From assembly GCA_049518415.1 (NCBI GenBank), contig JBEKRX010000010.1:14964-78963 (forward strand): DNA of 64,000 nucleotides, in the 5' to 3' direction. A program made the translations under genes and the position numbers. How positions within the stretch are numbered: position 1 is the stretch's first letter; every line of letters starts with the position of its first letter. Below the pieces are notes generated by a model. The model saw only the letters and a list, made by a program, of their open reading frames with translations. It searched no databases and had not been told where the DNA came from. This stretch comes from Verrucomicrobiota bacterium. GTDB lineage: Bacteria > Verrucomicrobiota > Verrucomicrobiia > Limisphaerales > UBA8199. Positions 1 to 64,000 of the stretch are shown here, piece after piece.

Positions 1-101
1 CCAAGGAAGCTTTGCACGGCATCTGGAAGCAACTTCGGACTCGCTATCCCGACGAATTCTCGTTGCGCCCTTGAACCGCGCGCAGGCGCCACCGCCCAAG
101 G

Positions 102-1559
102 TTGGAGAAACCAGTCCTAACCAGCACTGTTTTCCTTGCTGCGCCGCTCCAGGATGCCAATGCTCTGTCCGTGAATCTCGCCAACGTGTGCCGCCTGTTG
201 CGAACGATTGTTTCCACAATCGCGAAGTGGCTGTCCCTTGCCGGAACCCTCCGCCTGCTCGTGGCGGCACAAGCTGTCGGAGCCGATTCGTCCGCCAACT
301 GGCCGCAGTTCCGCGGGCCGGCTGGGCTGGGTGTCTCTGACCATCCGAACCTGCCCGAGCGCTGGAGCACCAACGAGAATGTCGCCTGGAAGGTCGAAGT
401 GCCCGGCCGCGGCTGGTCCTCGCCGATCGTCTGGGGGCAGCGCGTGCTGGTCACCACCGTGGTCAGCGCGGGCGAGGTGGAGCCGGCGAAAAAGGGCCTC
501 TACCTCGGCGGCGAGAGGAAAGAGGTTCCCAAGGCTGAGCATCGCTGGCTCGTCCTGTGTTTCGATCTCCAGTCCGGCCGTGAATTGTGGCGTCAGGAGG
601 CGCATCGCGGCACGCCCTCCAACCAACTGCACCTGAAGAACACCTACGCCTCCGAAACGCCGGTGACCGATGGCGGGCGCGTCTATGCCTACTTCGGCAA
701 CGTCGGCTTGTTCTGCTACGACCTGGAGGGCCGGAAACTCTGGTCCACCAACTGGCCGCCCGTCAAGACCCGCAACGGTTGGGGCTCCGCCGCCTCGCCC
801 CTCCTCCACGAGGGCCGCCTGTTCATCGTGAATGACAACGACGAGAAATCCTTCGCCGTGGCCCTGGACCCAAAGACCGGCCGCCAGCTCTGGCGCGTCG
901 AACGCGACGAAAAAAGCAACTGGGCCACCCCCTGCATTTGGCGCAACGCCCAGCGCACCGAGTTGATCACCTCTGGCACCAAGCGAGTCCGCTCCTACGA
1001 CCTCGAGGGCAAGCTGCTCTGGGAATGCGGCGGCATGTCTTCCATTGACATCCCCACGCCGCTCTCGAACGCCGGACTGCTCTACGTCTGCTCCGGCTTC
1101 GTCGGTGACAAGGTGCGGCCCGTCTTTGCGTTCAGGCCCGGCGCCTCCGGCGACACCACCTTGAAGCCTGGCGAGACCAACAACCAATTCATCGCCTGGT
1201 ATCAGCCCGCCGCCGGGCCTTACAATCCCTCGCCCTTGCTCTACGGCGACTACTTCTATGTGCTGTTCGACTTCGGCTTCCTGAGCTGCCACGACGCCCG
1301 CACCGGCCGGCAGGTTTACGAGAAGCAGCGCATCCGTCCGGGCACTACCTCCTTCACCGCCTCGCCGTGGGCGGCCAATGGAAAAATCTTCGCCCTGAGC
1401 GAAGACGGCGAAACCTTCGTCTTCCAGGCCGGCCCCGAGTACAAGCTGCTGCGCGAAAATTCCCTCGACGAGATGTGCCTGGCCACCCCGGCGATGGCCG
1501 GCGACCACCTGCTCATCCGCACGCTCACGAAGCTGTATTGCCTTCGGGAAACGAAGTGA
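102..1559 (+). CDS. Secreted PQQ-like/BamB-type beta-propeller repeat protein
   Basis: 485-aa ORF with a hydrophobic N-terminal stretch. It has recurring blade motifs (CFDLQSGRELWRQ, ALDPKTGRQLWRV, SYDLEGKLLWECG, CHDARTGRQVYEK). The track start is TTG, so the true start is uncertain. Confidence 0.7.
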   Translation: MEKPVLTSTVFLAAPLQDANALSVNLANVCRLLRTIVSTIAKWLSLAGTLRLLVAAQAVGADSSANWPQFRGPAGLGVSDHPNLPERWSTNENVAWKVEVPGRGWSSPIVWGQRVLVTTVVSAGEVEPAKKGLYLGGERKEVPKAEHRWLVLCFDLQSGRELWRQEAHRGTPSNQLHLKNTYASETPVTDGGRVYAYFGNVGLFCYDLEGRKLWSTNWPPVKTRNGWGSAASPLLHEGRLFIVNDNDEKSFAVALDPKTGRQLWRVERDEKSNWATPCIWRNAQRTELITSGTKRVRSYDLEGKLLWECGGMSSIDIPTPLSNAGLLYVCSGFVGDKVRPVFAFRPGASGDTTLKPGETNNQFIAWYQPAAGPYNPSPLLYGDYFYVLFDFGFLSCHDARTGRQVYEKQRIRPGTTSFTASPWAANGKIFALSEDGETFVFQAGPEYKLLRENSLDEMCLATPAMAGDHLLIRTLTKLYCLRETK

Positions 1560-1711
1560 AGTCATCCAAGCCGAGATGAGCGCGAAAGGGCTCAAATCAG
1601 GTGAGGAAAGGCGTCAAACCATAACTTTTCCCATTGACATTGGCCGGGAAGGTGGGCAGGCTGTCGCTTGTGCCGCGCCAACTGAGAATTGAGTATCCCG
1701 TTCGGAAGGAT

Positions 1712-2428
1712 TCAATTGAAGATCAGTTGCAACCCGGTCACTTTCCACTCCTCCCCAAATTTCTTCAGCACGAATTTCCGGGTCTTGCCGTCGCCTTCGA
1801 AGTAGATGTCGATGACGGCCTCATTTGCGGAGATGCCCTTTTTGCCGAGGACGGAGACACCCTCGGCGGCGGGGCCGTACAGGGGGGCGTAGAGCCTGCA
1901 GTCGGCCGCAATCTCCGTTTCGGATGCTTGTTGCCACTCCTTTTCCAGGGCCGCCCGTTCCTCCGGGGCGAAGCTGGCTAGAAAGGCGGCGCGATCGCCG
2001 TTGATCCACGCCCAGAGCGTGCTTTTCAGGGCTGATTCCGGGTCGGCGAACCCCGTGAAGGCGAGGGACTCGCCCTCCAAATGAATTCCGTTCGTTCCGG
2101 ACCGTGCCAGCGCCGCCAGCAACCGCTGATTGCCCGCCCGCAGTTCGTCGGCTTCCATCGCCGTCCGGTGGAGTTGCCCGGCCTGACTGCGCAACCGCAT
2201 CAACTCACGGATTTGCTCATTGGAGAGGAAGAGGCGGTTTTTTCCCTGAGCCAGGAGGTTGGACAGGGCTTCGTTCTCCGCGGACCATAGCGCCAACAGG
2301 TCTGCTTGCTGCCGGCAGGCCTCGGTTTTTTTCCGCAACTCCATCCGGGCGGAATGGTCGATGCTCCAGGAAACCACGCCGCCGGCCGCAAGTACCGCGC
2401 TGATGATGCCGAGTTGAAGCCTTGTCAT
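1712..2428 (-). CDS. Membrane-anchored coiled-coil protein of unknown function, co-oriented downstream of the ECF sigma gene
   Basis: 238-aa ORF with an N-terminal TM helix (LQLGIISAVLAAGGVVSW) followed by a heptad-like region. It starts 18 nt after the stop of the sigma gene on the same strand. Confidence 0.6.
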   Translation of the reverse strand: MTRLQLGIISAVLAAGGVVSWSIDHSARMELRKKTEACRQQADLLALWSAENEALSNLLAQGKNRLFLSNEQIRELMRLRSQAGQLHRTAMEADELRAGNQRLLAALARSGTNGIHLEGESLAFTGFADPESALKSTLWAWINGDRAAFLASFAPEERAALEKEWQQASETEIAADCRLYAPLYGPAAEGVSVLGKKGISANEAVIDIYFEGDGKTRKFVLKKFGEEWKVTGLQLIFN

Positions 2429-2446
2429 GCGTCCCGCGGTTCTCCA

Positions 2447-3877
2447 TCACGGACGGTTCGATTGGGGCGGAACCGTATGCTGCGTTTCCCAGGCCGCAAA
2501 ATCGCTGCCCGTCTGCGTGTGAACGCCGCAATGGCCGTCGGCATACACATAGACCTTCGCCCAACGGTTGCCGTAGGGGATGGGCTGCTTCTGCCGGATC
2601 ACAATCACGTCCGCCGGGCTATTCGTAAGCTGGCCGAGCGCCTGAAAAGTTCCCTGGTAAACAATCTCATACCCGTCACCGGACGGATCGGCTTGGCTCC
2701 TCAGGTTGTCCGGGAGACCGCCGGCCACTTGCGCGAAAGTCGAGGGGAACAGTCCCTGGTTGGTTCGGGCTTGCATCATACAAGCTAGCACCGCGCGCTT
2801 GCCGTAATTCATTATCACCTCGGCTTGCTGCTGCTGTTCGGGTGTCGGCTCGACACTGGGTTGGTCCGCCGCTGCTTGCAGCCGGCGATTGTCTTTTCGC
2901 AGCTTTGCCAGGTCATTCGTTTGCCGCGGCCCCGCGCCCACCTGCGCGCGCAGCCGCCGCAAATCATCCGCCTGGGCCTGCGAAGTTTCGGCCTGGGCGG
3001 CCAGGCCCGCCAGGCGGTCGTTGTCCGCCTTGGCCTTGGCCAGTTGTGCGCTTTGTTGCTGCACAGATTCATCGAGCGCGCGGAGCCTGGCCCGCGACTG
3101 ATGCTGGATAACCAGGGGCGTTACCACGGAAGCCGCTACGACGACGCCGGCGAGGGCGGCAGTTTTCAGTTTTGTCCATGCCATAAGTTTCAAGGTTTCT
3201 TGGATAAGGGTTAGGGTGGAAGCCGTTGCCACGGTTCCTTTGAGGGCGCCCGCGGTGACCGCGGCCGCCAGTTGGAGGGGCGCGGCGTGGACCGCATGGG
3301 CGGAGACCGCTCCGGCGATCACCGTTGCCGGCAGCGCCACGCCGCGGGCCATGAAGAATCTTCGCAACTTTTCGAGCGCGCGATGGACCCGTTTCTTGGC
3401 TGCTTCTTCGTTCGTGCCCAAAGCCGAACCGACTTCACTCAGACTCCTGCCCTCGAAAAACCGGAGCACCACCGCGTCACGGTCGGCCTGGCCCAGCCGC
3501 AGCATCGCTTCGTCCAACATCGGCGACAATTGTTCCCAGCTCTTATCCGCCGGGGCATCAAGCAGTGTGGATTGCATATAGGCTTCCTGTTGGCGGCGCA
3601 GGCGCCGGCGCTGGATTTTTAACGCGTCGGCGGCGGCGTATTGGGCCGTGCGGTAAAGCCAACCGGACAAAACGGTTTTCGGGCCCAGCGAATCTGCTTT
3701 CCGGGCGAGGATGATAAAAACCGCCTGGGTGATTTCTTCCGCCAAGTGCGCGTCGCCAACGCGGCGCAACGCGGCCGAATAGACCAGGTTGACATGGCGC
3801 GAGACCAGGGCCGCGAAGGCTGGCTCGGAGCGGCCCGCCACATACTCCCGCACCAAATCCATGTCCTCGCTCATCAT
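2447..3877 (-). CDS. ECF-type sigma-70 family factor with a long C-terminal extension (TM helix, coiled coil, globular domain)
   Basis: Region-2-like motif [32 protein letters not shown] and region-4 [35 protein letters not shown]. These are followed by a hydrophobic helix ([19 protein letters not shown]) and a Q/A/L-rich coiled coil. Confidence 0.85.
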
Positions 3878-4176
3878 CTATCTATTCATGGACGCAGAAA
3901 CTGAAAAAGGGGACAACTTTTTTTGGCTGGCTGCACTGCAAGTTGTCCGACAGGAAGGTCATCTCCCGCCATTGGCCGTCCTGCTCCACCATGGCGACGA
4001 CGCGGCGCAGCCAAGCCGGCTAGAGCCGGCGCGAGGCCGAAGACTTCATCTGCGCGAGGTCGTCCCGCAGGATATTAGCGACGCGCCCCCGCCGAGGGCC
4101 GAAAGCCCAAGCCATGGCTCGACTTTCCGCAGCAAAGCCGCTTCCTGCTTGCGGCCTCGGGAGCAAAAACACCGCC

Positions 4177-4378
4177 AAATTTCCCAATACAGCCAATCCA
4201 GCCAATCCAGCCAATGGAGCATTTGGCATTCCGCCCAAAACGCGCTATAACCATCACCCGGTGAATGCCAAACTGAGAGCGCCGCTTCGCTTCGCGCTCG
4301 GCCAGGAAGCGGTTCCTGCCCGGTTCAATGCGCTCTGCACAGCCGCTTTTGCACTTATTTGCAGTTATTTCCACTTAA
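4177..4378. repeat. Copy 1 of a roughly 200-bp dispersed repeat (copy 2 is at 46691-46893)
   Basis: It aligns without gaps, by eye, to 46691-46893. Shared blocks are ttcccaatacagccaat, gccaatggagc, tcacccggtgaatgccaaactga, ggccaggaa-cggttcctgccc and cttatttcc tandem units. It has internal 9-mer tandems (ccagccaat x3) and a caggaa/ttcctg palindrome. Confidence 0.7.
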
Positions 4379-4598
4379 CGGCCCGCTGCCTCAATGACTC
4401 TAAGCGGTAAGCGAAGTGCAGGTCTTCCGGAGGCCTGGGTGGCGCGCCGGCGGGCATTCTCAGATCCCTGGCCGTGCCGCGCGGCCTCCCTTTTTAGGAT
4501 GACGGGCGGCGAACTTTTGGTCTTGCGGGCGCCGTGGGGGCAGTTGCAAATTATGGACCACCAGAGCTGCAAACCCTGAGCGGCCACGACCCACAACC

Positions 4599-5843
4599 AT
4601 GACCTCGCGCGAACGTATCCTCGCCGCCATCGAGCATCGCCAGCCGGACCGCGTGCCGGTGGACCTTGGCGCCACACCCAGCTCCGGCATCTCCGCCATT
4701 GCCTACGGACGGCTCAAGCGGCGCCTGGGCCTGGCCCAGGGGCACACCCGCGTTTATGACGTGGTCCAACAACTGGCGCAGCCCGAGGACTTTGTCCTGG
4801 ACCGCTTCGGCATTGACGTGCTGGACATCGGCCGCGCCTTCAACACCCAAGACCGGGCGTGGCACGACATCACCCTGGCCGACGGCCAGCCCGCGCAGTA
4901 TCCGGCCTGGTTCCAGCCCCAGCCGCAGCCCGACGGCTCGTTCATCGCCCGCCTGGCCGACGGGACGGAGGTAGCGCGCATGCCGGCGGGCGGCGCGTTT
5001 TTCGACCAAAGCCTCTTTCCCTACCTGGAGGGCTACCCGGAAGATTTCAGCCGGCTGGACGAGGCCATGGGCAAAGTCCTTTGGGCGGCCCTGGTTCACA
5101 GCCCCTGGGACCAAGCGGGCGAGCCGGGCTTTTGGGACACGCTGCGCCGGCGGGCGCTGGCGTTGCGCGTGGCCGGCGACCGCGCTCTGGTGATCGTGGT
5201 CGGCTGCAACCTCTTCGAATGGGGCACGTTCCTGCGCCGGCTGGATGGATTCCTGATGGACCTGGCGGCCGCGCCGGCGAAAGTGGAGGCCTTGCTGGAC
5301 GCCCTGCTGGAGCGGCACCTGGCCGCCTTGGCCAAGGTCTGCCGCGCGGTCGGCGACGTGGCCGACGTCTGCCGCTTCGGCGACGATCTCGGAACCAACC
5401 ACGGGAGTTTCATTTCCCCGGCGATGTACCGGCGGCATTTCAAACCCCGCCATGCCCGCCTTTGCGCTTATGTGCATCAGCAAACACGGATGAAGACCTT
5501 CCTGCACTCGTGCGGCTCGATTCGCGCGCTGCTGCCGGACCTCATCGAGGCGGGCTTTGACATCATCAACCCGGTGCAGACCGACTGCCGCGGCATGGAG
5601 CCGGAACGGCTCAAGGGCGACTTCGGCCAGGACATCTGCTTCTGGGGCGGGGGCTGCGACACGCGCCAGGTGCTGCCGCGGGCCACGCCTGCCGAGGTGA
5701 AAGAGCACGTGCGGCGCCGGCTCGAGGTCTTCGCCCCCGGCGGCGGTTTTGTTTTCAACACCGTCCATAACATCCTGCCGGAAGTGCCGCCCGAAAATAT
5801 TGTGGCCATGTTCGAGGGCATCCGGGAATTCAACGGCCGCTGA
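4599..5843 (+). CDS. Uroporphyrinogen decarboxylase (URO-D) family protein, MtaA/CmuA-like methyltransferase/decarboxylase fold
   Basis: 414-aa ORF. The N-terminus SRERILAAIEHRQPDRVPVDLG and the C-terminal HSCGSIRALLPDLIEAGFDIINPVQ ... ENIVAMFE are typical of URO-D family members. Confidence 0.75.
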   Translation: MTSRERILAAIEHRQPDRVPVDLGATPSSGISAIAYGRLKRRLGLAQGHTRVYDVVQQLAQPEDFVLDRFGIDVLDIGRAFNTQDRAWHDITLADGQPAQYPAWFQPQPQPDGSFIARLADGTEVARMPAGGAFFDQSLFPYLEGYPEDFSRLDEAMGKVLWAALVHSPWDQAGEPGFWDTLRRRALALRVAGDRALVIVVGCNLFEWGTFLRRLDGFLMDLAAAPAKVEALLDALLERHLAALAKVCRAVGDVADVCRFGDDLGTNHGSFISPAMYRRHFKPRHARLCAYVHQQTRMKTFLHSCGSIRALLPDLIEAGFDIINPVQTDCRGMEPERLKGDFGQDICFWGGGCDTRQVLPRATPAEVKEHVRRRLEVFAPGGGFVFNTVHNILPEVPPENIVAMFEGIREFNGR

Positions 5844-5889
5844 CGGTCAAGGAAACAAAGCCGGATGGTCGAAGGTGTTTCCCGACGGT

Positions 5890-7338
5890 TCAGGGCCGGG
5901 CCACGTCGAGGCAGACCATGCGGGTGAGGTCACGGGCCAGGAGGCGCCCGCCGGCCAGGGCCAGGGGGCCCCAAGACTCGCGCCCCTTGGGTAGTACTTG
6001 GGCTTGCCCGAGCAGGGTGTATTTCTCAGGCGTGGCTTCAATGAGGCGCAGGAGGCCGGAGTCGTTCAGCGCGAAGATGAGGCCCTCGGCCAGGAGGAAA
6101 GAACCGAGGCCGAACTGCTGGCTGGAGTCGCTGGCCCAGACAGGCTTGCCCTCCAGGGTCAGGCAAACGAATCGGCCATCGGGCCGGACGCCGTAGATAT
6201 GGTGGTCATAGAGGATGGGGGTCTGCTGGGTGGCCCCGAAGACTTCCGGTTCGAGCTTGAAGACGGTCTGAGCGAGGAATCGGTCGTCTGCCTTTTTGAG
6301 TTGCAGCATCAAACTGCCGGCGTTATAGCCGCCGGCGAAAAAAATGCGCCCGCCGTCGAGTATGAGGGGGGAAGGCACGGTGGCGAGGCTGATCTTCCAG
6401 TCAGTGGTTTCCCAGAGGATCGCCCCGTTGTCGGCGGAGACGCCGACGACGCCGTTGTTGGCGCAATAGACGTAGAGGCGCTGGCCGCCAAACTCCATGG
6501 GGATGACTGAGGAATGGGTCATCTTCCAGGCGTGGGGGTTGGGGGTTTGCCAAAGCACCTGGCCGGTCTGGCCGTTGACCGCCAGCAGCAGGGCGTCCTT
6601 GCCGCCTGGGGCCAGGATGACGGCGCCCTGATCGATGAGCGGACATTGACCGGCATACCAGGGGGGAACAGTGGCGCCGTATTGGTGGACCAGGTCCAGT
6701 CCCCAGCGCAACTCGCCCGTGAGAGAGTCGAGACAGACCACGTGGCATTTCGGGCCCAGGGCAACCACGAATTGGTCGCTCACGGCGGGGACGGTGCGGG
6801 ACATGCCGTGATTGCGTTTCACGCGGACCGGGTAGGCATAGCGCCAAAGCTCGCGGCCATCGGCCAGGGATAGACAGCGCAGGGCGTCCTGTTTCTTGTC
6901 GCTGTCGTAGTCCATGACATAGACGCGGCCGTGGAGGACGGCGGCGCCGGCATAGCCTTCGCCCAGCTCAATGGACCAGAGTTCGCGGGGACCGGCGGGG
7001 GGCCAGGCCCTCAGCAGGGGCACGGTTTCCCGGCTGAGGCCGTCGCGGTTGGTTCCGCGGAATTGCGGCCAGGCGCCCGGCAAACTGGCAAGCCCGCTGT
7101 CGGGACGGGGCTGATCGTCGGGATGCATCGGAGCGTCGGCACGGATCAATTTGCCGGCGAGGACCGGGTTGGCCAGGGTGCCGGCCTCGCCGGGGCGCTG
7201 GTCGGTTCCCGGCTTGCGCAACGCCAGGGGCCGGCCCGGACCGTGGAAGAACCAGAAGGCGAGCGCGGCCAGGGCCACAAGCCCGACCGCGCCCGGGAGG
7301 AGCAGGGCGGTTTTGGCAGCCAGAGGTCTCTTTGTCAC
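5890..7338 (-). CDS. Membrane-anchored/secreted PQQ-like beta-propeller repeat protein (paralogue type of 102-1559)
   Basis: 482-aa ORF with an N-terminal TM/signal (ALLLPGAVGLVALAALAFWFF). Blade motifs are CLSLADGRELWRY, CLDSLTGELRWGL, AVNGQTGQVLWQT and SADNGAILWET. Confidence 0.7.
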   Translation of the reverse strand: MTKRPLAAKTALLLPGAVGLVALAALAFWFFHGPGRPLALRKPGTDQRPGEAGTLANPVLAGKLIRADAPMHPDDQPRPDSGLASLPGAWPQFRGTNRDGLSRETVPLLRAWPPAGPRELWSIELGEGYAGAAVLHGRVYVMDYDSDKKQDALRCLSLADGRELWRYAYPVRVKRNHGMSRTVPAVSDQFVVALGPKCHVVCLDSLTGELRWGLDLVHQYGATVPPWYAGQCPLIDQGAVILAPGGKDALLLAVNGQTGQVLWQTPNPHAWKMTHSSVIPMEFGGQRLYVYCANNGVVGVSADNGAILWETTDWKISLATVPSPLILDGGRIFFAGGYNAGSLMLQLKKADDRFLAQTVFKLEPEVFGATQQTPILYDHHIYGVRPDGRFVCLTLEGKPVWASDSSQQFGLGSFLLAEGLIFALNDSGLLRLIEATPEKYTLLGQAQVLPKGRESWGPLALAGGRLLARDLTRMVCLDVARP

Positions 7339-7489
7339 TGCGGCCCCATTGTACCGTGAATTGGGCTGCGGGTCGAGTCGATCCCGGCGGCGTGCGGGCG
7401 GGCGGTCAAGTACGATTAGATTGTTGCTGGGAAATCTTGAGATTTGGGTAGTGCTCTGCCAGATTGTGGAAAGCGGGCGGGGGCCGGGC

Positions 7490-7990
7490 CTACTGCGATT
7501 TGAGCGCCCGGAGCAAGTCCTTGGGGTGGTAAACTCTTACCGGCGGCAAATCAATGTCCGCCAGTGCCCGAATAAGCTTAACGTTGTCCACTGCCAACAA
7601 ATGCTTATCCGACGTAACAAGCCCCGGGACGCAAGCCAAGGCGGTTTCAACGATTATCAGGCCGTCATTGAATTCGCCTTCGGGCAAAAGTCCGCTGGAA
7701 ATCAATTTTCGGGCGTCCGCATCCGTAATCCCATGCCCAACCGATTTCAGGTCGTACGGATAAATGTCCCACTGGCGCATGTTGGCCAAGGCTTCAAATG
7801 CGAACTTGGTTGCTGGGTGGGAAAGCTCAAGCGCAAGGTGCGTAAGCTCCTGAACGACGGTTGGCGGAACCACCAGCCCTTGGGGCCGATATGCCGAAAG
7901 GAAGGCGAACGCGAAGGGTTTCCGTTCTCCTAAATCGATCAGAACATTACTGTCGAGAGCGAACCTTCTCTTTTGAGGCAGTGCCGCCAT
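7490..7990 (-). CDS. PIN-domain nuclease (VapC-like toxin candidate)
   Basis: 166-aa ORF. The N-terminal FALDSNVLIDL carries the first acidic PIN residue. The later VVQELTH, NDGLIIVETA and VTSDKHL fit the PIN acidic-residue pattern. Confidence 0.65.
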   Translation of the reverse strand: MAALPQKRRFALDSNVLIDLGERKPFAFAFLSAYRPQGLVVPPTVVQELTHLALELSHPATKFAFEALANMRQWDIYPYDLKSVGHGITDADARKLISSGLLPEGEFNDGLIIVETALACVPGLVTSDKHLLAVDNVKLIRALADIDLPPVRVYHPKDLLRALKSQ

Positions 7991-8192
7991 AAATTATTTG
8001 CATTCCCCGCTCAAACAGGCTGCTGCGTTTGCTGTCCCCCCACCGATTTGCCGCCTTTCGGACGGAGGCCGCGGCTTCGCTGCCGGTGGTTTTATCAGGA
8101 TAGCTCGATCCGCCGGTTGCATTGGGGGTTAGCTTTGTTTGGTCGCTCATAGACTGACCCAATTTATTCGATTTATTGCTCATTGGCAACAC
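7947..8192 (-). CDS. Small upstream ORF, possible cognate antitoxin of the PIN gene
   Basis: 81-aa ORF directly upstream on the same strand; it overlaps the PIN ORF by 44 nt. No recognisable DNA-binding motif was seen. Confidence 0.3.
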   Translation of the reverse strand: MLPMSNKSNKLGQSMSDQTKLTPNATGGSSYPDKTTGSEAAASVRKAANRWGDSKRSSLFERGMQIIYGGTASKEKVRSRQ

Positions 8193-8354
8193 CTTTTTGC
8201 TGCTATTTTGTGTTCGCCCGTCTCCGTGCCCAGCAGGTTCTTTGCCGGACTTTTATACGCGTCCCCTCGTGTTTCTTAGGGCAAATAGGCCAAGACCCTC
8301 CTTCTAAATCTGACAGCGGCGGGGGAAAATTATTCAAACTGGGCAGAAATTTCC

Positions 8355-9391
8355 CGGTCGAGTTGGACTAGATTCTTGCCGTGGTCACATGATACTCGCC
8401 AACTCCGCGATTGACCAAACGTGATCGGTTAATCCTGCGCCCACTGCTGGCGTTGTGCCAAGCGTGGAATGCCGTTTGACGAAGTTGTGAGCCGCAACGA
8501 ATAGCGCGACCGCGTGACGATGATTGGCCAGCTTCCGCGACCAGCCAAGGCAGAGGCGAGTAAAGCGGCGGTTGAGCGTCCTGACGGACAGGTTGGCCCG
8601 TTCAACGTGGCTTGTGCATATCCTGTCCCTGCGCGGATTCCCGGCCCTGGTCCTGATCGTCACGCCGACAAAAGGGGCAGGCGAGTAGCGGCGGGAGGCT
8701 TCAACTTGTGCCGGTGGGGCGTCATAATTCTTTTGCATGACGGCGTAATCCAGCCGGTCAAGCAGGTAATGGCGGATGGTGTCGGGATACGCATTCCAGC
8801 CGTCTGTCGTGATTTGAACTCGGCCAACGATCCGGCTTGCCAGGTCCGCAACAAAGGTGTCTGTGTTCTCATAATCGCGCTTTCCGGTATGGTGCGAAAC
8901 GATCAGCTTTGTGCGGGCGTCCAGGGCCAGGAACGTGTAGAAATCGCCCCGCTCTTGATCGTCCGCCGTCGTGCGGCTCTGGCGCACACCCACCTTGGAC
9001 CATAGTTCGTCAATCTGGAGCGGCCCGACCGTCAGGTCGCGCAGCCGGTGATCCAGGAAGGCGGCGCACTTTTCCCCGAAGGTTTCCAGCACGCCAAGAA
9101 CGGTATGCGGGTCGCAACGGGCCAGCCGCGCAGCCGCTCGGATTCCGACGCCCTCCGTCAACAGGTGAATGATCTGGATCGCCTGGCTGTCAGGGATTCT
9201 CAGGTCCTCCAGCGGTTGAGATTGTGAGAAAGTTCTGCCGCACCCGCAGCACCCATAACGCTGCACAATACGGTTTTTGTTCCGAAAATGGCCGAAACGC
9301 TTCGCTTCGCCCGAGCACCAGTAACAATTCAACTTGCCTTTCCGGGCAGGAAAAGCTAACGTACGGCTGCATCTTCCAAGATGTGCGACCG
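8355..9391 (-). mobile_element. IS1-family insertion sequence (ends tentative)
   Basis: Contains the transposase at 8385-9332. The candidate imperfect terminal inverted repeats are 8355-8384 (cggtcgagttggactagattcttgccgtgg) and the reverse complement of 9361-9391 (cggtcgcacatcttggaagatgcagccgtac). They share the blocks cggtcg, ttgga, agat and gccgt. No target-site duplication was recognised. Confidence 0.35.
8385..9332 (-). CDS. IS1-family DDE transposase (single fused ORF: Zn-finger + HTH + DDE)
   Basis: N-terminal CYWCSG...CCGCGRTF zinc finger. DDE-region motifs are QIDELWSKV and ITTDGWNAYP. The C-terminal VERANLSVRTLNRRFTRLCLGWSRKLANH parallels IS1 InsB [24 protein letters not shown]. Confidence 0.8.
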   Translation of the reverse strand: MNCYWCSGEAKRFGHFRNKNRIVQRYGCCGCGRTFSQSQPLEDLRIPDSQAIQIIHLLTEGVGIRAAARLARCDPHTVLGVLETFGEKCAAFLDHRLRDLTVGPLQIDELWSKVGVRQSRTTADDQERGDFYTFLALDARTKLIVSHHTGKRDYENTDTFVADLASRIVGRVQITTDGWNAYPDTIRHYLLDRLDYAVMQKNYDAPPAQVEASRRYSPAPFVGVTIRTRAGNPRRDRICTSHVERANLSVRTLNRRFTRLCLGWSRKLANHRHAVALFVAAHNFVKRHSTLGTTPAVGAGLTDHVWSIAELASIM

Positions 9392-9632
9392 TCGCAGCTT
9401 AACCCTGCGGTTGGTTCCGCTCCGTGAGCGGTGACACGCTCGCGGAGCTTTGATTTCACTCAGTTTAGGTGAGTCCGGGTAGGGAAGGGCGATGCGGCTT
9501 ATGGGGCCGACAAAGACCCGACCCATTCCCGCCCGGACAGGCACGACGGCAACAGGCTGCGAATGCAGCGCGGGTGCGCTGGTGGACCACTCTTGGCCTG
9601 TTGGCGAAATTCTCATGAATCCCAATGGATTC

Positions 9633-10367
9633 TCACACTTTTGAATAAACCGCGCCTTTTGCCCCTTGGCGCTCTGAAACCATTTTCAGTGAACGCTTGG
9701 TATTTTTGAGCCAGTATAGCACCGTTGAGATTGCCCCCGCCGGCAGTACCTTCGATGGGAAACGCTGCCTCACAAGCTTTTCAACGTCTGAGGCTTGAAA
9801 GTTCCCATTAATGCCGCTGATGACTTCCTTAATCTCGCCGTGCGTCACGTTGTTCTTTTTCTCGGGAGTTGGCGGCAATGCCGGGGGTTCTTCGGTGCCC
9901 GCCGCCTGCGGCTCTTCCGGCTTGGGGGGCTTGGCATTCGGATACCAGATCAAGAGCCCAAAATCCCCATTGGGCAAGCGATGGAAGATGCTGCTGCTTT
10001 TCCGCAGATTATTCCGAACGGTCGTTTTGGCGTTTTCCTCATTCTCTGTTTCAAACTTGTAACCACCGCTCTTGATGGCTTCGTAAATCTCAGAAACCGT
10101 TGCCGGGCCTTGATTCGCAGCCTTCCTCATCTCAAGATAATTCCTGATGGCCGTGGTAATGGCAAGGCCGTAGAACTGGTCTCCCCGAATCCTCAAAGGT
10201 TCGTCTCCAAGGATAGTTATGTCGGCATAACGCAGGGGCAGCCCGCCCTCTGAGCAAAGCTCATTGACCAGCTTTTTAAGCTTCGCGGCCTCGTCCTCCT
10301 TCACGCGGACTCTTTGGGCCAAAACCTCGATTGTATTTGAAATTGGCTCGTTCATAATCTGATTCAC
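9633..10367 (-). CDS. Hypothetical protein (orphan, AT-richer islet); possible winged-helix-like central segment
   Basis: 244-aa ORF with protein-like composition. It has an N-terminal helical segment, a P/E-rich linker (KPPKPEEPQAAGTEEPPALPPTPEKK) and a C-terminal domain. No enzymatic motif was recognised. Confidence 0.55.
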   Translation of the reverse strand: MNQIMNEPISNTIEVLAQRVRVKEDEAAKLKKLVNELCSEGGLPLRYADITILGDEPLRIRGDQFYGLAITTAIRNYLEMRKAANQGPATVSEIYEAIKSGGYKFETENEENAKTTVRNNLRKSSSIFHRLPNGDFGLLIWYPNAKPPKPEEPQAAGTEEPPALPPTPEKKNNVTHGEIKEVISGINGNFQASDVEKLVRQRFPSKVLPAGAISTVLYWLKNTKRSLKMVSERQGAKGAVYSKV

Positions 10368-10640
10368 CTGTTATGCGACTAATGAAACATCATAGCTTAC
10401 GCTAGTCAACCGCATTTCATCATTTTCGGCGATTTATTTTTGGGCAACAGATTGGATATATGGCACGAGTTATGCTGCCATAGCAGCATCAGCCGGAATA
10501 CGACCACAGTTAATCCTCGCACTTTTCATTTGCACTAGTCCCATCGTATGCGATGATAGATAAGAAGCCCCCGTTGGCGGACTTGGAAGTCTGCCCGCAG
10601 GTGGACGCCTGCCGGGGGCCGTTAAACAAGTCGGTTCGTT

Positions 10641-10988
10641 ATGAGTGATACAAACACAACCTGCACATGGACCGGTGCCAGCGGCACCAAATACACGTAC
10701 TACATCTATACCCTACCCCAGACTTTTAGCAAGTGCGACGGCAATTATATCTATGCCAAGCGCACCACCGGGGCTTGGCTTGCGGTTTACATCGGTGAGG
10801 GTGATCTCGCAGACCGCTGTAGTGAGAATCATCACCGCGCGGACTGCATTTCTGAAAAGGGTGCAACACATGTTCACGCTCACAAAAACGCCTCCGAGGA
10901 GGACCGCAAAGCCGAAGAATCAGATCTGCTCGCCGGCAACCCGGAGGCTTATGAGCCCGCAGGCTGTAATGTGAAAGAGGGCGGCTAA
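10641..10988 (+). CDS. Small hypothetical protein with a GIY-YIG-like N-terminal pattern
   Basis: 115-aa ORF. The segment GNYIYAKRTTGAWLAVYIGEGDLADR ... GATHVHAH resembles the GIY...YIGxxxxLxxR layout of GIY-YIG superfamily minimal proteins. The assignment is motif-level only. Confidence 0.4.
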   Translation: MSDTNTTCTWTGASGTKYTYYIYTLPQTFSKCDGNYIYAKRTTGAWLAVYIGEGDLADRCSENHHRADCISEKGATHVHAHKNASEEDRKAEESDLLAGNPEAYEPAGCNVKEGG

Positions 10989-11513
10989 CGATTCGCCGCC
11001 TCCTTTGCTGCCGTCGGTTTATCGGGCACGCCCGGCAGCGGCTGCCAAGCGACCCACTGGTACAGCCCCGAGGCCATGCCGATCAATTCGGCCTCGGTTG
11101 ACGGGCGAGGGCTGACTATTGCTGCGATTTCACAGCATCGCATACGGATGTCGCACAAGCGGGTTAATGCCGCACTTGCTGGTTTACTATTCTGCATGAC
11201 TGCTATTTCCGTGCTGGTTGAGCCGCTCGGAATCGCACGGCCCGCGCCTTAGAAGGCGCACGCTACCGCGACAACCGGAAGCACGCACCGCAGAACCGCG
11301 ACCAGGCCGCAAGCCGACCTTGGGGTGCCACAGTCAAACCGTGCCGCTGCCAGAGGTCCAGCAACAATCTAGTATTACACCACCCCGCAGGCAGCCCTGG
11401 CTTAAGCAGGGCCGACGGCCATCGTGGCCCTAATCAGAGGGATGTGCCTGGCCGTTGAAAAGCAAGCAAAACCTCGCTACCCCGTTTGTGGAGAGGCGCC
11501 CAAAGGCGCCCGC

Positions 11514-12488
11514 TCAGCAGGTCCAGGGGCGGGCGCGGTCCTTGGCCCGGTCGAGCGCCTCGAGCGCCAGCTTGACGTCTTCGGCGATTTCGAAGTCGAA
11601 CATGCCGGCAAGCACGCAATCGGCCCCGTGTTGGAAGACGTAGCGGAAGGCGTTTTGAGGCGGGATGGCCCCGGCGGCCATGACTTTGAAGGCGAGCCAG
11701 GGTTTCTGGACGGTCTGCATGAACTGGGCGGTCTCCTCCGGGTTGCGGCACCAGTAGCCGGGGAACTCATTGTAGGGCTCTTTCAATTGCTCGGGCTTGG
11801 GCCCGGTCGGGTAGCTATGGTGGTGGAACGTCTTGATGTAGAAGTCGGCCTTGACACCGTGGGTCTCGCAGGCCTTGACCACGTCCAGCGAGTGCCCGCC
11901 CACCCCGGAGGGCACGCCAAATTCCTTGGCGACCTCGACCGCTTTGGCGACCAGGTCCAGCTTGCCCTGGGCGACGAGCGAATCCGCATGCACGCCCCAG
12001 AGGTAGATCGCCTCACAACCGTCCTTGACCAGTTCTTCGACCTGCTGCCGGTACTGGACCATGTCCGACTCCACCGGAGCGGTGGGGCAAATGATCCACT
12101 GGATTTTGCCGCCACGTTCCTTGCGGTAACGCCGCAGCACGGAGATCGGGTGCGGCGGGTTGTGCATCGAGACGGTGTTGATGCCGTTGGCCTCCGCCAG
12201 CGCCAGGGTCTCCATGATTTTCTCGTCCGTGTTGTAGTGGGCCGCCAGTGTATAGACGTACTTCAAGTCGCGGCTGTGCGTGTAATGCGTCAGCAGGTTC
12301 CCGCCGAGGATGAGCCGGCTCACCTCCAGTTTGCCAATCCTGGCTTTGGGCAGCGCCCCGGCCGAGGCGGGCGCGGCCCCTCCGGCCGCAGATGCATTTT
12401 GAGCCTTTGCCTCCGCCGCCAGGGCCAGCCCGGCGGAGGAGATCAGGGTAGTCTTGACGAAGGAGCGGCGAGTCATATTCGGACGCAT
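11514..12488 (-). CDS. Tat-signal-bearing exported protein of unknown function (TIM-barrel-like by composition)
   Basis: 324-aa ORF. The N-terminus MTRRSFVKTTLISSAGLALAAEAKA is a twin-arginine signal. No catalytic motif could be named. Confidence 0.65.
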   Translation of the reverse strand: MRPNMTRRSFVKTTLISSAGLALAAEAKAQNASAAGGAAPASAGALPKARIGKLEVSRLILGGNLLTHYTHSRDLKYVYTLAAHYNTDEKIMETLALAEANGINTVSMHNPPHPISVLRRYRKERGGKIQWIICPTAPVESDMVQYRQQVEELVKDGCEAIYLWGVHADSLVAQGKLDLVAKAVEVAKEFGVPSGVGGHSLDVVKACETHGVKADFYIKTFHHHSYPTGPKPEQLKEPYNEFPGYWCRNPEETAQFMQTVQKPWLAFKVMAAGAIPPQNAFRYVFQHGADCVLAGMFDFEIAEDVKLALEALDRAKDRARPWTC

Positions 12489-12741
12489 AAGTTCTACTTT
12501 CTTGTCTGGGTATCCCGGCCGCCTGCGGGCGGCAGGCGACCGGGGCGATTACAGCTCTTAACGTTGCGCCCGAATTATTATTCGGCCCCGGCCGGAAGTC
12601 AATTGGCAATTGAAAATTGGAAATTGGCAATTCCACTCCGCGCTCGGCCCTCAAGGCTGCCGGCCCGCCGCCTCTTTCATCTCCCGCAGACCTGCTCCTC
12701 TGCGTTCCGGACCCAGGCGCCAGGTCGCGCGTCCGGCCAGT

Positions 12742-13575
12742 CTATTTGGCCGGGGAAGAGGACCCGGAGACATCGTGTTTCGTCGCCGGGGCAGGGGCGG
12801 GCGGGGAGGCAGGGTCGGACCCGGGCCCGGCAGATGCACTCCTGGCGGGCGGGGCCGGGAGCCGGCGGCGCAGCTTGTTTCGGAACCAAAGGCGCCAGAC
12901 CATGAGGAACGCTTCGCGGATGATGTGGCCGGACATCTTGGAATGCCCCTGGAAACGGTCAGTGAAGATGATGGGCACTTCGACGATCCTCAGCCCCTGG
13001 CTCCACAGCTCGTGGGTCGTCTCGACCTGAAAGCTGTAACCGGTCGAGCGGATGTCATCGAGGTTGATGGCTTGGAGGGCGCGCCGGCGGAAGCACTTGT
13101 AGCCGCCGGTCGGATCGGAGAAGCGCATGCCCGTCACCATGCGCACGTACTTGGCCGCGCAACTGCTCAATAACAGGCGGCTGAGCGGCCAGTTGATGAT
13201 GCGAATGCCATTGAGGTAGCGCGAGCCCAGCACCACGTCAGCGTCTTTGACGGCCTCCAGGAACGTCGGGATGTCGTCCGGGTTGTGCGACAGGTCACCA
13301 TCCAGTTCGAATATGTACTCGTAGGCCCGCGCCAACGCCCACTTGAACCCGGCGATATAGGCCGGGCCGAGCCCGCCTTTCTCCTGGCGGTGCAGCACCT
13401 GGATCGAGGCGTGTTTCGCCGCCAGTTCGTCGGCCAGTTCGCCGGTTCCGTCCGGCGAATTGTCGTCCACCACCAGCAGATCCACCGGGACCGGCAGGGC
13501 CAGCAGCCGTTGGGCGAGCGGGAGAAGATTCTCCCGCTCGTTGTACGTCGGCACTATCACCAGGGTGCTGTTCAT
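12742..13575 (-). CDS. GT2 polyprenol/dolichol-phosphate mannosyltransferase (Ppm1/DPM1-like)
   Basis: LVIVPTYNERENL, LLVVDDNSPDGTGE, GLGPAYIAGF and FELDGDLSHNP are hallmark DPM1-type GT2 motifs. It has a Pro/Ala/Ser-rich C-terminal tail. Confidence 0.85.
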   Translation of the reverse strand: MNSTLVIVPTYNERENLLPLAQRLLALPVPVDLLVVDDNSPDGTGELADELAAKHASIQVLHRQEKGGLGPAYIAGFKWALARAYEYIFELDGDLSHNPDDIPTFLEAVKDADVVLGSRYLNGIRIINWPLSRLLLSSCAAKYVRMVTGMRFSDPTGGYKCFRRRALQAINLDDIRSTGYSFQVETTHELWSQGLRIVEVPIIFTDRFQGHSKMSGHIIREAFLMVWRLWFRNKLRRRLPAPPARSASAGPGSDPASPPAPAPATKHDVSGSSSPAK

Positions 13576-13748
13576 GCAATTAGCGCCCGCAGATTCTTAG
13601 GCCACCTCCAACCAGAAGACAAGCCAAGACTTAAGCCCTGGTGGCTGGCCCGGACAATCTCGGCGGCGTCATCCTGCTCGACATGCTGCGCTGGATTTGT
13701 AAGGACTATCCGAAGTGACGCATTGAACCTTCAACGCCTGATTCCACC

Positions 13749-15242
13749 ATGAAAAGAACTCTTCGTGCATGGCTTCTGCTCGCCGCAGCACTGGACGCGA
13801 CGGTTGGCGTCCAAGCGCAACGGGCGGCGTTTCCGGGCAACCCATCGGCCTCTCCCGTTCCTGGCGCAGCCTCGGGGCAGACCGCGGCTAGCGGTCAAGG
13901 CGGCTGGGGCTTCGGCGGAGCCAACACCGCCGCTTCGGCACAAGACCGCCAGAAAATGATGGACCTGCTCCACATCACTTCACTGCGGCCGGGACGCAAT
14001 GGCAGCAACCCGCAGGCGACCAACTACGCCAACTACGACGAGTCCAAAGCAAACCCCTTTCCAAACCTGCCGGATCCGCTGGTGTTGAAGAACGGACAAA
14101 AGGTCGTGACGGCGGCGATGTGGTGGACCCAGCGTCGCGCGGAAATCGTGGAGGATTTCGACCGGGAGGTTTATGGCCGGGTGCCGAAAAGCACGCCGGC
14201 GGTGACGTGGGAAGTAACCAGCACGACGAAGACAAACCACGGCGGTGCGCCGGTCATCACCAAACAACTTGTGGGTCGCGTCGACAATTCGGTCTATCCG
14301 GAAATCACCGTGAACATTCAAGCGTCCCTGACGACGCCGGCGAATGCGACCGGGCCGGTGCCGGTGATGATGCAGTTTGGGTTCATCGGCGGGTTTGGCG
14401 GGCTTGGTGGCACAAATGCCGTCAGTGGCACCAACCGTTTCCCGCGGGCCGGATTGGGCGGCACCAACAGTGGACCGCCCTGGCAACAGCAGGTTCTCGC
14501 CAAGGGCTGGGGCTACGCGGTCATCAGCCCGAACAGCATTCAGGCCGACAACGGCGCGGGCTTGAGGCAAGGCATCATCGGCCTCTGCAACCAAGGCCAA
14601 CACCGCAAGCCGGATGACTGGGGCGCGTTGCGCGCCTGGGCTTGGGGCGCCAGCCGGACGCTGGATTATTTCGAGACCGACAAGGCGGTGGACGCGAAGC
14701 AAGTAGGCCTTGAAGGCCACTCCCGCTACGGCAAGGCGACGATTGTAGCCATGGCCTACGACCCGCGCTTCGCCATCGCCTACGTCAGTTCCTCAGGCGC
14801 GGGCGGCGCGAAACTGCATCGGCGGGATTGGGGTGAGATCGTGGAGAACGTCGCCAGCACCAGCGAATACCACTGGATGGCCGGCAACTTCCTCAAATAC
14901 GCCGGCCCCCTGACCTGGGGCGACCTGCCGGTAGATTCCCACGAACTGATCGCGATGTGCGCACCGCGTCCGGTGTTTTTGAGCGCCGGCGCGACCCGTG
15001 GTGACGGCTGGGTGGACGCGAAAGGGACCTTCCTCGCGGGGGTCGGCGCGGGTCCGGTATATGAACTCCTCGGCAAGAAGGCGATGAACGCCGCGGAATT
15101 TCCTGCCATCGAAACACTGGTCGATGGCGACGTTGCTTTCCGCCAGCACAGCGGCGGTCACACCGACGGCCCGAACTGGCCGGCGTTTCTGGAATTCGCC
15201 TCCCGGTATTTCCGTCCAGGTGCTGCTTCACAGGCGAAATGA
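13749..15242 (+). CDS. CE15-family glucuronoyl esterase-like protein, secreted
   Basis: Signal peptide MKRTLRAWLLLAAALDATVGVQA. The nucleophile motif LEGHSRYGKA matches the bacterial CE15 G-x-S-R-x-GK signature. Confidence 0.7.
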   Translation: MKRTLRAWLLLAAALDATVGVQAQRAAFPGNPSASPVPGAASGQTAASGQGGWGFGGANTAASAQDRQKMMDLLHITSLRPGRNGSNPQATNYANYDESKANPFPNLPDPLVLKNGQKVVTAAMWWTQRRAEIVEDFDREVYGRVPKSTPAVTWEVTSTTKTNHGGAPVITKQLVGRVDNSVYPEITVNIQASLTTPANATGPVPVMMQFGFIGGFGGLGGTNAVSGTNRFPRAGLGGTNSGPPWQQQVLAKGWGYAVISPNSIQADNGAGLRQGIIGLCNQGQHRKPDDWGALRAWAWGASRTLDYFETDKAVDAKQVGLEGHSRYGKATIVAMAYDPRFAIAYVSSSGAGGAKLHRRDWGEIVENVASTSEYHWMAGNFLKYAGPLTWGDLPVDSHELIAMCAPRPVFLSAGATRGDGWVDAKGTFLAGVGAGPVYELLGKKAMNAAEFPAIETLVDGDVAFRQHSGGHTDGPNWPAFLEFASRYFRPGAASQAK

Positions 15243-15670
15243 GCCGGCCGAGAGCCCAGCTACTGCTTGCGTCCTTCCACTGTCCATCTGTGCCTCTGCC
15301 GTCGGTCCACCGAACCCTCACCTTGCTCCCAGAGGGCCAACTGCCGTTTTGACGCTGACGCGGTAAGCAAAGCCTATCCACGATGGCAGCCATGCAATAT
15401 CCTTGGCCGTGGACCAGAAAACGCTATGAGGAAACTGTTTCTCGTCGCTCTGGTTTTAACGCGGCGGAGCCGCAACCAAGAGCGAAGCGTCAATTCCTGA
15501 GTGGGAAGAACAACGTGCGCCTTCCCCCGCCGCGTTAAATGCGGCGCTCCGCGCCGAAGAATCAGGCCCCTCCAAAGGAAACATGCCAAGACATTCACGC
15601 AAAAACGTGGATGTTGCGACCAAAGACTCTAAGGTGTGTCGCCGCCGGAGCGCATGGGGAGGCAGTGAAA

Positions 15671-15856
15671 TCTCTTCGCCTGATCCTCCCGCCGCAGCCC
15701 GACCCCGTGGTCGAGAACGTCGGGCGCGTGTTCGCGCGTCAAGTTCAGAGTAATTGCGACGCGCGGGTCGTTGCCCGGGGCGAGGCGCCGCTCACGGTGG
15801 AGCTGGCCATCGAGCCGGGCATCGGCGCCGAAGGGTACAAGATCGCCGACGGCGTC
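15671..15856 (+). pseudogene. Remnant of the N-terminus of a glycoside-hydrolase-like gene
   Basis: The frame encodes SLRLILPPQPDPVVENVGRVFARQVQSNCDARVVARGEAPLTVELAIEPGIGAEGYKIADGV. This resembles the N-terminal module common in secreted GH20-fold/DUF4838-type proteins. The similarity then stops and no continuation exists in any frame. Confidence 0.3.
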
Positions 15857-15989
15857 AACCCGCAGCCCGGCCGCCTTCAGAGGCGCGGGGACGAGACCAA
15901 GGATTGGCCCTGGCGAGTTTGCCGGAGATCCCCGCCCGCACTTTCGCATTGAACATTCTGCCCGAGTGGAGCTATCAAGGGCGCTGTTT

Positions 15990-17105
15990 ATGAAAACGAA
16001 ACCCTTTATAGCTGTGGCGATCTTGACCCTCGCCAGTTCGGCCCTCGCGCAACGCCCTGTTTCGCCCGAGGTCCAAGCCGATGGCCGCCTCACCTTCCGC
16101 CTCCGAGCGCCCGAGGCCAGGGAGGTGCAGGTGCATTGCGAGGGCGTCAAGGCCTCGCAGATGCAAAAGGACGACCAGGGGGTGTGGTCGCTGACCAGCG
16201 AACCGCTGGAGCCGGACGTCTATGCCTATTCGTTCACCATTGACGGGGTCCGCTCCCTTGATCCCAACAACCCGCTGCTGAAGTACAACCTGCTCAATAC
16301 CGACAGCCAGGTGCGCGTGCCCGGCCCGGCGAGCCTGCCCTGGGAAATCAACGACGTGCCCCACGGGCAGTTGCATCGTCACTTCTACCGCTCCGGCGTC
16401 GCGGGGGACGACCGGGACTTTTACGTCTATACGCCTCCCGGCTATGACCCCGCTTTCGGCAGACGCTATCCCGTGCTCTGCCTGCTCCACGGTTACAGCG
16501 ACGATGCCAGCGCCTGGACGGGGGTCGGCTTGGCCCACGTTATCCTCGACAACCTGATTGCCCGCAAGCAGGCCAAACCGATGCTGGTCGTCATGCCGCT
16601 GGGCTACGGCACCATGGAAGTCGTCCGGGCCGGCTGGGGCGGACTGCGCCGAGGCGACCTCTGGCAGCAGAATATGGACAAGTTCCGGGAAACGCTCTTG
16701 AACGAAGTGCTGCCGCAGGTGGAAAAGGCCTACCGCGTCTTGCCGGCGCCCAGGTCGCGCGCCATTGCGGGACTTTCCATGGGCGGCTCCGAATCGCTCC
16801 TGGTCGGCCTCAATGCCCCCGAGCGTTTTGCCTGGATTGGCGCCTTCAGCTCGGGCGGATTGGGCACCAACCTGGCGGCCCAGTTCCCGGCCCTGGATGA
16901 AAAGGCCAACAGCCAATTGCGCCTGTTGTGGATCGGCTGCGGCGAGCAGGACGGCCTGCTGGCCGCCAATCAGCAGCTCAGCCAATGGCTCAAGTCCAAA
17001 GCCATCCGCCACACCTGGGTGCAGACCCCCGGCCAGCACAGCTTCCGCCTCTGGCGCCGTTATCTGGCCGACTTCACCCCGCTGCTGTTCCAGGAGAAAA
17101 AGTAA
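15990..17105 (+). CDS. Secreted esterase (CE1 / esterase D-enterochelin esterase-like) with an N-terminal Ig/CBM48-like domain
   Basis: The start was re-picked at the in-frame ATG 15990, giving the signal peptide MKTKPFIAVAILTLASSALAQ. The motifs are DFYVYTPPGYD, LLHGYSDDASAW and the nucleophile elbow GLSMGG. Confidence 0.75.
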   Translation: MKTKPFIAVAILTLASSALAQRPVSPEVQADGRLTFRLRAPEAREVQVHCEGVKASQMQKDDQGVWSLTSEPLEPDVYAYSFTIDGVRSLDPNNPLLKYNLLNTDSQVRVPGPASLPWEINDVPHGQLHRHFYRSGVAGDDRDFYVYTPPGYDPAFGRRYPVLCLLHGYSDDASAWTGVGLAHVILDNLIARKQAKPMLVVMPLGYGTMEVVRAGWGGLRRGDLWQQNMDKFRETLLNEVLPQVEKAYRVLPAPRSRAIAGLSMGGSESLLVGLNAPERFAWIGAFSSGGLGTNLAAQFPALDEKANSQLRLLWIGCGEQDGLLAANQQLSQWLKSKAIRHTWVQTPGQHSFRLWRRYLADFTPLLFQEKK

Positions 17106-17208
17106 GCGGGGATGCGGCTACTGAGCCGTCCGCCGCCTGGGCGACACACCGCCCTCAAAGCACTTGACATTTATGGACCCGCCGCTCTAAATAGGCCCGC
17201 GTTAGGGT

Positions 17209-18063
17209 TTGAAGGATTTGGCCGGGCGCGGGCTCAAGCCGACAGAACTTCCAACCGACACCATGAGCCTAGACAGAGAGCCGCCCCATCCGGCTGCCCC
17301 CCAGCCGTTTCCGGGAATTGCTCCGCCTGAATTGGAGTCCAGTCCTCCGCTCCGGCAGGAGCGTTTTGAGCCAGGGATTCCCGGCGCAGAACCCAGAGCC
17401 GAGGCGGCGGCGGCGGCCATTGACGCCCAACTCCTAGCCTGCTCTCTGCGGCAGAAGCGGGTCCAGCTCTTGGTCAAAAGGCTGCTCGACGCCGGTGGCG
17501 CCTTGGCCGCCCTGGTGGCGCTCTCACCGCTCTGCCTGCTGGCGGCTCTGTTCATTCGATTAAGCTCGCGCGGACCGGTGCTCTTCAGGCACCAGCGGGT
17601 TGGCTACCTCCAGAAATCTTTCGTCTTGTACAAGTTTCGAACCATGCGCGTCGAGCCTGACGGTGCCTGGACGGCGGCGCAACAGGCCGCCGCCAGTTCC
17701 GGAGTATTGGTCAAGGCCAGGCACGATCCACGGGTCACAAGCCTGGGCCGAATCCTGCGCTCAACGAGCCTGGATGAGCTGCCTCAACTCTTCAACGTGC
17801 TCAAGGGAGACATGAGCCTGGTGGGGCCGCGCCCCCTGGTTCCCTTCATGCTGGCGCCGTACCCTGCCTTGAGTCAGGTGCGTTCCTTGGTGCGGCCTGG
17901 CATGACCGGCCTTTGGCAAATCAGGGACCGTCAGCACAACACCAGCGCCAGCGCCATGATGCGGCACGACCTTGAGTACGTGCGAAGGTTCAGCCTGCGA
18001 CTGGACCTGGCCATCCTCCTGCGGACGCCCTTGGTGGTGGCCTCGCGGGAGGGGGCTTATTGA
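17209..18063 (+). CDS. Polyprenyl-phosphate sugar-1-phosphate transferase (WbaP/EpsL-type bacterial sugar transferase)
   Basis: KRLLDAGGALAALVALSPLCLLAALFIRL, GPVLFRHQRVG, LYKFRTM and DELPQLFNVLKGDMSLVGPRP. The start could be the internal ATG near 17262. Confidence 0.85.
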   Translation: MKDLAGRGLKPTELPTDTMSLDREPPHPAAPQPFPGIAPPELESSPPLRQERFEPGIPGAEPRAEAAAAAIDAQLLACSLRQKRVQLLVKRLLDAGGALAALVALSPLCLLAALFIRLSSRGPVLFRHQRVGYLQKSFVLYKFRTMRVEPDGAWTAAQQAAASSGVLVKARHDPRVTSLGRILRSTSLDELPQLFNVLKGDMSLVGPRPLVPFMLAPYPALSQVRSLVRPGMTGLWQIRDRQHNTSASAMMRHDLEYVRRFSLRLDLAILLRTPLVVASREGAY

Positions 18064-18074
18064 GGCCCCTGGCA

Positions 18075-19205
18075 ATGAACGTGGACTATCTGGTCGTAGG
18101 CTCCGGTTTAACCGGCAGCACCATTGCGCGCCTCCTGATCGATCATCAGCGGGAGGTCCTGATGCTGGAACGACGCCTCCAGCCGGGCGGCAACGTCCGC
18201 GATTTCATGCATCCGGCCCGATTTCGCGTCCACACCTATGGCCCGCACTACTTCCGCTGCTCCTCCCTGGAAGTTTGGGAATTCGTCAACCGATTTTCCA
18301 GTTTCTACCCTTACCGGGCCAGCATTAAGGCAAAGGTCGCTGGCCAGTATTGGGATTGGCCCCTGAGCCAAACCCTCCTGGACCAGTATCCCGGGTGGGA
18401 GAGCCCCCGCCACGCCGGCACGCCCAGCGATTTCGAGGAGGCTTGCCTGCGGAAGATGCCACGCTCCGTTTACGAGACCTTCATCAAGGGTTACACGCGC
18501 AGGCAATGGGGCGTAGAGCCTCGGCGGCTGGCTCCTGACCTCGCCGACCGCATCCGCATCAATGGTCGCGGCCAGGTCGGGCTGGCGCCGCACTGCTTGT
18601 TCCAGGTCCTCCCCGCCGCCGGCTACTCCCAGCTCATGGCCAACATGATCGCTGGCATCCCCTGTCGCCTGGGCGTTGATTACTTGCAGGACCCGTCTGA
18701 ATACCGGGCCCGCAAGGCCTTGATTTACACCGGACCGATTGATGCCTTCTTCCAATTCGACGCCGGCCGGCTGAGCTACCGTGCCCAGAAACGCATCCAC
18801 CAATTCCTCCCCCACTGCGATCGCTATCAGCCTTGCGCCCAAGTCAACCATGCCGATGAAGACGATCACGGGCCGCTGCGGACGCTGGAATGGAAACATC
18901 TGTTGCCGCCCGCCCAACAGCAACCCGCCAGCGGCACACTCATCACGCGGGAGTACCCATTCACGCCCCAGGACCCCGATGAATTCGAATATCCCGTGCC
19001 GACCCCGCACAACGCCCAACTGTACGAGCTTTACCGCCAGCGGGCCCAAGCCGTGCCGAAATTGACCGTCTGCGGCCGCCTGGGCTCCTACTGCTACCTC
19101 GACATGGACGGGGCGATTGGCGTCGCCTTGGGCCTGGCAAAGCAGTTGCTCCAGCAGAGCACCACTGGCATCCCCGGAGGCAGCGGGCCGGCAGGTCCAG
19201 GGTGA
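18075..19205 (+). CDS. glf: UDP-galactopyranose mutase
   Basis: The start was re-picked at ATG 18075 (MNVDYLVVGSGLTGSTIA, a GxGxxG FAD motif). Other motifs are HTYGPHYF, YTRRQWG and EYPVP ... GRLGSYCYLDMD. Confidence 0.85.
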   Translation: MNVDYLVVGSGLTGSTIARLLIDHQREVLMLERRLQPGGNVRDFMHPARFRVHTYGPHYFRCSSLEVWEFVNRFSSFYPYRASIKAKVAGQYWDWPLSQTLLDQYPGWESPRHAGTPSDFEEACLRKMPRSVYETFIKGYTRRQWGVEPRRLAPDLADRIRINGRGQVGLAPHCLFQVLPAAGYSQLMANMIAGIPCRLGVDYLQDPSEYRARKALIYTGPIDAFFQFDAGRLSYRAQKRIHQFLPHCDRYQPCAQVNHADEDDHGPLRTLEWKHLLPPAQQQPASGTLITREYPFTPQDPDEFEYPVPTPHNAQLYELYRQRAQAVPKLTVCGRLGSYCYLDMDGAIGVALGLAKQLLQQSTTGIPGGSGPAGPG

Positions 19206-19254
19206 CAAGGGTTGTTTTTGCCCAGGAACCCCCTCCCTTCCCTGGCCTGGCACC

Positions 19255-20469
19255 ATGCCGGAACGATACAAAGTCCTTTTGTCTGCCTACTCCTGCAGAC
19301 CTGGATACGGGTCCGAGTCAGGCATCGGCTGGAACATGGCGCTGGAGGTGGCCAAATCCCACGATGTCACCGTTCTGACCCGGCTGAGCAATCGGCCTCT
19401 GATCCAGCAGGGCCTGGACTCGCTGGCGCCAGGCACGCCGGTCCCGCGTTTTGCCTTTTTCGAGCATTCGCCCCTGGCCCTGCTCGCCAGAAGGTGGTTC
19501 CCCGGCCTTTCCTGGTGGTGCTACCAATCATGGCAAAGGCGCGCCCGCCCCGAGGTTGCACGGCTTCAGCGGCAGTTCCGGTTCGATCTCTTGCACCATG
19601 TCACCTGGACCTCCTACCGCTCCACCCCGGCCGTTTGGGGACAGGGCGTGCCCACGGTTTGGGGGCCGGTCGCGGGCGCCGCGGCCACACCCTGGGAGTT
19701 GCTGCCCTGGCGCTGGCCACGGGAACTGCTGCACGAAACGCTGCGAAACCTCAGCAACCGCAGGGCGACGGCTCGGCTCGCCAGCGCCGCCGATTTCTGC
19801 AGCGCCGTCCTGGTCTCCACCGAGGAAACCCGCCAAGCCTTCGCCCATTCAGGCGTAGCCACCTGGTTGGTCCCGGAAAACGGAATCCACCAAACCGCCT
19901 CTCCCCAACGGCACGCGACGCGACCCCGTCTAAGGCTCCTGTTTGCCGGCCGCCTTCGCTTCTACAAAGGCGTTCACTTGGCCCTGCAGGCCCTGAAAAC
20001 GGCCGGCGTCGGAGCCGAATTGGCTGTCTTCGGCGACGGCCCCCTGCGGCGGCAAATGCAGCTTCTGGCCCGGCAGCTCGGCTTGGGTTCCCAAGTGCAA
20101 TTTCACGGATGGGTGCCGCGCGACACCTTGCTCAAGCTCTATGCCGAGTTTGACGTTTTCCTTTTCCCAAGCCTCCATGATGGCGTCTGCCAGGCACTGC
20201 TCGAGGCCATGGCCTGCGGGTTGCCCGTGATCTGCCTCAACTGCGGCGGGCCCGGCCAAGTCGTGGCCGAAGGGTGCGGCTTCAAAATACCCCTCAGCCG
20301 CCTTGAGGAGATGGTCGGCGGCCTCGCCCAAGCCATCGCCTGCTACGACCAGCACCGGGAGTTGGTCGCCGTGCATGGCCTCAATGCCTGGCGGCACGCG
20401 ATGCAGCAATACAGGTGGGCTCGACTGGGAGAGCAAATCCACGCCGTCTATCAGCATGTCCTCGGCTGA
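19255..20469 (+). CDS. GT4-family glycosyltransferase
   Basis: The start was re-picked at ATG 19255 (MPERYKVLLSAYSCRPGYGSESGIGW). The C-terminal EAMACGLPVICLNCGGPGQVV matches the GT4 E-x7-E region. Confidence 0.75.
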   Translation: MPERYKVLLSAYSCRPGYGSESGIGWNMALEVAKSHDVTVLTRLSNRPLIQQGLDSLAPGTPVPRFAFFEHSPLALLARRWFPGLSWWCYQSWQRRARPEVARLQRQFRFDLLHHVTWTSYRSTPAVWGQGVPTVWGPVAGAAATPWELLPWRWPRELLHETLRNLSNRRATARLASAADFCSAVLVSTEETRQAFAHSGVATWLVPENGIHQTASPQRHATRPRLRLLFAGRLRFYKGVHLALQALKTAGVGAELAVFGDGPLRRQMQLLARQLGLGSQVQFHGWVPRDTLLKLYAEFDVFLFPSLHDGVCQALLEAMACGLPVICLNCGGPGQVVAEGCGFKIPLSRLEEMVGGLAQAIACYDQHRELVAVHGLNAWRHAMQQYRWARLGEQIHAVYQHVLG

Positions 20470-20567
20470 AACCGACTGCTTGCTCTTTCTGCCGTTGCCT
20501 CGCTCACGGCCTTTCTGCCAGACTGAATCAGAGGTGGGGGACGGTCCCCACGCTTAGGCTGCTCAAC

Positions 20568-21374
20568 ATGCCAGCACCCATCAAGCCGAGTAGTATGGCG
20601 CCTTGCAGTATTCCTCTCACCGAGTCACGCAGCGTGCTGGGGATGCGGGTGGACGCAACTTGTTATGAAGCGGTGACGCAACACGTTGTGCGGTGGGCCA
20701 GAGCGCGCGAGTCTCGTTACCTTTGCGAAGCTCCGGTCCAGATGGTCATGGAGGCCTACGACCACCCGGATTACCGGCAGGCCATTAACCAGGCCGACGT
20801 GGTGGCGCCTGGCGGCATGCCCATCGTCTGGACCCTCCGCGCGCTGGGACTGCGGCAACAGCCCAGGGTCTATGGCCCGGAGATGACCTTGCGCGTCTGT
20901 CAAGCGGCCGCGGCCGAGGGCATCCCCATCGGCTTTTACGGAGCTACCCACGCCACCTTGCGCCTCCTCCGCGACCGCCTGCGGGAACGAAATCCCGGAC
21001 TCAACGTGGCTTATGCTTATGCCCCGCCCTTCCGCCCCTTGACTGCCGACGAAGATGGGGCCGTCGTCCGGCAAATCAACGATTCGGGCTGTCGCATCCT
21101 CTTTGTGGGCTTGGGCTGCCCAAAACAGGAGCGGTGGATGGCCCAACATCGAGGGAGAGTCCTGGCGGTTATGCTCGGCGTGGGGGCGGCGTTCGACTTT
21201 ATTGCCGGCGTCAAGAAACAGGCGCCGGCCAAAATGCAGCAACTCGGATTGGAATGGTTGTTCCGGCTGGCCACCGAGCCGCGCCGGCTCTGGTTCCGTT
21301 ACCTCTATCACAATCCCCGCTTCCTGGTCCTGATCGGCCTGCAATTGCTTAAGCACAGAGACTCCAGGGTTTAA
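20568..21374 (+). CDS. WecB/TagA/CpsF-family (GT26) glycosyltransferase
   Basis: The start was re-picked at ATG 20568. The motifs are ADVVAPGGMPIVW, RVYGPEM, FVGLGCPKQERW, GVGAAFDFIAG and LEWLFRLATEPRRLW. Confidence 0.8.
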   Translation: MPAPIKPSSMAPCSIPLTESRSVLGMRVDATCYEAVTQHVVRWARARESRYLCEAPVQMVMEAYDHPDYRQAINQADVVAPGGMPIVWTLRALGLRQQPRVYGPEMTLRVCQAAAAEGIPIGFYGATHATLRLLRDRLRERNPGLNVAYAYAPPFRPLTADEDGAVVRQINDSGCRILFVGLGCPKQERWMAQHRGRVLAVMLGVGAAFDFIAGVKKQAPAKMQQLGLEWLFRLATEPRRLWFRYLYHNPRFLVLIGLQLLKHRDSRV

Positions 21375-21604
21375 GAGAGCCCCCCAAGTCCCACCTTGCC
21401 CTCGTCCTCGCCGGCGGCGGCGGCTCGAAAGTGCCGCCGGGCACGCTGGCCGCAAGCAGGCCTGGCGCCGTGGAGCGGTGGTTGGTTTCTTCGCGCTGAT
21501 ACTTCGGGCTGGCGGCCGAGAAGGGGCCTTTGAGCCCTGCAAATTCCACTCCCTGCGGGCGGAGGCGAAGGCCGCGTTTGCGGCGGCGCGCCAAAGGGCG
21601 CCCC

Positions 21605-23527
21605 TTATTGGATGCCGACCAGCACCCCTTTTCTGAACACCAGCGTGTGGGTGGTCAACCCCGGCCCCAGCACGGTGAGATTGGTCGACAGTCCGGCGGC
21701 CGGAGTGGCTTTGAATAACTGCACCGAACTGGCCGGCACTGTGTTCGTCCAGGACCCGCTATAGGTTCCCAAAGTGCTCTGCGCCCACAAATCCCGGAGG
21801 GTGATCGGCTCGTCGGGGCCTGCCCCCAGCAGGTTCCAGTTGACCACCAGGTCCTGGTTGGTGCCGGACCAATTGGCCAGCGCAATCGCCTTTGCGCCCG
21901 TCCCGCCGCCCCCCAGCGGCTTGACCCAGACCTCGGCCAAATTGTTGGACCAAACGATGCTGCCACAAATCGCCGCCGGGTCCTGGTGAATGGCCATGAC
22001 CTCCTGGTTGGTCAGGGCCGGAAGCTGGGAGTCGTGCCAGTCGCCGGACACCAGCATGCTGCTGGTCATCGCGCAGAGGGAAACGGCCGCTCGTTGCGTG
22101 CCCGGGCTTAATAAATAGTTAACCATGGCCCCGTTAAAAAAGTAGTGGCCCGGTCCAATCATGGCATTGTAGGGCGGTTGTGCGATCAAGGTCGCGGCAG
22201 AGACGATGACGCCCACGTCGTCATGATAACCTTGATTGACGCAACCAATATACCCGTTGGCCTCGTACTGAACTTCCCACGGCTGCGGCCAGGCCAGGAT
22301 GACGACGAAAAGAGACATGTCCCGATGCGAGTTGAGAATCGCATTGCCGGCCGAACGCAGGACTTGTTCCCCGTACAGCTCCGCCCCGCCGGGGCCGGCG
22401 GGGGGCTCGGTGCAGGCATCGAGGTCCAGAGCATCCATTCCCCAGGAGGCAAACAAGTTCACGTCTTGTTGCATATGGGCGGCATCCGAGCCCGGAAAGC
22501 CCAGGCAGGTCACTGGGCCAAACGACGAATAGATGCCCACCTTGAACCCCAGGCCGTGCAGATAATTGACCAAATCCGCCATGCCCGAGGGGAATCGGCT
22601 CGAGTCGGCCTGCAAATTGCCCTCGCTGTCGCGGCTGGGCGCCTGCCAGCCATCATCGATCCATATCTGATTCCAGCCCGCTGCCTTCAATCCGTTGGTC
22701 GCCCATCTTTGGGCCAGCGCGCGAACAAAGGCGTCGGTGAGTAACGCCGGGCTGTAGTTGCCCAAATCATAGTAGGTGTCGTAAACCATGGGGGGCGTCG
22801 GCGCAAAACGCGCCAGGGCCCCCGGCGCTACCGGCAGGTTGGTCAATTCCATCCCGTTGCCAATAAAATTGCCCGAGGCCAGGGTGTTGATCGTCGCGCT
22901 CCCGATGGTGGCAGTGGCCAGCGTGGCATTGGCGGCCAGGTTGGTGCCCAGCCCAGGCGGCAACTGGCTTAATCCAAGTGTCCCAGTCAGATTGGTGGCG
23001 GGGATGGGTGGCAGGCGCGCCAGCGGGATCGTGCCCACGAGGTTGGCCGCCGGGATGTTCGTCAGCAGCGCCCCGCCATTCACCAGGTTGGTCGCCGCCC
23101 CGGCCACGGCCGCCGCGCCGGCGAAGGTGGCGTAGGGCGTGCCGGCCAGCAGTTGGCGCGGGTTCAACACCGTATAAGCCGAGCCGTTGCCGTTGCTCCG
23201 CACACCGATCTCCAGCCAGCGCGGCGGACCGTTGAACACCCCGCTGCCAAAATCCATGGCGACCGTGAAAAGTCCGTTGGCGACCGGCACCGGGGCATTG
23301 GTGAGCGTAGCGCCAAGGTAGTTGCCATTAGCGGCGGCGTCCGCCAGCCGGAATTGGAAATCGTAGCTCCCGTTGGCGGCTTGGCCGGCGTCCAGCAACT
23401 GGCCCTGGTAGGTGAACGCCGAGTTTTGGGCGGAGCTGCTCACCGGCGCAACCACCAGACAAATCAGCAGCCACAACAGTGTTTCCCGGCCTGCACCGCC
23501 CTCGTTTCTTAAGACTTGCTCGCGCAT
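21605..23527 (-). CDS. GH27-like alpha-galactosidase/alpha-N-acetylgalactosaminidase catalytic domain fused to a tail-fibre-like N-terminal module
   Basis: GH27 motifs are IWIDDGWQ, RFPSGMADLVNYLHGLGFKVGIY and WGMDALDLDAC. The N-terminal roughly 200 aa carry FTYQGQLLDAGQAANGSYDFQFRL...NGLFTV..DFG...RWLEIGVR and IPAANLVGTIPLARL / ATNLTGTLGLSQL repeats. Confidence 0.7.
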   Translation of the reverse strand: MREQVLRNEGGAGRETLLWLLICLVVAPVSSSAQNSAFTYQGQLLDAGQAANGSYDFQFRLADAAANGNYLGATLTNAPVPVANGLFTVAMDFGSGVFNGPPRWLEIGVRSNGNGSAYTVLNPRQLLAGTPYATFAGAAAVAGAATNLVNGGALLTNIPAANLVGTIPLARLPPIPATNLTGTLGLSQLPPGLGTNLAANATLATATIGSATINTLASGNFIGNGMELTNLPVAPGALARFAPTPPMVYDTYYDLGNYSPALLTDAFVRALAQRWATNGLKAAGWNQIWIDDGWQAPSRDSEGNLQADSSRFPSGMADLVNYLHGLGFKVGIYSSFGPVTCLGFPGSDAAHMQQDVNLFASWGMDALDLDACTEPPAGPGGAELYGEQVLRSAGNAILNSHRDMSLFVVILAWPQPWEVQYEANGYIGCVNQGYHDDVGVIVSAATLIAQPPYNAMIGPGHYFFNGAMVNYLLSPGTQRAAVSLCAMTSSMLVSGDWHDSQLPALTNQEVMAIHQDPAAICGSIVWSNNLAEVWVKPLGGGGTGAKAIALANWSGTNQDLVVNWNLLGAGPDEPITLRDLWAQSTLGTYSGSWTNTVPASSVQLFKATPAAGLSTNLTVLGPGLTTHTLVFRKGVLVGIQ

Positions 23528-23860
23528 TCTTGGGTCTCCTCTCCAATCATTTGTGGATCAACAGGCAGAGCAGTAGCAAACCGGCCAACCACCGTCAAGG
23601 GCCGGGCCGTAACGCAAAGCCACGGACGCAAAGCGCGTGAACACCAAACCCGCGTTGATCGTCTGAGTTGCTTATCAGGCCAGCGCGATTGTCCGCCAGG
23701 TCCGCAGACAAAGCTGTGGACGTATGGGGGCGAACCCTTCAAGCTCCATGGACGCGGGCTCATTGGGGCCGACGGCAGGGGTGGAACCGGCAAGCCGGAG
23801 GCTTGCCGGGACTGCCGCAAGCCGGAAGCTTGCGCCCTCACCCGGTGCGGAACCTGATTT

Positions 23861-24889
<1,029 letters not shown>

Positions 24890-24894
24890 TTCCC

Positions 24895-25773
24895 GTGACC
24901 CTGCTCGAGCGAGTCCACCAGGAGGTCATTGAACGCCTGGGCAACGTCAGCGTCACGGCGCGGCAGGCCGTCGAAAGCGTCCTCGCCGGCCAGCACCGCT
25001 CGGTGCGCCGCGGCCTCTCGGTCGAGTTCGCCGGGCATCGCGAATACCAGCCCGGGGACGACCTGCGGCACCTCGATTGGCTTGTCTATGCCCGGAGCGA
25101 CCGTTACGACATCCGCCAGTACGAAGAGGAAACCAAACTGCGCGCCACCATCATTCTGGACACCTCCGGCTCGATGGGCTATGCCTCCGGCCGCCAAAGC
25201 AAGCTCGCCTACGCCCAGGCCCTGACCGCCGCCCTGGGCTTTCTCATGATCCGCCAGAGCGATGCGGTGGGCCTGGTCGCCTGCGACACTGCCGTCCGCC
25301 ACTTCATCCCGCCCGGCTCGACCATGGCCCATTTTCTCAACGTCCTGGCGGCGCTGGAGAAAACCGCCCCGGGCAACGAGACCAGCCTGGCGCCGGTGCT
25401 GGAGGAAATCGCGGGCCGGCTCCACCGCCGCGGCCTGGTCATCCTGATCACCGACACGTTCGACGATCCCAAGGCCTTGCTGAAAGCGATCCAGTACCTG
25501 CGCTATCGCAAGCAGGAGGTGCGGCTGTTTCAAATCCTGGATGCGCAGGAGCAGAGCTTTCCGTTCCAGGGCATGATCGAGTTTATCGGCCTGGAGCAGG
25601 AGCCGAGGCTCAAGCTGGATGGCGACCGGGTGCGGGCGCATTACCGGCGCGTCTTCCAGGAGCATCAACAGCGCCTCCAGTCCGGCTGTCATGCTTGTGG
25701 CGTGCAGATGGAAACCTGCTGGACCCAGGAAGAGCTCTTCACGGTGCTCATCCGCGCGCTCACCTGGCAATGA
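24895..25773 (+). CDS. DUF58 domain protein (MoxR partner, VWA-like)
   Basis: GTG start at 24895, 6 nt after the MoxR stop. The motifs are GLSVEFAGHREYQPGDDLRHLDW and ILDTSGSMGY. The long upstream extension in the track overlaps moxR and is rejected. Confidence 0.8.
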   Translation: MTLLERVHQEVIERLGNVSVTARQAVESVLAGQHRSVRRGLSVEFAGHREYQPGDDLRHLDWLVYARSDRYDIRQYEEETKLRATIILDTSGSMGYASGRQSKLAYAQALTAALGFLMIRQSDAVGLVACDTAVRHFIPPGSTMAHFLNVLAALEKTAPGNETSLAPVLEEIAGRLHRRGLVILITDTFDDPKALLKAIQYLRYRKQEVRLFQILDAQEQSFPFQGMIEFIGLEQEPRLKLDGDRVRAHYRRVFQEHQQRLQSGCHACGVQMETCWTQEELFTVLIRALTWQ

Positions 25774-27968
25774 TTGAGTTTCTCAATCCCTTCCTCTTCG
25801 GCGGCCTGGCGGCCATGTCCGCCCCGCTGATTATTCACCTGTTGCACCGCCGTAAGATCAAGCAGGTGGATTGGGGCGCCATGCGGTTCCTGCTCCAAAT
25901 GCTCGCCCAGCGCCGCCGCCGGCTCTTGCTGGATGAACTCCTGCTCCTGTTGGCCCGCGTCCTCCTGGTCGGCTGTGTCGCCCTGGCCATGGTGCGCCCG
26001 GCCTTTCACCGCCCAACCGGCCCCAACGGCGCGCCCGGCCTCACTCGCCAGGGCCGCACGGCGGCGGTTTTGCTCATCGATGACAGCATCTCGTCCGCCG
26101 CCGGCCGCGCCCAGCCCGCCCTCGAGAGCATGAAGAAACTGGGGTTGGCCTACCTCGACTCCCTGGCCCCCGGCGACGAGTTGAGCGTGTTGCTGATGTC
26201 GCAACTGGGCGCCCCCGCCGGCGATCCGCTCTTCGACATCGAAGGCCTCAAAGCTCACCTGGCCAGTCTCAAGCCCGCTTACGTGGCCACGGACATCCCC
26301 GCCTTGCTGGAGGCCGGCCTGAACCAGTTGAAACGCCACATCAACCCGGGCGCCGAGCTGGTCCTGCTGACCGATGGCCGCAAGGATGGCTGGCACGAGG
26401 AAGACCAAGTGCGCTGGGAGGAGTTGCGCGAGCGCCTGCGCGGTCCCCCAAATGCCCCCCTGGGCACCCGGCCACGGCCGCAAGTCATCCTCCTCTCGCC
26501 CGAGGCGGCGCCCATCGACGACAACCTGGCCATTACCGATCTTGGCCTGGACCGCACGCTTGTCTCCGTCGGCCGGCCGGCCGGTCTGCGCGTCACCGTG
26601 GCCAATTACGGCAAACAGGCCAACCGCCAGGCCACCGTCCAGGCCACCGTCAACGGCCAGGTCATCGGCTCCAAACCGGTGGAGATTCCCACCGGCCGCC
26701 GGCAGGAGGTGGTCTTCACCCACACCTTCGAGGCCGCCGGCAGCTATGCCGTCGAGGCCGCCCTGGTCAATCACCAGGACCTCCTGCCCGCCGACGACCG
26801 CCGCGCCTTGTCCATCCAGGTCGAGGCCAGCCTGCCGGTCTTGCTGGTGGATGGCGCCAACGCCCCCGCCGGGCTGCAGAGCAAGCTGGGCTTCCTGGAT
26901 TATGCCTTGGACCCCGAGCTGAACGGCCGCGGCCCATTCCGAGTGACGCGCATTTCGCTCGCTCAATTTACCCCCTCCCTCCTGCCGGATTACCGGGTGG
27001 TGGCGCTGGGCGACCTGCCCGTGTTGGAGCCGGCGATGGTGGATGCCCTCGAGCGCTTTGTCGTGGGCGGCGGCGGCGTGCTGGTCGGCCTGGGGCCGGA
27101 CAGCGATTTGGCCCTCATCAACCGCTATTGGGCCCGCAATGGCGAGGGCTTTCTGCCCTGCCCCCTCGACCCCCCGGTCGCGCCCCCTAAACCCGCCCTC
27201 CCCGCCGCCCTCAGCCCTGGACACCCGGTCTTCAGCGGTTTTAGCTCCAAAAGCGACGAGGCCTGGAAAGCCGCCAAGGTCAGGGCCTACTTCAAGCTCC
27301 AGGCCGGCAAGGTCAAGCCCGCCGAGCTGGACATCCTGCTGAAAATGGACAACGACGATGCCCTGCTGGTCGAACGCCGGCGCGGGCTGGGGCTGGTGAC
27401 GTTGCTGGCCACGAGCCTGAACGCGGATTGGAGCGACCTCCCCTTGCAGGCGGCCTACGTGCCGCTCATGCGCGGCGTGGTCGGACACCTGGGCAACTTC
27501 GTCATGCCGCCCAGAAACCTCCTGCCCGGCGACCAGATCATTTACGCCCGCGTGCAGGATCCGACCAAACCGATGTCCGGCGAAGACCCCCAGGGCAAGC
27601 CCTTGAAGCTCACCCTGGGCGCTTGGGAAGGGCGCAACGCCGTCCTGAGCGACCCCCTCATGGAGCCGGGCGTCTATCTGCTGCGCGACCCCCTCCAACC
27701 CAACCCCATTCGCTATGCCGTCGCCCTGGCCCCGGCCGAGAGCGCCTTGCTGCCCATCAGCGACCGCCAGATGGCCCAGACCCTCCAGAGCGGCCTGAGC
27801 CTGTTTCATAACCCCGACCAAATCGCCGCAAACCTCGACCCCGCCCGCCGCCAATCGGTCGAACTGTGGAAGTGGTGCCTGGCGGCCGCGCTCCTGTTGA
27901 TGTTTGTCGAAGGCTGGCTGGCGCGGCGCGAAGCCGGAGCGCAGAGCGCCAGTTCTGCGCCAGCCTGA
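25770..27968 (+). CDS. BatA-type N-terminal double-TM protein with VWA-like and GATase1-like domains
   Basis: ATG 25770 overlaps the DUF58 stop (ATGA). The N-terminus MIEFLNPFLFGGLAAMSAPLIIHLLHRRK is the aerotolerance BatA-type signature. Also present are LLIDDSISS and VVALGDLPVLEPAMVDALERFVVGGGGVLVGLG. Confidence 0.7.
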   Translation: MIEFLNPFLFGGLAAMSAPLIIHLLHRRKIKQVDWGAMRFLLQMLAQRRRRLLLDELLLLLARVLLVGCVALAMVRPAFHRPTGPNGAPGLTRQGRTAAVLLIDDSISSAAGRAQPALESMKKLGLAYLDSLAPGDELSVLLMSQLGAPAGDPLFDIEGLKAHLASLKPAYVATDIPALLEAGLNQLKRHINPGAELVLLTDGRKDGWHEEDQVRWEELRERLRGPPNAPLGTRPRPQVILLSPEAAPIDDNLAITDLGLDRTLVSVGRPAGLRVTVANYGKQANRQATVQATVNGQVIGSKPVEIPTGRRQEVVFTHTFEAAGSYAVEAALVNHQDLLPADDRRALSIQVEASLPVLLVDGANAPAGLQSKLGFLDYALDPELNGRGPFRVTRISLAQFTPSLLPDYRVVALGDLPVLEPAMVDALERFVVGGGGVLVGLGPDSDLALINRYWARNGEGFLPCPLDPPVAPPKPALPAALSPGHPVFSGFSSKSDEAWKAAKVRAYFKLQAGKVKPAELDILLKMDNDDALLVERRRGLGLVTLLATSLNADWSDLPLQAAYVPLMRGVVGHLGNFVMPPRNLLPGDQIIYARVQDPTKPMSGEDPQGKPLKLTLGAWEGRNAVLSDPLMEPGVYLLRDPLQPNPIRYAVALAPAESALLPISDRQMAQTLQSGLSLFHNPDQIAANLDPARRQSVELWKWCLAAALLLMFVEGWLARREAGAQSASSAPA

Positions 27969-27977
27969 GCCGTAATC

Positions 27978-30971
27978 ATGCACCAGAACGAAGCGCAAAT
28001 TAACCCTGGCCCCTTTGCGCTGGCGGCATCCGCCTGGCAGTTCAAATGCACCGGTTGGCCGTGGTGGGTGGTGCTGCCCCTGGCGGCGGCCGGGGTGTGG
28101 GGGATGCTCCGGTTGTATCGACTCGAACTGGCGACTGTAACCCCCAAGGTGCGGCGGCGCCTGCTGCTGCTGCGCGGGGCGGCTTTGGCCTCGCTGGTCC
28201 TGTTCCTGATGGAGCCGACCTTCACCCGCCGGACCACCGAGAAGGTCCTCCCGCTGGTGGCGGTGGTGGTGGACCAATCCGGCTCGATGGCCGTGAAGGA
28301 TGAATTGATGGGACCGGGCGCGAAACTGGCAGAGGCGATCGGCTTGCATTTGCTGCCGGCCAATATCCGGCCCTCGAAAACAAACGCCGCAGCACAAGCC
28401 GCCTCGGACAAAGCCATCTTGGACTCGGCCCGGCAAGGCTCGGCGGTGGCCAGGGGACTGGCGGCGTTGTCCGCCCTCTCCCGCTACGAGCGCGCTGTGA
28501 AACTGGCGCAACAAACCGTGGTCCCGGCCTTGCGCGACCAGGCGCAGCCCAAGGTCTTCGCCATGGATACCGGCCTGGCGCCGCTGGATTTGGCCCGCCC
28601 GGCCACCCTCTTACCCAATCGCGCCACCGACTTCGAGGCCTGCCTGGCAGCCCTCACCCACAACTGGGCGCAGGAATATGTCGGCGGCGTCGTGTTCCTG
28701 TCCGATGGCCGCCAGACCATCGGCGCCGACCCGCTCCCGGTCATTCGTTCGCTCCGCGCCCGGGGCGCGCTCGTGGCCGGCATCCTGGTCGGCGACCCGG
28801 GCGTTCCGCCGGACGCAGTCGTCGCCGAGGTCTCGGGCAGCAGCGAGGTGTTCCTGGGCGAGCAGGTGCCGATGACCGTTCGCTTCCGCATCAACGGGGC
28901 CGACGACCTGGATTGGGACCTGATCGTCACCCATCACGGCCAGGAATTGGCGCGCCGCCCAGTACGCAGCAGCGGCCAGTGGCAGTACGAAACCTTTGCC
29001 TTCGCCGCGACCAACGCCGGCATCAATCTCTACCAGGCGCGCCTGGAATTGGCGCCCCAACAAACCGGCGACGCCCTCTTGTCCCCCTCCGGCTCCGTTA
29101 CCCTTGAGTTGTGGAACAACCTCAGCGGCGCCCAGGTGGCCGACCTCGTCAACAGCCCTGCCTTCAAAAACCCTCCCGCCTCCAAGACCAGCTTCGCCCA
29201 GCTTCAATACAGCAGCCGCGGCGAACAATACGGCGCCCGCCTGCGCGGCTTCCTCATCCCCCCGCAAAGCGGCAATTACACCTTCGGCATCTGTTCCGAC
29301 GACGCCTCGGAATTGTGGCTCAGCCCCTCCGACGACCCCAAGACCAAGGTCAAGGTCGCCTCTGTCTCCGGTTACGTCCCCCAAGGCGCCTGGGACGCCC
29401 AGCCCTCCCAAAAGAGCCGGCCCATCACCCTCCAAGCCAAACAGCCCTACTACTTCGAAACCCTCCACAAACAGGGCAGCGGCGAAGACCACCTGGCGGT
29501 GGGCTGGCAGTTGCCCGATGGCTCGACCGAGCGGCCCATCCCCTCCGCGCGCCTGGCCGCTTATGACGAGCCTACTCTCGCCCGCCTGGCCCAGCGCAAG
29601 CAGCAGGCGGCCCAGGCCAAAACCAACCTCTGGAAAGAAGCCAGCCTCGCCAACAACTCCGCCGAGTTCTCCGTCGCCGTCAACCAGGACCCCATCAAGG
29701 TGCTCCTGGTCGACTCCACCCCGCGCTGGGAAAGCCGTTACCTGGCCGCCTTGTTCGAACGCGACCGCCGCGTCTCCTTCACCCGCCGCTACCACTCCGT
29801 CATCCTCGAAGACAAGAACCTCCGGCTCCTGCCCAAAAACCAGGCCGAATGGGACGCCTGCGACATGGTCTGCCTGGGCGACCTGGACTCCAACGAACTG
29901 CCGCCCGAGCAGCAGCAATACGCGGCCAACTTCGTCGCCCGGCGCGGCGGCTTCCTGGTCTGCCTGGCCGGCCCGCGCGGCCTGCCCAGGGCCTTCAGCC
30001 TCGGCCCCCTGGCCAACCTGCTGCCGGTGCGGCTCTCCTTGCAATCCCGCCGCGAGCCGGAGCCGGTCACCGTGGCCTTGACAGCCGAGGGCGCCGACCA
30101 CCCGATCATGCAGGTCCTCAATGACCCCGCTTACAGCCAGAAGCTCTGGCCCTTGCTCCCGCCCCTGCAATGGATCGCCGATTCCGTCGTCGCCAAGCCC
30201 GGCGCCCTCGTCTTGCTCACCGCCCAGAACCCAGCCAGGACTCCCATCCTGGCCGCCCAGCGTTACGGCGCCGGCCGCCTCTTCTGGGTCGGCACCGACG
30301 AAACCTGGCGCTGGCGCGACCGCCTCGCCGAGCGGGTCCATCAGACCTTCTGGCTCCAGGTCATGCGCTGGGGACTGGCCGGACGCCTCCGCGGCAAAGA
30401 CCCCCGCCTCCAGGTCGGCTTGGACCGCTATCTCATGACCCCGTCCGAAATCGCCGAACTCAAGGCCCGGGCCTCCACCCTCAACGGCCAGCCCGTCACC
30501 CAACCGCCCGTCGTCAAAGTCGAGCAGATCGCCGCCAACGGCCAACCGATCGCCGATTCCGGCAGAGACTTTGAAATGCTGCCCCTGGCCGACGCCCCCG
30601 GCCTCTGGCAACTCTCCCTCAAGGGCTTGGAGGAAGGTTCCTGGCGCATCACCACCACCCATCGGCAGGGCGAACTGAAAGGTTTGATGGAGGTCCGCGA
30701 TTTGCTCGTGCGCAGCCAGAACGCCTTGGAAGGCCTTGACCTGGGTGGCGACCTGCCAGCTTTGACCCGGCTGGCCGCCGCCGGCGGACACCTCGCCGGC
30801 ACCATGGACCAGGCCGACGCCCTCCTCAAAGACTTCGCCTCCAAACTCAAACCCCGCCCCCAGGAGCACCGCCAAACCATTCGCTTCTGGACCAGTTACC
30901 CCGCCCTGCTCCTGGTGGTCGCCCTGCTCAGCGCCGAGTGGGTCCTGAGAAAAAGACAAGGCTTGCCCTGA
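27978..30971 (+). CDS. Large membrane protein: VWA (MIDAS) + PA14 + GATase1-like domains
   Basis: TM helices lie near the N- and C-termini. The MIDAS motif is VVVDQSGSM. The PA14-like segment (about 29100-29560) reads YGARLRGFLIPPQSGNYTFGICSDDASELWLS...YYFETLHKQGSGEDHLAVGWQLPDG. The GATase1-like block is CDMVCLGDLDSNELP...RRGGFLVCLAG. Confidence 0.7.
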   Translation: MHQNEAQINPGPFALAASAWQFKCTGWPWWVVLPLAAAGVWGMLRLYRLELATVTPKVRRRLLLLRGAALASLVLFLMEPTFTRRTTEKVLPLVAVVVDQSGSMAVKDELMGPGAKLAEAIGLHLLPANIRPSKTNAAAQAASDKAILDSARQGSAVARGLAALSALSRYERAVKLAQQTVVPALRDQAQPKVFAMDTGLAPLDLARPATLLPNRATDFEACLAALTHNWAQEYVGGVVFLSDGRQTIGADPLPVIRSLRARGALVAGILVGDPGVPPDAVVAEVSGSSEVFLGEQVPMTVRFRINGADDLDWDLIVTHHGQELARRPVRSSGQWQYETFAFAATNAGINLYQARLELAPQQTGDALLSPSGSVTLELWNNLSGAQVADLVNSPAFKNPPASKTSFAQLQYSSRGEQYGARLRGFLIPPQSGNYTFGICSDDASELWLSPSDDPKTKVKVASVSGYVPQGAWDAQPSQKSRPITLQAKQPYYFETLHKQGSGEDHLAVGWQLPDGSTERPIPSARLAAYDEPTLARLAQRKQQAAQAKTNLWKEASLANNSAEFSVAVNQDPIKVLLVDSTPRWESRYLAALFERDRRVSFTRRYHSVILEDKNLRLLPKNQAEWDACDMVCLGDLDSNELPPEQQQYAANFVARRGGFLVCLAGPRGLPRAFSLGPLANLLPVRLSLQSRREPEPVTVALTAEGADHPIMQVLNDPAYSQKLWPLLPPLQWIADSVVAKPGALVLLTAQNPARTPILAAQRYGAGRLFWVGTDETWRWRDRLAERVHQTFWLQVMRWGLAGRLRGKDPRLQVGLDRYLMTPSEIAELKARASTLNGQPVTQPPVVKVEQIAANGQPIADSGRDFEMLPLADAPGLWQLSLKGLEEGSWRITTTHRQGELKGLMEVRDLLVRSQNALEGLDLGGDLPALTRLAAAGGHLAGTMDQADALLKDFASKLKPRPQEHRQTIRFWTSYPALLLVVALLSAEWVLRKRQGLP

Positions 30972-31289
30972 AGACTACCCTTCAGACTCTAACTCTCACC
31001 TCAAATCCAAAAGCCGCGCTTTGTCTCGCCCTTGCAGGGCAGTGAGGTTTGTTGGGCCCATGACCTGGGGCTCGGCGCGGTGCGCCTCACCCCAGGCTCT
31101 TACATCGGGGGCTTTCAGCCCTCAGGCGAGCGCATTCTATGCATCGGCCGCCGCGCAGGTGCGGCCATGCCGGTTTGGCTCGAGGCCGGAAACAATCTCT
31201 CCACCAGGATCTGCCCGACTCGCACGCGCTGCGGAGGCTTGCCTCGGGACGCCTTCACTGCTTATCTTCGGCGCCGTCGAAGCGAATTT

Positions 31290-33650
31290 ATGACCTCGAA
31301 AAGCTTGATGCCGAATTCCTGGCTGGGCACGTGCGCGGCTTTGGCGTTCCTGACTCCCGCCGGCAGGGCGGATTCTCTCCAGCTCAGCGACCCCAAGCTC
31401 AAGGTGCGCGACCAGGCGCCGCTGGCGGCGGAGGCGTTCGACCTGCGCCAGGTCCGCCTGGGGGAGGGTCCCTTCCTCCACGCCCAGGAGTTGGACCGGC
31501 AGTATCTCCTGTCGCTGGACGTGGCTCGTTTGCTGCACAATTTCCGGGTCAACGCCGGCCTGCCCTCCTCGGCCCAGCCGCTCGGCGGCTGGGAAGAGCC
31601 CCGGTGCGAATTGCGCGGGCATTTTGTCGGGCATTACCTGAGCGCCTGTGCCCTGATGTACGCCAGCACCGCCGATGAGCGGCTCAAGCGCAAAGGCGAC
31701 GCCGTCGTGGCCGGCCTGGCCGAGTGCCAGGCGAAATTCCCCAGCGGCTACCTGAGCGCGTTCCCGGAGACTTTTTTTGACCGCGTCGAGGCCCGGCAGA
31801 ACGTCTGGGCGCCTTACTACACGCTGCACAAGCTCTATGCCGGCCTGCTCGACATGTACGTCTATTGTGACAACCGGCAGGCCCTGGAGGTGTGCCGGAA
31901 ATACGGCGACTGGGTCGGCGCGCGCAACGACCGGCTGTCGGATGAGCAGATGCAGGCGATGCTGGGCAATGAACACGGCGGGATGAACGAGGCCCTGGCC
32001 GCCTTGTACGCCCTGACCGGCGAGGAGAAGTATTTGAAAATCTCCCTGCGCTTCAACCACCAGGCGGTGCTCGGCCCGGCCGCTCAGCGGCTCGACAAGC
32101 TGACCGGCCTGCACGCCAACACGCAAATCCCCAAATTCGTCGGCGCGGCTCTCCAATACGAGTTGACCGCCGACCAGTCGCTCCAAACAGCCTGCCGGTT
32201 TTTCTGGGATACGGTCGTCAAAGAGCGTTCCTACGTGATCGGCGGGCACAGCGACGGCGAGCATTTTTCGCCCAAGGAACGGCTCTCCACGGCCCTAGGC
32301 CCGAACACCACCGAGACCTGCAACACTTACAACATGCTCAAGCTCACCAGGCACCTGTTCTGCTGGGACCCACAGGTCGAGTACGCCGATTACTACGAGC
32401 GCGCGCTCTTCAACCACATCCTGGCGTCCCAGGACCCCGCCAGCGGCATGATGTGCTATTACGTGCCGCTGCGCTCCGGCTCCCGCAAGGACTACTGCAC
32501 CCCCAATGACTCGTTTTGGTGCTGCACCGGGACGGGCGTGGAGAACCACGCCAAGTACGGCGACTCCATCTACTTCCACGCGGGCGATGCCACCCTCTAT
32601 GTGAACCTGTTCATCGCCTCCGAGTTGGATTGGCAGGCCCGCGGCCTCAAACTGCGTCAGGAGACGGCTTTTCCGAACGAGGGCCGGACGCGGCTGGTGT
32701 TCGAGTGCGCCAAAGCGGTGGAACTCGAGGTGAAGCTCCGCCGGCCCGCCTGGGCGGCGACCGCCTTCGCCGTGGCCCTCAACGGGCAGCCGCTCCAGCT
32801 CGCCGGCGGTCCCGGTTCCTGGGTCAGCCTGCGACGCGCCTGGCAGAGCGGCGACGCCCTCGCCGTGACCATGCCTTTCAGCCTCCGCCTCGAGGGGTTC
32901 GCCGATAATCCCGACCGGTTCGCCTTCCTCAACGGCCCGCTGGTGCTCTGCGCCCAGGTCGACAGCGCCAAACCATTCCCGGCGGTGGTCGCGGCGCGCG
33001 ACCAGGCGGCCAAGGCCCTGGCGCCCGCCGCCAGGCCAAACACCTTCACCGGGCCGGCCGCGATCTTCCGCGCCCCCGGCGGCCCGGGAGCGGACCTTGC
33101 CCTGGAGCCCTTCTACGCGATGCACGGCGACCGCCATTACGTGGTCTATTTCGACCGCTTTACCCCGGCCCAATGGCAGGACAAGGAGGCGGAGTATGCC
33201 GCCGCATTGGCCCGGCAGCGCGAACTCTGGGCGCGCACTGTGGACTTCGTGGTGCCCGACCGCGAGCAGAGCGAGCGCGACCACCAGATGCACGGCGAGC
33301 GAACCGAGGCGGGCGATCTCAGTGACCAGAAATGGCGTCACGCGACCGGGGGCGGCTGGTTCTCCTGGCAAATGAAGGTGCTGCCCGACCAGGCCCAGGA
33401 ACTGTCCGTCACCTACTGGGGCAGCGATGGTGGGGACCGCGTGTTCGACGTGCTCGTGGACGACCAGAAGATTGCCACCCAGAGACTCCAGGACAACCAG
33501 CCCGGCAAGTTCTTCGACCAGGTTTATCCCATCCCCGCCGAACTCCTCAAGGGCAAGAGCCGGGTGACGGTCAAATTCCAGGCCCACCAAGGGGCCTGGG
33601 CCGGCGGCGTCTTTGGCGCGCGGCTGCTCAAAGCCGCCCAGGCCAAATAG
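31290..33650 (+). CDS. GH127-family (DUF1680, beta-L-arabinofuranosidase-like) glycoside hydrolase
   Basis: The start was re-picked at ATG 31290 (a signal-like MTSKSLMPNSWLGTCAALAFLTPAGRA). The motifs are GHFVGHYLSA, YYTLHKLYAGLLD, NEHGGMNE, GGHSDGEHF, ETCNTYNMLKL and FWCCTGTGVENHAKY. Confidence 0.75.
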   Translation: MTSKSLMPNSWLGTCAALAFLTPAGRADSLQLSDPKLKVRDQAPLAAEAFDLRQVRLGEGPFLHAQELDRQYLLSLDVARLLHNFRVNAGLPSSAQPLGGWEEPRCELRGHFVGHYLSACALMYASTADERLKRKGDAVVAGLAECQAKFPSGYLSAFPETFFDRVEARQNVWAPYYTLHKLYAGLLDMYVYCDNRQALEVCRKYGDWVGARNDRLSDEQMQAMLGNEHGGMNEALAALYALTGEEKYLKISLRFNHQAVLGPAAQRLDKLTGLHANTQIPKFVGAALQYELTADQSLQTACRFFWDTVVKERSYVIGGHSDGEHFSPKERLSTALGPNTTETCNTYNMLKLTRHLFCWDPQVEYADYYERALFNHILASQDPASGMMCYYVPLRSGSRKDYCTPNDSFWCCTGTGVENHAKYGDSIYFHAGDATLYVNLFIASELDWQARGLKLRQETAFPNEGRTRLVFECAKAVELEVKLRRPAWAATAFAVALNGQPLQLAGGPGSWVSLRRAWQSGDALAVTMPFSLRLEGFADNPDRFAFLNGPLVLCAQVDSAKPFPAVVAARDQAAKALAPAARPNTFTGPAAIFRAPGGPGADLALEPFYAMHGDRHYVVYFDRFTPAQWQDKEAEYAAALARQRELWARTVDFVVPDREQSERDHQMHGERTEAGDLSDQKWRHATGGGWFSWQMKVLPDQAQELSVTYWGSDGGDRVFDVLVDDQKIATQRLQDNQPGKFFDQVYPIPAELLKGKSRVTVKFQAHQGAWAGGVFGARLLKAAQAK

Positions 33651-33800
33651 AACGAGCCAAAATTCCTCCGCACCCTGAAGCGACCGTCTGGGCTCCGGCC
33701 CATTCGCCAGCCGTTCAGCAAGATGGAGACGCCTGGCCCTTAGCGCCCGTGCAAGAACAACTTCGGTGCTTTGGGCGTAATTCTAACAAACTGCCTTCGC

Positions 33801-33894
33801 TTGGCGTCCAGAGCGTGGAGCGTCGGAGCGTAGAGCGTGAGGGCATCGGAGCACTTGCCACGCTCCACGCTCTCACGCTTCACGCTCCACCCAA
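33801..33894. repeat. Inverted array of GAGCGT(G/A)-type heptamer repeats between convergent genes
   Basis: The left arm gagcgtggagcgt (33811-33823) is the exact reverse complement of acgctccacgctc (33860-33872). Further gagcgt/acgctc units on both arms allow alternative registers. The outer ttgg...ccaa close the structure. Confidence 0.55.
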
Positions 33895-33930
33895 GCAGCC
33901 AGATCTCGGAATTTATTTTTGCACGAGCCC

Positions 33931-34788
33931 TTAGCGATGCACCGTAGCGTTGCGAGCCATCCAGGAAACGTCCATCCAGGAATCCCCGGCCGCCACGTCC
34001 AACGTCAAATAGTCATTGTAGTGAACTGGCGCCTTGATCTTCGATCCCATCCATTTATGGATTTCGGAGTGGCCATCACAAAAAGAAAATCCACAAGCGC
34101 CGTTGTGGTAACTGGCCGGAAAATCAACAATATACGCGGTGCTCTGTTTGTCCGCACCATCGGATTGGGTGGCAAAGGCGGCGTCGTTAATGCTGTCCGG
34201 GTGTTCATCCACCAGGAGAAACGTCTTGGCCGGCAGGACGATCGTTGAGCCCTTGTCATAAATCTGCCAGTTCGCCGACGTGAGCCAATCGCCAAAGCCG
34301 AAGACCTGGCTCATGGAATTGCTGCGGACGCGCGGCCAGGTCCGCCCGGCGACTACCACGGTGGCCCGGTCTGCTGGGCACTTGTAAATCGCAGCACTCT
34401 TGCCCGTGTAGGGCCACAGCGGACTCTGGGTGATATCGTGGTTGATGTCCCAGTTGACGGGGTCGCTCGTGTAAGTCAGCCAGCCGCTGATCCAGTTGGG
34501 CCGCCCCTTGGGCAGCCCGTCCTGGCAGCCCACCAACTTGTCGGCGTAATCATCCGCGTACGCGCGCCACGCCAGGGTGAGTTGTCTGGTGTTATTCATG
34601 CACGAAATCCCCTGCCCTTTGGTTTTGGCCTTGCCTAGGACCGGCAGCAGCATCGCCGCCAGGATGGCGATTATCGCGATGACAACCAGCAACTCAATCA
34701 GAGTAAACCCCTGGCGAGCTTCGAGCTTGAACCTGGGCTGAACCGATCCTCTTTCCGGACGAGCATGAAATGTTGTGTTCATTCGCAT
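33931..34788 (-). CDS. Prepilin-type N-terminal cleavage/methylation domain protein (type II secretion pseudopilin-like, DUF1559-type)
   Basis: GFTLIELLVVIAIIAILAAMLLPVLGKAKTKGQGISCMNNTRQL is the class-III signal/methylation motif. The C-terminal HNGACGFSFCDGHSE resembles the H-x9-DG region. Confidence 0.85.
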   Translation of the reverse strand: MRMNTTFHARPERGSVQPRFKLEARQGFTLIELLVVIAIIAILAAMLLPVLGKAKTKGQGISCMNNTRQLTLAWRAYADDYADKLVGCQDGLPKGRPNWISGWLTYTSDPVNWDINHDITQSPLWPYTGKSAAIYKCPADRATVVVAGRTWPRVRSNSMSQVFGFGDWLTSANWQIYDKGSTIVLPAKTFLLVDEHPDSINDAAFATQSDGADKQSTAYIVDFPASYHNGACGFSFCDGHSEIHKWMGSKIKAPVHYNDYLTLDVAAGDSWMDVSWMARNATVHR

Positions 34789-35073
34789 AAAGTCATGGCC
34801 CCGAGGGCGCCTCAGAACCGAGCCGCCACGGACCTGCCCACACGCTTGGACACAAAAGGCAGCGGCCCTGTTCTGGGTGTGCTTTAAGCATTATTAGCCC
34901 CGCCTGCCCGGAAAGTCAAGCGCCGCTGCTCCCGGCCCCGGCCCTGCCGGCGTCCAGGATTTGCCCCCACTGTCACGGGGCTGGGCGGCAGGGGAGAGGA
35001 AAAAGCCGCTCCCTTGTCCTGGAGCGGCTGGGTTTTGGCCGGCACTTGCCGGAACGCGTCCGAGGAGCGCCGT

Positions 35074-37836
35074 TTACTTCTTCTTGGCTGACTTCCTGGC
35101 CTTCTGGTCCTGGAGGGCGGCGTGCGCTGCGGCCAAGCGGGCGATGGGCACCCGGAAGGGCGAGCAAGAAACGTAGTTCATGCCTGCGCGATGGCAGAAC
35201 TTCACGCTCTCGGCATCGCCACCGTGCTCACCGCAGATGCCGACCTTAAGGTTGGGGCGGGTCCGGCGGCCACGCTCGATGCCGAGCTTGATCAATTCGC
35301 CAATGCCCTCCTGGTCGAGGGTGCCAAAGGGATCATCGGGCAGAATCTTGGCGGCGAGGTAATCGGGCAGGAAGGTGCCGATGTCGTCCCGGCTAAAGCC
35401 GAAGCCCATCTGGGTGAGGTCGTTGGTGCCGAAGCTGAAGAACTCGGCGGTTTCGGCCATCCGGTCGGCCTGGAGGGCGGCGCGCGGGATTTCGATCATG
35501 GTCCCATACAGGCAAGGCAGCCGCTTGAGACCGAACTTGGCCTTGGTTTCGGCCAGCACCTTGTCGAAGATCACCTTCTGGTGGTCCAGTTCGTTCCGGC
35601 AGCAGGTCACCGGGATCATGATTTCGGGTTCGGCCTTCTGGCCGGCCTTGAGCAACTCCGCCGCGGCCTCCAGGATGGCGCGGACCTGCATCTCCGTGAC
35701 CTCCGGATATGTTATGCCCAGGCGGACGCCGCGATGACCAAGCATCGGGTTGTTTTCGTGCAGGTTCTCCGCCCGCTGGTGAAGCTCGGCCATGTCCACG
35801 CCCAAGGCCTGGCCGAGGGCTTGGAGTTTGTCTTCGCTGTGGGGCACGAATTCGTGCAGGGGCGGGTCCAGCAGCCGGATGGTGACCGGGCGGCCACCCA
35901 TGATCTCGAGCGTGGCCTTGACGTCCTTCTTGACGAACGGGAACAGCTCGTCGAGGGCCTGGCGGCGCTCGGCCAGCGACTTGCTCATGATCATCTTGCG
36001 CAGGAAGAACAACGGCTGGTCGCTGCCTTCCCCGTAGAACATGTGCTCGGTGCGGAACAGGCCGATGCCTTCGGCGCCAAAGGCCATCGCTTGCGCGGCG
36101 TCCTTGGGCGTGTCCGCGTTGGTGCGAATCTTCAGCGCGCGCGCCTTGTCCACTAGCTTCATGAGGTCCAGGTAGCACTGGTTATGTTCAATGTCCACGT
36201 CCACCAGCGGCAGGCTGCCCGCATAGACCAGGCCCTTGGTCCCGTTGATGCTGATCCAATCGCCTTCCTTGACCACCGCCCCCTTCTTGGTGGTAAAAGA
36301 CTTGGCGTCCGCGGCCATTTCAAGGTCGGCACAGCCGACGACGCAGCACTTGCCCCAGCCGCGGGCGACCAGCGCCGCGTGGGAGGTCATGCCGCCCTTG
36401 CTCGTCAGGATAGCCTGCGACTTATGCATGCCGTCCACGTCCTCCGGCGAGGTCTCTTCGCGGACCATGACGACCTTTTGGCCCTGGGCGGCCCAGGCGA
36501 CGGCGTCCGCCGAGGTGAACACGACGCGGCCCTTGGCGCCGCCGGGACCGGCGGGCAGACCCTTGGCTATGGGCGCGGTGGTCAGTTCGGCCTTGGGGTC
36601 GAGCATGGGCAGGAGCAGTTCGACGAGCTGGTTAGGCTTGACGCGCAGCACGGCGGTATGGGCGTCAATCAGCCGTGCCTTGTACATGTCGACCGCCATG
36701 CGGACCGCCGCCGCGCCATTACGTTTGCCGGCACGGGTCTGGAGCATGTAGAGCTTGCCCCGTTCAATGGTGAACTCAAGGTCCTGCATGTCCTTGTAGT
36801 GGCGCTCCAGGCGACTACGGGTGCTGGTGAGTTGCCTGTACGCCGCGGGCATGCTCTCTTCCAGGGTCGCCAGGTGCTCGCTCTGGGGGTTCTTGGAGTA
36901 CTGGTTGATCGGCGCGGGCGTGCGAATGCCGGCCACCACATCCTCGCCTTGCGCGTTGATCAGATACTCGCCATAGAAGGCGTTTTCGCCGTTGCCGGGG
37001 TTGCGCGTGAACGCCACGCCGGTCGCGCTGTCGTTGCCCATGTTCCCGAACACCATGGACTGGACGTTCACGGCAGTGCCCCACGCGTCCGGCAGCCCTT
37101 CGATGCGGCGATAGGTGACCGCCCGTTTCCCGTACCAACTCTTGAAGACAGCCGCAATGCCGCCCCACAATTGTTCCATCGGGTCGTCCGGAAAGGGCTT
37201 CCCCAACGCAACCCCAATGATCCGCTTGAACTCCCCAATCAAGCCCTTCAGATCGTCCACGTTGAGCTCGGTGTCATTCTTGCAGCCCTTTTGGCGCTTC
37301 ATCCCATCCAGCGCCTCATCCAGCATCTTGCGGATGCCTTTGCCGGAGCTCTGTTCTATCCCTTCGGCCTTTTCCATCACCACATCCGAGTACATCATGA
37401 TCAGACGCCTGTAGGCATCATAGGCGAATCGCGCATCGCCCGCCTTGCGCGCCAGTCCTTCCACCGAGGTGCTGGTCAGTCCCACGTTCAGAACCGTCTC
37501 CATCATCCCCGGCATGGACAGCACCGCCCCGGAACGCACCGAAACCAGCAGCGGATCCTCAGCATCCCCAAATTTGCGGCCCAAGGCCTGTTCCACTTTC
37601 CGCAGGTGCCGCTCCACTTCACTGCGCACGTAGTCGGGCAGTTTTCCTTTGTGCTGGTAAAAAAGGGCGCATACTTCCGTGCTGATTACGAAGCCCGGCG
37701 GAACCGGCAGGCCAATGGCCCACATCTCCGAAAGCTGTACTCCTTTGTTGCCGAGTAATTCCGCGTTCTTCTGACTATACCGCAATTCGCCGAAGTCATA
37801 CACGTAACGTTTTGCGGGGGATTTGGATTTGGTCAT
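35074..37836 (-). CDS. ppdK: Pyruvate, phosphate dikinase
   Basis: 920 aa. The motifs are LLGNKGVQLSEM, the phosphohistidine loop TSKGGMTSHAALVARGWGK, GIGLFRTEHMF, and the PEP-utilising C-terminus FFSFGTNDLTQMGFGFSRDD and YVSCSPFRVPIARLAAA. Confidence 0.95.
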   Translation of the reverse strand: MTKSKSPAKRYVYDFGELRYSQKNAELLGNKGVQLSEMWAIGLPVPPGFVISTEVCALFYQHKGKLPDYVRSEVERHLRKVEQALGRKFGDAEDPLLVSVRSGAVLSMPGMMETVLNVGLTSTSVEGLARKAGDARFAYDAYRRLIMMYSDVVMEKAEGIEQSSGKGIRKMLDEALDGMKRQKGCKNDTELNVDDLKGLIGEFKRIIGVALGKPFPDDPMEQLWGGIAAVFKSWYGKRAVTYRRIEGLPDAWGTAVNVQSMVFGNMGNDSATGVAFTRNPGNGENAFYGEYLINAQGEDVVAGIRTPAPINQYSKNPQSEHLATLEESMPAAYRQLTSTRSRLERHYKDMQDLEFTIERGKLYMLQTRAGKRNGAAAVRMAVDMYKARLIDAHTAVLRVKPNQLVELLLPMLDPKAELTTAPIAKGLPAGPGGAKGRVVFTSADAVAWAAQGQKVVMVREETSPEDVDGMHKSQAILTSKGGMTSHAALVARGWGKCCVVGCADLEMAADAKSFTTKKGAVVKEGDWISINGTKGLVYAGSLPLVDVDIEHNQCYLDLMKLVDKARALKIRTNADTPKDAAQAMAFGAEGIGLFRTEHMFYGEGSDQPLFFLRKMIMSKSLAERRQALDELFPFVKKDVKATLEIMGGRPVTIRLLDPPLHEFVPHSEDKLQALGQALGVDMAELHQRAENLHENNPMLGHRGVRLGITYPEVTEMQVRAILEAAAELLKAGQKAEPEIMIPVTCCRNELDHQKVIFDKVLAETKAKFGLKRLPCLYGTMIEIPRAALQADRMAETAEFFSFGTNDLTQMGFGFSRDDIGTFLPDYLAAKILPDDPFGTLDQEGIGELIKLGIERGRRTRPNLKVGICGEHGGDAESVKFCHRAGMNYVSCSPFRVPIARLAAAHAALQDQKARKSAKKK

Positions 37837-38098
37837 ACTCTTTGCTTTTTTGTCAATTTTTCGCTAAATCAGGTTCCGCCGGATATAAGGTCCTCAGAAA
37901 CAGTGCGCCGAATCTAACAAAGGCAGCCGGGGTGTCAACCGGCGAGTGGGCCCATCCAGGCCTATGGCCGGCCCTTTTCAAGCCCGCTGGCTCTGCCCTG
38001 GTCGGGCGAATCCCGACGGGGCAAGGCCCGGATTTGCCAGCCAGGGGAATCTGCGCCATGATTAAGCGGGACTTTGCTCCCAGTGCGGAGTGTGATTT

Positions 38099-39103
38099 AT
38101 GAGCCCGATGGCAGAACCGGAAAAGGCAGAAACGAAGACGGCGCCCAACCAGCTCGAGCAGCTCAAGCGCTACACCAGGGTCGTGGCCGATACGGGGGAC
38201 TTTGCTGCGGTCAAGCAATACGCACCCCAGGATGCCACGACCAATCCGTCCCTGATACTCAAGGCGGCCCAAATGCCGGACTACAGGCCCCTGGTTGAGA
38301 AAGCCCTGGCCGGGCGGTCCCGACGTGTCGGGAGCGCCACGCGCCGGGCCTTGCTCAGCGGCGTCGTGGATGAACTGCTGGTCTTGTTCGGCGTTGAGCT
38401 CTTAAAGATTGTGCCGGGCCGGGTTTCGACGGAAACCGACGCCAGCCTGTCGTTTGACATCGCCGGGCTGATTGCTAAAGCGAGGCGTTTTATCGCCCTC
38501 TACGAGCGGGAGGGCATCGCGCGCGAGCGCATTCTCGTCAAGATTGCCAGCACCTGGGAGGGCATCTGCGCCGCGCAAACCTTGCAGCAGGAAGGCATCA
38601 ACTGCAACATGACCCTGCTCTTTTCGCTGCCGCAAGCCGTCGCCTGCGCCGAGGCCAAGGCCAAACTCATCTCTCCCTTCGTCGGGCGCATCCTCGATTG
38701 GCACAAAGCCAGGGCCGGCAGAGATTTCGCCCCGGCCGACGACCCGGGGGTCTTGTCGGTGAAAGAAATCTACGCCTACTACCAGCAGTACGGACACAGC
38801 ACCGAAGTCATGGGCGCCAGTTTTCGGAACAAAGGGGAAATCCTGGAACTGGCCGGCTGCGACTTGCTGACGATCAGCCCGCACTTGCTTGCAGAGCTCA
38901 AGGAGAGCCGCGAGCCGGTCCAGCGCAAGCTCAGCCCCGCCACGGGGCGGGAGGCCCGCCTGGAAAGGCTCGCGCTGGATGAAAAACGCTTTCGCTGGCT
39001 GCTGAACGAGAACGCCATGGCCACCGAGAAGCTGGCCGAAGGAATTCGGCTCTTTGCCGCCGACACCTTGCAGTTGGAGCAGTATTTGGCCGACAGGCTC
39101 TGA
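38099..39103 (+). CDS. tal: Transaldolase
   Basis: [22 protein letters not shown], the Schiff-base Lys region [20 protein letters not shown] and [11 protein letters not shown]. Confidence 0.9.
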
Positions 39104-39243
39104 GCCGCATATTTCACTCTTGAACATCCGGGCGTGGCAGTCCCCTCCTGCCCGCATCGCTTCACCTCCCTGGGGTCCTCGAACCGTCGTCTCCGGAAAA
39201 TTCTCCTGTTCCTTCCCTCCCGCTTTTCTAGAATCGCCCCAAT

Positions 39244-40398
39244 ATGCAAGATTTCACTTATCGCAATCCCACCAGGATCGTTTTTGGCAAGGGAACGATT
39301 GCCCGGCTCAAAGAACTGGTCCGCCCCCAAGAGCGGGTGCTTTTGACCTATGGCGGCGGCTCGATCCGCAAGAACGGCGTGTACGACCAGGTCCAGCGGG
39401 CCCTCTCCGGGCGAGACTGGCTCGAGTTCGGCGGCATTCAGCCCAACCCGCTCTATGAGACGCTCCTGGCGGCGGTGCAACTCGTCAAACAGGAGCAGGT
39501 CACCTTCTTGCTGGCGGTGGGGGGCGGGTCTGTCGTTGACGCCACCAAGTTCATTGCCGCCGCCGCGGCCTTCCAGGGCCTTGAGCCGTGGGACATCCTG
39601 GCCAAGGGGGCCCCGGTCCGCGCCGCCCTCCCCCTGGGGACCGTCCTGACCTTGCCGGCCACCGGCTCGGAATCCAACGGCTTCGCGGTCATCTCGCGCC
39701 AGACCACGCGCGAGAAGCTCGCCTTCGGCAGCGACCTTTGCTTTCCCCAGTTCGCGATTCTCGACCCCACCGTGACCATGACCCTCCCGCCCGCGCAGGT
39801 GCGCAACGGGATCGTGGACGCCTTCATGCACGTGCTCGAGCAGTACGCCACTTACCCCGTCAACGCCGCCCTCCAGGACCGCCAGGCCGAAGCCATCCTC
39901 AAGACACTCATCCAAGAGGGACCCAAATCCCTGGCCGACCCGCAGGACTACGATGCCCGCGCCAACCTGCTCTGGTGCGCCACCCAGGCCCTCAACGGCT
40001 GGATTGGGCAGGGCGTGCCCCAAGACTGGTCCACCCACATGATCGGCCATGAACTCACCGCCTGCTTCGGCGTGGCGCACGCCGAAAGCCTGGCCATTGT
40101 CATGCCCTCGCTCTTTCGCCACCAGATGGCCCGCAAGCTGGCCAAGCTGGCCCAACTCGCCCGCCGCGTCTGGGACGTGCAGGAGCCGGATGACCGGCCA
40201 GCCGCCGAGGCCGGCCTCGCCAAGACGGAAGAGTTTTTCCACTCCCTCGGCATGAAGACCAAACTGGCCGACTACGGCATTTCGGCGCCGGACGCCGCCA
40301 CCAAAGTCGCCACCCGCTTCCGCGCCCGCGGCCTCCACTTGGGCGAACACCAGGCCATCGACGCCGCGGCCGCCGCCCAAATCCTCATGGCCTGCTGA
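39244..40398 (+). CDS. Iron-containing (group III) alcohol dehydrogenase, YqhD/butanol-DH-like
   Basis: FTYRNPTRIVFGKG, GGGSVVDATKFIA, TLPATGSE, and His-rich metal ligands (DAFMHVLEQY, WSTHMIGHELTACFGVAHAESLA). Confidence 0.85.
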   Translation: MQDFTYRNPTRIVFGKGTIARLKELVRPQERVLLTYGGGSIRKNGVYDQVQRALSGRDWLEFGGIQPNPLYETLLAAVQLVKQEQVTFLLAVGGGSVVDATKFIAAAAAFQGLEPWDILAKGAPVRAALPLGTVLTLPATGSESNGFAVISRQTTREKLAFGSDLCFPQFAILDPTVTMTLPPAQVRNGIVDAFMHVLEQYATYPVNAALQDRQAEAILKTLIQEGPKSLADPQDYDARANLLWCATQALNGWIGQGVPQDWSTHMIGHELTACFGVAHAESLAIVMPSLFRHQMARKLAKLAQLARRVWDVQEPDDRPAAEAGLAKTEEFFHSLGMKTKLADYGISAPDAATKVATRFRARGLHLGEHQAIDAAAAAQILMAC

Positions 40399-40579
40399 AA
40401 ATCCGCCGCCCTCCATAGCCGTGCTTTCGAGGCCTCCCGACGGCTTTGTCAACGGTCCGGGCGCGCGGGCCGGTCGCGCCGCCCGGGGGCTTGACACCTT
40501 CTGACTCAAGCATAGACTCCTTGGCTGTGAACCCGGGTGAGAAGCAATTCTCGGTTCCAGGCCCGGGCATTGCCCGCCC

Positions 40580-41878
40580 ATGAAAACTGCGCTGAATGAA
40601 ACAGCCCTCGTTCTCCTGAACTCTCATTTCCTGACTGCTGCCCTTGGGGTGTCGGTCGCGATTTGTCCGTCGTCTCCTGCCGCCGACACGTCCCGGGCCA
40701 CTCCTTGGCAGGTGGGCCGGCCCATCGTCACTTATTGGGCCGGGCCGCCCATGACCGACGCCACCGCCCGGCAGATGAGCGAGGGCGGGTGGAATCTCGT
40801 TTGGTGCGGCGAGAAAGACCTGGACCTCGTTCGCCGCTACGGCCTGCGCGGGCAGCTTCAGGACCCGCTCCTCGCCCCCGCCTCTCTCGAAGTTCCGGCC
40901 CAGCGGGAAAAGCTCGACGCCCTCATCGCCCGCGTGCGCGCGCATCCCGCCCTCTATGCCTACTTCATCACCGATGAGCCCAACGCCACCAATTTCCCTG
41001 CCCTCGGCCAGTTGGTCGCCTACTTGCGCCGGCGCGACCCGGCACATTTGGCCTACATCAACTTGTTCCCCACCTACGCCAGCAACCAGCAACTCGGCAA
41101 CCAGGGTGACACCCTCACCGCTTACCAGGCCCATCTCCGCCAATACGTGGACATCGTCAAGCCCGCCCTCATCAGCTACGATCACTACCAGTTCACCACC
41201 GAGGGCGATTCGGCCCAATACTTCCTCAACCTCGCCCTCATCCGCCAGGCCGCCCTAGACGCCCGCCTGCCCTTCCTCAACATTGTCCAAGCCTGCACCT
41301 GGACACCCTCCATGCGCGTGCCCAAGGCCGACGAGATACGCTACCTGGTTTACACCACCCTCGCCTATGGCGCTCAGGGCATCTCCTATTACGTCTATTG
41401 CTGCCCCGGCCACACCGGCGGCATCGCCCACGCCGACGGCACACCCACGCCGCTCTACGAGACCCTGAAAGCGCTTAACCGCCAATTCGCGGCCCTCGCC
41501 CTGCAATTGCAGCCTCTGCGTTCACTCGGGGTCTATCACGCCGGCATGTTGCCGCCAGGCGCCCAACCGTTGCCAAAAGACGCTCCGTTCACGCTCGATC
41601 CCCCGCTGCCCGCCATCGACTACAAGGCCCCGGAACCCGTGAAAAGGGCGTTGCTGGGATGCTTCGGGCCGACGGGCAAGACCAGGAGGACCTCCGCCCC
41701 AACGCACCTGTTGGTGGTGAACCTCGACTACCAGTCCCAGGCGGTTTTGGGAATCCGCAGCCCCGCCCGGCTCGAGGTCTTCGATGAGGCCACCGGCCGG
41801 TGGTCGCGCGCAAAAGACAAGCGTAGCGAACTGCGTTTGCCACCCGGAGGCGGAAAACTGGTCCGCCTGCGCCGCTGA
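40580..41878 (+). CDS. Secreted hypothetical protein, glycoside-hydrolase-like (TIM-barrel-type pattern)
   Basis: 432-aa ORF with a signal-like N-terminus. The segment YAYFITDEPNATNFPALGQLVAYLRRRDPAHLAYINLFP resembles the DEP...N..P layout of GH42/GH35-like barrels. This is motif-level only. Confidence 0.5.
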   Translation: MKTALNETALVLLNSHFLTAALGVSVAICPSSPAADTSRATPWQVGRPIVTYWAGPPMTDATARQMSEGGWNLVWCGEKDLDLVRRYGLRGQLQDPLLAPASLEVPAQREKLDALIARVRAHPALYAYFITDEPNATNFPALGQLVAYLRRRDPAHLAYINLFPTYASNQQLGNQGDTLTAYQAHLRQYVDIVKPALISYDHYQFTTEGDSAQYFLNLALIRQAALDARLPFLNIVQACTWTPSMRVPKADEIRYLVYTTLAYGAQGISYYVYCCPGHTGGIAHADGTPTPLYETLKALNRQFAALALQLQPLRSLGVYHAGMLPPGAQPLPKDAPFTLDPPLPAIDYKAPEPVKRALLGCFGPTGKTRRTSAPTHLLVVNLDYQSQAVLGIRSPARLEVFDEATGRWSRAKDKRSELRLPPGGGKLVRLRR

Positions 41879-41902
41879 CCTCGGGGCAGAATTACTTTTG
41901 CC

Positions 41903-44722
41903 ATGTCCGCCGCGGTTCATCCACTATTCATCCTCGGCTTGTTCGCGGCCGCGAACGCCGCCGCCGCGGCCCAAGGCACGGTTGTGATTGAGAACGCCCA
42001 CGTGAGCTACACCGTCTCGCCCGGCGGAAAGAACCTCGGATTCGTCGACCGTGCGACCGGGCTCGATTACTTGCGCCGCGGGGCGGCTTCCCCGTGCGCG
42101 CTGGTCCGCCGGGAGGGCAAGGAGTATCCCGCCACCGGGGCGGCTCTCGCAAACGGCCGCTTGAGCCTCCGCTTCGGTGATGCGGGCGTCGAGGCCGTGC
42201 TCAAGGTCGAACCACGGCCTTCCTGCGTCCGCCTCACGGTCGAATCGATCCCTGGGGCGGACATCGAATCCTTGGTGTTCCTCAACCTTCCCCTCGCCCT
42301 CGAGGGCAAGCCGGATGAACCCTTTGGCGCCTGCGCGTTTTCGCTCAATCTCATCACCCGGGTGGACCAACTGCCCGCCCTCCAGAGCGAGCTCCGGGCC
42401 GCTGCTCACAAGAAGTTCGGCATCCTCGGAGCCAAGGTCGCCCTCGTCGGCGTGCCCATGAACCGAGTGCTGCCCGCCCTCAAGGAAGTCCTGTCTGAGG
42501 CCGACGAAATGCCTCTCTGTACTGTCGCCGGGCCGTGGGCGCGGGAGGCCCCCCTCAGCCACGGCTCCTATCTCTTTAACTTCGGCTCCCTCACCGAGGC
42601 CACCCTGGACGACTGGATCCAAATGGCCAGCAGCCTCGGCTTCACCCAGATCGATAACCACGGCGGCAGCCCCGCCTTCTTCCGCTTCGGCGACTTCGAA
42701 CTCAACCGCCAAAAGTGGCCCGAGGGCTGGGAGACTTACCGTCGCATCGTCGCCCGCCTCCATGCCGCGGGCATCGCCTCCATCTTTCACACCTACGCCT
42801 TCTTCCTCGACAAGCATTCCAAGTACGTGACTCCCATCCCGGACCAGCGCCTCGATGCCTTCCGCACCTTCACCCTCGCCGACAAGGTCACTGCGGACAC
42901 CGACGAACTCCCGGTAAACGAGTCCACCGCCGCCATCAGCACCGTCACCGGCTTCTTCGAACAAAACAGCCTCGTTCTCCACCTCGGCGACGAACTGGCC
43001 GCCTTCGGCGGGGCCAGCCGCCAACCACCCTGGCGCTTCACGGCGGTCAAACGGGGGGTCTTTGGCACAAAACCAGCCGCCCATGACCAAGGCGCCAAGG
43101 CCCGCCATCTCAAGGAATGTTTCGGCCTCTTCGTCCCGGACCCGGAGTCCCCTCTCTTTGCGGAGATCGCCGCCAACCACGCCGAGGTCGTCAACTGCTG
43201 CGATTTCGATGGCATCTATCTCGACGCCATCGACGGCGCCTCCATTCTCCGGGGCGGGGACGAGTGCTGGTATTGGGCGGACAAGTTCGTGTTTGAGATT
43301 CAGAAGCGCCTCAAGAAACCCGTGGGCATGGAGATGAGCGCCATGTGGCACCATTTCTGGCAGTACCGCACACGCTGGCAGGCCTGGGACTATCCCCAGC
43401 GCGGGCACAAGCGCTTCATCGACCTCCACGCCCAGGCGCTCAACGGCGGCCTCCTCCTCCCGCTTCACCTCGGCTGGTGGAACTTCCAGTCCTTCAACCC
43501 CCCGCAAGTCGAGCCCACCTTCCCCGATGTCCTCGAGTGCCTCGGCGCCAGGCTCATCGGCTGGGATGCCGGCATCTCACTGACCGGCGCCGTCGATCGC
43601 AACCAACTCCAAACCGTCCCCCTCTACCGTCGCGCCGTGGACATCATCCGCACCTGCGAGGCTATCCGTCACTCCGGCGCCTTGGACGAACAGACCAAAG
43701 CCAAACTCCGCGAGCCGGGCCGGGAATTCTCCCTCCTCCTCGACGACACCGGCCAACCCCGCTTCCGCCCCGCCCACTCCCTGCCCCACACCGCCGCTCT
43801 GGCCGAGCCGTGGAGCCTGTCCTGGCCCGCCACCAACCCTTTCCCCCAGCAACCCGTCAAGCTGCGCCTCGAGGCCCTCATGTCCGCTGCGCCCTACGAC
43901 GACCCCACGGCTATCATTATCGCCGACCTCTCCGGCCAGGGTGCCGCCGGTTGGAACCTGAGCGCCGCCGACGGCGTGGTTGCCTCACTGGACTCCGGGC
44001 CGGCGGGGACCAACGCCCCCGGCGCACTGCTCCAGGCCGCAAACAGTGGCAAAGTTCCCCGCCACGCCGCCTGGGCCCGCTGTCGGAAACAGTTCAGCCC
44101 CGCTTTGAACCTCAAGGAGCGTCAGGCCCTCGGGCTGTGGCTCGAAGGCGACGGCCTCGGCGAGCTCCTCGCCGTCAGGCTCGAAAGCCCGCAGTACCTC
44201 GCCTTCGGCGCCCTCGCCGACCGCTACGTCACAGTGGATTTCACTGGGCGGCGCCTTTTCTCCCTCGTCGAGACTGAATCCGCCCGCTGGAGCGACTACG
44301 CCTGGGACGACGGCAAAGGAGTCTATAACGCCTACCGTGAGACCATCGATTTCGGCGCCGTCGAGTCCGTGGGGGTGTGGTATCAAAATCTTCCGCCCGG
44401 CAAGGAAGTCAAATGCCGCCTCGGTCCCGCCAAGGCCCTCCCGATGCTCCCGCAGACCATGCAAGACCCCGCCCTCACAGTGAACGGAACGACCATCCTC
44501 TTCCCGCTCCAGATGGCCTCGGGCAGTTGGCTCGAGTGCAACGCCCCGGATGACTGTCTCCTCTACGGCTCCAAGGGCGAGTCCCTTGGCCGGGTCACCC
44601 CGCGCGGCCCCTGGCCCACTCTCCGCCCCGGCGAAAACCAGCTCCACTTCTCCTGCGCGCCCATCAAAGGCCCCTCCCCACGCGCCAAAGTCACCCTCTT
44701 CACCTACGGACCACCACTCTGA
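41903..44722 (+). CDS. Large secreted hypothetical protein
   Basis: 939-aa ORF with a signal peptide (MSAAVHPLFILGLFAAANAAAAAQG) and protein-like composition. It starts 25 nt after the preceding gene. No family was recognised. Confidence 0.55.
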   Translation: MSAAVHPLFILGLFAAANAAAAAQGTVVIENAHVSYTVSPGGKNLGFVDRATGLDYLRRGAASPCALVRREGKEYPATGAALANGRLSLRFGDAGVEAVLKVEPRPSCVRLTVESIPGADIESLVFLNLPLALEGKPDEPFGACAFSLNLITRVDQLPALQSELRAAAHKKFGILGAKVALVGVPMNRVLPALKEVLSEADEMPLCTVAGPWAREAPLSHGSYLFNFGSLTEATLDDWIQMASSLGFTQIDNHGGSPAFFRFGDFELNRQKWPEGWETYRRIVARLHAAGIASIFHTYAFFLDKHSKYVTPIPDQRLDAFRTFTLADKVTADTDELPVNESTAAISTVTGFFEQNSLVLHLGDELAAFGGASRQPPWRFTAVKRGVFGTKPAAHDQGAKARHLKECFGLFVPDPESPLFAEIAANHAEVVNCCDFDGIYLDAIDGASILRGGDECWYWADKFVFEIQKRLKKPVGMEMSAMWHHFWQYRTRWQAWDYPQRGHKRFIDLHAQALNGGLLLPLHLGWWNFQSFNPPQVEPTFPDVLECLGARLIGWDAGISLTGAVDRNQLQTVPLYRRAVDIIRTCEAIRHSGALDEQTKAKLREPGREFSLLLDDTGQPRFRPAHSLPHTAALAEPWSLSWPATNPFPQQPVKLRLEALMSAAPYDDPTAIIIADLSGQGAAGWNLSAADGVVASLDSGPAGTNAPGALLQAANSGKVPRHAAWARCRKQFSPALNLKERQALGLWLEGDGLGELLAVRLESPQYLAFGALADRYVTVDFTGRRLFSLVETESARWSDYAWDDGKGVYNAYRETIDFGAVESVGVWYQNLPPGKEVKCRLGPAKALPMLPQTMQDPALTVNGTTILFPLQMASGSWLECNAPDDCLLYGSKGESLGRVTPRGPWPTLRPGENQLHFSCAPIKGPSPRAKVTLFTYGPPL

Positions 44723-44735
44723 TTCCAACGAGCGC

Positions 44736-44784
44736 TCAAGATGGCACTAAGGCCCAAAGGACAAGCGAATTAGTGCCATCTTGA
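44736..44784. terminator. Bidirectional terminator-like hairpin between convergent genes
   Basis: tcaagatggcactaa (44736-44750) and ttagtgccatcttga (44770-44784) are exact reverse complements, giving a 15-bp stem and a 19-nt loop. Flanking bases extend the stem imperfectly. There is no clear U-tract. Confidence 0.5.
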
Positions 44785-44821
44785 ACGCGAATTGGAATGG
44801 GGAGCCGTTCCAGCTCAGGGC

Positions 44822-45196
44822 TCATCGGGCATCCGGGAAACAAGCCGCCAGGAGGCGGTCTGACTCGGTCTTGCTCATTCGCGGGCCGTGCCACATGCGC
44901 AGTTTGTCTTGCAGGACAACCTGCGTGGCGGCCACCATTTCGGCAATGCGGCCATCCGGGAACTTATGGTTTTCCGTGGCCAGCAAAAGGGAACTGCCAA
45001 AGGCAAGCAGTCGCTCGATGGTCGCTTTGTGGTCTGCCAGCAGTTCCGGCGTGGGGTTACCCAGCAGGTTATCATCTTCCCATCTGCTCAGGGTGGAAAC
45101 AAAGGCGCTCCACTCCTCGGCGGTCTCGGCAAGGTTTGCCAGCCACCGCTTCTGGAGCCGGCCGATGATGTCGCCCATTGGAATCGCGATGTCCAT
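44822..45196 (-). CDS. Hypothetical protein
   Basis: 124-aa ORF with balanced, protein-like composition. It lies immediately left of repeat module A. Confidence 0.45.
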   Translation of the reverse strand: MDIAIPMGDIIGRLQKRWLANLAETAEEWSAFVSTLSRWEDDNLLGNPTPELLADHKATIERLLAFGSSLLLATENHKFPDGRIAEMVAATQVVLQDKLRMWHGPRMSKTESDRLLAACFPDAR

Positions 45197-45574
45197 ACGC
45201 TCAAATTACCATAAGCCAGAGAGCTTTAGAAGCCAAATTACCGCCCAACTACGGCCACGACCCTTTTCGACATCCGGCGACTCGTCCGGATAATCCGCGA
45301 TGTTCTGCACGGCGCAGGTGACTGACCCCCCGCTCCAAAGCTGGCCGACACCCGGCGTGCGGAATCCGGTGTATGTGATACACCCGCCCCGGCTCTGCTT
45401 CGCATAAAATCTCACCCAAATGAGAGGGAAAGCAGATCTATGAACAGGGAGCGGAAAGTCTTTGTAAGTGCCATCCGAATGCCGCCCGCTCGTTTGGACG
45501 CGCCGGAAAACGGCAATCAATCCGTCCAGGACCGCGCCGCGCAACTTGCTTGCGAGCGGGACGGCGATCTGCCG

Positions 45575-45826
45575 GTGCGGGTCAGAGCCCCAAAACGCGG
45601 GCGTGAGTTTCATTCCGGCTGCTCACGCCCAAAGCTCTACGAGTGGGCGGCCAAGGGTTTTATCCGCTCTGTTTCAATTCGTGGAGCCGGACGGATCAAG
45701 GGCCTTCGACTTTTTCACCTCGCCGGCATCCTCGCGTTTATCGAGCGATGCGAGGCAGGCGCCTTCACGACAGGAAGACGTCGGCAGACACGCCAAAATG
45801 CCGCGCCAGAGTCCGAACGTGATTGA
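45575..45826 (+). CDS. Excisionase/AlpA-like HTH (HTH_17-type) small protein
   Basis: 83 aa from GTG 45575, equivalent to ATG 49134 in module B. SGCSRPKLYEWAAKGFIRSVSIRGAGRIKGLRLFHLAGILAFIE fits the Xis-family pattern (S-R-x-x-L/I-Y-x-W...G...S/P-V-K/S-I-G...R-L/F...L..F). The longer upstream ORF of copy A is broken by a stop in copy B. Confidence 0.45.
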   Translation: MRVRAPKRGREFHSGCSRPKLYEWAAKGFIRSVSIRGAGRIKGLRLFHLAGILAFIERCEAGAFTTGRRRQTRQNAAPESERD

Positions 45827-46187
45827 GTGTCAGCCTGCGTTCGCCGCGTAGAATCATCGCGCCCAGCGTCCGGTGAACACCCAGCAATCGCGCAAGGTCC
45901 GCCGCGCTCATGCCGTGCGCGTCCAGCAGGTGTTGCAACGCTTCTGGGACGGTGACATTGGGCGCGTCCACACGCTCCCTTTCGTAGTCCTCAATCAACC
46001 GGCAGAGCAGGTCAAAGTAGTCCTCCTGGTCCGGTGTGAGCTTGTGCCCGGCCATTGTGTCTGTGATTTCCGTAACGTTCTGAAACTCCACCTCGTCATG
46101 GATGGGACGCGGCGTGAGAATCCGGCAAAGCCCGGCGTAGCCTTTTGGCAGTCGGGCAAACTCGACTTTTGCATGTGTCGTTTTCAT
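45765..46187 (-). CDS. higA: HigA-family antitoxin (XRE-type HTH at C-terminus)
   Basis: The start was re-picked at ATG 46187, overlapping the higB stop (ATGA). The C-terminal HTH is MSAADLARLLGVHRTLGAMILRGERRLTLNHVRTLARHFGVSADVFL. Confidence 0.8.
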   Translation of the reverse strand: MKTTHAKVEFARLPKGYAGLCRILTPRPIHDEVEFQNVTEITDTMAGHKLTPDQEDYFDLLCRLIEDYERERVDAPNVTVPEALQHLLDAHGMSAADLARLLGVHRTLGAMILRGERRLTLNHVRTLARHFGVSADVFLS

Positions 46188-46492
46188 AACGTGTCTTTCC
46201 AGCGGTCTTTGCTGTATTCCGCGTGCGTCATAAAGCGCAAGGTATAGACGATCTGGCGGTTGAAATGCGCCGCCACAATCAGCCGGTAGTCGTTGCGGCG
46301 GATGTTGAACACAAGCACCTGCCGCCCGCTGCGGACTTTCACGGCGTCCGTGTCGGGATATGTCCGCCGCACGTCCACCAAACTGCGCCAAGTCGTCGCT
46401 TTGACGAACTTGCGCCAGGCATCCAAGTGGCGAGCCGCCGGGGGATGTTCCCTCCCTGCCGCCACCAGAAACGCCTCTCTAACGATGCGCAC
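46184..46492 (-). CDS. higB: HigB-family (RelE-fold) toxin
   Basis: 102 aa from GTG 46492. FNIRRNDYRLIVAAHFNRQIVYTLRFMTHAEYSKDRWKD matches the HigB signature (FNI.GN.YRLI..I.Y....V.I....TH.EYD...W). Confidence 0.8.
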   Translation of the reverse strand: MRIVREAFLVAAGREHPPAARHLDAWRKFVKATTWRSLVDVRRTYPDTDAVKVRSGRQVLVFNIRRNDYRLIVAAHFNRQIVYTLRFMTHAEYSKDRWKDTL

Positions 46493-46494
46493 GG

Positions 46495-46527
46495 ATACAA
46501 TTTGTATTCACTCGCCGGATTTGTCAA
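46495..46527 (-). promoter_or_regulatory. Putative higBA promoter/operator, module A
   Basis: The palindrome atacaa-t-ttgtat (46495-46507) lies 3 nt upstream of the higB GTG. A TTGACA hexamer sits on the coding strand (tgtcaa, 46522-46527), with an A/T-rich -10-like stretch overlapping the palindrome. Confidence 0.4.
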
Positions 46528-46619
46528 ACACGGAAAAACACCCCTGAACATGGGCAGACGAGTTGTAACCTTTTGTTGTAACTGGGTCGCTTGCATTTGC
46601 AAGTTCTTGGCAGAGAAGA

Positions 46620-46684
46620 TGGAGCGAGCGAAGGGAATCGAACCCTCGACATTCACCTTGGCAAGGTGACGCTCGGCCAAGAGG
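46620..46684 (-). pseudogene. 5'-truncated tRNA-Gly(GCC)
   Basis: The reverse complement reads CCTCTTGGCCGAGCG-TCACC-TTGCCAA-GGTGA-ATGTC-GAGGG-TTCGATT-CCCTT-CGCTCGC-T-CCA. The anticodon stem-loop is intact (anticodon GCC), as are the T-arm (GGTTCGATTCC), the 3' acceptor strand and CCA. The upstream bases (TTTCGAA) cannot pair with CGCTCGC, so the 5' acceptor strand is missing. Confidence 0.75.
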
Positions 46685-46690
46685 ATTTCG

Positions 46691-46893
46691 AAAATTTTCC
46701 CAATACAGCCAATACAGCCAACAGAGCCAATGGAGCGTTTGGCACGCGACCCAAAACCTGCTAATACTGTCACCCGGTGAATGCCAAACTGACAGCGCCG
46801 CCTCGGTTCGCGCCCGGCCAGGAACCGGTTCCTGCCCGTTTCCACGCCCGCGCCAGGGGTTTTTGCGCTTATTTCCGCTTATTTCCACTTATC
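46691..46893. repeat. Copy 2 of the roughly 200-bp dispersed repeat (copy 1 is at 4177-4378)
   Basis: Same blocks and orientation as copy 1. It has the 9-mer tandems acagccaat x3, a perfect palindrome caggaaccggttcctg, and the tandem cttatttcc(g/a) x2. It begins within about 7 nt of the tRNA truncation point. Confidence 0.7.
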
Positions 46894-48306
46894 CTTCCGG
46901 CACTCTCTCTCGGCTTGTCGGCCTCGGCCGCCATCCCACTGGCCGCCCGCTTGGAGCTGTTCGTGGACGATTTCCTAATCGAGCAACTGGACGGCGCCGC
47001 CTTGAAACTCCACGAGCCATCGCTCGCGGGCGTGGCCTTGCGTTTCGACCGGCCCTGGGAAGGGCCGTTCTCCGGCTACGTGACGGTGCTCAAGGACGGG
47101 CCCTTGTTCCGCATGTACTACCGGGGTCTGCCCAAAGCGGGGCGCGACGGCTCGGCGGACGAAGTCACCTGCTACGCTGAAAGCCACGACGGCCTCGCCT
47201 GGAGCAAGCCCGCTCTCCGCTTGTTCGAGGTCCAGGGCACGCGCGACAACAACGTAGTGCTCGCCGGGCAGCCGCCCTTCTCCCACAACTTCGCCCCGTT
47301 CCTCGACACCCAGCCCGGCCTGCCAGGCGAGCAACGCTATAAGGCGCTGGCGGGCACCTCGGAAAAGGGGTTGTTCGGCTTCGTCTCCGCAGACGGTCTG
47401 CACTGGCGCAAGCTGCGCGACGCGCCCCTGGTAACCAAGGGCGCTTTCGACTCGCAAAACGTCGCCTTTTGGTCAGACGCCGAGCAGTGCTATGCGCTCT
47501 ATCTGCGCACCTGGACGAGCGGCGAGTTCCGCGGGTTCCGCACCATTAGCCGCGCCACCTCGCCGGACTTCCTGCACTGGTCTGAGCCGCTGGCGATGAC
47601 CTTCGGCGACACGCCCCCGGAGCATCTCTACACCAGCCAGACCCATCCCTACTTCCGCGCCCCCCACCTCTACGTGGCGCTGCCGATGCGCTTCCTGCCG
47701 GGCCGCAAAGTGCTCACCGATGACCAGGCCCGGGCGCTGGGTGTGGACCCGGGCTACGCTGGCGACTGCGCGGAAGCCGTCTTCCTGACCAGCCGCGGCG
47801 GCACCCGTTTTACACGCACCTTTATGGAAGGCTTTATCCGCCCCGGCCTCGACCTCGGCAACTGGGCCTCGCGCGCCGGCCTGACCGCCCAAGGCGTAGT
47901 GCCGACCGGCCCAGCCGAGATGTCGCTTTTCAAGCAGGCGCACTATGCGCAACCCACCTGCCACCTGCTCCGCTACGCGCTCCGTACCGACGGCTTTGTG
48001 TCGGTGAATGCGCCCTATCGCGGCGGCGAATTCCGGACCCGGCCCTTCACCTTCACAGGCAAGGAACTGCTGCTCAACTTCTCGACCGGCGCCGCCGGCA
48101 GCCTCCGCGTCGAAATCCAGGACCCCGACGGCCGGCCCATCCCCGGCCACACGCTGGCCGATGCCACCGAGGTCATCGGCGATGAAATCGAGCGGGTGGT
48201 GTCTTGGAAATCGGGCGCTGACCTGAGCCAGCTCGCCGGGCAGCCGTTGAAGCTGCGCTTCGTCATGAAGGACGCCGATGTGTTTTCGCTGCGCTTCAGG
48301 GAATAA
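46777..48306 (+). CDS. Secreted hypothetical protein, beta-propeller/glycosidase-like (GH32/43/sialidase-type pattern)
   Basis: 509-aa ORF. The motifs are WEGPFSGYVTVLKDGPLFRMYYRG, CYAESHDGLAWSKP, GFVSADGLHWRK and SPDFLHWSEP (repeated D-G-x-x-W blade motifs). The first roughly 40 codons lie inside the dispersed repeat, so the start is uncertain. Confidence 0.6.
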   Translation: MNAKLTAPPRFAPGQEPVPARFHARARGFCAYFRLFPLILPALSLGLSASAAIPLAARLELFVDDFLIEQLDGAALKLHEPSLAGVALRFDRPWEGPFSGYVTVLKDGPLFRMYYRGLPKAGRDGSADEVTCYAESHDGLAWSKPALRLFEVQGTRDNNVVLAGQPPFSHNFAPFLDTQPGLPGEQRYKALAGTSEKGLFGFVSADGLHWRKLRDAPLVTKGAFDSQNVAFWSDAEQCYALYLRTWTSGEFRGFRTISRATSPDFLHWSEPLAMTFGDTPPEHLYTSQTHPYFRAPHLYVALPMRFLPGRKVLTDDQARALGVDPGYAGDCAEAVFLTSRGGTRFTRTFMEGFIRPGLDLGNWASRAGLTAQGVVPTGPAEMSLFKQAHYAQPTCHLLRYALRTDGFVSVNAPYRGGEFRTRPFTFTGKELLLNFSTGAAGSLRVEIQDPDGRPIPGHTLADATEVIGDEIERVVSWKSGADLSQLAGQPLKLRFVMKDADVFSLRFRE

Positions 48307-48547
48307 TGACCCTGGCAGTGGCTTGGCAGAACAGGAGCGAGCGCAGCGACAGGCACGGACAGACATGGACGGACACGGACGTCTCGCACTGGCCTGGCAG
48401 ATGCTGTACGCTGCTATCGTCCGAAATGCCGTAGAGAGATGGAGCTGCTCCGGGAAAATATTAACGCTTGCGCCCCAGGGCAAAGCGGGTACACTGCTTC
48501 AGGTTAGGCGGCGTTCGCGCACGCTGAATAAAAAACAGGCACTGGAT

Positions 48548-48814
48548 ATGTTAGCGGAAGTGGTCATTCCGTGGGTAACTGAGGTGTGCGACTTCCTGCA
48601 CGTTGACCTTCGGATTCTCACCCTGTTCTTCCTGGTGACACTTCCATTGCCGATTCTGTGGGCGTTGCGCTGGTTGTGGCGCACGTTGGCGCGGCTGCAC
48701 GCGATGGACAATCCTGAGTGCGAGGCCTACCGGGAAGAGGTTGAGCACGGGCGAATGGAGCGGTTCGGATGCATTCGCCATCCTCCGCCCAAGGCGCATG
48801 CACCAGGCCGCTGA
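48548..48814 (+). CDS. Small putative membrane protein
   Basis: 88 aa from the internal ATG 48548, with a hydrophobic helix ILTLFFLVTLPLPILWALRWLW. It lies in a locally AT-richer stretch. There is no homology cue. Confidence 0.3.
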   Translation: MLAEVVIPWVTEVCDFLHVDLRILTLFFLVTLPLPILWALRWLWRTLARLHAMDNPECEAYREEVEHGRMERFGCIRHPPPKAHAPGR

Positions 48815-49133
48815 GGGCGGTGGCTTTGAGGTTTGGAGGCGGCCGATGATGGCGACTCTCGCCAGAGAGCCGCTAGGGATTCGACAAGTGACTTAGACGC
48901 TGGCCGACACCCGGCGTGCGGAATCCAGCGCATGTGATACACCCGCCCCGGCTCTGCTTCGCATAAAATCTCACCCAAATGAGACGGAGAGTAGAATTAT
49001 GAACAGGGAGCGGAGAGTTTTTGCAAGCGCCATCCGAATGCCGCCCACTCGTTTCGACGCGGCGGACACCGGCAATCAACCCGTTTAGGAGCGCGCCGCC
49101 CAGCTTGCTTGCGAGCGGGACGGCGATCTGCCG

Positions 49134-49385
49134 GTGTGGGTCAGAACCCCCAAATGCGGACGTGAGTTTCATTCCGGCTGCTCACGCCCGAAGCCCTACG
49201 AGTGGGCGGCCAAGGGTTTTATTCGCTCCGTGTCCATTCGTGGACCCGGACGGATCAAGGGGGTCCGGCTTTTTTATCTCGCCGGCATCCTCGGGTTTAT
49301 TCAACGATGCGAGGCAGGGGCCTTCACGATAGGAAGACGTCGGCAGACACGCCAAAATGGCGCGCCAGAGTCCGGACATGATTGA
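49134..49385 (+). CDS. Excisionase/AlpA-like HTH small protein (paralogue of 45575-45826)
   Basis: ATG 49134. SGCSRPKPYEWAAKGFIRSVSIRGPGRIKGVRLFYLAGILGFIQ. It has the same length as copy A. Confidence 0.45.
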   Translation: MWVRTPKCGREFHSGCSRPKPYEWAAKGFIRSVSIRGPGRIKGVRLFYLAGILGFIQRCEAGAFTIGRRRQTRQNGAPESGHD

Positions 49386-49764
49386 GCGTCAGTTTACGTT
49401 CGCCGCGCAGGATCATCGCCCCCAGGTTGCGGCTGGTGTCCAGAATCCGCGACAAATCTGCCGCGCTCATTCCACGTTCTTCCAGCAAGTGTTTGAGCGC
49501 GTCCAAGCCGCTGATTTTTGGCCAGCGGACTTTCTTGCGCTTGTCGAATTCGTCCACAAATTCCGTGAGCACGTCGAGGTAATCCCGCTGCTCGGCGTTG
49601 AGGCGCGTGAACACGGCGAGGGCGTTCATCATGGCAGTGGCTTCGGCATCCTCCGCGTCGTCATGGATTGGACGCGGCAGGTAAAGCTGGCACAATTCAC
49701 GGTAGGTCTTGGGAATGTCCGCGTTGCTGGCGAAGCGCCGGGTTTTATGTGTCAGAGTCCTCAT
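49324..49764 (-). CDS. higA: HigA-family antitoxin (paralogue)
   Basis: ATG 49764 overlaps the higB stop (ATGA). The C-terminal HTH MSAADLSRILDTSRNLGAMILRGERKLTLNHVRTLARHFGVSADVFLS is almost identical to copy A, while the N-terminal half is diverged. Confidence 0.8.
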   Translation of the reverse strand: MRTLTHKTRRFASNADIPKTYRELCQLYLPRPIHDDAEDAEATAMMNALAVFTRLNAEQRDYLDVLTEFVDEFDKRKKVRWPKISGLDALKHLLEERGMSAADLSRILDTSRNLGAMILRGERKLTLNHVRTLARHFGVSADVFLS

Positions 49765-50069
49765 AATTCGTCTTTCCATCGGTCTTTGTCGTACTCCGCG
49801 TGCGTCAGGAAACGGAGCAGGAACACTTTGCCCGTGTTGTAGTGAATGGCACAGATGAGCCGGTAGGCGTTGCCGCAAATGTTGAACACCACGACCGGAT
49901 TGCCACTGGCCACACGCACCTGGTCTGCCGAACGGAAGCACCGGCGGAGATCGGCAAAATGCCGGAATTGCTCCAGCCGCATGATCCGCCGCCAGAATTC
50001 CAAACCCGTTGCGGCCTGCGGGTGTCGGGCGGCAAAAGCGGCCAGGGTGGTTTCCTTAATAATCCGCAC
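49761..50069 (-). CDS. higB: HigB-family toxin (paralogue)
   Basis: The start was re-picked at GTG 50069, which aligns with the copy-A GTG; the track start at 50075 adds 2 codons. FNICGNAYRLICAIHYNTGKVFLLRFLTHAEYDKDRWKD. Confidence 0.8.
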   Translation of the reverse strand: MRIIKETTLAAFAARHPQAATGLEFWRRIMRLEQFRHFADLRRCFRSADQVRVASGNPVVVFNICGNAYRLICAIHYNTGKVFLLRFLTHAEYDKDRWKDEL

Positions 50070-50071
50070 GC

Positions 50072-50104
50072 ACACAACTTGTGTTCATTCGCTGGATTTG
50101 TCAA
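50072..50104 (-). promoter_or_regulatory. Putative higBA promoter/operator, module B
   Basis: The palindrome acacaa-c-ttgtgt (50072-50084) lies 3 nt upstream of GTG 50069. A TTGACA hexamer sits on the coding strand (tgtcaa, 50099-50104). Confidence 0.4.
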
Positions 50105-50182
50105 ACACGAAAAAACACACCTGAACATGGGGGGGCGAATCTTGGCACTGCCCCCGAGCGCGGGCGGAGGCCCTCCCCCCTT

Positions 50183-50220
50183 CCCCCCTCCCATCCCGCC
50201 AAGGCGGGATGGGAGGGGGG
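50183..50220. repeat. Perfect 18-bp GC-rich hairpin
   Basis: cccccctcccatcccgcc (50183-50200), then aa, then ggcgggatgggagggggg (50203-50220). The arms are exact reverse complements. Confidence 0.7.
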
Positions 50221-50448
50221 TGATCCGTTCTTCCGCTTTACCCAGGGCCCCGGCGCGCCGGGGTCCGGCTCGGAGCGGGACGGTCCTTGCCCTGGGCTAC
50301 TGTCTTACCGCCCCTCCGGGGCGGAAGGATGCCGCGCTGCGCGCGGGTAGAGTGGAATTGGTGGCAGTGCCGAGATGCGCCCGTTGCCGGCAGCCGCCTC
50401 AAAATAGCTGGAGCGGCGTTGGGTCGCCGCGCTAAAGTGTTTCGGAAT

Positions 50449-51252
50449 ATGAAGACACCGATCCCTCGCACCGCGTCAATGAATCGCCGGGGCGCAAAAA
50501 GCAAACTCCTGTCAGCATCAGTTGGTCTGGTGACCGGTGGCACCAAGGGTATTGGGGCCGCCACGGCGATCGCCTTGGCGGCCGAGGGCGCCGATGTAGC
50601 CATCGTGGGACGGCGGCTGGACGCCGAGGCGAAAGAGACACGGCGGCGCATCGAGGCGCTTGGCCGCAGATGCTTGCTCATCCGCGCCGATGTCGGCGTC
50701 GGTCTCGAGGCCACGCGGTGCGTGGAGGAGACGGCCAGGGAGCTTGGCCCGGTGGATGTGCTGGTCCACTCAGCGGGCGGGCCGGTCAATGGCGGGCTGT
50801 TGGAGTTGACGCCCGAGGCTTGGCAGACCGCCTTTGACGTGCATGTGCACGCCATTTTCCACCTTTGCCGGGCGGCCATTCCGGCCATGAAACAAAAAAA
50901 GCGGGGCGTGATCATCCTGATCTCCTCGGCGGCCGGGATTCGCGGGGTCAAGACCAATGTGGCTTACCAGGCGGTCAAGGGCGCGTTGCCGCAACTGACC
51001 CGTGCCCTGGCTTACGAGTTTGCGAACGATAACATCCGCGTTAATTGCGTCGCCCCCGGCGTCATTCGCACGGCCTTTCACGCCACGATGCCGGCGCCGG
51101 TGAAACAAAACAACCTGGAGAACCGAATCCCGCTGCATCGCGAAGGCGCGCCCGGGCAGGTCGCCAGCCTGATCCGCGAACTGGTGACCAACGATTATAT
51201 CACCGGTGAAACCGTCTCGGTGGATGGCGGATTGACGATGCGGATTTGCTAA
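50449..51252 (+). CDS. SDR-family oxidoreductase (FabG/KduD-like)
   Basis: The start was re-picked at ATG 50449. The motifs are the cofactor motif TGGTKGIGAATA, NSAG-like HSAGG, the catalytic YQAVKGA (YxxxK), and PGVIRT. Confidence 0.85.
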   Translation: MKTPIPRTASMNRRGAKSKLLSASVGLVTGGTKGIGAATAIALAAEGADVAIVGRRLDAEAKETRRRIEALGRRCLLIRADVGVGLEATRCVEETARELGPVDVLVHSAGGPVNGGLLELTPEAWQTAFDVHVHAIFHLCRAAIPAMKQKKRGVIILISSAAGIRGVKTNVAYQAVKGALPQLTRALAYEFANDNIRVNCVAPGVIRTAFHATMPAPVKQNNLENRIPLHREGAPGQVASLIRELVTNDYITGETVSVDGGLTMRIC

Positions 51253-51308
51253 CCTGCGATGCTGGAGCCTGGCAGACTGCTCCGCGTCGTCCTTCCGTCG
51301 CTCGGGCT

Positions 51309-52559
51309 ATGGCTGAACCACAACTGAACGCTGAGACAGAGCCCTCTGGTTTGCGCTGGGTGATGGTTGGTCTAATCTTCCTGGCCACGGTCATCAATTA
51401 CCTTTGCCGCCAGGCCTATTCGGTCTCGGCCACGACCCTCCAACAGGTCTTTTCCCTCTCCAATGAAGACTATGGCCTGCTCACCTCCGGCTTTTTCTTC
51501 GCTTACGCCCTCGGCAACGGCGTGTCCGGGCCGATCATCGATCGGCTGGGCGCCAAGCGCGGTTACCTCCTCTGCATGTTCCTGTGGAGTTCGGCCGTGG
51601 GGCTGATCGGCGCGGCCCAAAATGTCTGGATGCTCGCCGGCTTCTTGATGCTGCTGGGGCTGGGCGAGGCCGGCAACTGGCCCGCCGCCGTCAAGGTCGT
51701 TAGTGAATGGTTCCCACCGCGGGAGCGTTCACTCGCCTCGGGGATTTTCAACAGCGGCGCCGGCATCGGGGCCCTGGTCGGCCCAACGGCCGTGGGTTTG
51801 CTGCTGATTCACCTTGGCTGGCGTCCGGCGTTCGTCATCGTCGGGCTGATTGGCTATGGGTGGCTGATCGGCTTTGGCCTGGTTTACCGCACCCCAGCCA
51901 CCGTCGCCGCCGAGGTGGCCGCGCGCCCGCCGCCCCCCTGGCGCTTGCTCAAAACCCGCTTCCTGTTGTTCTTTGCGCTGTCGAAACTGTTCATGGACCC
52001 GGTCTGGTATTTCTACGTCTTCTGGCTGCCCAAATTTCTGACCGAGGTGCACCATTTCAGTCTCAAACAGGTGGTCTGGCTGGCGCCGGTTCCCTTCATC
52101 ATTGCGGATATCGGGAATCTGGCGGGCGGGGGCTTCACGCAGTTCCTGATTTCGCGCGGCATTCCCATTCCGCACGCCCGCAAGACCGGCGCCGCCGTCT
52201 TCGGGTTGGTCATGGTTTCGGCCATTCCGGCCATCATCGTTCATGATCCTTACGTGTCGATTGCGTTGGTTTCCATCGCGATGTTCGGCTATACCGGCTA
52301 CTTGGCAAACACGCTGGCGTTTCCAGCGGAGGTGTTCCCGAAAAACGCGCTCGGCTCAATTTGGGGCTTGGCCAGCATGGGTTCCGGTTTGGGCGGCATG
52401 TTTTTCCAATGGCTCTCCGGCCGGATGGTGGACCGGTTCGGCTATTACCCGGTCTTTATTGGGTATGGCATCATGCCGTTGATCGCGGTGGCCATTATGT
52501 TGTTCCTTATCGGCCCGTTGCGCCCGAACCCGCGCTTCCAAAGTCTATCTGAAATATGA
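51309..52559 (+). CDS. MFS transporter (hexuronate/ExuT-like subgroup)
   Basis: The start was re-picked at ATG 51309. It has about 12 hydrophobic segments, the MFS loop motif GPIIDRLGAKRG, and WFPPRERSLASG, which is typical of the ACS/ExuT group. Confidence 0.8.
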   Translation: MAEPQLNAETEPSGLRWVMVGLIFLATVINYLCRQAYSVSATTLQQVFSLSNEDYGLLTSGFFFAYALGNGVSGPIIDRLGAKRGYLLCMFLWSSAVGLIGAAQNVWMLAGFLMLLGLGEAGNWPAAVKVVSEWFPPRERSLASGIFNSGAGIGALVGPTAVGLLLIHLGWRPAFVIVGLIGYGWLIGFGLVYRTPATVAAEVAARPPPPWRLLKTRFLLFFALSKLFMDPVWYFYVFWLPKFLTEVHHFSLKQVVWLAPVPFIIADIGNLAGGGFTQFLISRGIPIPHARKTGAAVFGLVMVSAIPAIIVHDPYVSIALVSIAMFGYTGYLANTLAFPAEVFPKNALGSIWGLASMGSGLGGMFFQWLSGRMVDRFGYYPVFIGYGIMPLIAVAIMLFLIGPLRPNPRFQSLSEI

Positions 52560-54709
52560 AAACACCGATTCCTGGGCGGATCCGTCGCGCCTGTCTTCAA
52601 ATCTGCCTTTTCGGCGCGGCGCTCCCGGCAACCTTCGCCGCCGATCTGAACTGGATTCAAACGGCGCGGGTGTTCTTGATCGACGCTTATCAGCCGCCTT
52701 TTGCGCCGAAACTCGAGTACGACGCCGAGGCGCTGGCGCGGACGATGGTCGAGCTGCATGCCAACACGGTGCGCATTTCAACCATGGGAAAGTACTCGAC
52801 GATACAAGGAGTCCGGTTCTCCACTCATCCCGAGCTTGGCGCTCGGGATGTGCTGGCGGAGACGATCGCCGCCTGCAAATCGCGCGGCATCCGCACCGTT
52901 GCCTACATATCGACCGGACATAAACTGGCGTGGTCGATGGTGACCAAGGATTATCCGGAATACGCACAGCGGGTGCGTCCCGGCGGCGGACCCAACCGCG
53001 ACCACATGTATGTCGGCGAGGATCACGGGACGGTGTGCTGGAACACTCCCTATCGGAAGGCCTACCTGGACCTCGTGGAGCATGTGGTGCGGGACTATGC
53101 GGTGGATGGCCTCTATTTCGACACTTGGCGCCCGTTCTACTTCTGGCCGGGACTGAAGGTCTGCTATTGCGATGGATGCCGGAACGGTTTTCAGCGGGCC
53201 TCGGGCAAGGCTATCCCCTGGCATGAGCGGGAGGGGGATTACACCAAGCAAGACCACGAGGTCATCGCGGAGTATCACCAATGGTACCAGGAACAACTGA
53301 TGAGCGTCCTCCAGGAGGTTCGGCGGATGGTAAAGGCCCACAAAGACATTCCGCTGATTTATAACCTGAACAGTGCTGACAATATGGCGAATGAGGACCC
53401 GCGCATTCTCAGGGCGATGGACGCCTTTCTGTACGAGCGCGGCCACTCGCTGCTGGAGCGCGCCGAAGGCGTCAGCCTGGCCCGCGCGGCGGGATTGGGC
53501 GTCTGGCCCTACGTGGGGGTTTATAACAACTGGCCTCGAGTCATCCCCAATGGGCTCGACTATCAACAGGAGATCTTCACCACCGCGGCCTTTGGCGGGG
53601 CTCCCATTATTGCCCAACCGTACGCTTACGTGACGCAGGCGGAAAACCGGCGCTGGGTCAGCCTCCCGTTCTCCGTCCTGAAAGACCATGAGCGGGAACT
53701 CGAGGGGGCTGAGAATGTGCCCTATGTTGCCGTTGTGCAAGCGACTCGAAACCCGCCCGGGCATGCGCAAACCGGGTGGTTTTGGAAGGCGGATGTCCGG
53801 TCATCCACGCTCGGCGCATTCGCCGCCTGTCTCTACGGTCATGTTCAAGTCTCCTCCGTTCCCCAGGCGGTGCTGGATGAGCCCGAGAGGTTGGCCCGCT
53901 ATCGGGTTCTTTATCTGGCGGATATCCCCCAGCTCACGTCCCGCCGCCGGGAGAACCTCGAACGGTTTGTCGAGCACGGCGGCGGACTGCTGGCTTGCTA
54001 TGGGACGTCGCTCTACGGCGCGGCGGGCGAGCGTCTGGAACGATTTGAACTTGAACCTTTGTTGCGGGTTCGTCCAGCGCATCCCCAGGGGGAGCTGGAG
54101 GAAACCCTGAACAGCTACCGGTGCATGACTGGCGGACCCAACGACCTGTATCTCACCCCGCACGCCACCCTCGATGGGCCGCTGGTCCCCCTCGGGTACT
54201 TCGAACCGGTCGAACTGTTGGACGGCGGGTCCACGATGATGGATATCGTCACTGGCGATGGACGCCGTCCGATTCTGCCGGGTGTCGTCACCTCCACCCA
54301 CGGCCAAGGCCGCGTGGTTTACCTGGCGTCGTCCCTGGAGAGTCTCTACAGTTCGACCAAGGAGTCGGTGCTGGGCAGTTGTCTGCGAAACCTGGTCGAA
54401 TATGCCGCCGCCACGCCGCCGCCTTATCAGGTCACTGCACCGAGCTCGCTGATTGCCAACTTGACCCGGAATGGAAACCGCCGCGTGCTCCACTTGTTGA
54501 ACTGGACCACGGAGCCGGACAACGAGAGCGGATACTTGCCTCCCGTCGAGAATGTTTGCGTGCGTTTGAGGATACCCGGGGGCAGGCAGGTGCGCCGGCT
54601 CGCGGGTTTCCCCGAGACGTCGTTCCGACACAAGCAGTCCGGGCAAGAACTGGAATTGCGTTTCCCTCGGATCGATGCTTACGAGGGGATCACTTTTGAA
54701 TTGCAGTGA
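52556..54709 (+). CDS. Secreted hypothetical protein, GH42-like barrel + GATase1-like C-terminal domain (putative glycoside hydrolase)
   Basis: ATG 52556 overlaps the MFS stop (ATGA). It has a signal-like N-terminus, then FLIDAYQPPFAPKLEYDAEALARTMVELHANTVRI and VDGLYFDTWRPFYFW, and a C-terminal RYRVLYLADIPQLTSRRRENLERFVEHGGGLLACYG. Confidence 0.55.
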   Translation: MKTPIPGRIRRACLQICLFGAALPATFAADLNWIQTARVFLIDAYQPPFAPKLEYDAEALARTMVELHANTVRISTMGKYSTIQGVRFSTHPELGARDVLAETIAACKSRGIRTVAYISTGHKLAWSMVTKDYPEYAQRVRPGGGPNRDHMYVGEDHGTVCWNTPYRKAYLDLVEHVVRDYAVDGLYFDTWRPFYFWPGLKVCYCDGCRNGFQRASGKAIPWHEREGDYTKQDHEVIAEYHQWYQEQLMSVLQEVRRMVKAHKDIPLIYNLNSADNMANEDPRILRAMDAFLYERGHSLLERAEGVSLARAAGLGVWPYVGVYNNWPRVIPNGLDYQQEIFTTAAFGGAPIIAQPYAYVTQAENRRWVSLPFSVLKDHERELEGAENVPYVAVVQATRNPPGHAQTGWFWKADVRSSTLGAFAACLYGHVQVSSVPQAVLDEPERLARYRVLYLADIPQLTSRRRENLERFVEHGGGLLACYGTSLYGAAGERLERFELEPLLRVRPAHPQGELEETLNSYRCMTGGPNDLYLTPHATLDGPLVPLGYFEPVELLDGGSTMMDIVTGDGRRPILPGVVTSTHGQGRVVYLASSLESLYSSTKESVLGSCLRNLVEYAAATPPPYQVTAPSSLIANLTRNGNRRVLHLLNWTTEPDNESGYLPPVENVCVRLRIPGGRQVRRLAGFPETSFRHKQSGQELELRFPRIDAYEGITFELQ

Positions 54710-54830
54710 GGCCGACCACCGCCTCTTGAGGGACTCATATGAGATTCCGAAGACACCTTCCCCCTCGTAGCCTCAAGCGGTCCCGTCTCTTGAGGGGGCG
54801 GTTTGGGCCATTGCTCTCATTGAACATCGC

Positions 54831-55106
54831 GTGCGCCCTCACGGCCGCGAGAACAGCGACAAATACGTGTACGCCCTTTCCAACAACGGTTTCTGGGACA
54901 ACGGTGATAACCTGATCCTCGGCTGCGTAGCCAGGGAAAAAATCCGAAATCTCAAGAGCGCAGACTGGGAGTATTACGCCGGCGGAGACGGCCTCGAATC
55001 GCAGAACTGGATCCAGGACATGAACCGGGCCAAACTCGTTTTGGATAGCCCCTGTACGGTGCAGAAATTCATCCGCCCCCATGACGAATCGCAGAATGCG
55101 TTTTGA
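54831..55106 (+). pseudogene. C-terminal fragment of a secreted beta-propeller/DUF4185-like protein
   Basis: KYVYALSNNGFWDNGDNLILGCVAREKIRNLKSADWEYYAGGDGLESQNWIQDMNRAKLVLDS looks like an internal or C-terminal piece of a larger protein. There is no plausible N-terminal part upstream, and the region is AT-richer. Confidence 0.35.
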
Positions 55107-55175
55107 GTTCGCGCGGCTCGCCGGCGCCGGTATGCTGTCGCCGATGAACCCAGCTCCCAGAATCCGGCCCACCCG

Positions 55176-55439
55176 TTGATGGCCAAGGTTCAGCAGCTTT
55201 TCAGCCGCGACCTGGCCCTGGCAAACGATTACCTGCGCCAGGAGAACCAGATTCTGCGCGGCAAGTTGGGCAGCCGGGCGCCCCTGACCGAGGCAGACCG
55301 GCGCATTCTCGTCCAGTACGGCCTGCGGATTAAGGAGCGCCTCGCGGCTCGGGCGTTTTTTTCTTTGCAAGCAGGCGTCGCTCGCGTACAAAGCACGCGC
55401 GCAAACAAATCACGGCGCCTGAGTTGCAGTGTCGGATAA
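55176..55439 (+). pseudogene. N-terminal fragment of a transposase (integrase-core/DDE type), truncated
   Basis: LALANDYLRQENQILRGKLGSRAPLTEADRRILVQYGLRIKERL matches the leucine-zipper/HTH leader typical of IS3/IS481-like transposases (L-R-x-E-N-x-x-L-R...L-T-x-x-D-R). No catalytic domain follows. Confidence 0.4.
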
Positions 55440-55445
55440 CGCGTT

Positions 55446-56222
55446 ATGAACCAGCTCGACCAGACGGTCGAGGAGTACTTGAGGGCCATCGGAGCGAGTT
55501 GCCCGCGTTTACTCTTCGCCTTGCAGGAAAGCCCGGAAGCGGTGTGGGGCGAGATCATGAGAATGGAATCGGCCGGCTATGCCTTCCAGGAGGTCTGCTC
55601 CGGTGTCCAGGACAAATCAGCCGCGGCGCGCGAAATCATGACCCTCGTCGAGGCTCTGCGCGTCCAAATGGCCAAAGACGGGCTCATTGACTATGAGGAG
55701 TTTGCCGCGTTCCGGCAGGGCGTATCGGCCATCCAGCGTTGCGCGAACCGGTTGCGGAATTCGTTCGGTGAACAAGGCCCAAGGAGCAATCGCCGCTTGA
55801 AGACTTGCGTTTTTTACTGCTCGAACAATTTGGACGCAGGCCGGTTGGCCGATCTTGGCGAGGAACTGGGCGGAGACACGGTCAAGACCATCGGTCTGCC
55901 GTGCTCCGGAAAAGTGGATGTGCCTTACCTTATCAAAGCCCTGGAAACGGGCGCGGACGGGGTGGCGGTTGTGGCCTGCAAGAAGGAGGAGTGCCGCCAC
56001 TTCGAGGGCAGCCGGCGCGCCCACAAACGCGCCGAGGCGGTCGAATCGCTGTTGGAGGAAATCGGACTCGGCGCGGGACGGATGGCCGTCATCGAGTGCG
56101 CGCCAGGCGCGGCCGGGCAGGTCTGTGACGAAATCAAGCAGTTCATTGAACGGGTCAGAAGTCTGCCCCAAGGACGCACCCCCAGCGATGCGATGAACCA
56201 ACAGGAACGTATGGTGGCATGA
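55446..56222 (+). CDS. MvhD/FlpD-domain protein with an uncharacterised roughly 117-aa N-terminal helical extension
   Basis: The C-terminal half reads CVFYCSNNLD...IGLPCSGKVDVPYLIKALETGADGVAVVACKKEECRHFEGSRRAHKR...LLEEIGL. This is the methyl-viologen-reducing hydrogenase delta-subunit pattern. Confidence 0.7.
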   Translation: MNQLDQTVEEYLRAIGASCPRLLFALQESPEAVWGEIMRMESAGYAFQEVCSGVQDKSAAAREIMTLVEALRVQMAKDGLIDYEEFAAFRQGVSAIQRCANRLRNSFGEQGPRSNRRLKTCVFYCSNNLDAGRLADLGEELGGDTVKTIGLPCSGKVDVPYLIKALETGADGVAVVACKKEECRHFEGSRRAHKRAEAVESLLEEIGLGAGRMAVIECAPGAAGQVCDEIKQFIERVRSLPQGRTPSDAMNQQERMVA

Positions 56223-57121
56223 AAGTTGATGGCCAACTCGCCAGAAGGATCGAGAACGGAGAGTTTATCATTACCGCCGAGCATGCGCCCCCGACCACGG
56301 CGACTCTGTCTGCCACGGAAGCGGCCTTGAAAGCCTTGGGCGGCAAGCTCACGGCGGTCAACATGGGCGACAACCAACACGGCGTGGCGCTGTCTTCCCT
56401 GGCCGCCTCGGCGGCGGCGCTCAAAACGGGCCTCGAGCCGGTTCTCCAAATGGTCACCCGCGACCGGAACCGCATCGCCCTCCAGTCCGATTTGCTGGGA
56501 GCTGCCAGTCTGGGGATCAAGAATGTGCTTTGTTTGTCCGGCTATCATCAGACGCTGATCGGCTGTCCGGAGGCCACAAACGTTTTCGACATCGATTCCA
56601 CGCAGTTTATCGCCATGACCACTCGGATGTGCGAGCAGGGCCTGCTGGCCGACGGGAGGAAGATCGACGGGCCATTTTCGATGTTGGTGGGAGCGGTGGC
56701 CAATCCCTTCCTGAAGCCGCTGGAACTCAACCTGATCAGGCTCCACCGAAAAATCGAGGCTGGCGCCAGGTTCATTCAAACGCACGCGGTCTTTGACCTC
56801 GACATGTTCAGCCAATGGCTCGAGGCCGTTTGCCAGGCAGGTCTTGCGAAGAAGGTCGCGATTCTGGCCGGCGTGCTCCCCTTGGAGAGCGCAGCGGAGG
56901 CCCAGAAGCTGCGGGAGACCCATCCCGATTTTTACGTCCCGAAGGAAGTGATGGAAAGGCTCCAAGCCCCTGGCCACGGCGCCGGGAAACCGGGCTGGGC
57001 GATCTGCGTGGAAACCATCCAGAAACTAAAGACGATGGAGGGGGTGCGCGGGATTCATATTCTCTCGGGTGGCAAAGAAGCTGTGGTGCCGGAGCTGTTT
57101 GCGGCCGCCGGGCTGTCGTGA
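56219..57121 (+). CDS. metF: Methylenetetrahydrofolate reductase, acetogen/archaeal-type MetF
   Basis: ATGA overlap with the upstream gene. The motifs are FIITAEHAPP, AVNMGDNQHG, EPVLQMVTRDRNRIALQSDLLGAASLGIKNVLCLSG, VFDIDSTQ, GAVANPF and IEAGARFIQTHAVFD. Confidence 0.85.
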   Translation: MKVDGQLARRIENGEFIITAEHAPPTTATLSATEAALKALGGKLTAVNMGDNQHGVALSSLAASAAALKTGLEPVLQMVTRDRNRIALQSDLLGAASLGIKNVLCLSGYHQTLIGCPEATNVFDIDSTQFIAMTTRMCEQGLLADGRKIDGPFSMLVGAVANPFLKPLELNLIRLHRKIEAGARFIQTHAVFDLDMFSQWLEAVCQAGLAKKVAILAGVLPLESAAEAQKLRETHPDFYVPKEVMERLQAPGHGAGKPGWAICVETIQKLKTMEGVRGIHILSGGKEAVVPELFAAAGLS

Positions 57122-57133
57122 CCGGGAGAAAGC

Positions 57134-58531
57134 GTGCCGGAAAAATATCATATCAAGACACGTCCGGTGCCCCCGCGACGGCCGCGCATCGGCAAACACG
57201 GCGTGGTGGACTGGCGGGAGGACTGCGCCCGGTGCCATAACTGCGTGAAGAAGGCCTGCGTCTATGACCGCTACCGGCAGGAGGCGGAGTATATTCGCAA
57301 CCTGAGCGACGTGGAGGCGCTGTTCTTCGAGTGCATGGGGTGTTTCTCGTGCGTGCAGGATTGCACCAAGGGCCTCTTGTGCCTGTCCGTAAATCCCGTC
57401 TATGAAAGCCTTGGGAACAGCTACTGGAAACCGGACATCATCAAAACCACGTGGCTCCAGGCTGAAACCGCGAAAATCCCCGTCTCGGGCGCGGGCTACC
57501 AGGGGCCGTTTTCCGGCCCTGGTTTCGACTCGATGTGGACGGACATGTCGGAGATTGTTCGTCCGACCCGCGACGGGATTCACGGCCGGGAGTACATCAG
57601 CACGGCGGTTGACATCGGACGCAAGCCTCCGTTCCTGGCTTTACAGGGAAGCCAGGTCGCGGCCGAGCTGCCCCCCCTGGTGTCGATCCCGATGCCGCTG
57701 ATCATCGATCTAAGTTCGCCGGCGCATACTTTGCCGCAGCTCGATGCCGTGATCGAACAGACGGCTGCGGCGACCGACTTGATCGCGATCCTGGATGCCG
57801 GACACCAGCAGGCCACCGAGAAGCACCTGCGTCATATCGCGTTTTATCTGGGTCCCGACAGTGCCCCAGTGCCGGCCGATGTCCTGAGAAAGACCAGGCT
57901 GGTGGAAATCGCGGACAGCCCCACGGTGACCGAGCGCATCAAGGCAATCAAGAAGATCCACCCGGAGATCGTCGCCTCGATCAGGGTCGAGCTGACCGCA
58001 ACGGGCCTCGGGCGCGCCCTCGAGCTGGCCGGGTGGCCAGAAGTGGAGGTGATCCATATCGTGGCGGACGCCAACGGCAACGAAATCGGAGCGCAACCGC
58101 CGCGATTTCTGAAGGACATGATCCGGCAGCTCCATACCGCCCTCATCGAGAAGGGGACCCGGGACGAGATCACGCTCATGGCCGGGGGCGGAATTGCGCT
58201 GCCGGAACACCTGGCCAAAGCCATCATTTGCGGCGCGGACCTGGTGACCATCAATCTGCCGTTGCTGATCGCGCTGGAATGTCATCTGTGTGAGAGCTGC
58301 AAACCGGGGCGGCCGTGCCCAGCCAGGCTGGAGACCATCGATCGCGATTTTGCCGTGGGCCGCATGACGAATCTGATCGCGGCCTGGCATGACCAGTTGG
58401 TCGAAGTGATGGGGGCAATGGGCATGCGCGAGGTGCGTCGTCTGCGCGGCGATGTCGGCCGCGCCATGTTCTTTGAGCAACTTGAGGAGGAAACCTTCGG
58501 CAAGCTTTATGGCACCAGAAAGACGCATTGA
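57134..58531 (+). CDS. Fe-S protein related to the glutamate-synthase FMN subunit (divergent paralogue of the next gene)
   Basis: GTG 57134 is preceded by gggagaaag. The N-terminal Cys clusters are CARCHNCVKKAC and CMGCFSCVQDC. The C-terminal ITLMAGGGIALPEHLAKAIICGADLVTINLPLLIALEC..C..C parallels LIASGGLRSAYDVAKAIALGADGVVIGTAEMVALGC..C..C of 58509-60077. The central GltB signatures were not recognised. Confidence 0.6.
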   Translation: MPEKYHIKTRPVPPRRPRIGKHGVVDWREDCARCHNCVKKACVYDRYRQEAEYIRNLSDVEALFFECMGCFSCVQDCTKGLLCLSVNPVYESLGNSYWKPDIIKTTWLQAETAKIPVSGAGYQGPFSGPGFDSMWTDMSEIVRPTRDGIHGREYISTAVDIGRKPPFLALQGSQVAAELPPLVSIPMPLIIDLSSPAHTLPQLDAVIEQTAAATDLIAILDAGHQQATEKHLRHIAFYLGPDSAPVPADVLRKTRLVEIADSPTVTERIKAIKKIHPEIVASIRVELTATGLGRALELAGWPEVEVIHIVADANGNEIGAQPPRFLKDMIRQLHTALIEKGTRDEITLMAGGGIALPEHLAKAIICGADLVTINLPLLIALECHLCESCKPGRPCPARLETIDRDFAVGRMTNLIAAWHDQLVEVMGAMGMREVRRLRGDVGRAMFFEQLEEETFGKLYGTRKTH

Positions 58532-60077
58532 AGAGCTACTGCCTGAGAACACGCTGAAGACACGCGTGCCGCAGGAAAAGGTGGAGCGGGTCACCCGACC
58601 GGCCCCGTCCCGCTATCGCAATGAAATCGCCAAGTACCTTGTCCATCGCAGCCCGGACTGTCGGCGCTGCGGGAAGTGCGGGGAGGTTTGTCCCCACCAG
58701 GTCCACGTGCGCAACCCCGGCTACAAGTATTTTGGTGAGCCGCTCCATCACTTGTGCATCGGGCCGGCCTGCGCAAAGACCGGCCACGATTGCGTGACCC
58801 ATTGCCCGCAAGGAGCCCTGCAGGTCCGGGAAAATCCGATGTATCATGCGCTGGGCGATTATCGCTGGTCGGGTGATTTGATTCTGGCGACGTGGAAAAT
58901 GGCTGAGACCGGCGAGGTGCCGCCGGCTGCCTACGATTACGATTATGAGGGCGGCCATTCCGGCGGTGGTTTCGACCGGCTCCGGTTCAAATTCCCCGAG
59001 CGACCGCCCATGGCCCTGCGCGAGGACCAGATCGACACGAGCCTGCTGCTCAACAAGCGCGACGATGGCCGGCCTAAGATCAAGATTGATGTGCCCTGGT
59101 ATGGAGGCGGCATGTCCTTCGGGTCGGTGAGCAATGTCACCCAGTTGGCCAAAGCCAGGGCGGCGGTGGCGTTTAATACCTTTACCTGCACGGGCGAGGG
59201 CGGATACATGGAGCGGCTGAGGCCGTATGACGACCATGTGATTACGCAGGTGGCCACGGGCCTGTTCGGCGTGCGCGAAGAAACCATCCAGCGGGTGCCG
59301 ATCGTGGAGTTCAAGTATGCCCAGGGCGCCAAGCCGGGTCTGGGCGGGCACCTCCTGGGCGACAAGGTCACGATCGATGTAGCCAGGATGCGCGAGTCGG
59401 TGGTGGGTTTCTCGCTCTTCTCCCCGTTCCCCTTCCATAGCGTCTATTCCATCGAAGACCACATGAAGCACATCGAGTGGGTCAAGCATGTGAACCGGCG
59501 CGCCTTGATCTCGACGAAGGTTTCCACGCCTACGGATGTGGATATGGTGGCGGTGGGCAGTTACTCCGCGGGCACTCATATCGTCCACATTGACGGCGGC
59601 TATGGCGGGACCGGCGCGGCGCCGGACATCGCCAAGAAGAACATCGCCATGCCCATCGAATACGCCATTGGCAAAGTCCACCGTTTTCTAATGGATGAAG
59701 GGGTCCGGGACAAGGTGACCTTGATTGCCAGCGGCGGCCTTCGCTCGGCCTATGATGTGGCCAAGGCCATTGCCCTGGGGGCGGATGGAGTGGTCATCGG
59801 GACGGCGGAAATGGTGGCGCTGGGGTGTGTGCGGTGCAGCCGCTGTGAGAGCGGCCGCGGTTGTCCGCGCGGCATCGCCACGACCGACCCCGAGCTTTCC
59901 CAGAAGATGGAGATTGATTGGGGCACCCAGCGGTTGATCAACCTTTACAGTGCCTGGCGCAAGGTGCTCCTCTCAATTCTGCAACGCCTGGGCCTGCGCA
60001 GCGTCAGCGAACTGCGCGGACGCACCGACCTCATGATGCACCTGGATTATACGAACGACCTGGCGAGAACCTCATGA
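58509..60077 (+). CDS. Glutamate-synthase FMN-binding (GltB domain-2-like) subunit with an N-terminal ferredoxin-like domain, archaeal type
   Basis: The start was re-picked at ATG 58509, a 23-nt overlap with the upstream gene. The motifs are CRRCGKCGEVCP, CVTHCPQGA, WYGGGMSFGSVS, CTGEGG, FKYAQGAKPGLGGHLLG, FHSVYSIED, IDGGYGGTGAAP and LIASGGLRSAYDVAKAIALGADGV. Confidence 0.8.
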   Translation: MAPERRIEELLPENTLKTRVPQEKVERVTRPAPSRYRNEIAKYLVHRSPDCRRCGKCGEVCPHQVHVRNPGYKYFGEPLHHLCIGPACAKTGHDCVTHCPQGALQVRENPMYHALGDYRWSGDLILATWKMAETGEVPPAAYDYDYEGGHSGGGFDRLRFKFPERPPMALREDQIDTSLLLNKRDDGRPKIKIDVPWYGGGMSFGSVSNVTQLAKARAAVAFNTFTCTGEGGYMERLRPYDDHVITQVATGLFGVREETIQRVPIVEFKYAQGAKPGLGGHLLGDKVTIDVARMRESVVGFSLFSPFPFHSVYSIEDHMKHIEWVKHVNRRALISTKVSTPTDVDMVAVGSYSAGTHIVHIDGGYGGTGAAPDIAKKNIAMPIEYAIGKVHRFLMDEGVRDKVTLIASGGLRSAYDVAKAIALGADGVVIGTAEMVALGCVRCSRCESGRGCPRGIATTDPELSQKMEIDWGTQRLINLYSAWRKVLLSILQRLGLRSVSELRGRTDLMMHLDYTNDLARTS

Positions 60078-62731
60078 ACGGTGAATTGATAAAGCGCCTG
60101 GCCGATTCAAGAAAGCGGCTGGCCGAGCCGCTTAACCACGCTTCGCGCCTGAACAAGGAAGCCGAGGAAGGGGGCTGCGGAGTGATGGGTTTCTGTTGCA
60201 GCGAGCCCGTGCCGGGCAAGCATGTTTATGCACCCTCCCGGCAGATGCACAATCGGGGCAATGGCAAGGGGGGCGGCATCGCCGCGGTGGGGTTGGTGCC
60301 GGAGCAGCTTGGGGTCAGCCGCGAGGTCCTCGACAGCCATTACTTGTTGCACCTGGCGTTCATTGACACCAAGGTGCGGCCCGAAATCGAGGCGCAGTTC
60401 ATCACCCCTTATTTCGACATCGCGGCGACTGGCCAACTCAACCAGGTCGAGGACTGGAAGTCCGTGCCGGGGCTGGAGGTGTTGCCGCCGGCGGTCAGCC
60501 GCTATTTTGTGCGCGTCAAACCGAAGGTGTTGGACGCGTTCATCGCCAGAAACCATCTGCAAGCGCTGGACCGAGGGGAAGCGGAAGACGAATTTGTCAA
60601 CCAGAACAGCTTCAGCCTGAATCAGAAATACTACGCGTCCCTGGGGGAGAAAAGGGCCTTCGTGCTCTCGCACGGCCGGGACCTCATGATCCTCAAGGTA
60701 GTCGGGTTCGCCGAAGCGATTGTCAATTACTACAAGCTTGAGGAACTCTGCGCCTACGAATGGATTGCCCACCAGCGTTTCCCGACCAAGGGTCGGGTCT
60801 GGCACCCCGGCGGCGCCCATCCGTTTGCGGCCATTGACATGGCGCTGGTGCATAACGGCGACTTTGCCAATTACCATTCCGTCACCGAGTATCTCAGGCA
60901 GCGTCAGATCTATCCCCAGTTCCTCACCGACACGGAAGTCTCGGCCTTGCTTTTCGATTTGCTGAGCCGGACGTACCACTATCCGCTGGAGTATATCATC
61001 GAGGCGCTGGCGCCCAGCACGGAACTGGACTTTGACCGGCTCGATGTGGAGAAACAGAAGATTTACCGGGCGATCCAAGCCACGCATATTCACGGTTCTC
61101 CCGATGGCCCGTGGTTTTTCATCATCGCCCGCACGCTTGCCCGAAAAAGGCAGTTCCAGTTGATGGGCATCACCGACACCGCGATGCTTCGGCCGCAGGT
61201 GTTTGCTTTCAGCGACGGCGAAGTCCAGGTGGGCCTGATTGCTTCGGAAAAACAAGCCATCGATGCCACGCTCTTGAGCCTGTCGAACGACGACAAACGG
61301 ATTTGCCCGGTGGCGGACCGGTACTGGAACGCGCGCGGAGGCAGTCACAATGACGGCGGGGCCTTCATTTTCAATCTGCAGAAGGATTCCGTCGGCAAGA
61401 TGCGGATTACGTGCGCCGATAAATTCGGCAAACTGGTCCCCATGCCGAGAGGAACTGAACCCTGTGATTTTTCGCGGGAATTGCTGTTGTCCTCCGAATC
61501 GGGGGAGTCGGCCGAGACCATTAGCAATGAGCGGTTTGTCCCCGGCAACAGCCTGGCGATTTTCGAAATGATGCGCGGACTCATGCCGCAATGGACCTTT
61601 GATGAGTTTCGCCTGGCGTGCCAGCAAGTCACCCAGCAGGCGAAAGATCCTTCCCAGACGGCCACCGCGATTGAGGTCCTCACGCTGCTGAACGACCGGA
61701 GATACTCAACCGGCGCCAAGAAGCGCAGCCATGTTCTCCACGTTGTCCACAGCGAGTGGAACCGACTGTTCAGCAATCTCCCCAACATCGGCTCAAAAGA
61801 TTCCGCCAAGAGCGCGTTTCGGCTCATCGATTTCGAGACCCGTGCACACCTGAGGAAACCGCAAGAGAACGAAACAACGCTGGTGATCGACGCCGCGCAT
61901 TTCCCGCCGGAAGGTGACGACTGTGACGCTGCCCTGCTCGTGGATGCCTACCTGAAGGGGTGGCGGCACTTCATCAGCTTCCATTGTATTGGCCAGCGAT
62001 ATCTCGGCTGCGGACTGGGGCCCGACACGGACGAGGTGACCATCGATGTCTATGGCAGCAGTGGAGATTACCTGGCTTCAGGGATCGATGGGCTGGCGAT
62101 TACAGTGCATGGCAATGCCCAGGACCAGTTGGGCCAGATTATTAAAAAAGGAAAACTGGTCATTCACGGCGACGTGGGCCAGACCTTTATGTATGGCGCC
62201 AAAGGCGGCTGCGTCTATGTTCTCGGCAACGCCGCCGGCAGGCCGCTGATCAACTCCGTCGGCCGGCCAAAAGTAGTCATCAATGGCACCTGCCTTGATT
62301 TTCTGGCGGAGTCCTTCATGGCCGGCGATCCTCATAACGGAGGCGGGTTCGTGGTCTTGAATGGCGTGAAGTTCGATGATGACGGACAATTGGTTTCGCT
62401 GCCGGAGCCTTATCCCGGCGGCAATCTGTTCTCCCTGGCTTCCGGCGGAGCCATTTTTGTCCGCGATCCGGACCGAACCCTGGTCGAGCAGCAGTTAAAC
62501 GGCGGCAAGTTTGCCCGGTTGACCGGCGCAGACTGGGATTTGATCCTGCCGCATCTGGAGGAGAATCAGAGGCTGTTCGGAATCACCATCGACCAACTGT
62601 TGACGGATAAGGGTCGGAAGCGCAAACCCGCGGCAGTCTATCGCAAAGTTCTTCCCGGCAGCGTCGCTGCCATTGCGGAGGAAGATACCGACGACGCTGA
62701 AGCCGGCGTCGAAGAGATGGCCGCGAAATAG
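60074..62731 (+). CDS. Fusion protein: class-II (Ntn) glutamine amidotransferase-like domain + unknown middle region + GXGXG (GltB domain-3/FwdC-like) domain
   Basis: ATGA overlap with the upstream gene. The Ntn Cys candidate lies in EEGGCGVMGF, after a leader of roughly 33 aa. GATase_2-like motifs are HQRFPTKG and LVHNGDFANY. The GXGXG region is VYGSSGDYLASGIDGLAITVHGNAQDQLGQIIKKGKLVIHGDVGQTFMYGAKGGCVYVLGNAAGR. Confidence 0.75.
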   Translation: MNGELIKRLADSRKRLAEPLNHASRLNKEAEEGGCGVMGFCCSEPVPGKHVYAPSRQMHNRGNGKGGGIAAVGLVPEQLGVSREVLDSHYLLHLAFIDTKVRPEIEAQFITPYFDIAATGQLNQVEDWKSVPGLEVLPPAVSRYFVRVKPKVLDAFIARNHLQALDRGEAEDEFVNQNSFSLNQKYYASLGEKRAFVLSHGRDLMILKVVGFAEAIVNYYKLEELCAYEWIAHQRFPTKGRVWHPGGAHPFAAIDMALVHNGDFANYHSVTEYLRQRQIYPQFLTDTEVSALLFDLLSRTYHYPLEYIIEALAPSTELDFDRLDVEKQKIYRAIQATHIHGSPDGPWFFIIARTLARKRQFQLMGITDTAMLRPQVFAFSDGEVQVGLIASEKQAIDATLLSLSNDDKRICPVADRYWNARGGSHNDGGAFIFNLQKDSVGKMRITCADKFGKLVPMPRGTEPCDFSRELLLSSESGESAETISNERFVPGNSLAIFEMMRGLMPQWTFDEFRLACQQVTQQAKDPSQTATAIEVLTLLNDRRYSTGAKKRSHVLHVVHSEWNRLFSNLPNIGSKDSAKSAFRLIDFETRAHLRKPQENETTLVIDAAHFPPEGDDCDAALLVDAYLKGWRHFISFHCIGQRYLGCGLGPDTDEVTIDVYGSSGDYLASGIDGLAITVHGNAQDQLGQIIKKGKLVIHGDVGQTFMYGAKGGCVYVLGNAAGRPLINSVGRPKVVINGTCLDFLAESFMAGDPHNGGGFVVLNGVKFDDDGQLVSLPEPYPGGNLFSLASGGAIFVRDPDRTLVEQQLNGGKFARLTGADWDLILPHLEENQRLFGITIDQLLTDKGRKRKPAAVYRKVLPGSVAAIAEEDTDDAEAGVEEMAAK

Positions 62732-62746
62732 CGAGAGGTAACTACC

Positions 62747-63313
62747 GTGATCACCATCAACAAGAAGAAGACTGGCCGCGGCTTAAAGGACGCGGTGGAA
62801 AAGATATGCGGCGTCGGTCTGAGCGTCTGTTTCCAGTGCAAGAAATGCTCCAGCGGTTGTTCGGTGGCCAAACTGGCCAAGTCCCGGCCTTCGGAAATGA
62901 TGCGGCAACTGCATCTAGGCGCGGGCAATGAACTGCTGGAGAGCGATCTCGTCTGGACGTGCGCCTCGTGTGAGATCTGTTCCGCTCGCTGCCCGATGGG
63001 GATTGATGTCGCAGCGGTCATTGACGCGTTGCGCAAGCTGGCCCTCGAAAGGGGCGCGTCCAAGCCGGCTGGCAATGTCCCGTTGTTTAACCGGGCATTC
63101 CTAAGAACGGTCAAAATGTTCGGTCGCACCTATGAAATCGGGATCGTCGCCGCCTACAAACTCGGCACGGGGAAATGGATGAACGACACGGAAAAATTCC
63201 CGGCCATGCTCAAGAAGCGGAAGATTTCTTTGCTGCCTCCCCGGGGTGGCGACCGGAAAACAGTGGGTCGCATTTTCAAGAGCTCCAAACAGAACAAAGG
63301 ACCCCAAGCATGA
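62747..63313 (+). CDS. HdrC-like 4Fe-4S dicluster subunit
   Basis: GTG 62747 is preceded by gagagg. The motifs are CFQCKKCSSGCSV and CASCEICSARCPMGID, separated by PSEMMRQL, as in heterodisulfide reductase subunit C family proteins. Confidence 0.75.
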   Translation: MITINKKKTGRGLKDAVEKICGVGLSVCFQCKKCSSGCSVAKLAKSRPSEMMRQLHLGAGNELLESDLVWTCASCEICSARCPMGIDVAAVIDALRKLALERGASKPAGNVPLFNRAFLRTVKMFGRTYEIGIVAAYKLGTGKWMNDTEKFPAMLKKRKISLLPPRGGDRKTVGRIFKSSKQNKGPQA

Positions 63314-64000
63314 GGTATGCGTATTTTCCAGGGTGCTCGGCTGAATCCACGGCCCAGGACATGCACCAATCCACTTTGGCGGTGGCGCGGGCGCTGGGAA
63401 TTGACCTGGTTGAACCCAAAGGCTGGACGTGCTGCGGCGCGACCGCCGCCCACCAGACCGATCCTTTCCTGGCTGTGTCGTTGCCCGCCGCCAATATGGC
63501 CAAAGTCCAGGACATGAAACTGGACATGGTGGTTAATTGCGCCGCCTGCTTCAACCGCATGAAAGTGGCCAACCACCAAATCGCGGCTCATCCAGCCATG
63601 CGCCAGCAGGTCAGCGAGGCGCTGGAGCGGGATTATGACGGCTCGGTCAAAGTGCGGCATTTCCTCGAAGTGCTCCTGGACGACGTGGGACTGAAGGCAA
63701 TCTCCCGCGCCGTTAAGCATTCACTGAAGGACCTCAAGGTGGCTTGCTACTACGGGTGCCTGCTGGTCCGGCCGCCCAAGATTTTGAAATTCGACGACCC
63801 AGAAAATCCGACGTCCCTTGACCGGCTGGTCAAAGCGATGGGCGGCCAGAGCCTGGACTGGCCGTGCAAGGTCGAATGTTGCGGCGGCGGGTTGTCGCTT
63901 TCCCGAACGGATGTGGTGGTGCAGCTCACGGATTCGATTCTCGACATGGCCTGCCAGACGGGTGCCGACTGTATCGCGGTCAGTTGCCCTATGTGTCAGG
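63310..64000 (+). CDS. HdrB-like CCG-domain subunit (3' end beyond the window)
   Basis: Not in the ORF track because it runs off the window. ATG 63310 overlaps the hdrC-like stop (ATGA). The translation is MRYAYFPGCSAESTAQD...WTCCGATAAH...NCAACFNRM...ACYYGCLLVRPP...KVECCGGGLS...AVSCPMCQ. Two CCG motifs are present. Confidence 0.75.
   Translation, partial: MRYAYFPGCSAESTAQDMHQSTLAVARALGIDLVEPKGWTCCGATAAHQTDPFLAVSLPAANMAKVQDMKLDMVVNCAACFNRMKVANHQIAAHPAMRQQVSEALERDYDGSVKVRHFLEVLLDDVGLKAISRAVKHSLKDLKVACYYGCLLVRPPKILKFDDPENPTSLDRLVKAMGGQSLDWPCKVECCGGGLSLSRTDVVVQLTDSILDMACQTGADCIAVSCPMCQ

Follow-up and report, generated by a model that had tools for sequence, protein, structure and literature searches.

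Two mosaic HTH-higBA repeat modules beside a tRNA-Gly fragment in a peat-bog Verrucomicrobium, probable relics of integrative island ends

The window, the 64-kb stretch of DNA analysed here from a peat-bog Verrucomicrobium, contains two direct repeats, module A (45340..46556) and module B (48899..50133), which were delimited by alignment and lie in the same orientation, 3.56 kb apart. Both have the identical gene order, with an HTH gene convergent with higA and higB and then the higBA promoter/operator. A repeat search (300-nt seed at 90% plus colinear pieces) and a global alignment of A with B agree, confirming the two modules with common gene order described in an earlier note, and the similarity far exceeds chance.

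In module A, the antitoxin gene higA_A (45765..46187, minus strand) encodes 140 aa, comprising an N-terminal toxin-binding part and a C-terminal Xre-type HTH, and the toxin gene higB_A (46184..46492, minus strand) encodes 102 aa from a GTG start (PF09907, E 1.6e-22). Module B carries higA_B (49324..49764, minus strand, 146 aa) and higB_B (49761..50075, minus strand; PF09907, E 4.3e-23), with a product of 104 aa from the GTG at 50075 or 102 aa from 50069. HigA of both modules has a C-terminal HTH_3 domain, and in both the higB stop and higA start overlap as ATGA. Both control regions were read from the sequence. That of higBA_A (46493..46556, minus strand) contains the palindrome ATACAATTTGTAT at 46495-46507, 2 nt off the start codon, a perfect TTGACA (minus strand, 46522-46527) and an 11-nt insertion of ‘Gly-type’ at ~46532-46542. 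The control region of higBA_B (50070..50133, minus strand) combines a B-type palindrome, ACACAACTTGTGT at 50072-50084, with a -35 region and 11-nt insertion of the A/Gly type. The palindromes are putative operators, and the higBA mRNAs are probably leaderless because the start codon is 2 nt past the palindrome. The TA genes have omega values of 0.08-0.27 against their closest-core relatives, and both pairs appear to be intact and under purifying selection.

HTH_A (45440..45826, plus strand) is an HTH_17-like gene of 128 aa, or 115 aa from the ATG at 45479, the start called in one assembly, and its final 62 nt overlap the higA 3' end. The protein had previously been taken to be 83 aa long, with 235 nt of non-coding sequence to its left; 289 homologues cover the upstream stretch, the real gene has 115-128 aa, and ~100 nt are really non-coding. 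The HTH_A ORF is intact, but its product deviates from the family consensus at 6 of 46 columns with at least 95% conservation. HTH_B (48999..49385, plus strand) is a pseudogene with an in-frame TAG (CAG>TAG) at 49086-49088, a remnant ORF that has a GTG start (49134-49385) and, in one assembly, a 20-nt insertion at 49115. It departs at 7 of the 46 columns, and four of its substitutions (A50T, L66P, H93Y, E102Q) hit positions invariant in a 29-sequence alignment (A1). Against these 6 and 7 deviations, 119 homologues have 0-3, and both copies are degenerate. Three deviations are common to HTH_A and HTH_B. The substitutions in common could represent a functional lineage variant rather than decay. 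Because the HTH_17 (PF12728) match, found in 28 of 29 family members, is weak and under the Pfam cut-off, and AlphaFold models of low to moderate confidence had no Foldseek match, a role as excision factor is a guess from position.

To the right of module A, a flank (46557..46619) found only at tRNA-Gly(GCC) sites (loci L033/L051 and L052) leads to an orphan 3' fragment of tRNA-Gly(GCC) (46620..46674, minus strand). The fragment is 55 nt long, runs from the anticodon stem to CCA and is 98% identical to an intact tRNA-Gly(GCC), of which the 22 nt at the 5' end are missing. The truncated tRNA-Gly of the earlier note is thus present, of GCC type and at corrected coordinates. ARAGORN detects no tRNA in the 64-kb window, and the 26 kb to the right contain neither a second fragment nor an intact tRNA; the intact form is seen elsewhere. 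The dispersed repeat R2 (46688..46891) starts ~10 nt after the tRNA cut point. Its dispersed nature, proposed previously, is borne out by a second copy at ~4172-4377 (46693-46891 aligns with 4177-4377 at 83-85%). A 509-aa gene follows (46777..48306, plus strand; one gene call starts it at 46951, giving 451 aa), which the earlier note labelled beta-propeller-like and which has a signal-peptide-like N-terminus and, from either start, no Pfam, NCBIfam or PDB sequence match. The adjoining small hydrophobic ORF (48278..48814, plus strand; 178 aa, or 149 aa in one call) has no family match.

The left neighbour of module A is orf124 (44822..45196, minus strand), a member of a conserved two-gene family (124-aa + 74-aa) whose partner gene is absent here. 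Immediately left of module B is a probable, weakly marked 5'-end remnant of an orf124-like gene (48834..48870, minus strand). Faint colinear matches (45153-45173 with 48834-48854, 19/21; 45215-45224 with 48861-48870, 10/10) carry patchy A/B homology, as weak traces, ~190 nt further left, back to 45153. On the right, the 250-nt repeat R3 (50133..50382), whose terminal inverted repeats measure 23 nt, begins exactly at the end of A/B homology and in metagenome runs is covered ~200x as deeply as its flanks. A homology search found no integrase homologue in the 64-kb window, as had been noted before.

A 5.8-kb region spanning the locus is 100% identical in two other assemblies, and a third differs only by the 20-nt insertion. 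The intervening segment had been expected to be prone to deletion or amplification; no deletion variants are seen across the three assemblies and the contigs of four runs, nor do these contigs, which can miss rare variants, contain an A-by-B joint.

Conservation between the modules is mosaic, as originally described: alignment by segment gives ~89% identity on the left, 55-67% in the core and 95% at the right end. The left 510 nt (~89%, dS ~0.23) have 55 mismatches in 511 nt (45340-45850), the next 95 nt (45851-45945) have 32, and the recombination breakpoint in higA_A is near 45850, at codon ~112. From there, higA codons 1-112, higB and the operator are 55-67% identical (55-57% at the nucleotide level for the higA N-half and higB), and the last 40 nt (46517-46556) match copy B at 36/38 positions, or 95%, in the alignment read by eye. 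The left block is 88-92% identical between A and B and 30-79% identical to other loci. Values of dS rise from 0.23 in the HTH gene to 0.88 in the higA N-half and 2.5 in higB. At the protein level, HigB is 50% and HigA 52% identical, with ~50% in the HigA N-half, matching the earlier estimate that about half the residues of HigB and the HigA N-half are shared. Near-identity of the HigA C-terminal HTH, also claimed, holds at the DNA level for the last ~28 codons, whereas the rest is conserved as protein only (dS 1.24 in the C-part outside the overlap).

The cores have closer relatives elsewhere than each other. Core A is 77-88% identical in nucleotides to those of L005, L014 and L032, and core B is 80-87% identical to those of L002, L004 and L035, versus 55-67% between A and B; for HigB, dS is 0.32-0.65 to closest-core relatives. 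With the HigA tail and the 11-nt insertion in the promoter as markers of flank type, core types A and B are each seen with both flank types. RxLTLNHVRTLARHFGVSADVF-type tails accompany A, B and third-type cores, and RQLTLAHVRTL..F.VSADLF-type tails accompany A and B cores. Since closer core relatives exist in other genomes and both flank types occur with both cores, the mosaic appears to have arisen by recombination that swapped the toxin-antitoxin core, not by local diversification.

Related loci place the HTH gene at the end of islands. In ~27 of 36 such loci, its 3' end and that of a tRNA gene face each other. In L010, L012, L030 and L001 it lies within units that are bounded by 30-35-nt direct repeats of tRNA 3' ends and carry a tyrosine integrase at the opposite end, and att repeats across the element family measure 21-35 nt. 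At L052, a higB promoter is followed by the same flank as in module A and then by an intact tRNA-Gly(GCC); this is the intact state of the site in the window. In Limisphaerales (Verrucomicrobiota), tyrosine-integrase integrative elements have this HTH gene as their terminal gene on the tRNA side, and the earlier suggestion that the modules are ends of integrative elements at a tRNA site is upheld by the tRNA association, the integrase-bearing units and L052. What occupies the slot between HTH gene and tRNA varies and is exchangeable; three HigBA types and a HicA-toxin pair are among the cargo. The higBA cassette is not specific to this slot, because most relatives of its clade occupy other contexts: among 80 loci (~77 with enough upstream flank), only ~11 adjoin a tRNA and ~8 have an HTH gene, or a remnant of one, next to them.

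We consider it probable that the locus consists of relic island-end modules with intact addiction cassettes, of an ordinary, known kind. The earlier note offered two related elements stacked at one tRNA site as one of two readings. The element ends stand, and the evidence is split between stacking and segmental duplication. Stacking would require successive integration of two related HTH-higBA elements into tRNA-Gly(GCC), yielding a tandem array with the 55-nt fragment as intervening att, and later loss of the integrases of both elements, and of the intact tRNA, by deletion. The succession of module A, tRNA 3' fragment, cargo and module B does have exactly the order and orientation of arrays in relatives (in L001: fragment, integrase ... 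HTH, fragment, integrase-like ..., tRNA). In module B the flank is of the Gly type, which in A, L033 and L052 leads on to the tRNA, and the two cores are different old alleles. Integrases whose crossover falls in the anticodon loop typically have an identity block from anticodon stem to 3' end, and the fragment, with this same span, may be such a block. Even so, we regard stacking as possible but rather unlikely, given that the stretch from the fragment to module B has no element genes, only the dispersed repeat, the secreted-type gene and the small ORF, that no second fragment and no intact tRNA occur within 26 kb, and that att repeats of the family are 21-35 nt, not 55 nt. The tRNA break also coincides with the R2 start, HTH_A and HTH_B have three rare substitutions in common, and traces of the non-element gene orf124 remain left of B. 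The orf124-like trace that speaks for a duplication and against stacking is short. The flanks most likely derive from a relic that was already decaying when a segmental duplication copied it.

Gene conversion between two ancient, independent HTH-higBA loci could instead have homogenised the flanks only, without duplication or import. Direct repeats in one orientation 3.56 kb apart would suit this, as would young tracts at both repeat ends and a conserved higA 3' end and promoter that could prime conversion. We nevertheless judge it improbable: conversion must begin in homology, yet the 510-nt left young tract reaches the very edge of the repeat, and traces go past that edge into unrelated neighbour sequence. 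In outcome, gene conversion and a core swap look alike in the present data. Least credible of all is the proposal that a local duplication was followed by rapid in-place diversification of HigB and the HigA N-half, driven by selection for insulated TA pairs, while the DNA-binding parts were constrained. It fits protein identities of ~50% in HigB and the HigA N-half beside near identity at the HigA C-end, but is already contradicted by synonymous divergence, which is 4- to 10-fold apart between blocks (dS 0.23 versus 0.9-2.5). HigB dN/dS between A and B is 0.20, a value that does not signal positive selection; far closer relatives of each core exist in other genomes (HigB dS 2.5 between A and B versus 0.32-0.65), and every flank-by-core combination exists.

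On the favoured reading of a decayed island end, both modules would be relics of one composite block, in which a ~0.8 kb higBA cassette follows an HTH_17-like gene, and both bear the flank characteristic of tRNA-Gly(GCC) sites. Decay would have removed the integrase, cut the tRNA to its 3' 55 nt, turned HTH_B into a pseudogene and left HTH_A degenerate, with dispersed repeats abutting the broken ends. The young flanks (HTH gene, last ~28 higA codons and the -35/upstream part of the promoter) would have a recent common ancestor (dS ~0.2-0.35). Each core, comprising operator, higB and the toxin-binding part of higA, would represent one of two old allelic types, joined by homologous recombination in the conserved flanks; the order of these events is our inference. 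HigB is presumably a ribosome-dependent mRNA endonuclease that HigA neutralises, and the Xre HTH of HigA presumably represses the promoter via the palindrome adjoining the start codon. Sharing ~50% of their residues, the pairs are probably insulated from one another, and they may persist as self-stabilising, addictive cassettes.

The pairs resemble E. coli K-12 HigB-HigA (YgjN-YgjM; PDB 5ifg) in having the toxin gene first, an overlapping antitoxin gene and a palindrome in the promoter. They belong with the PF09907 HigB_toxin clade (domain at E 1e-22), and the HigA of ~140 aa, with its C-terminal Xre HTH, aligns to residues 37-139 of E. coli HigA (5ifg; E 1e-6), whereas HigB had no PDB sequence match at E 0.001. 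Unlike in E. coli, the start codon is 2 nt after the palindrome, the higA 3' end overlaps a convergent HTH gene, and there are two pairs, only 50% identical and 3.6 kb apart. The HTH proteins recall the AlpA/Xis-type HTH_17 (PF12728) proteins of P4-like and other integrative elements in small size, a weak HTH_17 match and an att-proximal end position, and at L057 a paralogue is upstream of a primase/DUF3987 gene; they differ in a match below the Pfam cut-off and no structural match. Their 60-aa core is almost invariant across elements with different tRNA targets and integrases ~25% identical (tblastn), which would be uncommon among excision factors. In the Islander work, genomic islands in tRNA genes are delimited by a regenerated tRNA and its displaced 3' fragment (PMC4383910). 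Relatives of the module conform to this type, with the integrase at the fragment end, the HTH gene at the intact-tRNA end, 30-35 nt repeats and tandem arrays, whereas the window has one orphan 55-nt fragment and neither intact tRNA nor integrase. TA pairs reported to stabilise integrative elements include mosAT of SXT (PMC2654960) and HipAB of the composite island CGI48 at tRNA-Trp (PMC8978831). The likeness to these is a type II TA pair, an integrative element and a tRNA site, and by analogy the TA pair would be expected to penalise loss of the element. The TA family is different, and the elements in the window are relics without an integrase, so what their pairs can stabilise is limited to themselves and whatever lies next to them.

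Modules A (45340-46556) and B (48899-50133) are direct repeats with a start-to-start offset of 3559-3577 nt, and in each a plus-strand HTH gene is convergent with a minus-strand higB-higA operon. An earlier note had described a two-module repeat with common gene order and mosaic conservation; alignment and Pfam searches of both copies bear out the first, and the per-segment divergence bears out the second. Synonymous divergence between the copies (dS) is 0.23 in the HTH gene, 0.88 in the N-terminal half of higA, 1.24 in the HigA HTH domain outside the gene overlap, and ~2.5, which is saturated, in higB. Mismatch density rises at ~45850, from 55 in the 511 nt to the left to 32 in the 95 nt to the right. 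At the other end, the copies differ in the part of the operator at 46493-46516 and are identical at 36 of 38 positions in 46517-46556, from the -35 element on (alignment counted by eye). Based on dS and the mismatch pattern, the ‘young’ DNA comprises the HTH gene with 100 nt upstream, the last ~28 higA codons and the outer promoter, and the ‘old’ core (~670 nt) comprises the operator, higB and higA codons 1-112. Judged from these divergences, the mosaic is a difference in age between segments, beyond mere constraint. Of the identity estimates made by eye, those for the diverged HigB and HigA N-terminal half hold, and the ‘nearly identical’ HigA C-terminal HTH is so at the DNA level only in its last ~28 codons.

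Both gene pairs are HigB/HigA type II systems of the PF09907 clade, with the toxin domain, the gene order and an Xre-type HTH antitoxin. HigB_toxin (PF09907) matches at E values of 1.6e-22 (A) and 4.3e-23 (B), with 72-73 of the 74 profile positions covered, and both HigA proteins have a C-terminal HTH_3 domain (E = 1.4e-7 and 3.4e-6). The toxin gene precedes the antitoxin gene in one operon, the stop of higB and the start of higA sharing ATGA in both copies. E. coli HigA (PDB 5ifg) aligns to the module A HigA over residues 37-139 (E = 1.1e-6); NCBIfam TIGR02607 matches HigA only below its cut-off. Going by what the family is known to do, HigB would cut mRNAs bound to the ribosome, the N-terminal part of HigA would bind HigB, and the HigA HTH would repress the promoter. 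Between a perfect TTGACA and the higB start is a 13-nt palindrome that all loci compared retain; a consensus promoter scan called no site at the higBA promoter/operator. The higB GTG start is just 2 nt from the promoter palindrome (46490-46507 in A, 50067-50084 in B), which suggests a leaderless, tightly autoregulated higBA mRNA. Compared with relatives in other genomes, omega is 0.17-0.27 for higB and 0.08-0.18 for HigA, and the reading frames are intact. A few small RNA contigs, from one soil metatranscriptome, fall on the module A pair only. The two higBA pairs look like the only functional parts of the locus. With toxins and toxin-binding halves ~50% identical, the A and B pairs are probably insulated at the protein level, and the close HigA C-termini and operators make transcriptional cross-talk between them possible. 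We rejected the idea that the operator half-site co-varies with the first residues of the HigA recognition helix (VHRT with TTGTAT, SRN with TGTGT), as the related locus L033 pairs SRN with an A-type operator.

How did two such different cores come to lie between such similar flanks? Scanning one genome per species returned 36 loci with the HTH gene, all in Verrucomicrobiota and mostly in Limisphaerales from peat, bog and soil; in nine of the 36, higBA lies convergent with it as in the window. At the nucleotide level, core A shares 77-88% identity with three of the related loci (L005, L014 and L032) and core B 80-87% with three others (L002, L004 and L035), whereas the two window cores are just 55-67% identical to each other. 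HigB dS to these core relatives is 0.32-0.65. In the left block, by contrast, A and B are mutual nearest relatives (88-92%, versus 30-79% to the remaining loci). The flanks, too, fall into groups of their own. In the window copies and L033 alike, the HigA tail reads R(R/K)LTLNHVRTLARHFGVSADVF and 11 nt are inserted upstream of higB, and six tRNA-Leu loci have the tail RQLTLAHVRTL.K.F.VSADLFLP without the insertion. Both A and B cores are present in each flank group, the L033 core is a third type, and a wider HigB-based scan confirmed that additional genomes combine Gly-type tails with cores of the A type and of the third type. The existence of all flank and core combinations requires recombination, and their distribution shows the cores to be old alleles recombined between flanks. 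The earlier suggestion that a toxin-antitoxin interface had diversified within a locally duplicated module is therefore rejected: flanks and cores sort independently, and each core is closer to loci of other genomes than to its neighbor.

The higBA cassette, too, is promiscuous: of the 80 most closely related HigB loci, a tRNA lies just upstream in only ~11, and an HTH gene or its 3' remnant is beside higA in ~8. Such loci are homologous to module A in nucleotide sequence between ~45750 and ~46530-46545, which is higBA and its promoter alone; where relatives keep part of the HTH gene, the homology starts instead at 45635. Closest to module A is L059 (QHPW01000330.1; HigB 91%, HigA 90%), which is 88% identical in nucleotides over window positions 45635-46527; its HTH gene is 5'-truncated, and it adjoins tRNA-Ala(CGC), not tRNA-Gly. 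Equating flank type with type of tRNA site was considered and dropped, because Gly-type HigA tails also occur by tRNA-Ala and at sites with no tRNA.

The HTH protein had been given as 83 aa, which is too short, as homology to 289 database relatives extends upstream of the GTG codon. In copy A the gene starts at 45440 and encodes 128 aa (115 aa with the start at 45479, the gene call of one assembly); copy B has a CAG to TAG change at 49086-49088, in the part upstream of the GTG. The family has a nearly invariant core of ~60 residues. HTH_17 (PF12728) scores 20.9-21.9 bits against copy A, under the cut-off of 27, and Pfam gives no match for copy B. In the family, 28 of 29 members match HTH_17 at E values up to 0.01 (best 2.1e-5), all sub-cut-off, and a few homologues carry a precomputed PF12728 match. 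AlphaFold2 models (mean pLDDT 54 and 63 in two runs) have a core of one helix, two strands and a long helix; Foldseek searches of the PDB with these models gave no match at E < 0.8, and a profile search of the PDB and a search of PHROGs gave none. HTH_A and HTH_B deviate at 6 and 7, respectively, of 46 columns that are at least 95% conserved, compared with 0-3 deviations in 119 homologues, and three deviations (Y58H, E82G and S96G) are common to both. Deviations at such conserved columns, three of them common, indicate that the ancestor of the two copies was probably already drifting.

In relatives, the HTH gene is found at the ends of integrative elements. Some 27 of the 36 loci have a tRNA gene, or in L001 and L016 a tRNA 3' fragment, 120-1600 nt downstream on the opposite strand, its 3' end pointing at the HTH gene; the tRNAs are Gly-TCC, Gly-CCC, Glu, Ser-GCT, Leu-TAA, Leu-CAA and Ala. 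In L010, L012, L030 and L001, the last a tandem array, the HTH gene lies within a unit flanked by 30-35-nt direct repeats of the 3' end of the tRNA, and a tyrosine integrase occupies the opposite end, where the tRNA fragment is. These four loci and L057 have an intact tRNA at one end and the 3' fragment repeat at the other. L057 and L058 are complete elements with Pfam-annotated integrases. They are 10-12 kb long (L057 spans 1909-13709; L058 is the same element as L010), and beside the integrase each has a toxin-antitoxin pair, HigB-like PF05015/HTH_3 in L057 and RelE/MqsA-like in L058. L057 also carries an ISL3 transposase and L058 a group II intron reverse transcriptase. Each of the two further contains an HTH paralogue, in L057 upstream of primase/DUF3987 genes. 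The description of the window HTH protein as ‘Xis-like’ gains from the att-proximal position of the gene in the four integrase-bearing relatives, a position it does not have in the window, and loses from the HTH_17 score under cut-off and the lack of a fold match. It is a reasonable guess based on position.

Cargo between the HTH gene and the tRNA varies among loci. Three HigBA types were seen there, as well as a HicA-toxin pair in L030 (PF07927, E = 1.6e-16; Pfam matches nothing in the partner ORF), a methyltransferase, an AAA_14/DUF4143 ATPase, a glyoxalase-family protein, and an AAA ATPase beside a large ORF that is a possible protease by sequence reading only. A minimal integrative unit is seen in L030 (7635-10829, 3.1 kb), with the order tRNA-Ala 3' fragment, tyrosine integrase, 350-aa gene, HTH gene, HicA-toxin pair and intact tRNA-Ala(CGC); it is a good candidate model for tests of the HTH protein. 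At the tRNA-Ser(GCT) loci L017 and L018, a ~1750-aa gene, a putative methylase-helicase, precedes the HTH gene, and in other genomes this gene is reduced to fragments of 200-840 aa with the HTH gene still intact.

The window locus is part of a 97.7-kb metagenome contig and is flanked by ordinary chromosomal genes (PPDK, transaldolase and Fe-ADH to the left; SDR, MFS, GHL6, MTHFR and glutamate synthase to the right). The truncated tRNA-Gly reported previously is confirmed, with its position and extent now fixed as 46620-46674 on the minus strand: 55 nt, 98% identical to the 3' part of tRNA-Gly(GCC), the 5' 22 nt missing. ARAGORN found no tRNA anywhere in the window, and Rfam gave a sub-threshold tRNA match and nothing else. 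No second att copy or tRNA fragment was found in the window, and there is no tRNA, and hence no intact tRNA-Gly, within 26 kb rightward, in the rest of the contig and sister contigs. The reported lack of an integrase stands: tblastn of six integrases from related loci gave no match in the 64 kb, and gene calls with Pfam revealed none in the stretch that begins 10 kb to the left of HTH_A and ends ~26 kb beyond the tRNA fragment on the right. The locus thus has neither an integrase nor an intact tRNA with a 3' fragment repeat, and the 509-aa gene between the modules has no family match. An exact-pattern scan found the Gly-type flank in L033/L050, L051 and L052 only. L052 is the intact form of the junction (higB promoter, same flank, intact tRNA-Gly(GCC) and a 904-aa gene), and in L033 the same junction is split by a 5.8-kb insertion.

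Three dispersed repeats lie near the modules: R1 (44722-44798), a hairpin; R2 (46688-46891, second copy at ~4172-4377), with the tRNA cut ~10 nt before its start; and R3 (50133-50382), 250 nt with 23-nt terminal inverted repeats, at the start of which the A/B homology ends exactly. In four peat or wetland metagenome runs their depth is 30-200 times that of their flanks, loose ends and read divergence occur exactly at the ends of R3, and contigs elsewhere join pieces of the three in other orders. None has an Rfam match, and all are absent from the other Verrucomicrobiota loci compared (L001-L057). We infer that R1-R3 are probably small mobile or recombining repeats involved in rearrangements. 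The segment between the modules had been considered prone to deletion or amplification, which the data do not support. Over 5.8 kb of the locus, two other assemblies show 100% identity, and a third (L044) differs by a 20-nt insertion at 49115, inside HTH_B. Seven peat or wetland runs contain at least 93% of the locus's sampled words, and the population is present in peat and wetland samples at a depth of ~10x. The contigs of four DNA runs, which rare variants may escape, contain no joint between modules A and B; the joints seen are between dispersed repeats only. The L044 insertion is the reverse complement of the adjacent 49084-49103; it represents either a genuine polymorphism that forms a hairpin or an artefact of assembly.

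What the region represents is the end of a decayed island rather than an active element, and the question becomes how it came to hold two modules. Two integrations stacked at one tRNA site are possible, and fit both the order of module A, tRNA fragment and module B and the Gly-type flank on B. We favor a scenario in which a relic underwent segmental duplication and a core was then swapped, because the decay of the HTH gene is common to both copies and there are short colinear traces of the orf124 start just left of copy B. The earlier view of the modules as ends of tRNA-site integrative elements is thus upheld by the related loci as to their kind, with two qualifications: they are relics only, and duplication is preferred to two stacked elements. 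The left neighbor of module A, orf124 (44822-45196, minus strand), has 41 homologues, all ~124 aa and with no Pfam match. Elsewhere an overlapping gene of 74 aa comes after it in every case, in a toxin-antitoxin-like layout; this partner is absent in the window, where R1 sits. We rejected orf124 as a part of the element, as its homologues form the 124-aa and 74-aa pair in unrelated contexts.

A more ambitious reading, unlikely as a whole, is that the gap between HTH gene and tRNA or att site is a dedicated cargo slot, that toxin-antitoxin cores are swapped there as alleles, and that the HTH gene is kept for a function other than excision. The antitoxin 3' end and the -35 region would then be the handles, and operator, toxin and toxin-binding antitoxin half would be exchanged as one unit. 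Turnover would be driven by selection for new toxin-antitoxin specificities, for example in element competition or phage defence, and the non-excision function would cause selection to keep the HTH protein even after decay of the element.

For the window alone, this is mostly a housekeeping result. More broadly, the locus offers a natural example of toxin-antitoxin evolution in which a specificity core is exchanged between conserved flanks, and of higBA cassettes that outlive the mobile elements that carried them. Most worth following are the exchangeable slot beside tRNA genes and the highly conserved family of small, uncharacterised HTH proteins, which marks the tRNA-proximal ends of Limisphaerales integrative elements and could aid island delimitation in poorly studied, uncultured soil and peat bacteria.

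Follow-up and report, generated by a model that had tools for sequence, protein, structure and literature searches.

We show that seven genes at the end of a 64-kb window (the whole stretch of Verrucomicrobiota DNA analysed) make up the leading two-thirds of an operon of ten genes, mvhD1-metF-gltBx-gltB-gltAC-hdrC-hdrB-hdrL-mvhD2-metV, which unites a Moorella-type methylene-tetrahydrofolate (THF) reductase/heterodisulfide-reductase-like module with a split glutamate synthase in many phyla of uncultivated anaerobes. A literature search found no published description of a MetFV-Hdr operon joined to a split glutamate synthase, in line with the sequence-only reading of this DNA, which knew of no characterised complex of such composition. 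The interpretation that we favour, and to which we give about an even chance, is that the operon encodes one redox unit of three modules, in which an NAD(P)H-fed, possibly bifurcating Hdr-type core serves two biosynthetic reductases. If this is correct, a single core would feed both methyl-THF formation and glutamate synthesis.

Layout of the operon and its subunits

Coordinates are positions in the window, and those past 64000 are window-equivalents read from matching metagenome contigs. The ORF check of the window recovered all seven coupled plus-strand genes of the sequence-only reading, together with their overlaps, gaps and RBS-like runs. ATGA start/stop overlaps join mvhD1 to metF (56219), gltB to gltAC (60074) and hdrC to hdrB (63310), and the gltB ATG at 58509, preceded by GAGGAGG, lies 23 nt within gltBx, whose stop codon occupies 58529-58531. 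The metF/gltBx gap (57122-57133, 12 nt) is preceded by GGGAGAAAG, and the gltAC/hdrC gap (62732-62746, 15 nt) contains GAGAGG.

Genes of the ten-gene operon (positions past 64000 are window-equivalent)
Gene product	Position	Strand	Length or profile match
MvhD1	55446-56222	+	258 aa
MetF	56219-57121	+	300 aa
GltBx	57134-58531	+	465 aa, GTG start
GltB	58509-60077	+	522 aa
GltA/C fusion (gltAC)	60074-62731	+	885 aa
HdrC-like	62747-63313	+	188 aa
HdrB-like	63310-64000, truncated by window end; full end 64179	+	289 aa (full)
HdrL	64181-68677		1498-aa HdrA-type protein
MvhD2	68681-69127		FlpD 165 bits
MetV	69124-69792		PF12225 MTHFR_C/MetV 124 bits

The absence of HdrA and MetV, which the sequence-only reading had reported, holds for the 64-kb window, because the window stops inside hdrB, but not for the operon. 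Two contigs of the window's own population genome that match the window with no mismatch over 11254 nt (L001) and 5544 nt (L003) carry the rest of HdrB, followed by HdrL, MvhD2 and MetV. The hdrB/hdrL and hdrL/mvhD2 gaps measure 1 nt and 3 nt, and mvhD2 and metV share an ATGA overlap, so that every operon junction is an overlap or a gap of at most 15 nt; an unrelated gene follows after about 500 nt. MetF (gene 2) and MetV (gene 10) belong to a single enzyme although their genes bracket most of the operon, which argues that the operon acts as a unit. No known riboswitch was found upstream of the operon, and the 64-kb window holds no nitrogen-assimilation genes near it. A shared transcript could mean mere co-regulation of amino-acid biosynthesis.

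The domain assignments made from the letters alone were upheld by Pfam and NCBIfam; for the amidotransferase domain the GATase_6 match (26 bits) is slightly below the Pfam cut-off, but its class-II motifs are invariant among homologues. MvhD1 contains a FlpD domain (PF02662, 86 bits, aa 135-240) typical of MvhD/FlpD-type [2Fe-2S] electron-transfer proteins, preceded by an N-terminal extension of about 113 aa that is matched only by close Verrucomicrobiota relatives (L010 and L017 align over aa 1-256 of 258); alignments with other phyla begin only at about aa 101-146. MetF matches PF02219 MTHFR (98 bits) and the MTHFR half of PRK08645 (157 bits), contains the motif VTRDRNRIALQSDLLGA and is only weakly similar to MetF structures of the E. 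coli type (E about 1e-5). It is predicted to be the catalytic subunit of a methylene-THF reductase, with the product of the last operon gene, MetV, as its partner. HdrC is an HdrC-like 2x[4Fe-4S] subunit by its Fer4_17 and Fer4_8 domains and its match to TIGR03290 (CoB-CoM heterodisulfide reductase subunit C, 61 bits), and HdrB has two CCG domains (76 bits) and matches TIGR03288 (160 bits). HdrL is built from two HdrA-like FAD units (576 bits to the HdrA structure 5odc), the first of which carries an inserted NfnB/GltD-like NAD(P)H/FAD/2x[4Fe-4S] module. Residues 160-640 score 258-348 bits against bifurcating NfnB/Stn-type modules, compared with about 157-167 bits against GltD. Its motifs include GGGIAG, GAGPAG, GGGNVA and GGGLSG, and a GXGXXA motif makes NADPH the probable donor.

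The glutamate synthase is divided among GltB, GltAC and GltBx. GltB matches PF01645 Glu_synthase (314 bits) and Fer4, the latter forming an N-terminal ferredoxin head, and aligns with the Azospirillum GltS alpha subunit (183 bits, residues 817-1170). Its 2-oxoglutarate-site motifs AQGAKPG, GGHL and ARMR align with AQGAKPG, GGQL and ARLR of that enzyme, the site residues (K, Q, R) are invariant in 49 homologues, and its Fe-S motif has four cysteines (CxxCxxCx5CP). GltAC, with homologues in more than 7600 protein clusters, consists of a 34-aa propeptide, Cys35, a class-II (Ntn) glutamine amidotransferase, a variable linker and a GXGXG beta-helix (55 bits). Homologues down to 43% identity retain without exception E-G-G-C35-G-V, H233/R235/P237/T238 (HQRxPT), H260-N-G-D263 (HNGD) and T285-D-T-E288 (TDTE). 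With these catalytic residues unchanged among homologues, and with glnA, amt, P-II, carAB, purF and NrpR present in related loci, the GltB-like genes appear to encode a genuine glutamate synthase.

GltBx is best described, from its sequence, as a degenerate paralogue of the glutamate-synthase FMN subunit, and database entries give it no more specific name than 'glutamate synthase-related protein' or 'ferredoxin'. It combines an N-terminal 2x[4Fe-4S] ferredoxin head with a TIM-barrel remnant, and Pfam finds only a 47-bit Glu_synthase match (profile positions 184-368) and a weak Fer4 dicluster. The C-terminal FMN-phosphate motif (GGGI...CGAD) and the cysteine cluster C..C..C.....CP are kept, and the AQGAKPG motif and 2-oxoglutarate loop are absent from GltBx. 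A block at aa 116-157, SGAGY.G.F..GFD.MWTDMSEIVRPTRDGIHGREYIS, is invariant in 45 sequences, and the conserved N-terminus MPEKYHIKT supports the GTG start at 57134. In the AlphaFold2 model (mean pLDDT 56.7) the TIM-barrel core at aa ~190-380 is confident (pLDDT 72-93) and the remainder poor; the top query-normalised TM-score, 0.41, is to the GltS alpha subunit.

Conservation and genomic neighbourhoods

At least 589 species genomes encode a relative of GltAC. The 80 best matches span more than 10 phyla and all come from metagenome-assembled genomes; all carriers found are uncultivated. Full flanks are available for 41 loci, all from different species genomes; MetF and MetV adjoin the glutamate-synthase genes in 38 of them and HdrL is present too in 31, in several gene orders, which answers the sequence-only reading's concern that the genes might be adjacent only in this genome. 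The identical ten-gene order recurs, flanked by other genes, in Verrucomicrobiota, Planctomycetota, Syntrophales, Dehalococcoidia, Leptospiraceae, Ignavibacteria, Bacteroidales, Acidobacteriota, Myxococcota and Armatimonadota; it is circularly permuted in Desulfobacterales, and shorter variants read mvhD-metV-metF-gltBx-gltB-gltAC or mvhD-gltBx-gltB-gltAC-metV-metF. The divergence of nine operon proteins co-varies across 30 genomes (Spearman 0.71-0.96), a pattern that linkage alone would produce. Gene content and order show that the ten genes are conserved and inherited together, as one functional neighbourhood rather than neighbours by chance.

The neighbours of related loci place the Glt genes in a nitrogen-assimilation context: they include glnA, amt, P-II, carA, carB, purF, a class-I GATase, a NifA/NtrC-like activator and NrpR, and the neighbouring glnA exceeds the cut-off of the type I GlnA equivalog model (541 bits against 429). 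Electron input to the Glt genes appears to be modular. Some loci have Glt and MetVF without Hdr (L048, L051, L070, L079-L081, L087), and three of the 41 fully flanked loci (L077, L084, L089), as well as further loci on shorter contigs such as L060, have Glt genes without MetFV or Hdr. Where MvhD, Hdr and Met are all missing, a GlcD-like FAD oxidase that includes a ferredoxin domain is encoded directly upstream of gltBx, and natural fusions of 2526-3152 aa join a GlcD-like oxidase to Glu_synthase and GXGXG domains. Moorella-type MetFV-Hdr clusters also exist without Glt genes, and the modules are thus separable. Canonical gltBD is also nearby in some carriers (L024, L089). The sequence-only reading had allowed for HdrA and MetV just downstream, with the Glt genes as the organism's only glutamate synthase; half of that scenario holds, as an HdrA-type protein and MetV do lie downstream.

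Proposed mechanism and alternative readings

In the scheme that we favour, HdrL, HdrC, HdrB and the two MvhD [2Fe-2S] connectors would form an electron input and distribution core, MetF/MetV would convert 5,10-methylene-THF to 5-methyl-THF, and a third module would make glutamate: the GATase-II/GXGXG fusion would liberate ammonia from glutamine, GltB (FMN, Fe-S) would make and reduce 2-iminoglutarate, and GltBx may be a non-catalytic Fe-S (possibly FMN) partner, probably for wiring or docking. We infer that the three modules associate physically. NAD(P)H, probably NADPH, would be oxidised at the NfnB-like flavin of HdrL, and electrons would pass along the iron-sulfur chains of HdrA, HdrC, HdrB and MvhD to two high-potential biosynthetic acceptors. 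Surplus driving force may reduce ferredoxin by flavin-based bifurcation; the 2-oxoglutarate+glutamine/glutamate couple is estimated to lie well above NAD(P)H, and such coupling would therefore be feasible. A flavin-based bifurcating or confurcating reductase, as the sequence-only reading had suggested, is a live hypothesis.

A serious contender, which we rate at somewhat under an even chance, holds that a type IV reductase (MetFV-HdrCB-HdrL-MvhD2) and a ferredoxin-dependent split glutamate synthase (MvhD1-GltBx-GltB-GltAC) are independent enzymes on one transcript, linked only by co-regulation (amino-acid biosynthesis) and joint transfer. The modules are indeed separable, since Glt-only loci and Glt-MetVF loci without Hdr exist, and L082 carries two MetVF pairs, one next to the Glt genes and the other next to Hdr; the 80 loci contain no Met/Hdr-to-Glt fusion proteins, the ferredoxin heads of GltB and GltBx could take electrons from free ferredoxin, and several acetogens have a ferredoxin-dependent MetVF that works alone (PMC8760232). 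Autonomous cassettes nevertheless fit poorly with the commonest order, which puts seven genes, all Glt genes included, between MetF and MetV, and MetFV keeps beside Glt through at least four gene orders and more than 10 phyla. MvhD, the dedicated inter-subunit connector of Mvh-Hdr complexes, stands immediately upstream of metF-gltBx or gltBx, and HdrL contains an NfnB/GltD-like module, of the kind that naturally donates electrons to GltB-type proteins.

We consider it unlikely that the operon has a catabolic or redox-balancing role with the Wood-Ljungdahl pathway, such as methyl-THF oxidation as part of acetyl-CoA oxidation in Desulfobacterota and Chloroflexota, with Hdr confurcating or bifurcating and Glt as an auxiliary sink or an enzyme for another 2-oxoacid. 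This pathway is common in the lineages of many carriers (Desulfobacterales, Syntrophales, Dehalococcoidia), and the literature usually treats MetFV-Hdr clusters in connection with it (PMC5736913, PMC7325909). However, the host of the window resembles polysaccharide-degrading Verrucomicrobiota (GH127, melibiase, glucuronyl esterase, PPDK) and has no Wood-Ljungdahl genes within the 64 kb, recurring neighbours belong to nitrogen assimilation rather than being folD, fhs or acs, the 2-oxoglutarate-binding residues are conserved, and glutamate synthesis cannot be a stoichiometric catabolic sink. Less probable still is the amine-to-THF route raised by the sequence-only reading, in which an N-methylglutamate-synthase-like (MgsABC-type) enzyme would feed C1 units to THF and the adjacent MetF: MgsABC is built from the same three GltB-derived domain types, but gmaS or mgdABCD-like genes do not recur in the 80 loci, the glnA found is a true type I gene accompanied by amt, P-II, carAB and purF, and the glutamine-hydrolysing Cys, Asn-Gly and Asp are as invariant as the 2-oxoglutarate K, Q and R. 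That the GltB-like FMN/Fe-S proteins stand in for HdrA and MetV, making the MetF complex a non-canonical one, as first proposed from a window holding neither, is refuted by HdrL, MvhD2 and MetV directly downstream and by their counterparts in related loci (HdrL 31/41, MetV 38/41).

Comparison with known systems

Among the closest known systems is the type IV (Moorella/Sporomusa-type) reductase MetFV-HdrCBA-MvhD, known from Mock et al. 2014 (reviewed in PMC8760232) and from the Sporomusa enzyme (PMC9430772). In both systems MetF, MetV, HdrC, HdrB, an HdrA-type flavoprotein and MvhD share one operon, and the HdrA-type subunit is the NAD(P)H entry point; the Moorella complex oxidises NADH at HdrA and needs a second acceptor of unknown identity (PMC8760232). 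In contrast, the operon described here embeds four extra genes (gltBx, gltB, gltAC and a second mvhD), its HdrA is a tandem protein of 1498 aa with an NfnB/GltD-like insert, metF and metV lie at opposite ends, and the host is apparently a non-acetogenic heterotroph. The HdrL insert is nearest to the NADPH-binding bifurcating module of NfnAB and Sporomusa-type Nfn (NfnB/StnC in NfnAB/StnABC), but is embedded in HdrA without an NfnA partner. A known HdrL, described as an Hdr/glutamate-synthase fusion with mvhD next to it (PMC2702500), shares with the present protein its large size, its HdrA type, the GltD/NfnB-like NAD(P)H module and an mvhD gene that follows; the other genes around the two differ, being hdrCB, metFV and those of the glutamate synthase here, and dsr, fdh or other hdrA genes there.

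With the bacterial NADPH-glutamate synthase GltBD the operon shares the chemistry-defining FMN-domain residues, the Ntn amidotransferase, GXGXG and a GltD-family NAD(P)H module, but its large-subunit domains are on separate polypeptides, its GltD-like module is part of HdrA and not a free protein, and its cluster motif has four cysteines where that of GltBD has three. Archaeal glutamate synthase is also split, with one gene for each of three GltB domains, and is essential in Methanococcus maripaludis (bioRxiv 10.1101/2024.03.05.583561); F420-dependent variants (FGltS) have been noted (PMC9012536). Like it, the enzyme described here has GltB large-subunit domains on separate polypeptides, no canonical free GltD small subunit, and an FMN subunit that has a ferredoxin head at its N-terminus and a cluster motif of four cysteines. 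It differs in fusing GATase and GXGXG (885 aa, with a variable linker of about 200 aa), in the constant presence of the degenerate paralogue GltBx, and in being a bacterial system of many phyla with MvhD, MetFV and Hdr as partners.

Extent and gene content of the operon

The seven plus-strand open reading frames reported by the sequence-only reading are all present exactly as described, including the three ATGA overlaps (56219, 60074 and 63310), the 23-nt overlap at 58509-58531, which a GAGGAGG run precedes, and the 12- and 15-nt gaps with their purine-rich runs. Pfam and NCBIfam profile searches likewise upheld every domain call. In Pfam, MvhD1 (258 aa) carries an FlpD/MvhD domain (86 bits, aa 135-240), MetF matches MTHFR (PF02219, 98 bits), and Glu_synthase scores 47 bits in GltBx, compared with 314 bits in GltB; N-terminal 4Fe-4S dicluster heads are common to the latter two proteins (Pfam/NCBIfam). 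GltAC (885 aa) contains a GXGXG domain (PF01493, 55 bits) together with a GATase_6 match just below threshold (26.1 against a cut-off of 27). The last two genes encode an HdrC-type dicluster protein with 2x[4Fe-4S] (Pfam/NCBIfam) and an HdrB-type protein with two CCG domains (Pfam). The correct start of GltBx is the GTG at 57134, as homologues are 465 aa long and have the N-terminus MPEKYHIKT in common; on metagenome contigs, gene callers picked a later ATG. MvhD1 bears an N-terminal extension of about 113 aa that is kept only in close Verrucomicrobiota relatives (loci L010 and L017), the protein being 125-139 aa long in other phyla.

The headline claim that the cluster has no HdrA or MetV proved wrong, since the window stops short of these genes. 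Five ENA metagenome contigs encode the HdrC protein. Two of them match the window without a single mismatch across 11,254 and 5,544 nt, and extension beyond position 64000 on these two finds an HdrA-type protein (HdrL) and MetV directly downstream (see the table). The junctions are tight, with 1 nt between hdrB and hdrL, 3 nt between hdrL and mvhD2, and an ATGA overlap between mvhD2 and metV; after metV comes a gap of about 500 nt and then an unrelated gene. Because the zero-mismatch contigs add hdrL, mvhD2 and metV at such close spacing before this gap, we describe the locus as a ten-gene operon, mvhD1-metF-gltBx-gltB-gltAC-hdrC-hdrB-hdrL-mvhD2-metV.

HdrL begins like HdrA, with GGGIAG at aa 16, and continues into an insert (aa 160-640) that scores 258-348 bits to NADPH-binding, bifurcating NfnB/Stn-type subunits, compared with 157-167 bits to GltD. 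The insert carries the FAD motif GAGPAG and the motif GGGNVA, a GXGXXA motif of the kind taken to indicate NADP (PMC12054007). A second complete HdrA-like unit follows, with GGGLSG at aa 1073, and a ferredoxin domain lies at the C-terminus; the match to HdrA of structure 5odc totals 576 bits, split into four stretches.

Coordinates of genes beyond the window end, of short features of the operon and its upstream region, of oxidase genes at two related loci, and of other open reading frames in the window
Feature	Length	Position	Strand	Remarks
HdrB, completed	289 aa in total	to window-equivalent 64179
HdrL (HdrA-type)	1498 aa	window-equivalent 64181-68677
MvhD2	148 aa	window-equivalent 68681-69127
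MetV	222 aa	window-equivalent 69124-69792		PF12225 (MTHFR_C), 124 bits; last operon gene
MvhD1 N-terminal extension	~113 aa	55446-55790		no Pfam match
GltBx conserved block	aa 116-157	57479-57604
Region upstream of operon	736 nt	54710-55445
Upstream short ORF		54831-55106		no Pfam match
Upstream short ORF		55176-55439		no Pfam match
GlcD-like oxidase, locus L084	612-614 aa (both loci)	5127-6971		in place of MvhD, MetFV and Hdr
GlcD-like oxidase, locus L089		5079-6917		in place of MvhD, MetFV and Hdr
HigB-family toxin gene		49761-50075	-	PF09907, 82 bits
ORF with partial IS1-type DDE transposase match		8385-9332	-	31 bits, C-terminal part only
Long ORFs	432-939 aa (all five)	38779-40581	-	no Pfam match
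		41903-44722	+	no Pfam match
		46777-48306	+	no Pfam match
		40580-41878	+	no Pfam match
		11424-12905	+	no Pfam match

Elsewhere in the window we noted a HigB-family toxin gene, an ORF that is likely an insertion-sequence remnant, and five long ORFs surrounded by genes for polysaccharide degradation and the cell surface (GH127, melibiase, glucuronyl esterase, PA14, BatA, MoxR, DUF1559/N-methyl protein).

Identity of the glutamate-synthase-like genes

GltAC has the class-II (Ntn) amidotransferase features expected of a glutamate synthase at the sequence level, namely the catalytic Cys, the oxyanion Asn-Gly and the glutamine-binding Arg and Asp, and its GXGXG domain supplies the beta-helix. 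Cys35 (E-G-G-C35-G-V) follows a 34-residue propeptide and is invariant, as are H233/R235/P237/T238 in HQR(Y/F)PTKG, H260-N-G-D263 (HNGD) and T285-D-T-E288 (TDTE), in a set of seven sequences reaching down to 43% identity. GltB aligns to the FMN domain of Azospirillum GltS (residues 817-1170) and keeps AQGAKPG, the Gln/Lys loop, GGHL in place of GGQL, the Arg of ARxR (ARMR) and a four-Cys cluster motif, CxxCxxCx5CP; all four motifs are invariant in 49 homologues. The residues of the first three are presumably the 2-oxoglutarate-binding Lys, Gln and Arg described in GltS structure papers.

GltBx, by comparison with GltB, does not have the 2-oxoglutarate-site features of the FMN domain: the 2-oxoglutarate loop is missing and the central barrel region is poorly conserved. 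It retains the ferredoxin head, a C-terminal GGGI...CGAD motif and Cys motifs. A 40-residue block, SGAGY.G.F..GFD.MWTDMSEIVRPTRDGIHGREYIS, is nearly invariant in 45 sequences from many phyla and is a candidate interface or cofactor site. The AlphaFold2 model of GltBx (mean pLDDT 56.7) leaves the N-terminal 186 residues unmodelled and is confident only for the TIM-barrel core; from this poor model, Foldseek returned, apart from the GltS alpha subunit, nothing but TIM barrels of the generic FMN/IMPDH type.

Beyond the ten genes, the recurrent neighbours in related loci are type I glnA, amt, P-II, carA/carB and a purF-like gene, as well as a class-I glutamine amidotransferase, NifA/NtrC-type activators and the archaeal-type repressor NrpR; the window itself contains none of these nitrogen-assimilation neighbours. 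Together with the catalytic residues, this context points to the Glt genes encoding a true glutamate synthase, of the split type known from archaea. Canonical gltB and gltD lie within the flanks of two loci, L024 and L089.

The same context and residues argue against an N-methylglutamate synthase of the MgsABC type. The genes gmaS and mgdABCD are not recurrent neighbours in 80 loci, and the glutamine synthetases near the cluster are type I GlnA (541 bits, cut-off 429). An FwdC-type function for the GXGXG domain was rejected, Fwd partners being absent.

Conservation, gene order and regulatory context

GltAC homologues form more than 7,600 clusters at 90% identity, and when each species is represented by a single genome, at least 589 species genomes are carriers. 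The best 80 of these loci come from Verrucomicrobiota, Planctomycetota, Thermodesulfobacteriota (Desulfobacterales, Syntrophales and Syntrophorhabdia), Chloroflexota, Acidobacteriota, Bacteroidota/Ignavibacteria, Leptospiraceae, Latescibacterota, Armatimonadota and Myxococcota. Every one of them is a MAG or metagenome contig, with no cultured carrier among these 80 loci or the top 120 matches of three protein searches.

Gene orders read from tblastn with the ten operon proteins fall into five arrangements. The window's ten-gene order (A) occurs in most phyla, and its circular permutation gltAC-hdrC-hdrB-hdrL-mvhD-metV-mvhD-metF-gltBx (B) in Desulfobacterales. Shorter versions are mvhD-gltBx-gltB-gltAC-metV-metF (C; L048, L050, L051, L053), mvhD-metV-metF-gltBx-gltB-gltAC (D; L070, L075, L079-L082, L087, L088), and mvhD-gltBx-gltB-gltAC or Glt genes alone (E; L058, L060, L067, L077, L078, L084, L089). 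Among the 41 fully flanked loci, 38 contain both MetF and MetV and 31 contain HdrL, with Glt genes only in three. The cluster is inherited as a unit, and probably also transferred as one, because the flanking genes vary from genome to genome, the identities to the window copies co-vary for nine proteins across 30 genomes (Spearman 0.71-0.96), and copies from Verrucomicrobiota and Sedimentisphaerales are about 80% identical.

The layouts of two loci look like intermediate or ancestral arrangements. In L082 (Deltaproteobacteria UBA7527) there are two MetV-MetF pairs, one beside gltBx-gltB-gltAC and one after hdrC-hdrB-hdrL-mvhD, and in L062 (Ca. Desulfofervidaceae) an HdrL-like gene, mvhD, metV, metF and mvhD precede the Glt genes. 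Separately, the window's cluster was compared with L013, L015, L016 and L018 (Planctomycetota), with L038 and with protein P0274. Its proteins share about 76-86% identity with their counterparts in Sedimentisphaerales and Phycisphaerales MAGs of peat, bog and fen origin, MetF and MvhD1 being lower (54-66%), and near-identical copies occur on short contigs assigned to Terracidiphilus (Acidobacteriota) and Dongiaceae bins. This suggests that the whole operon recently moved between phyla, or that contigs were binned wrongly.

At two loci that contain no MvhD, MetFV or Hdr genes, the gene immediately upstream of gltBx encodes a GlcD-like FAD oxidase that bears a ferredoxin domain. Moreover, in the giant natural proteins P0144, P0162 and P0194 (2526-3152 aa) a GlcD/D-lactate-dehydrogenase-like FAD oxidase (FAD_binding_4 and FAD-oxidase_C) is fused to Glu_synthase and GXGXG, and P0194 additionally scores for 4Fe-4S dicluster domains. 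Therefore, the Glt genes act like a terminal reductase for which one electron-input module can be exchanged for another, and the oxidase-linked versions suggest a glutamate synthase driven by a 2-hydroxyacid.

The region upstream of the operon contains two short ORFs, and Rfam gave no match in 54600-55600. The NrpR operator GGAA-N6-TTCC was found upstream of the cluster in none of 60 loci. Of 60 upstream regions, 12 contain a sigma-54 promoter pattern, where shuffling leads one to expect 4.5 (maximum 9); good matches of the TGGCAT-N5-TTGCA type lie 187-433 nt upstream in certain loci of Desulfobacterota and Acidobacteriota (L075, L079, L085 and L027). The window has a sigma-54-like site of its own 18 nt ahead of the start codon, but it is weak and not convincing. 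In L027, a NifA-like activator gene also lies near the cluster.

Possible mechanism and relation to known systems

The best-supported reading, to which we give roughly even chances, is that one Hdr-type core feeds electrons from NAD(P)H to both MetFV and GltB. Electrons would enter the core (HdrL, HdrCB and the two MvhD proteins) at the NfnB-like flavin and pass to two anabolic acceptors of high potential, methylene-THF at MetFV and 2-iminoglutarate at GltB, with GltAC supplying ammonia and GltBx serving as an Fe-S partner without catalytic activity. Bifurcation is known to take place at flavins of the HdrA and NfnB types, and both acceptor couples have potentials well above that of NAD(P)H; for these reasons, ferredoxin reduction might plausibly be coupled to this flow. 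Modules of both flavin types are recognisable in the operon from sequence. That there is one complex, and that it bifurcates, are inferences.

The main rival, which we regard as a realistic though less than even prospect, is that two autonomous enzymes are simply co-transcribed. It draws on the separability of the modules among loci and on the absence of any Met/Hdr-to-Glt fusion ORF in 80 loci. In our view, the strongest genomic argument that the operon is instead one functional unit is that MetF and MetV, subunits of a single enzyme, bracket the Glt and Hdr genes, metF being the second gene of arrangement A and metV the last. A more specific proposal, and in our judgement an unlikely one, is a single supercomplex in which NADPH oxidation is bifurcated at the NfnB/HdrA-type flavin and the exergonic reduction of 2-oxoglutarate plus glutamine and of methylene-THF drives ferredoxin reduction, an 'electron-bifurcating glutamate synthase'. 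A catabolic Wood-Ljungdahl role would suit some carrier lineages but fits neither the polysaccharide-degrading Verrucomicrobiota window nor the nitrogen-assimilation context, and appears highly improbable.

To our knowledge, Hdr-associated MetFV reductases have been without explanation since 2014, and we know of no function ever assigned to HdrL-type proteins. Many uncultivated anaerobes, including abundant Verrucomicrobiota, Planctomycetota, Desulfobacterota and Chloroflexota of peat and sediment, link this Hdr/MetFV machinery genetically to glutamate synthase, and the widespread, uncharacterised cluster bears on the partner reaction of these reductases. Were the modules to assemble into one complex, its composition would be new for a redox enzyme and would join C1 and nitrogen assimilation; the complex would also be a candidate for energy conservation in anabolism and would give a hypothesis on the missing partner reaction that can be tested directly. 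Should the supercomplex proposal be true, energy-starved anaerobes would recover energy from biosynthetic reductions, and the first concrete candidate for the long-sought partner of HdrABC-associated MetFV enzymes would be in hand. If the enzymes are independent, the cluster nonetheless defines a bacterial glutamate synthase in four parts, MvhD-GltBx-GltB-GltAC, that is widespread and takes exchangeable electron-input modules; in current genome annotation its proteins go under no other names than 'glutamate synthase', 'glutamate synthase-related protein' or 'ferredoxin'.

All the parts come from known families, namely the type IV MetFV-HdrCBA-MvhD reductase (PMC8760232), HdrL/type III HdrA and split GOGAT; full-text searches of open-access papers found no description of their combination (MetF, MetV, MvhD, Hdr, HdrL, GltB, glutamate synthase). 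The 1498-aa protein corresponds to two published descriptions, that of HdrL as a fusion of Hdr and glutamate synthase with mvhD next to it (PMC2702500) and that of the archaeal 'type III HdrA' (PMC12054007), and has the layout of this family, an HdrA core with an inserted GltD/NfnB-like FAD, NAD(P)H and 2x[4Fe-4S] module followed by mvhD, here mvhD2 3 nt downstream. In Methanococcus maripaludis, the split glutamate synthase is encoded by three essential genes (bioRxiv 10.1101/2024.03.05.583561); in contrast to archaeal GOGAT, the present locus has GATase and GXGXG fused, GltBx added, and MvhD, Hdr and Met partners. In the Moorella complex, NADH is not coupled to methylene-THF without an unidentified partner (PMC8760232). 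As in the type IV enzyme, MetF (PF02219) and MetV (PF12225) share a cluster with an HdrA-type flavoprotein, HdrB (two CCG domains), HdrC (2x[4Fe-4S]) and MvhD. However, while the type IV enzyme consists of six subunits only (MetF, MetV, HdrA, HdrB, HdrC and MvhD), the present operon runs to ten genes, since gltBx, gltB, gltAC and a second mvhD are embedded in it.
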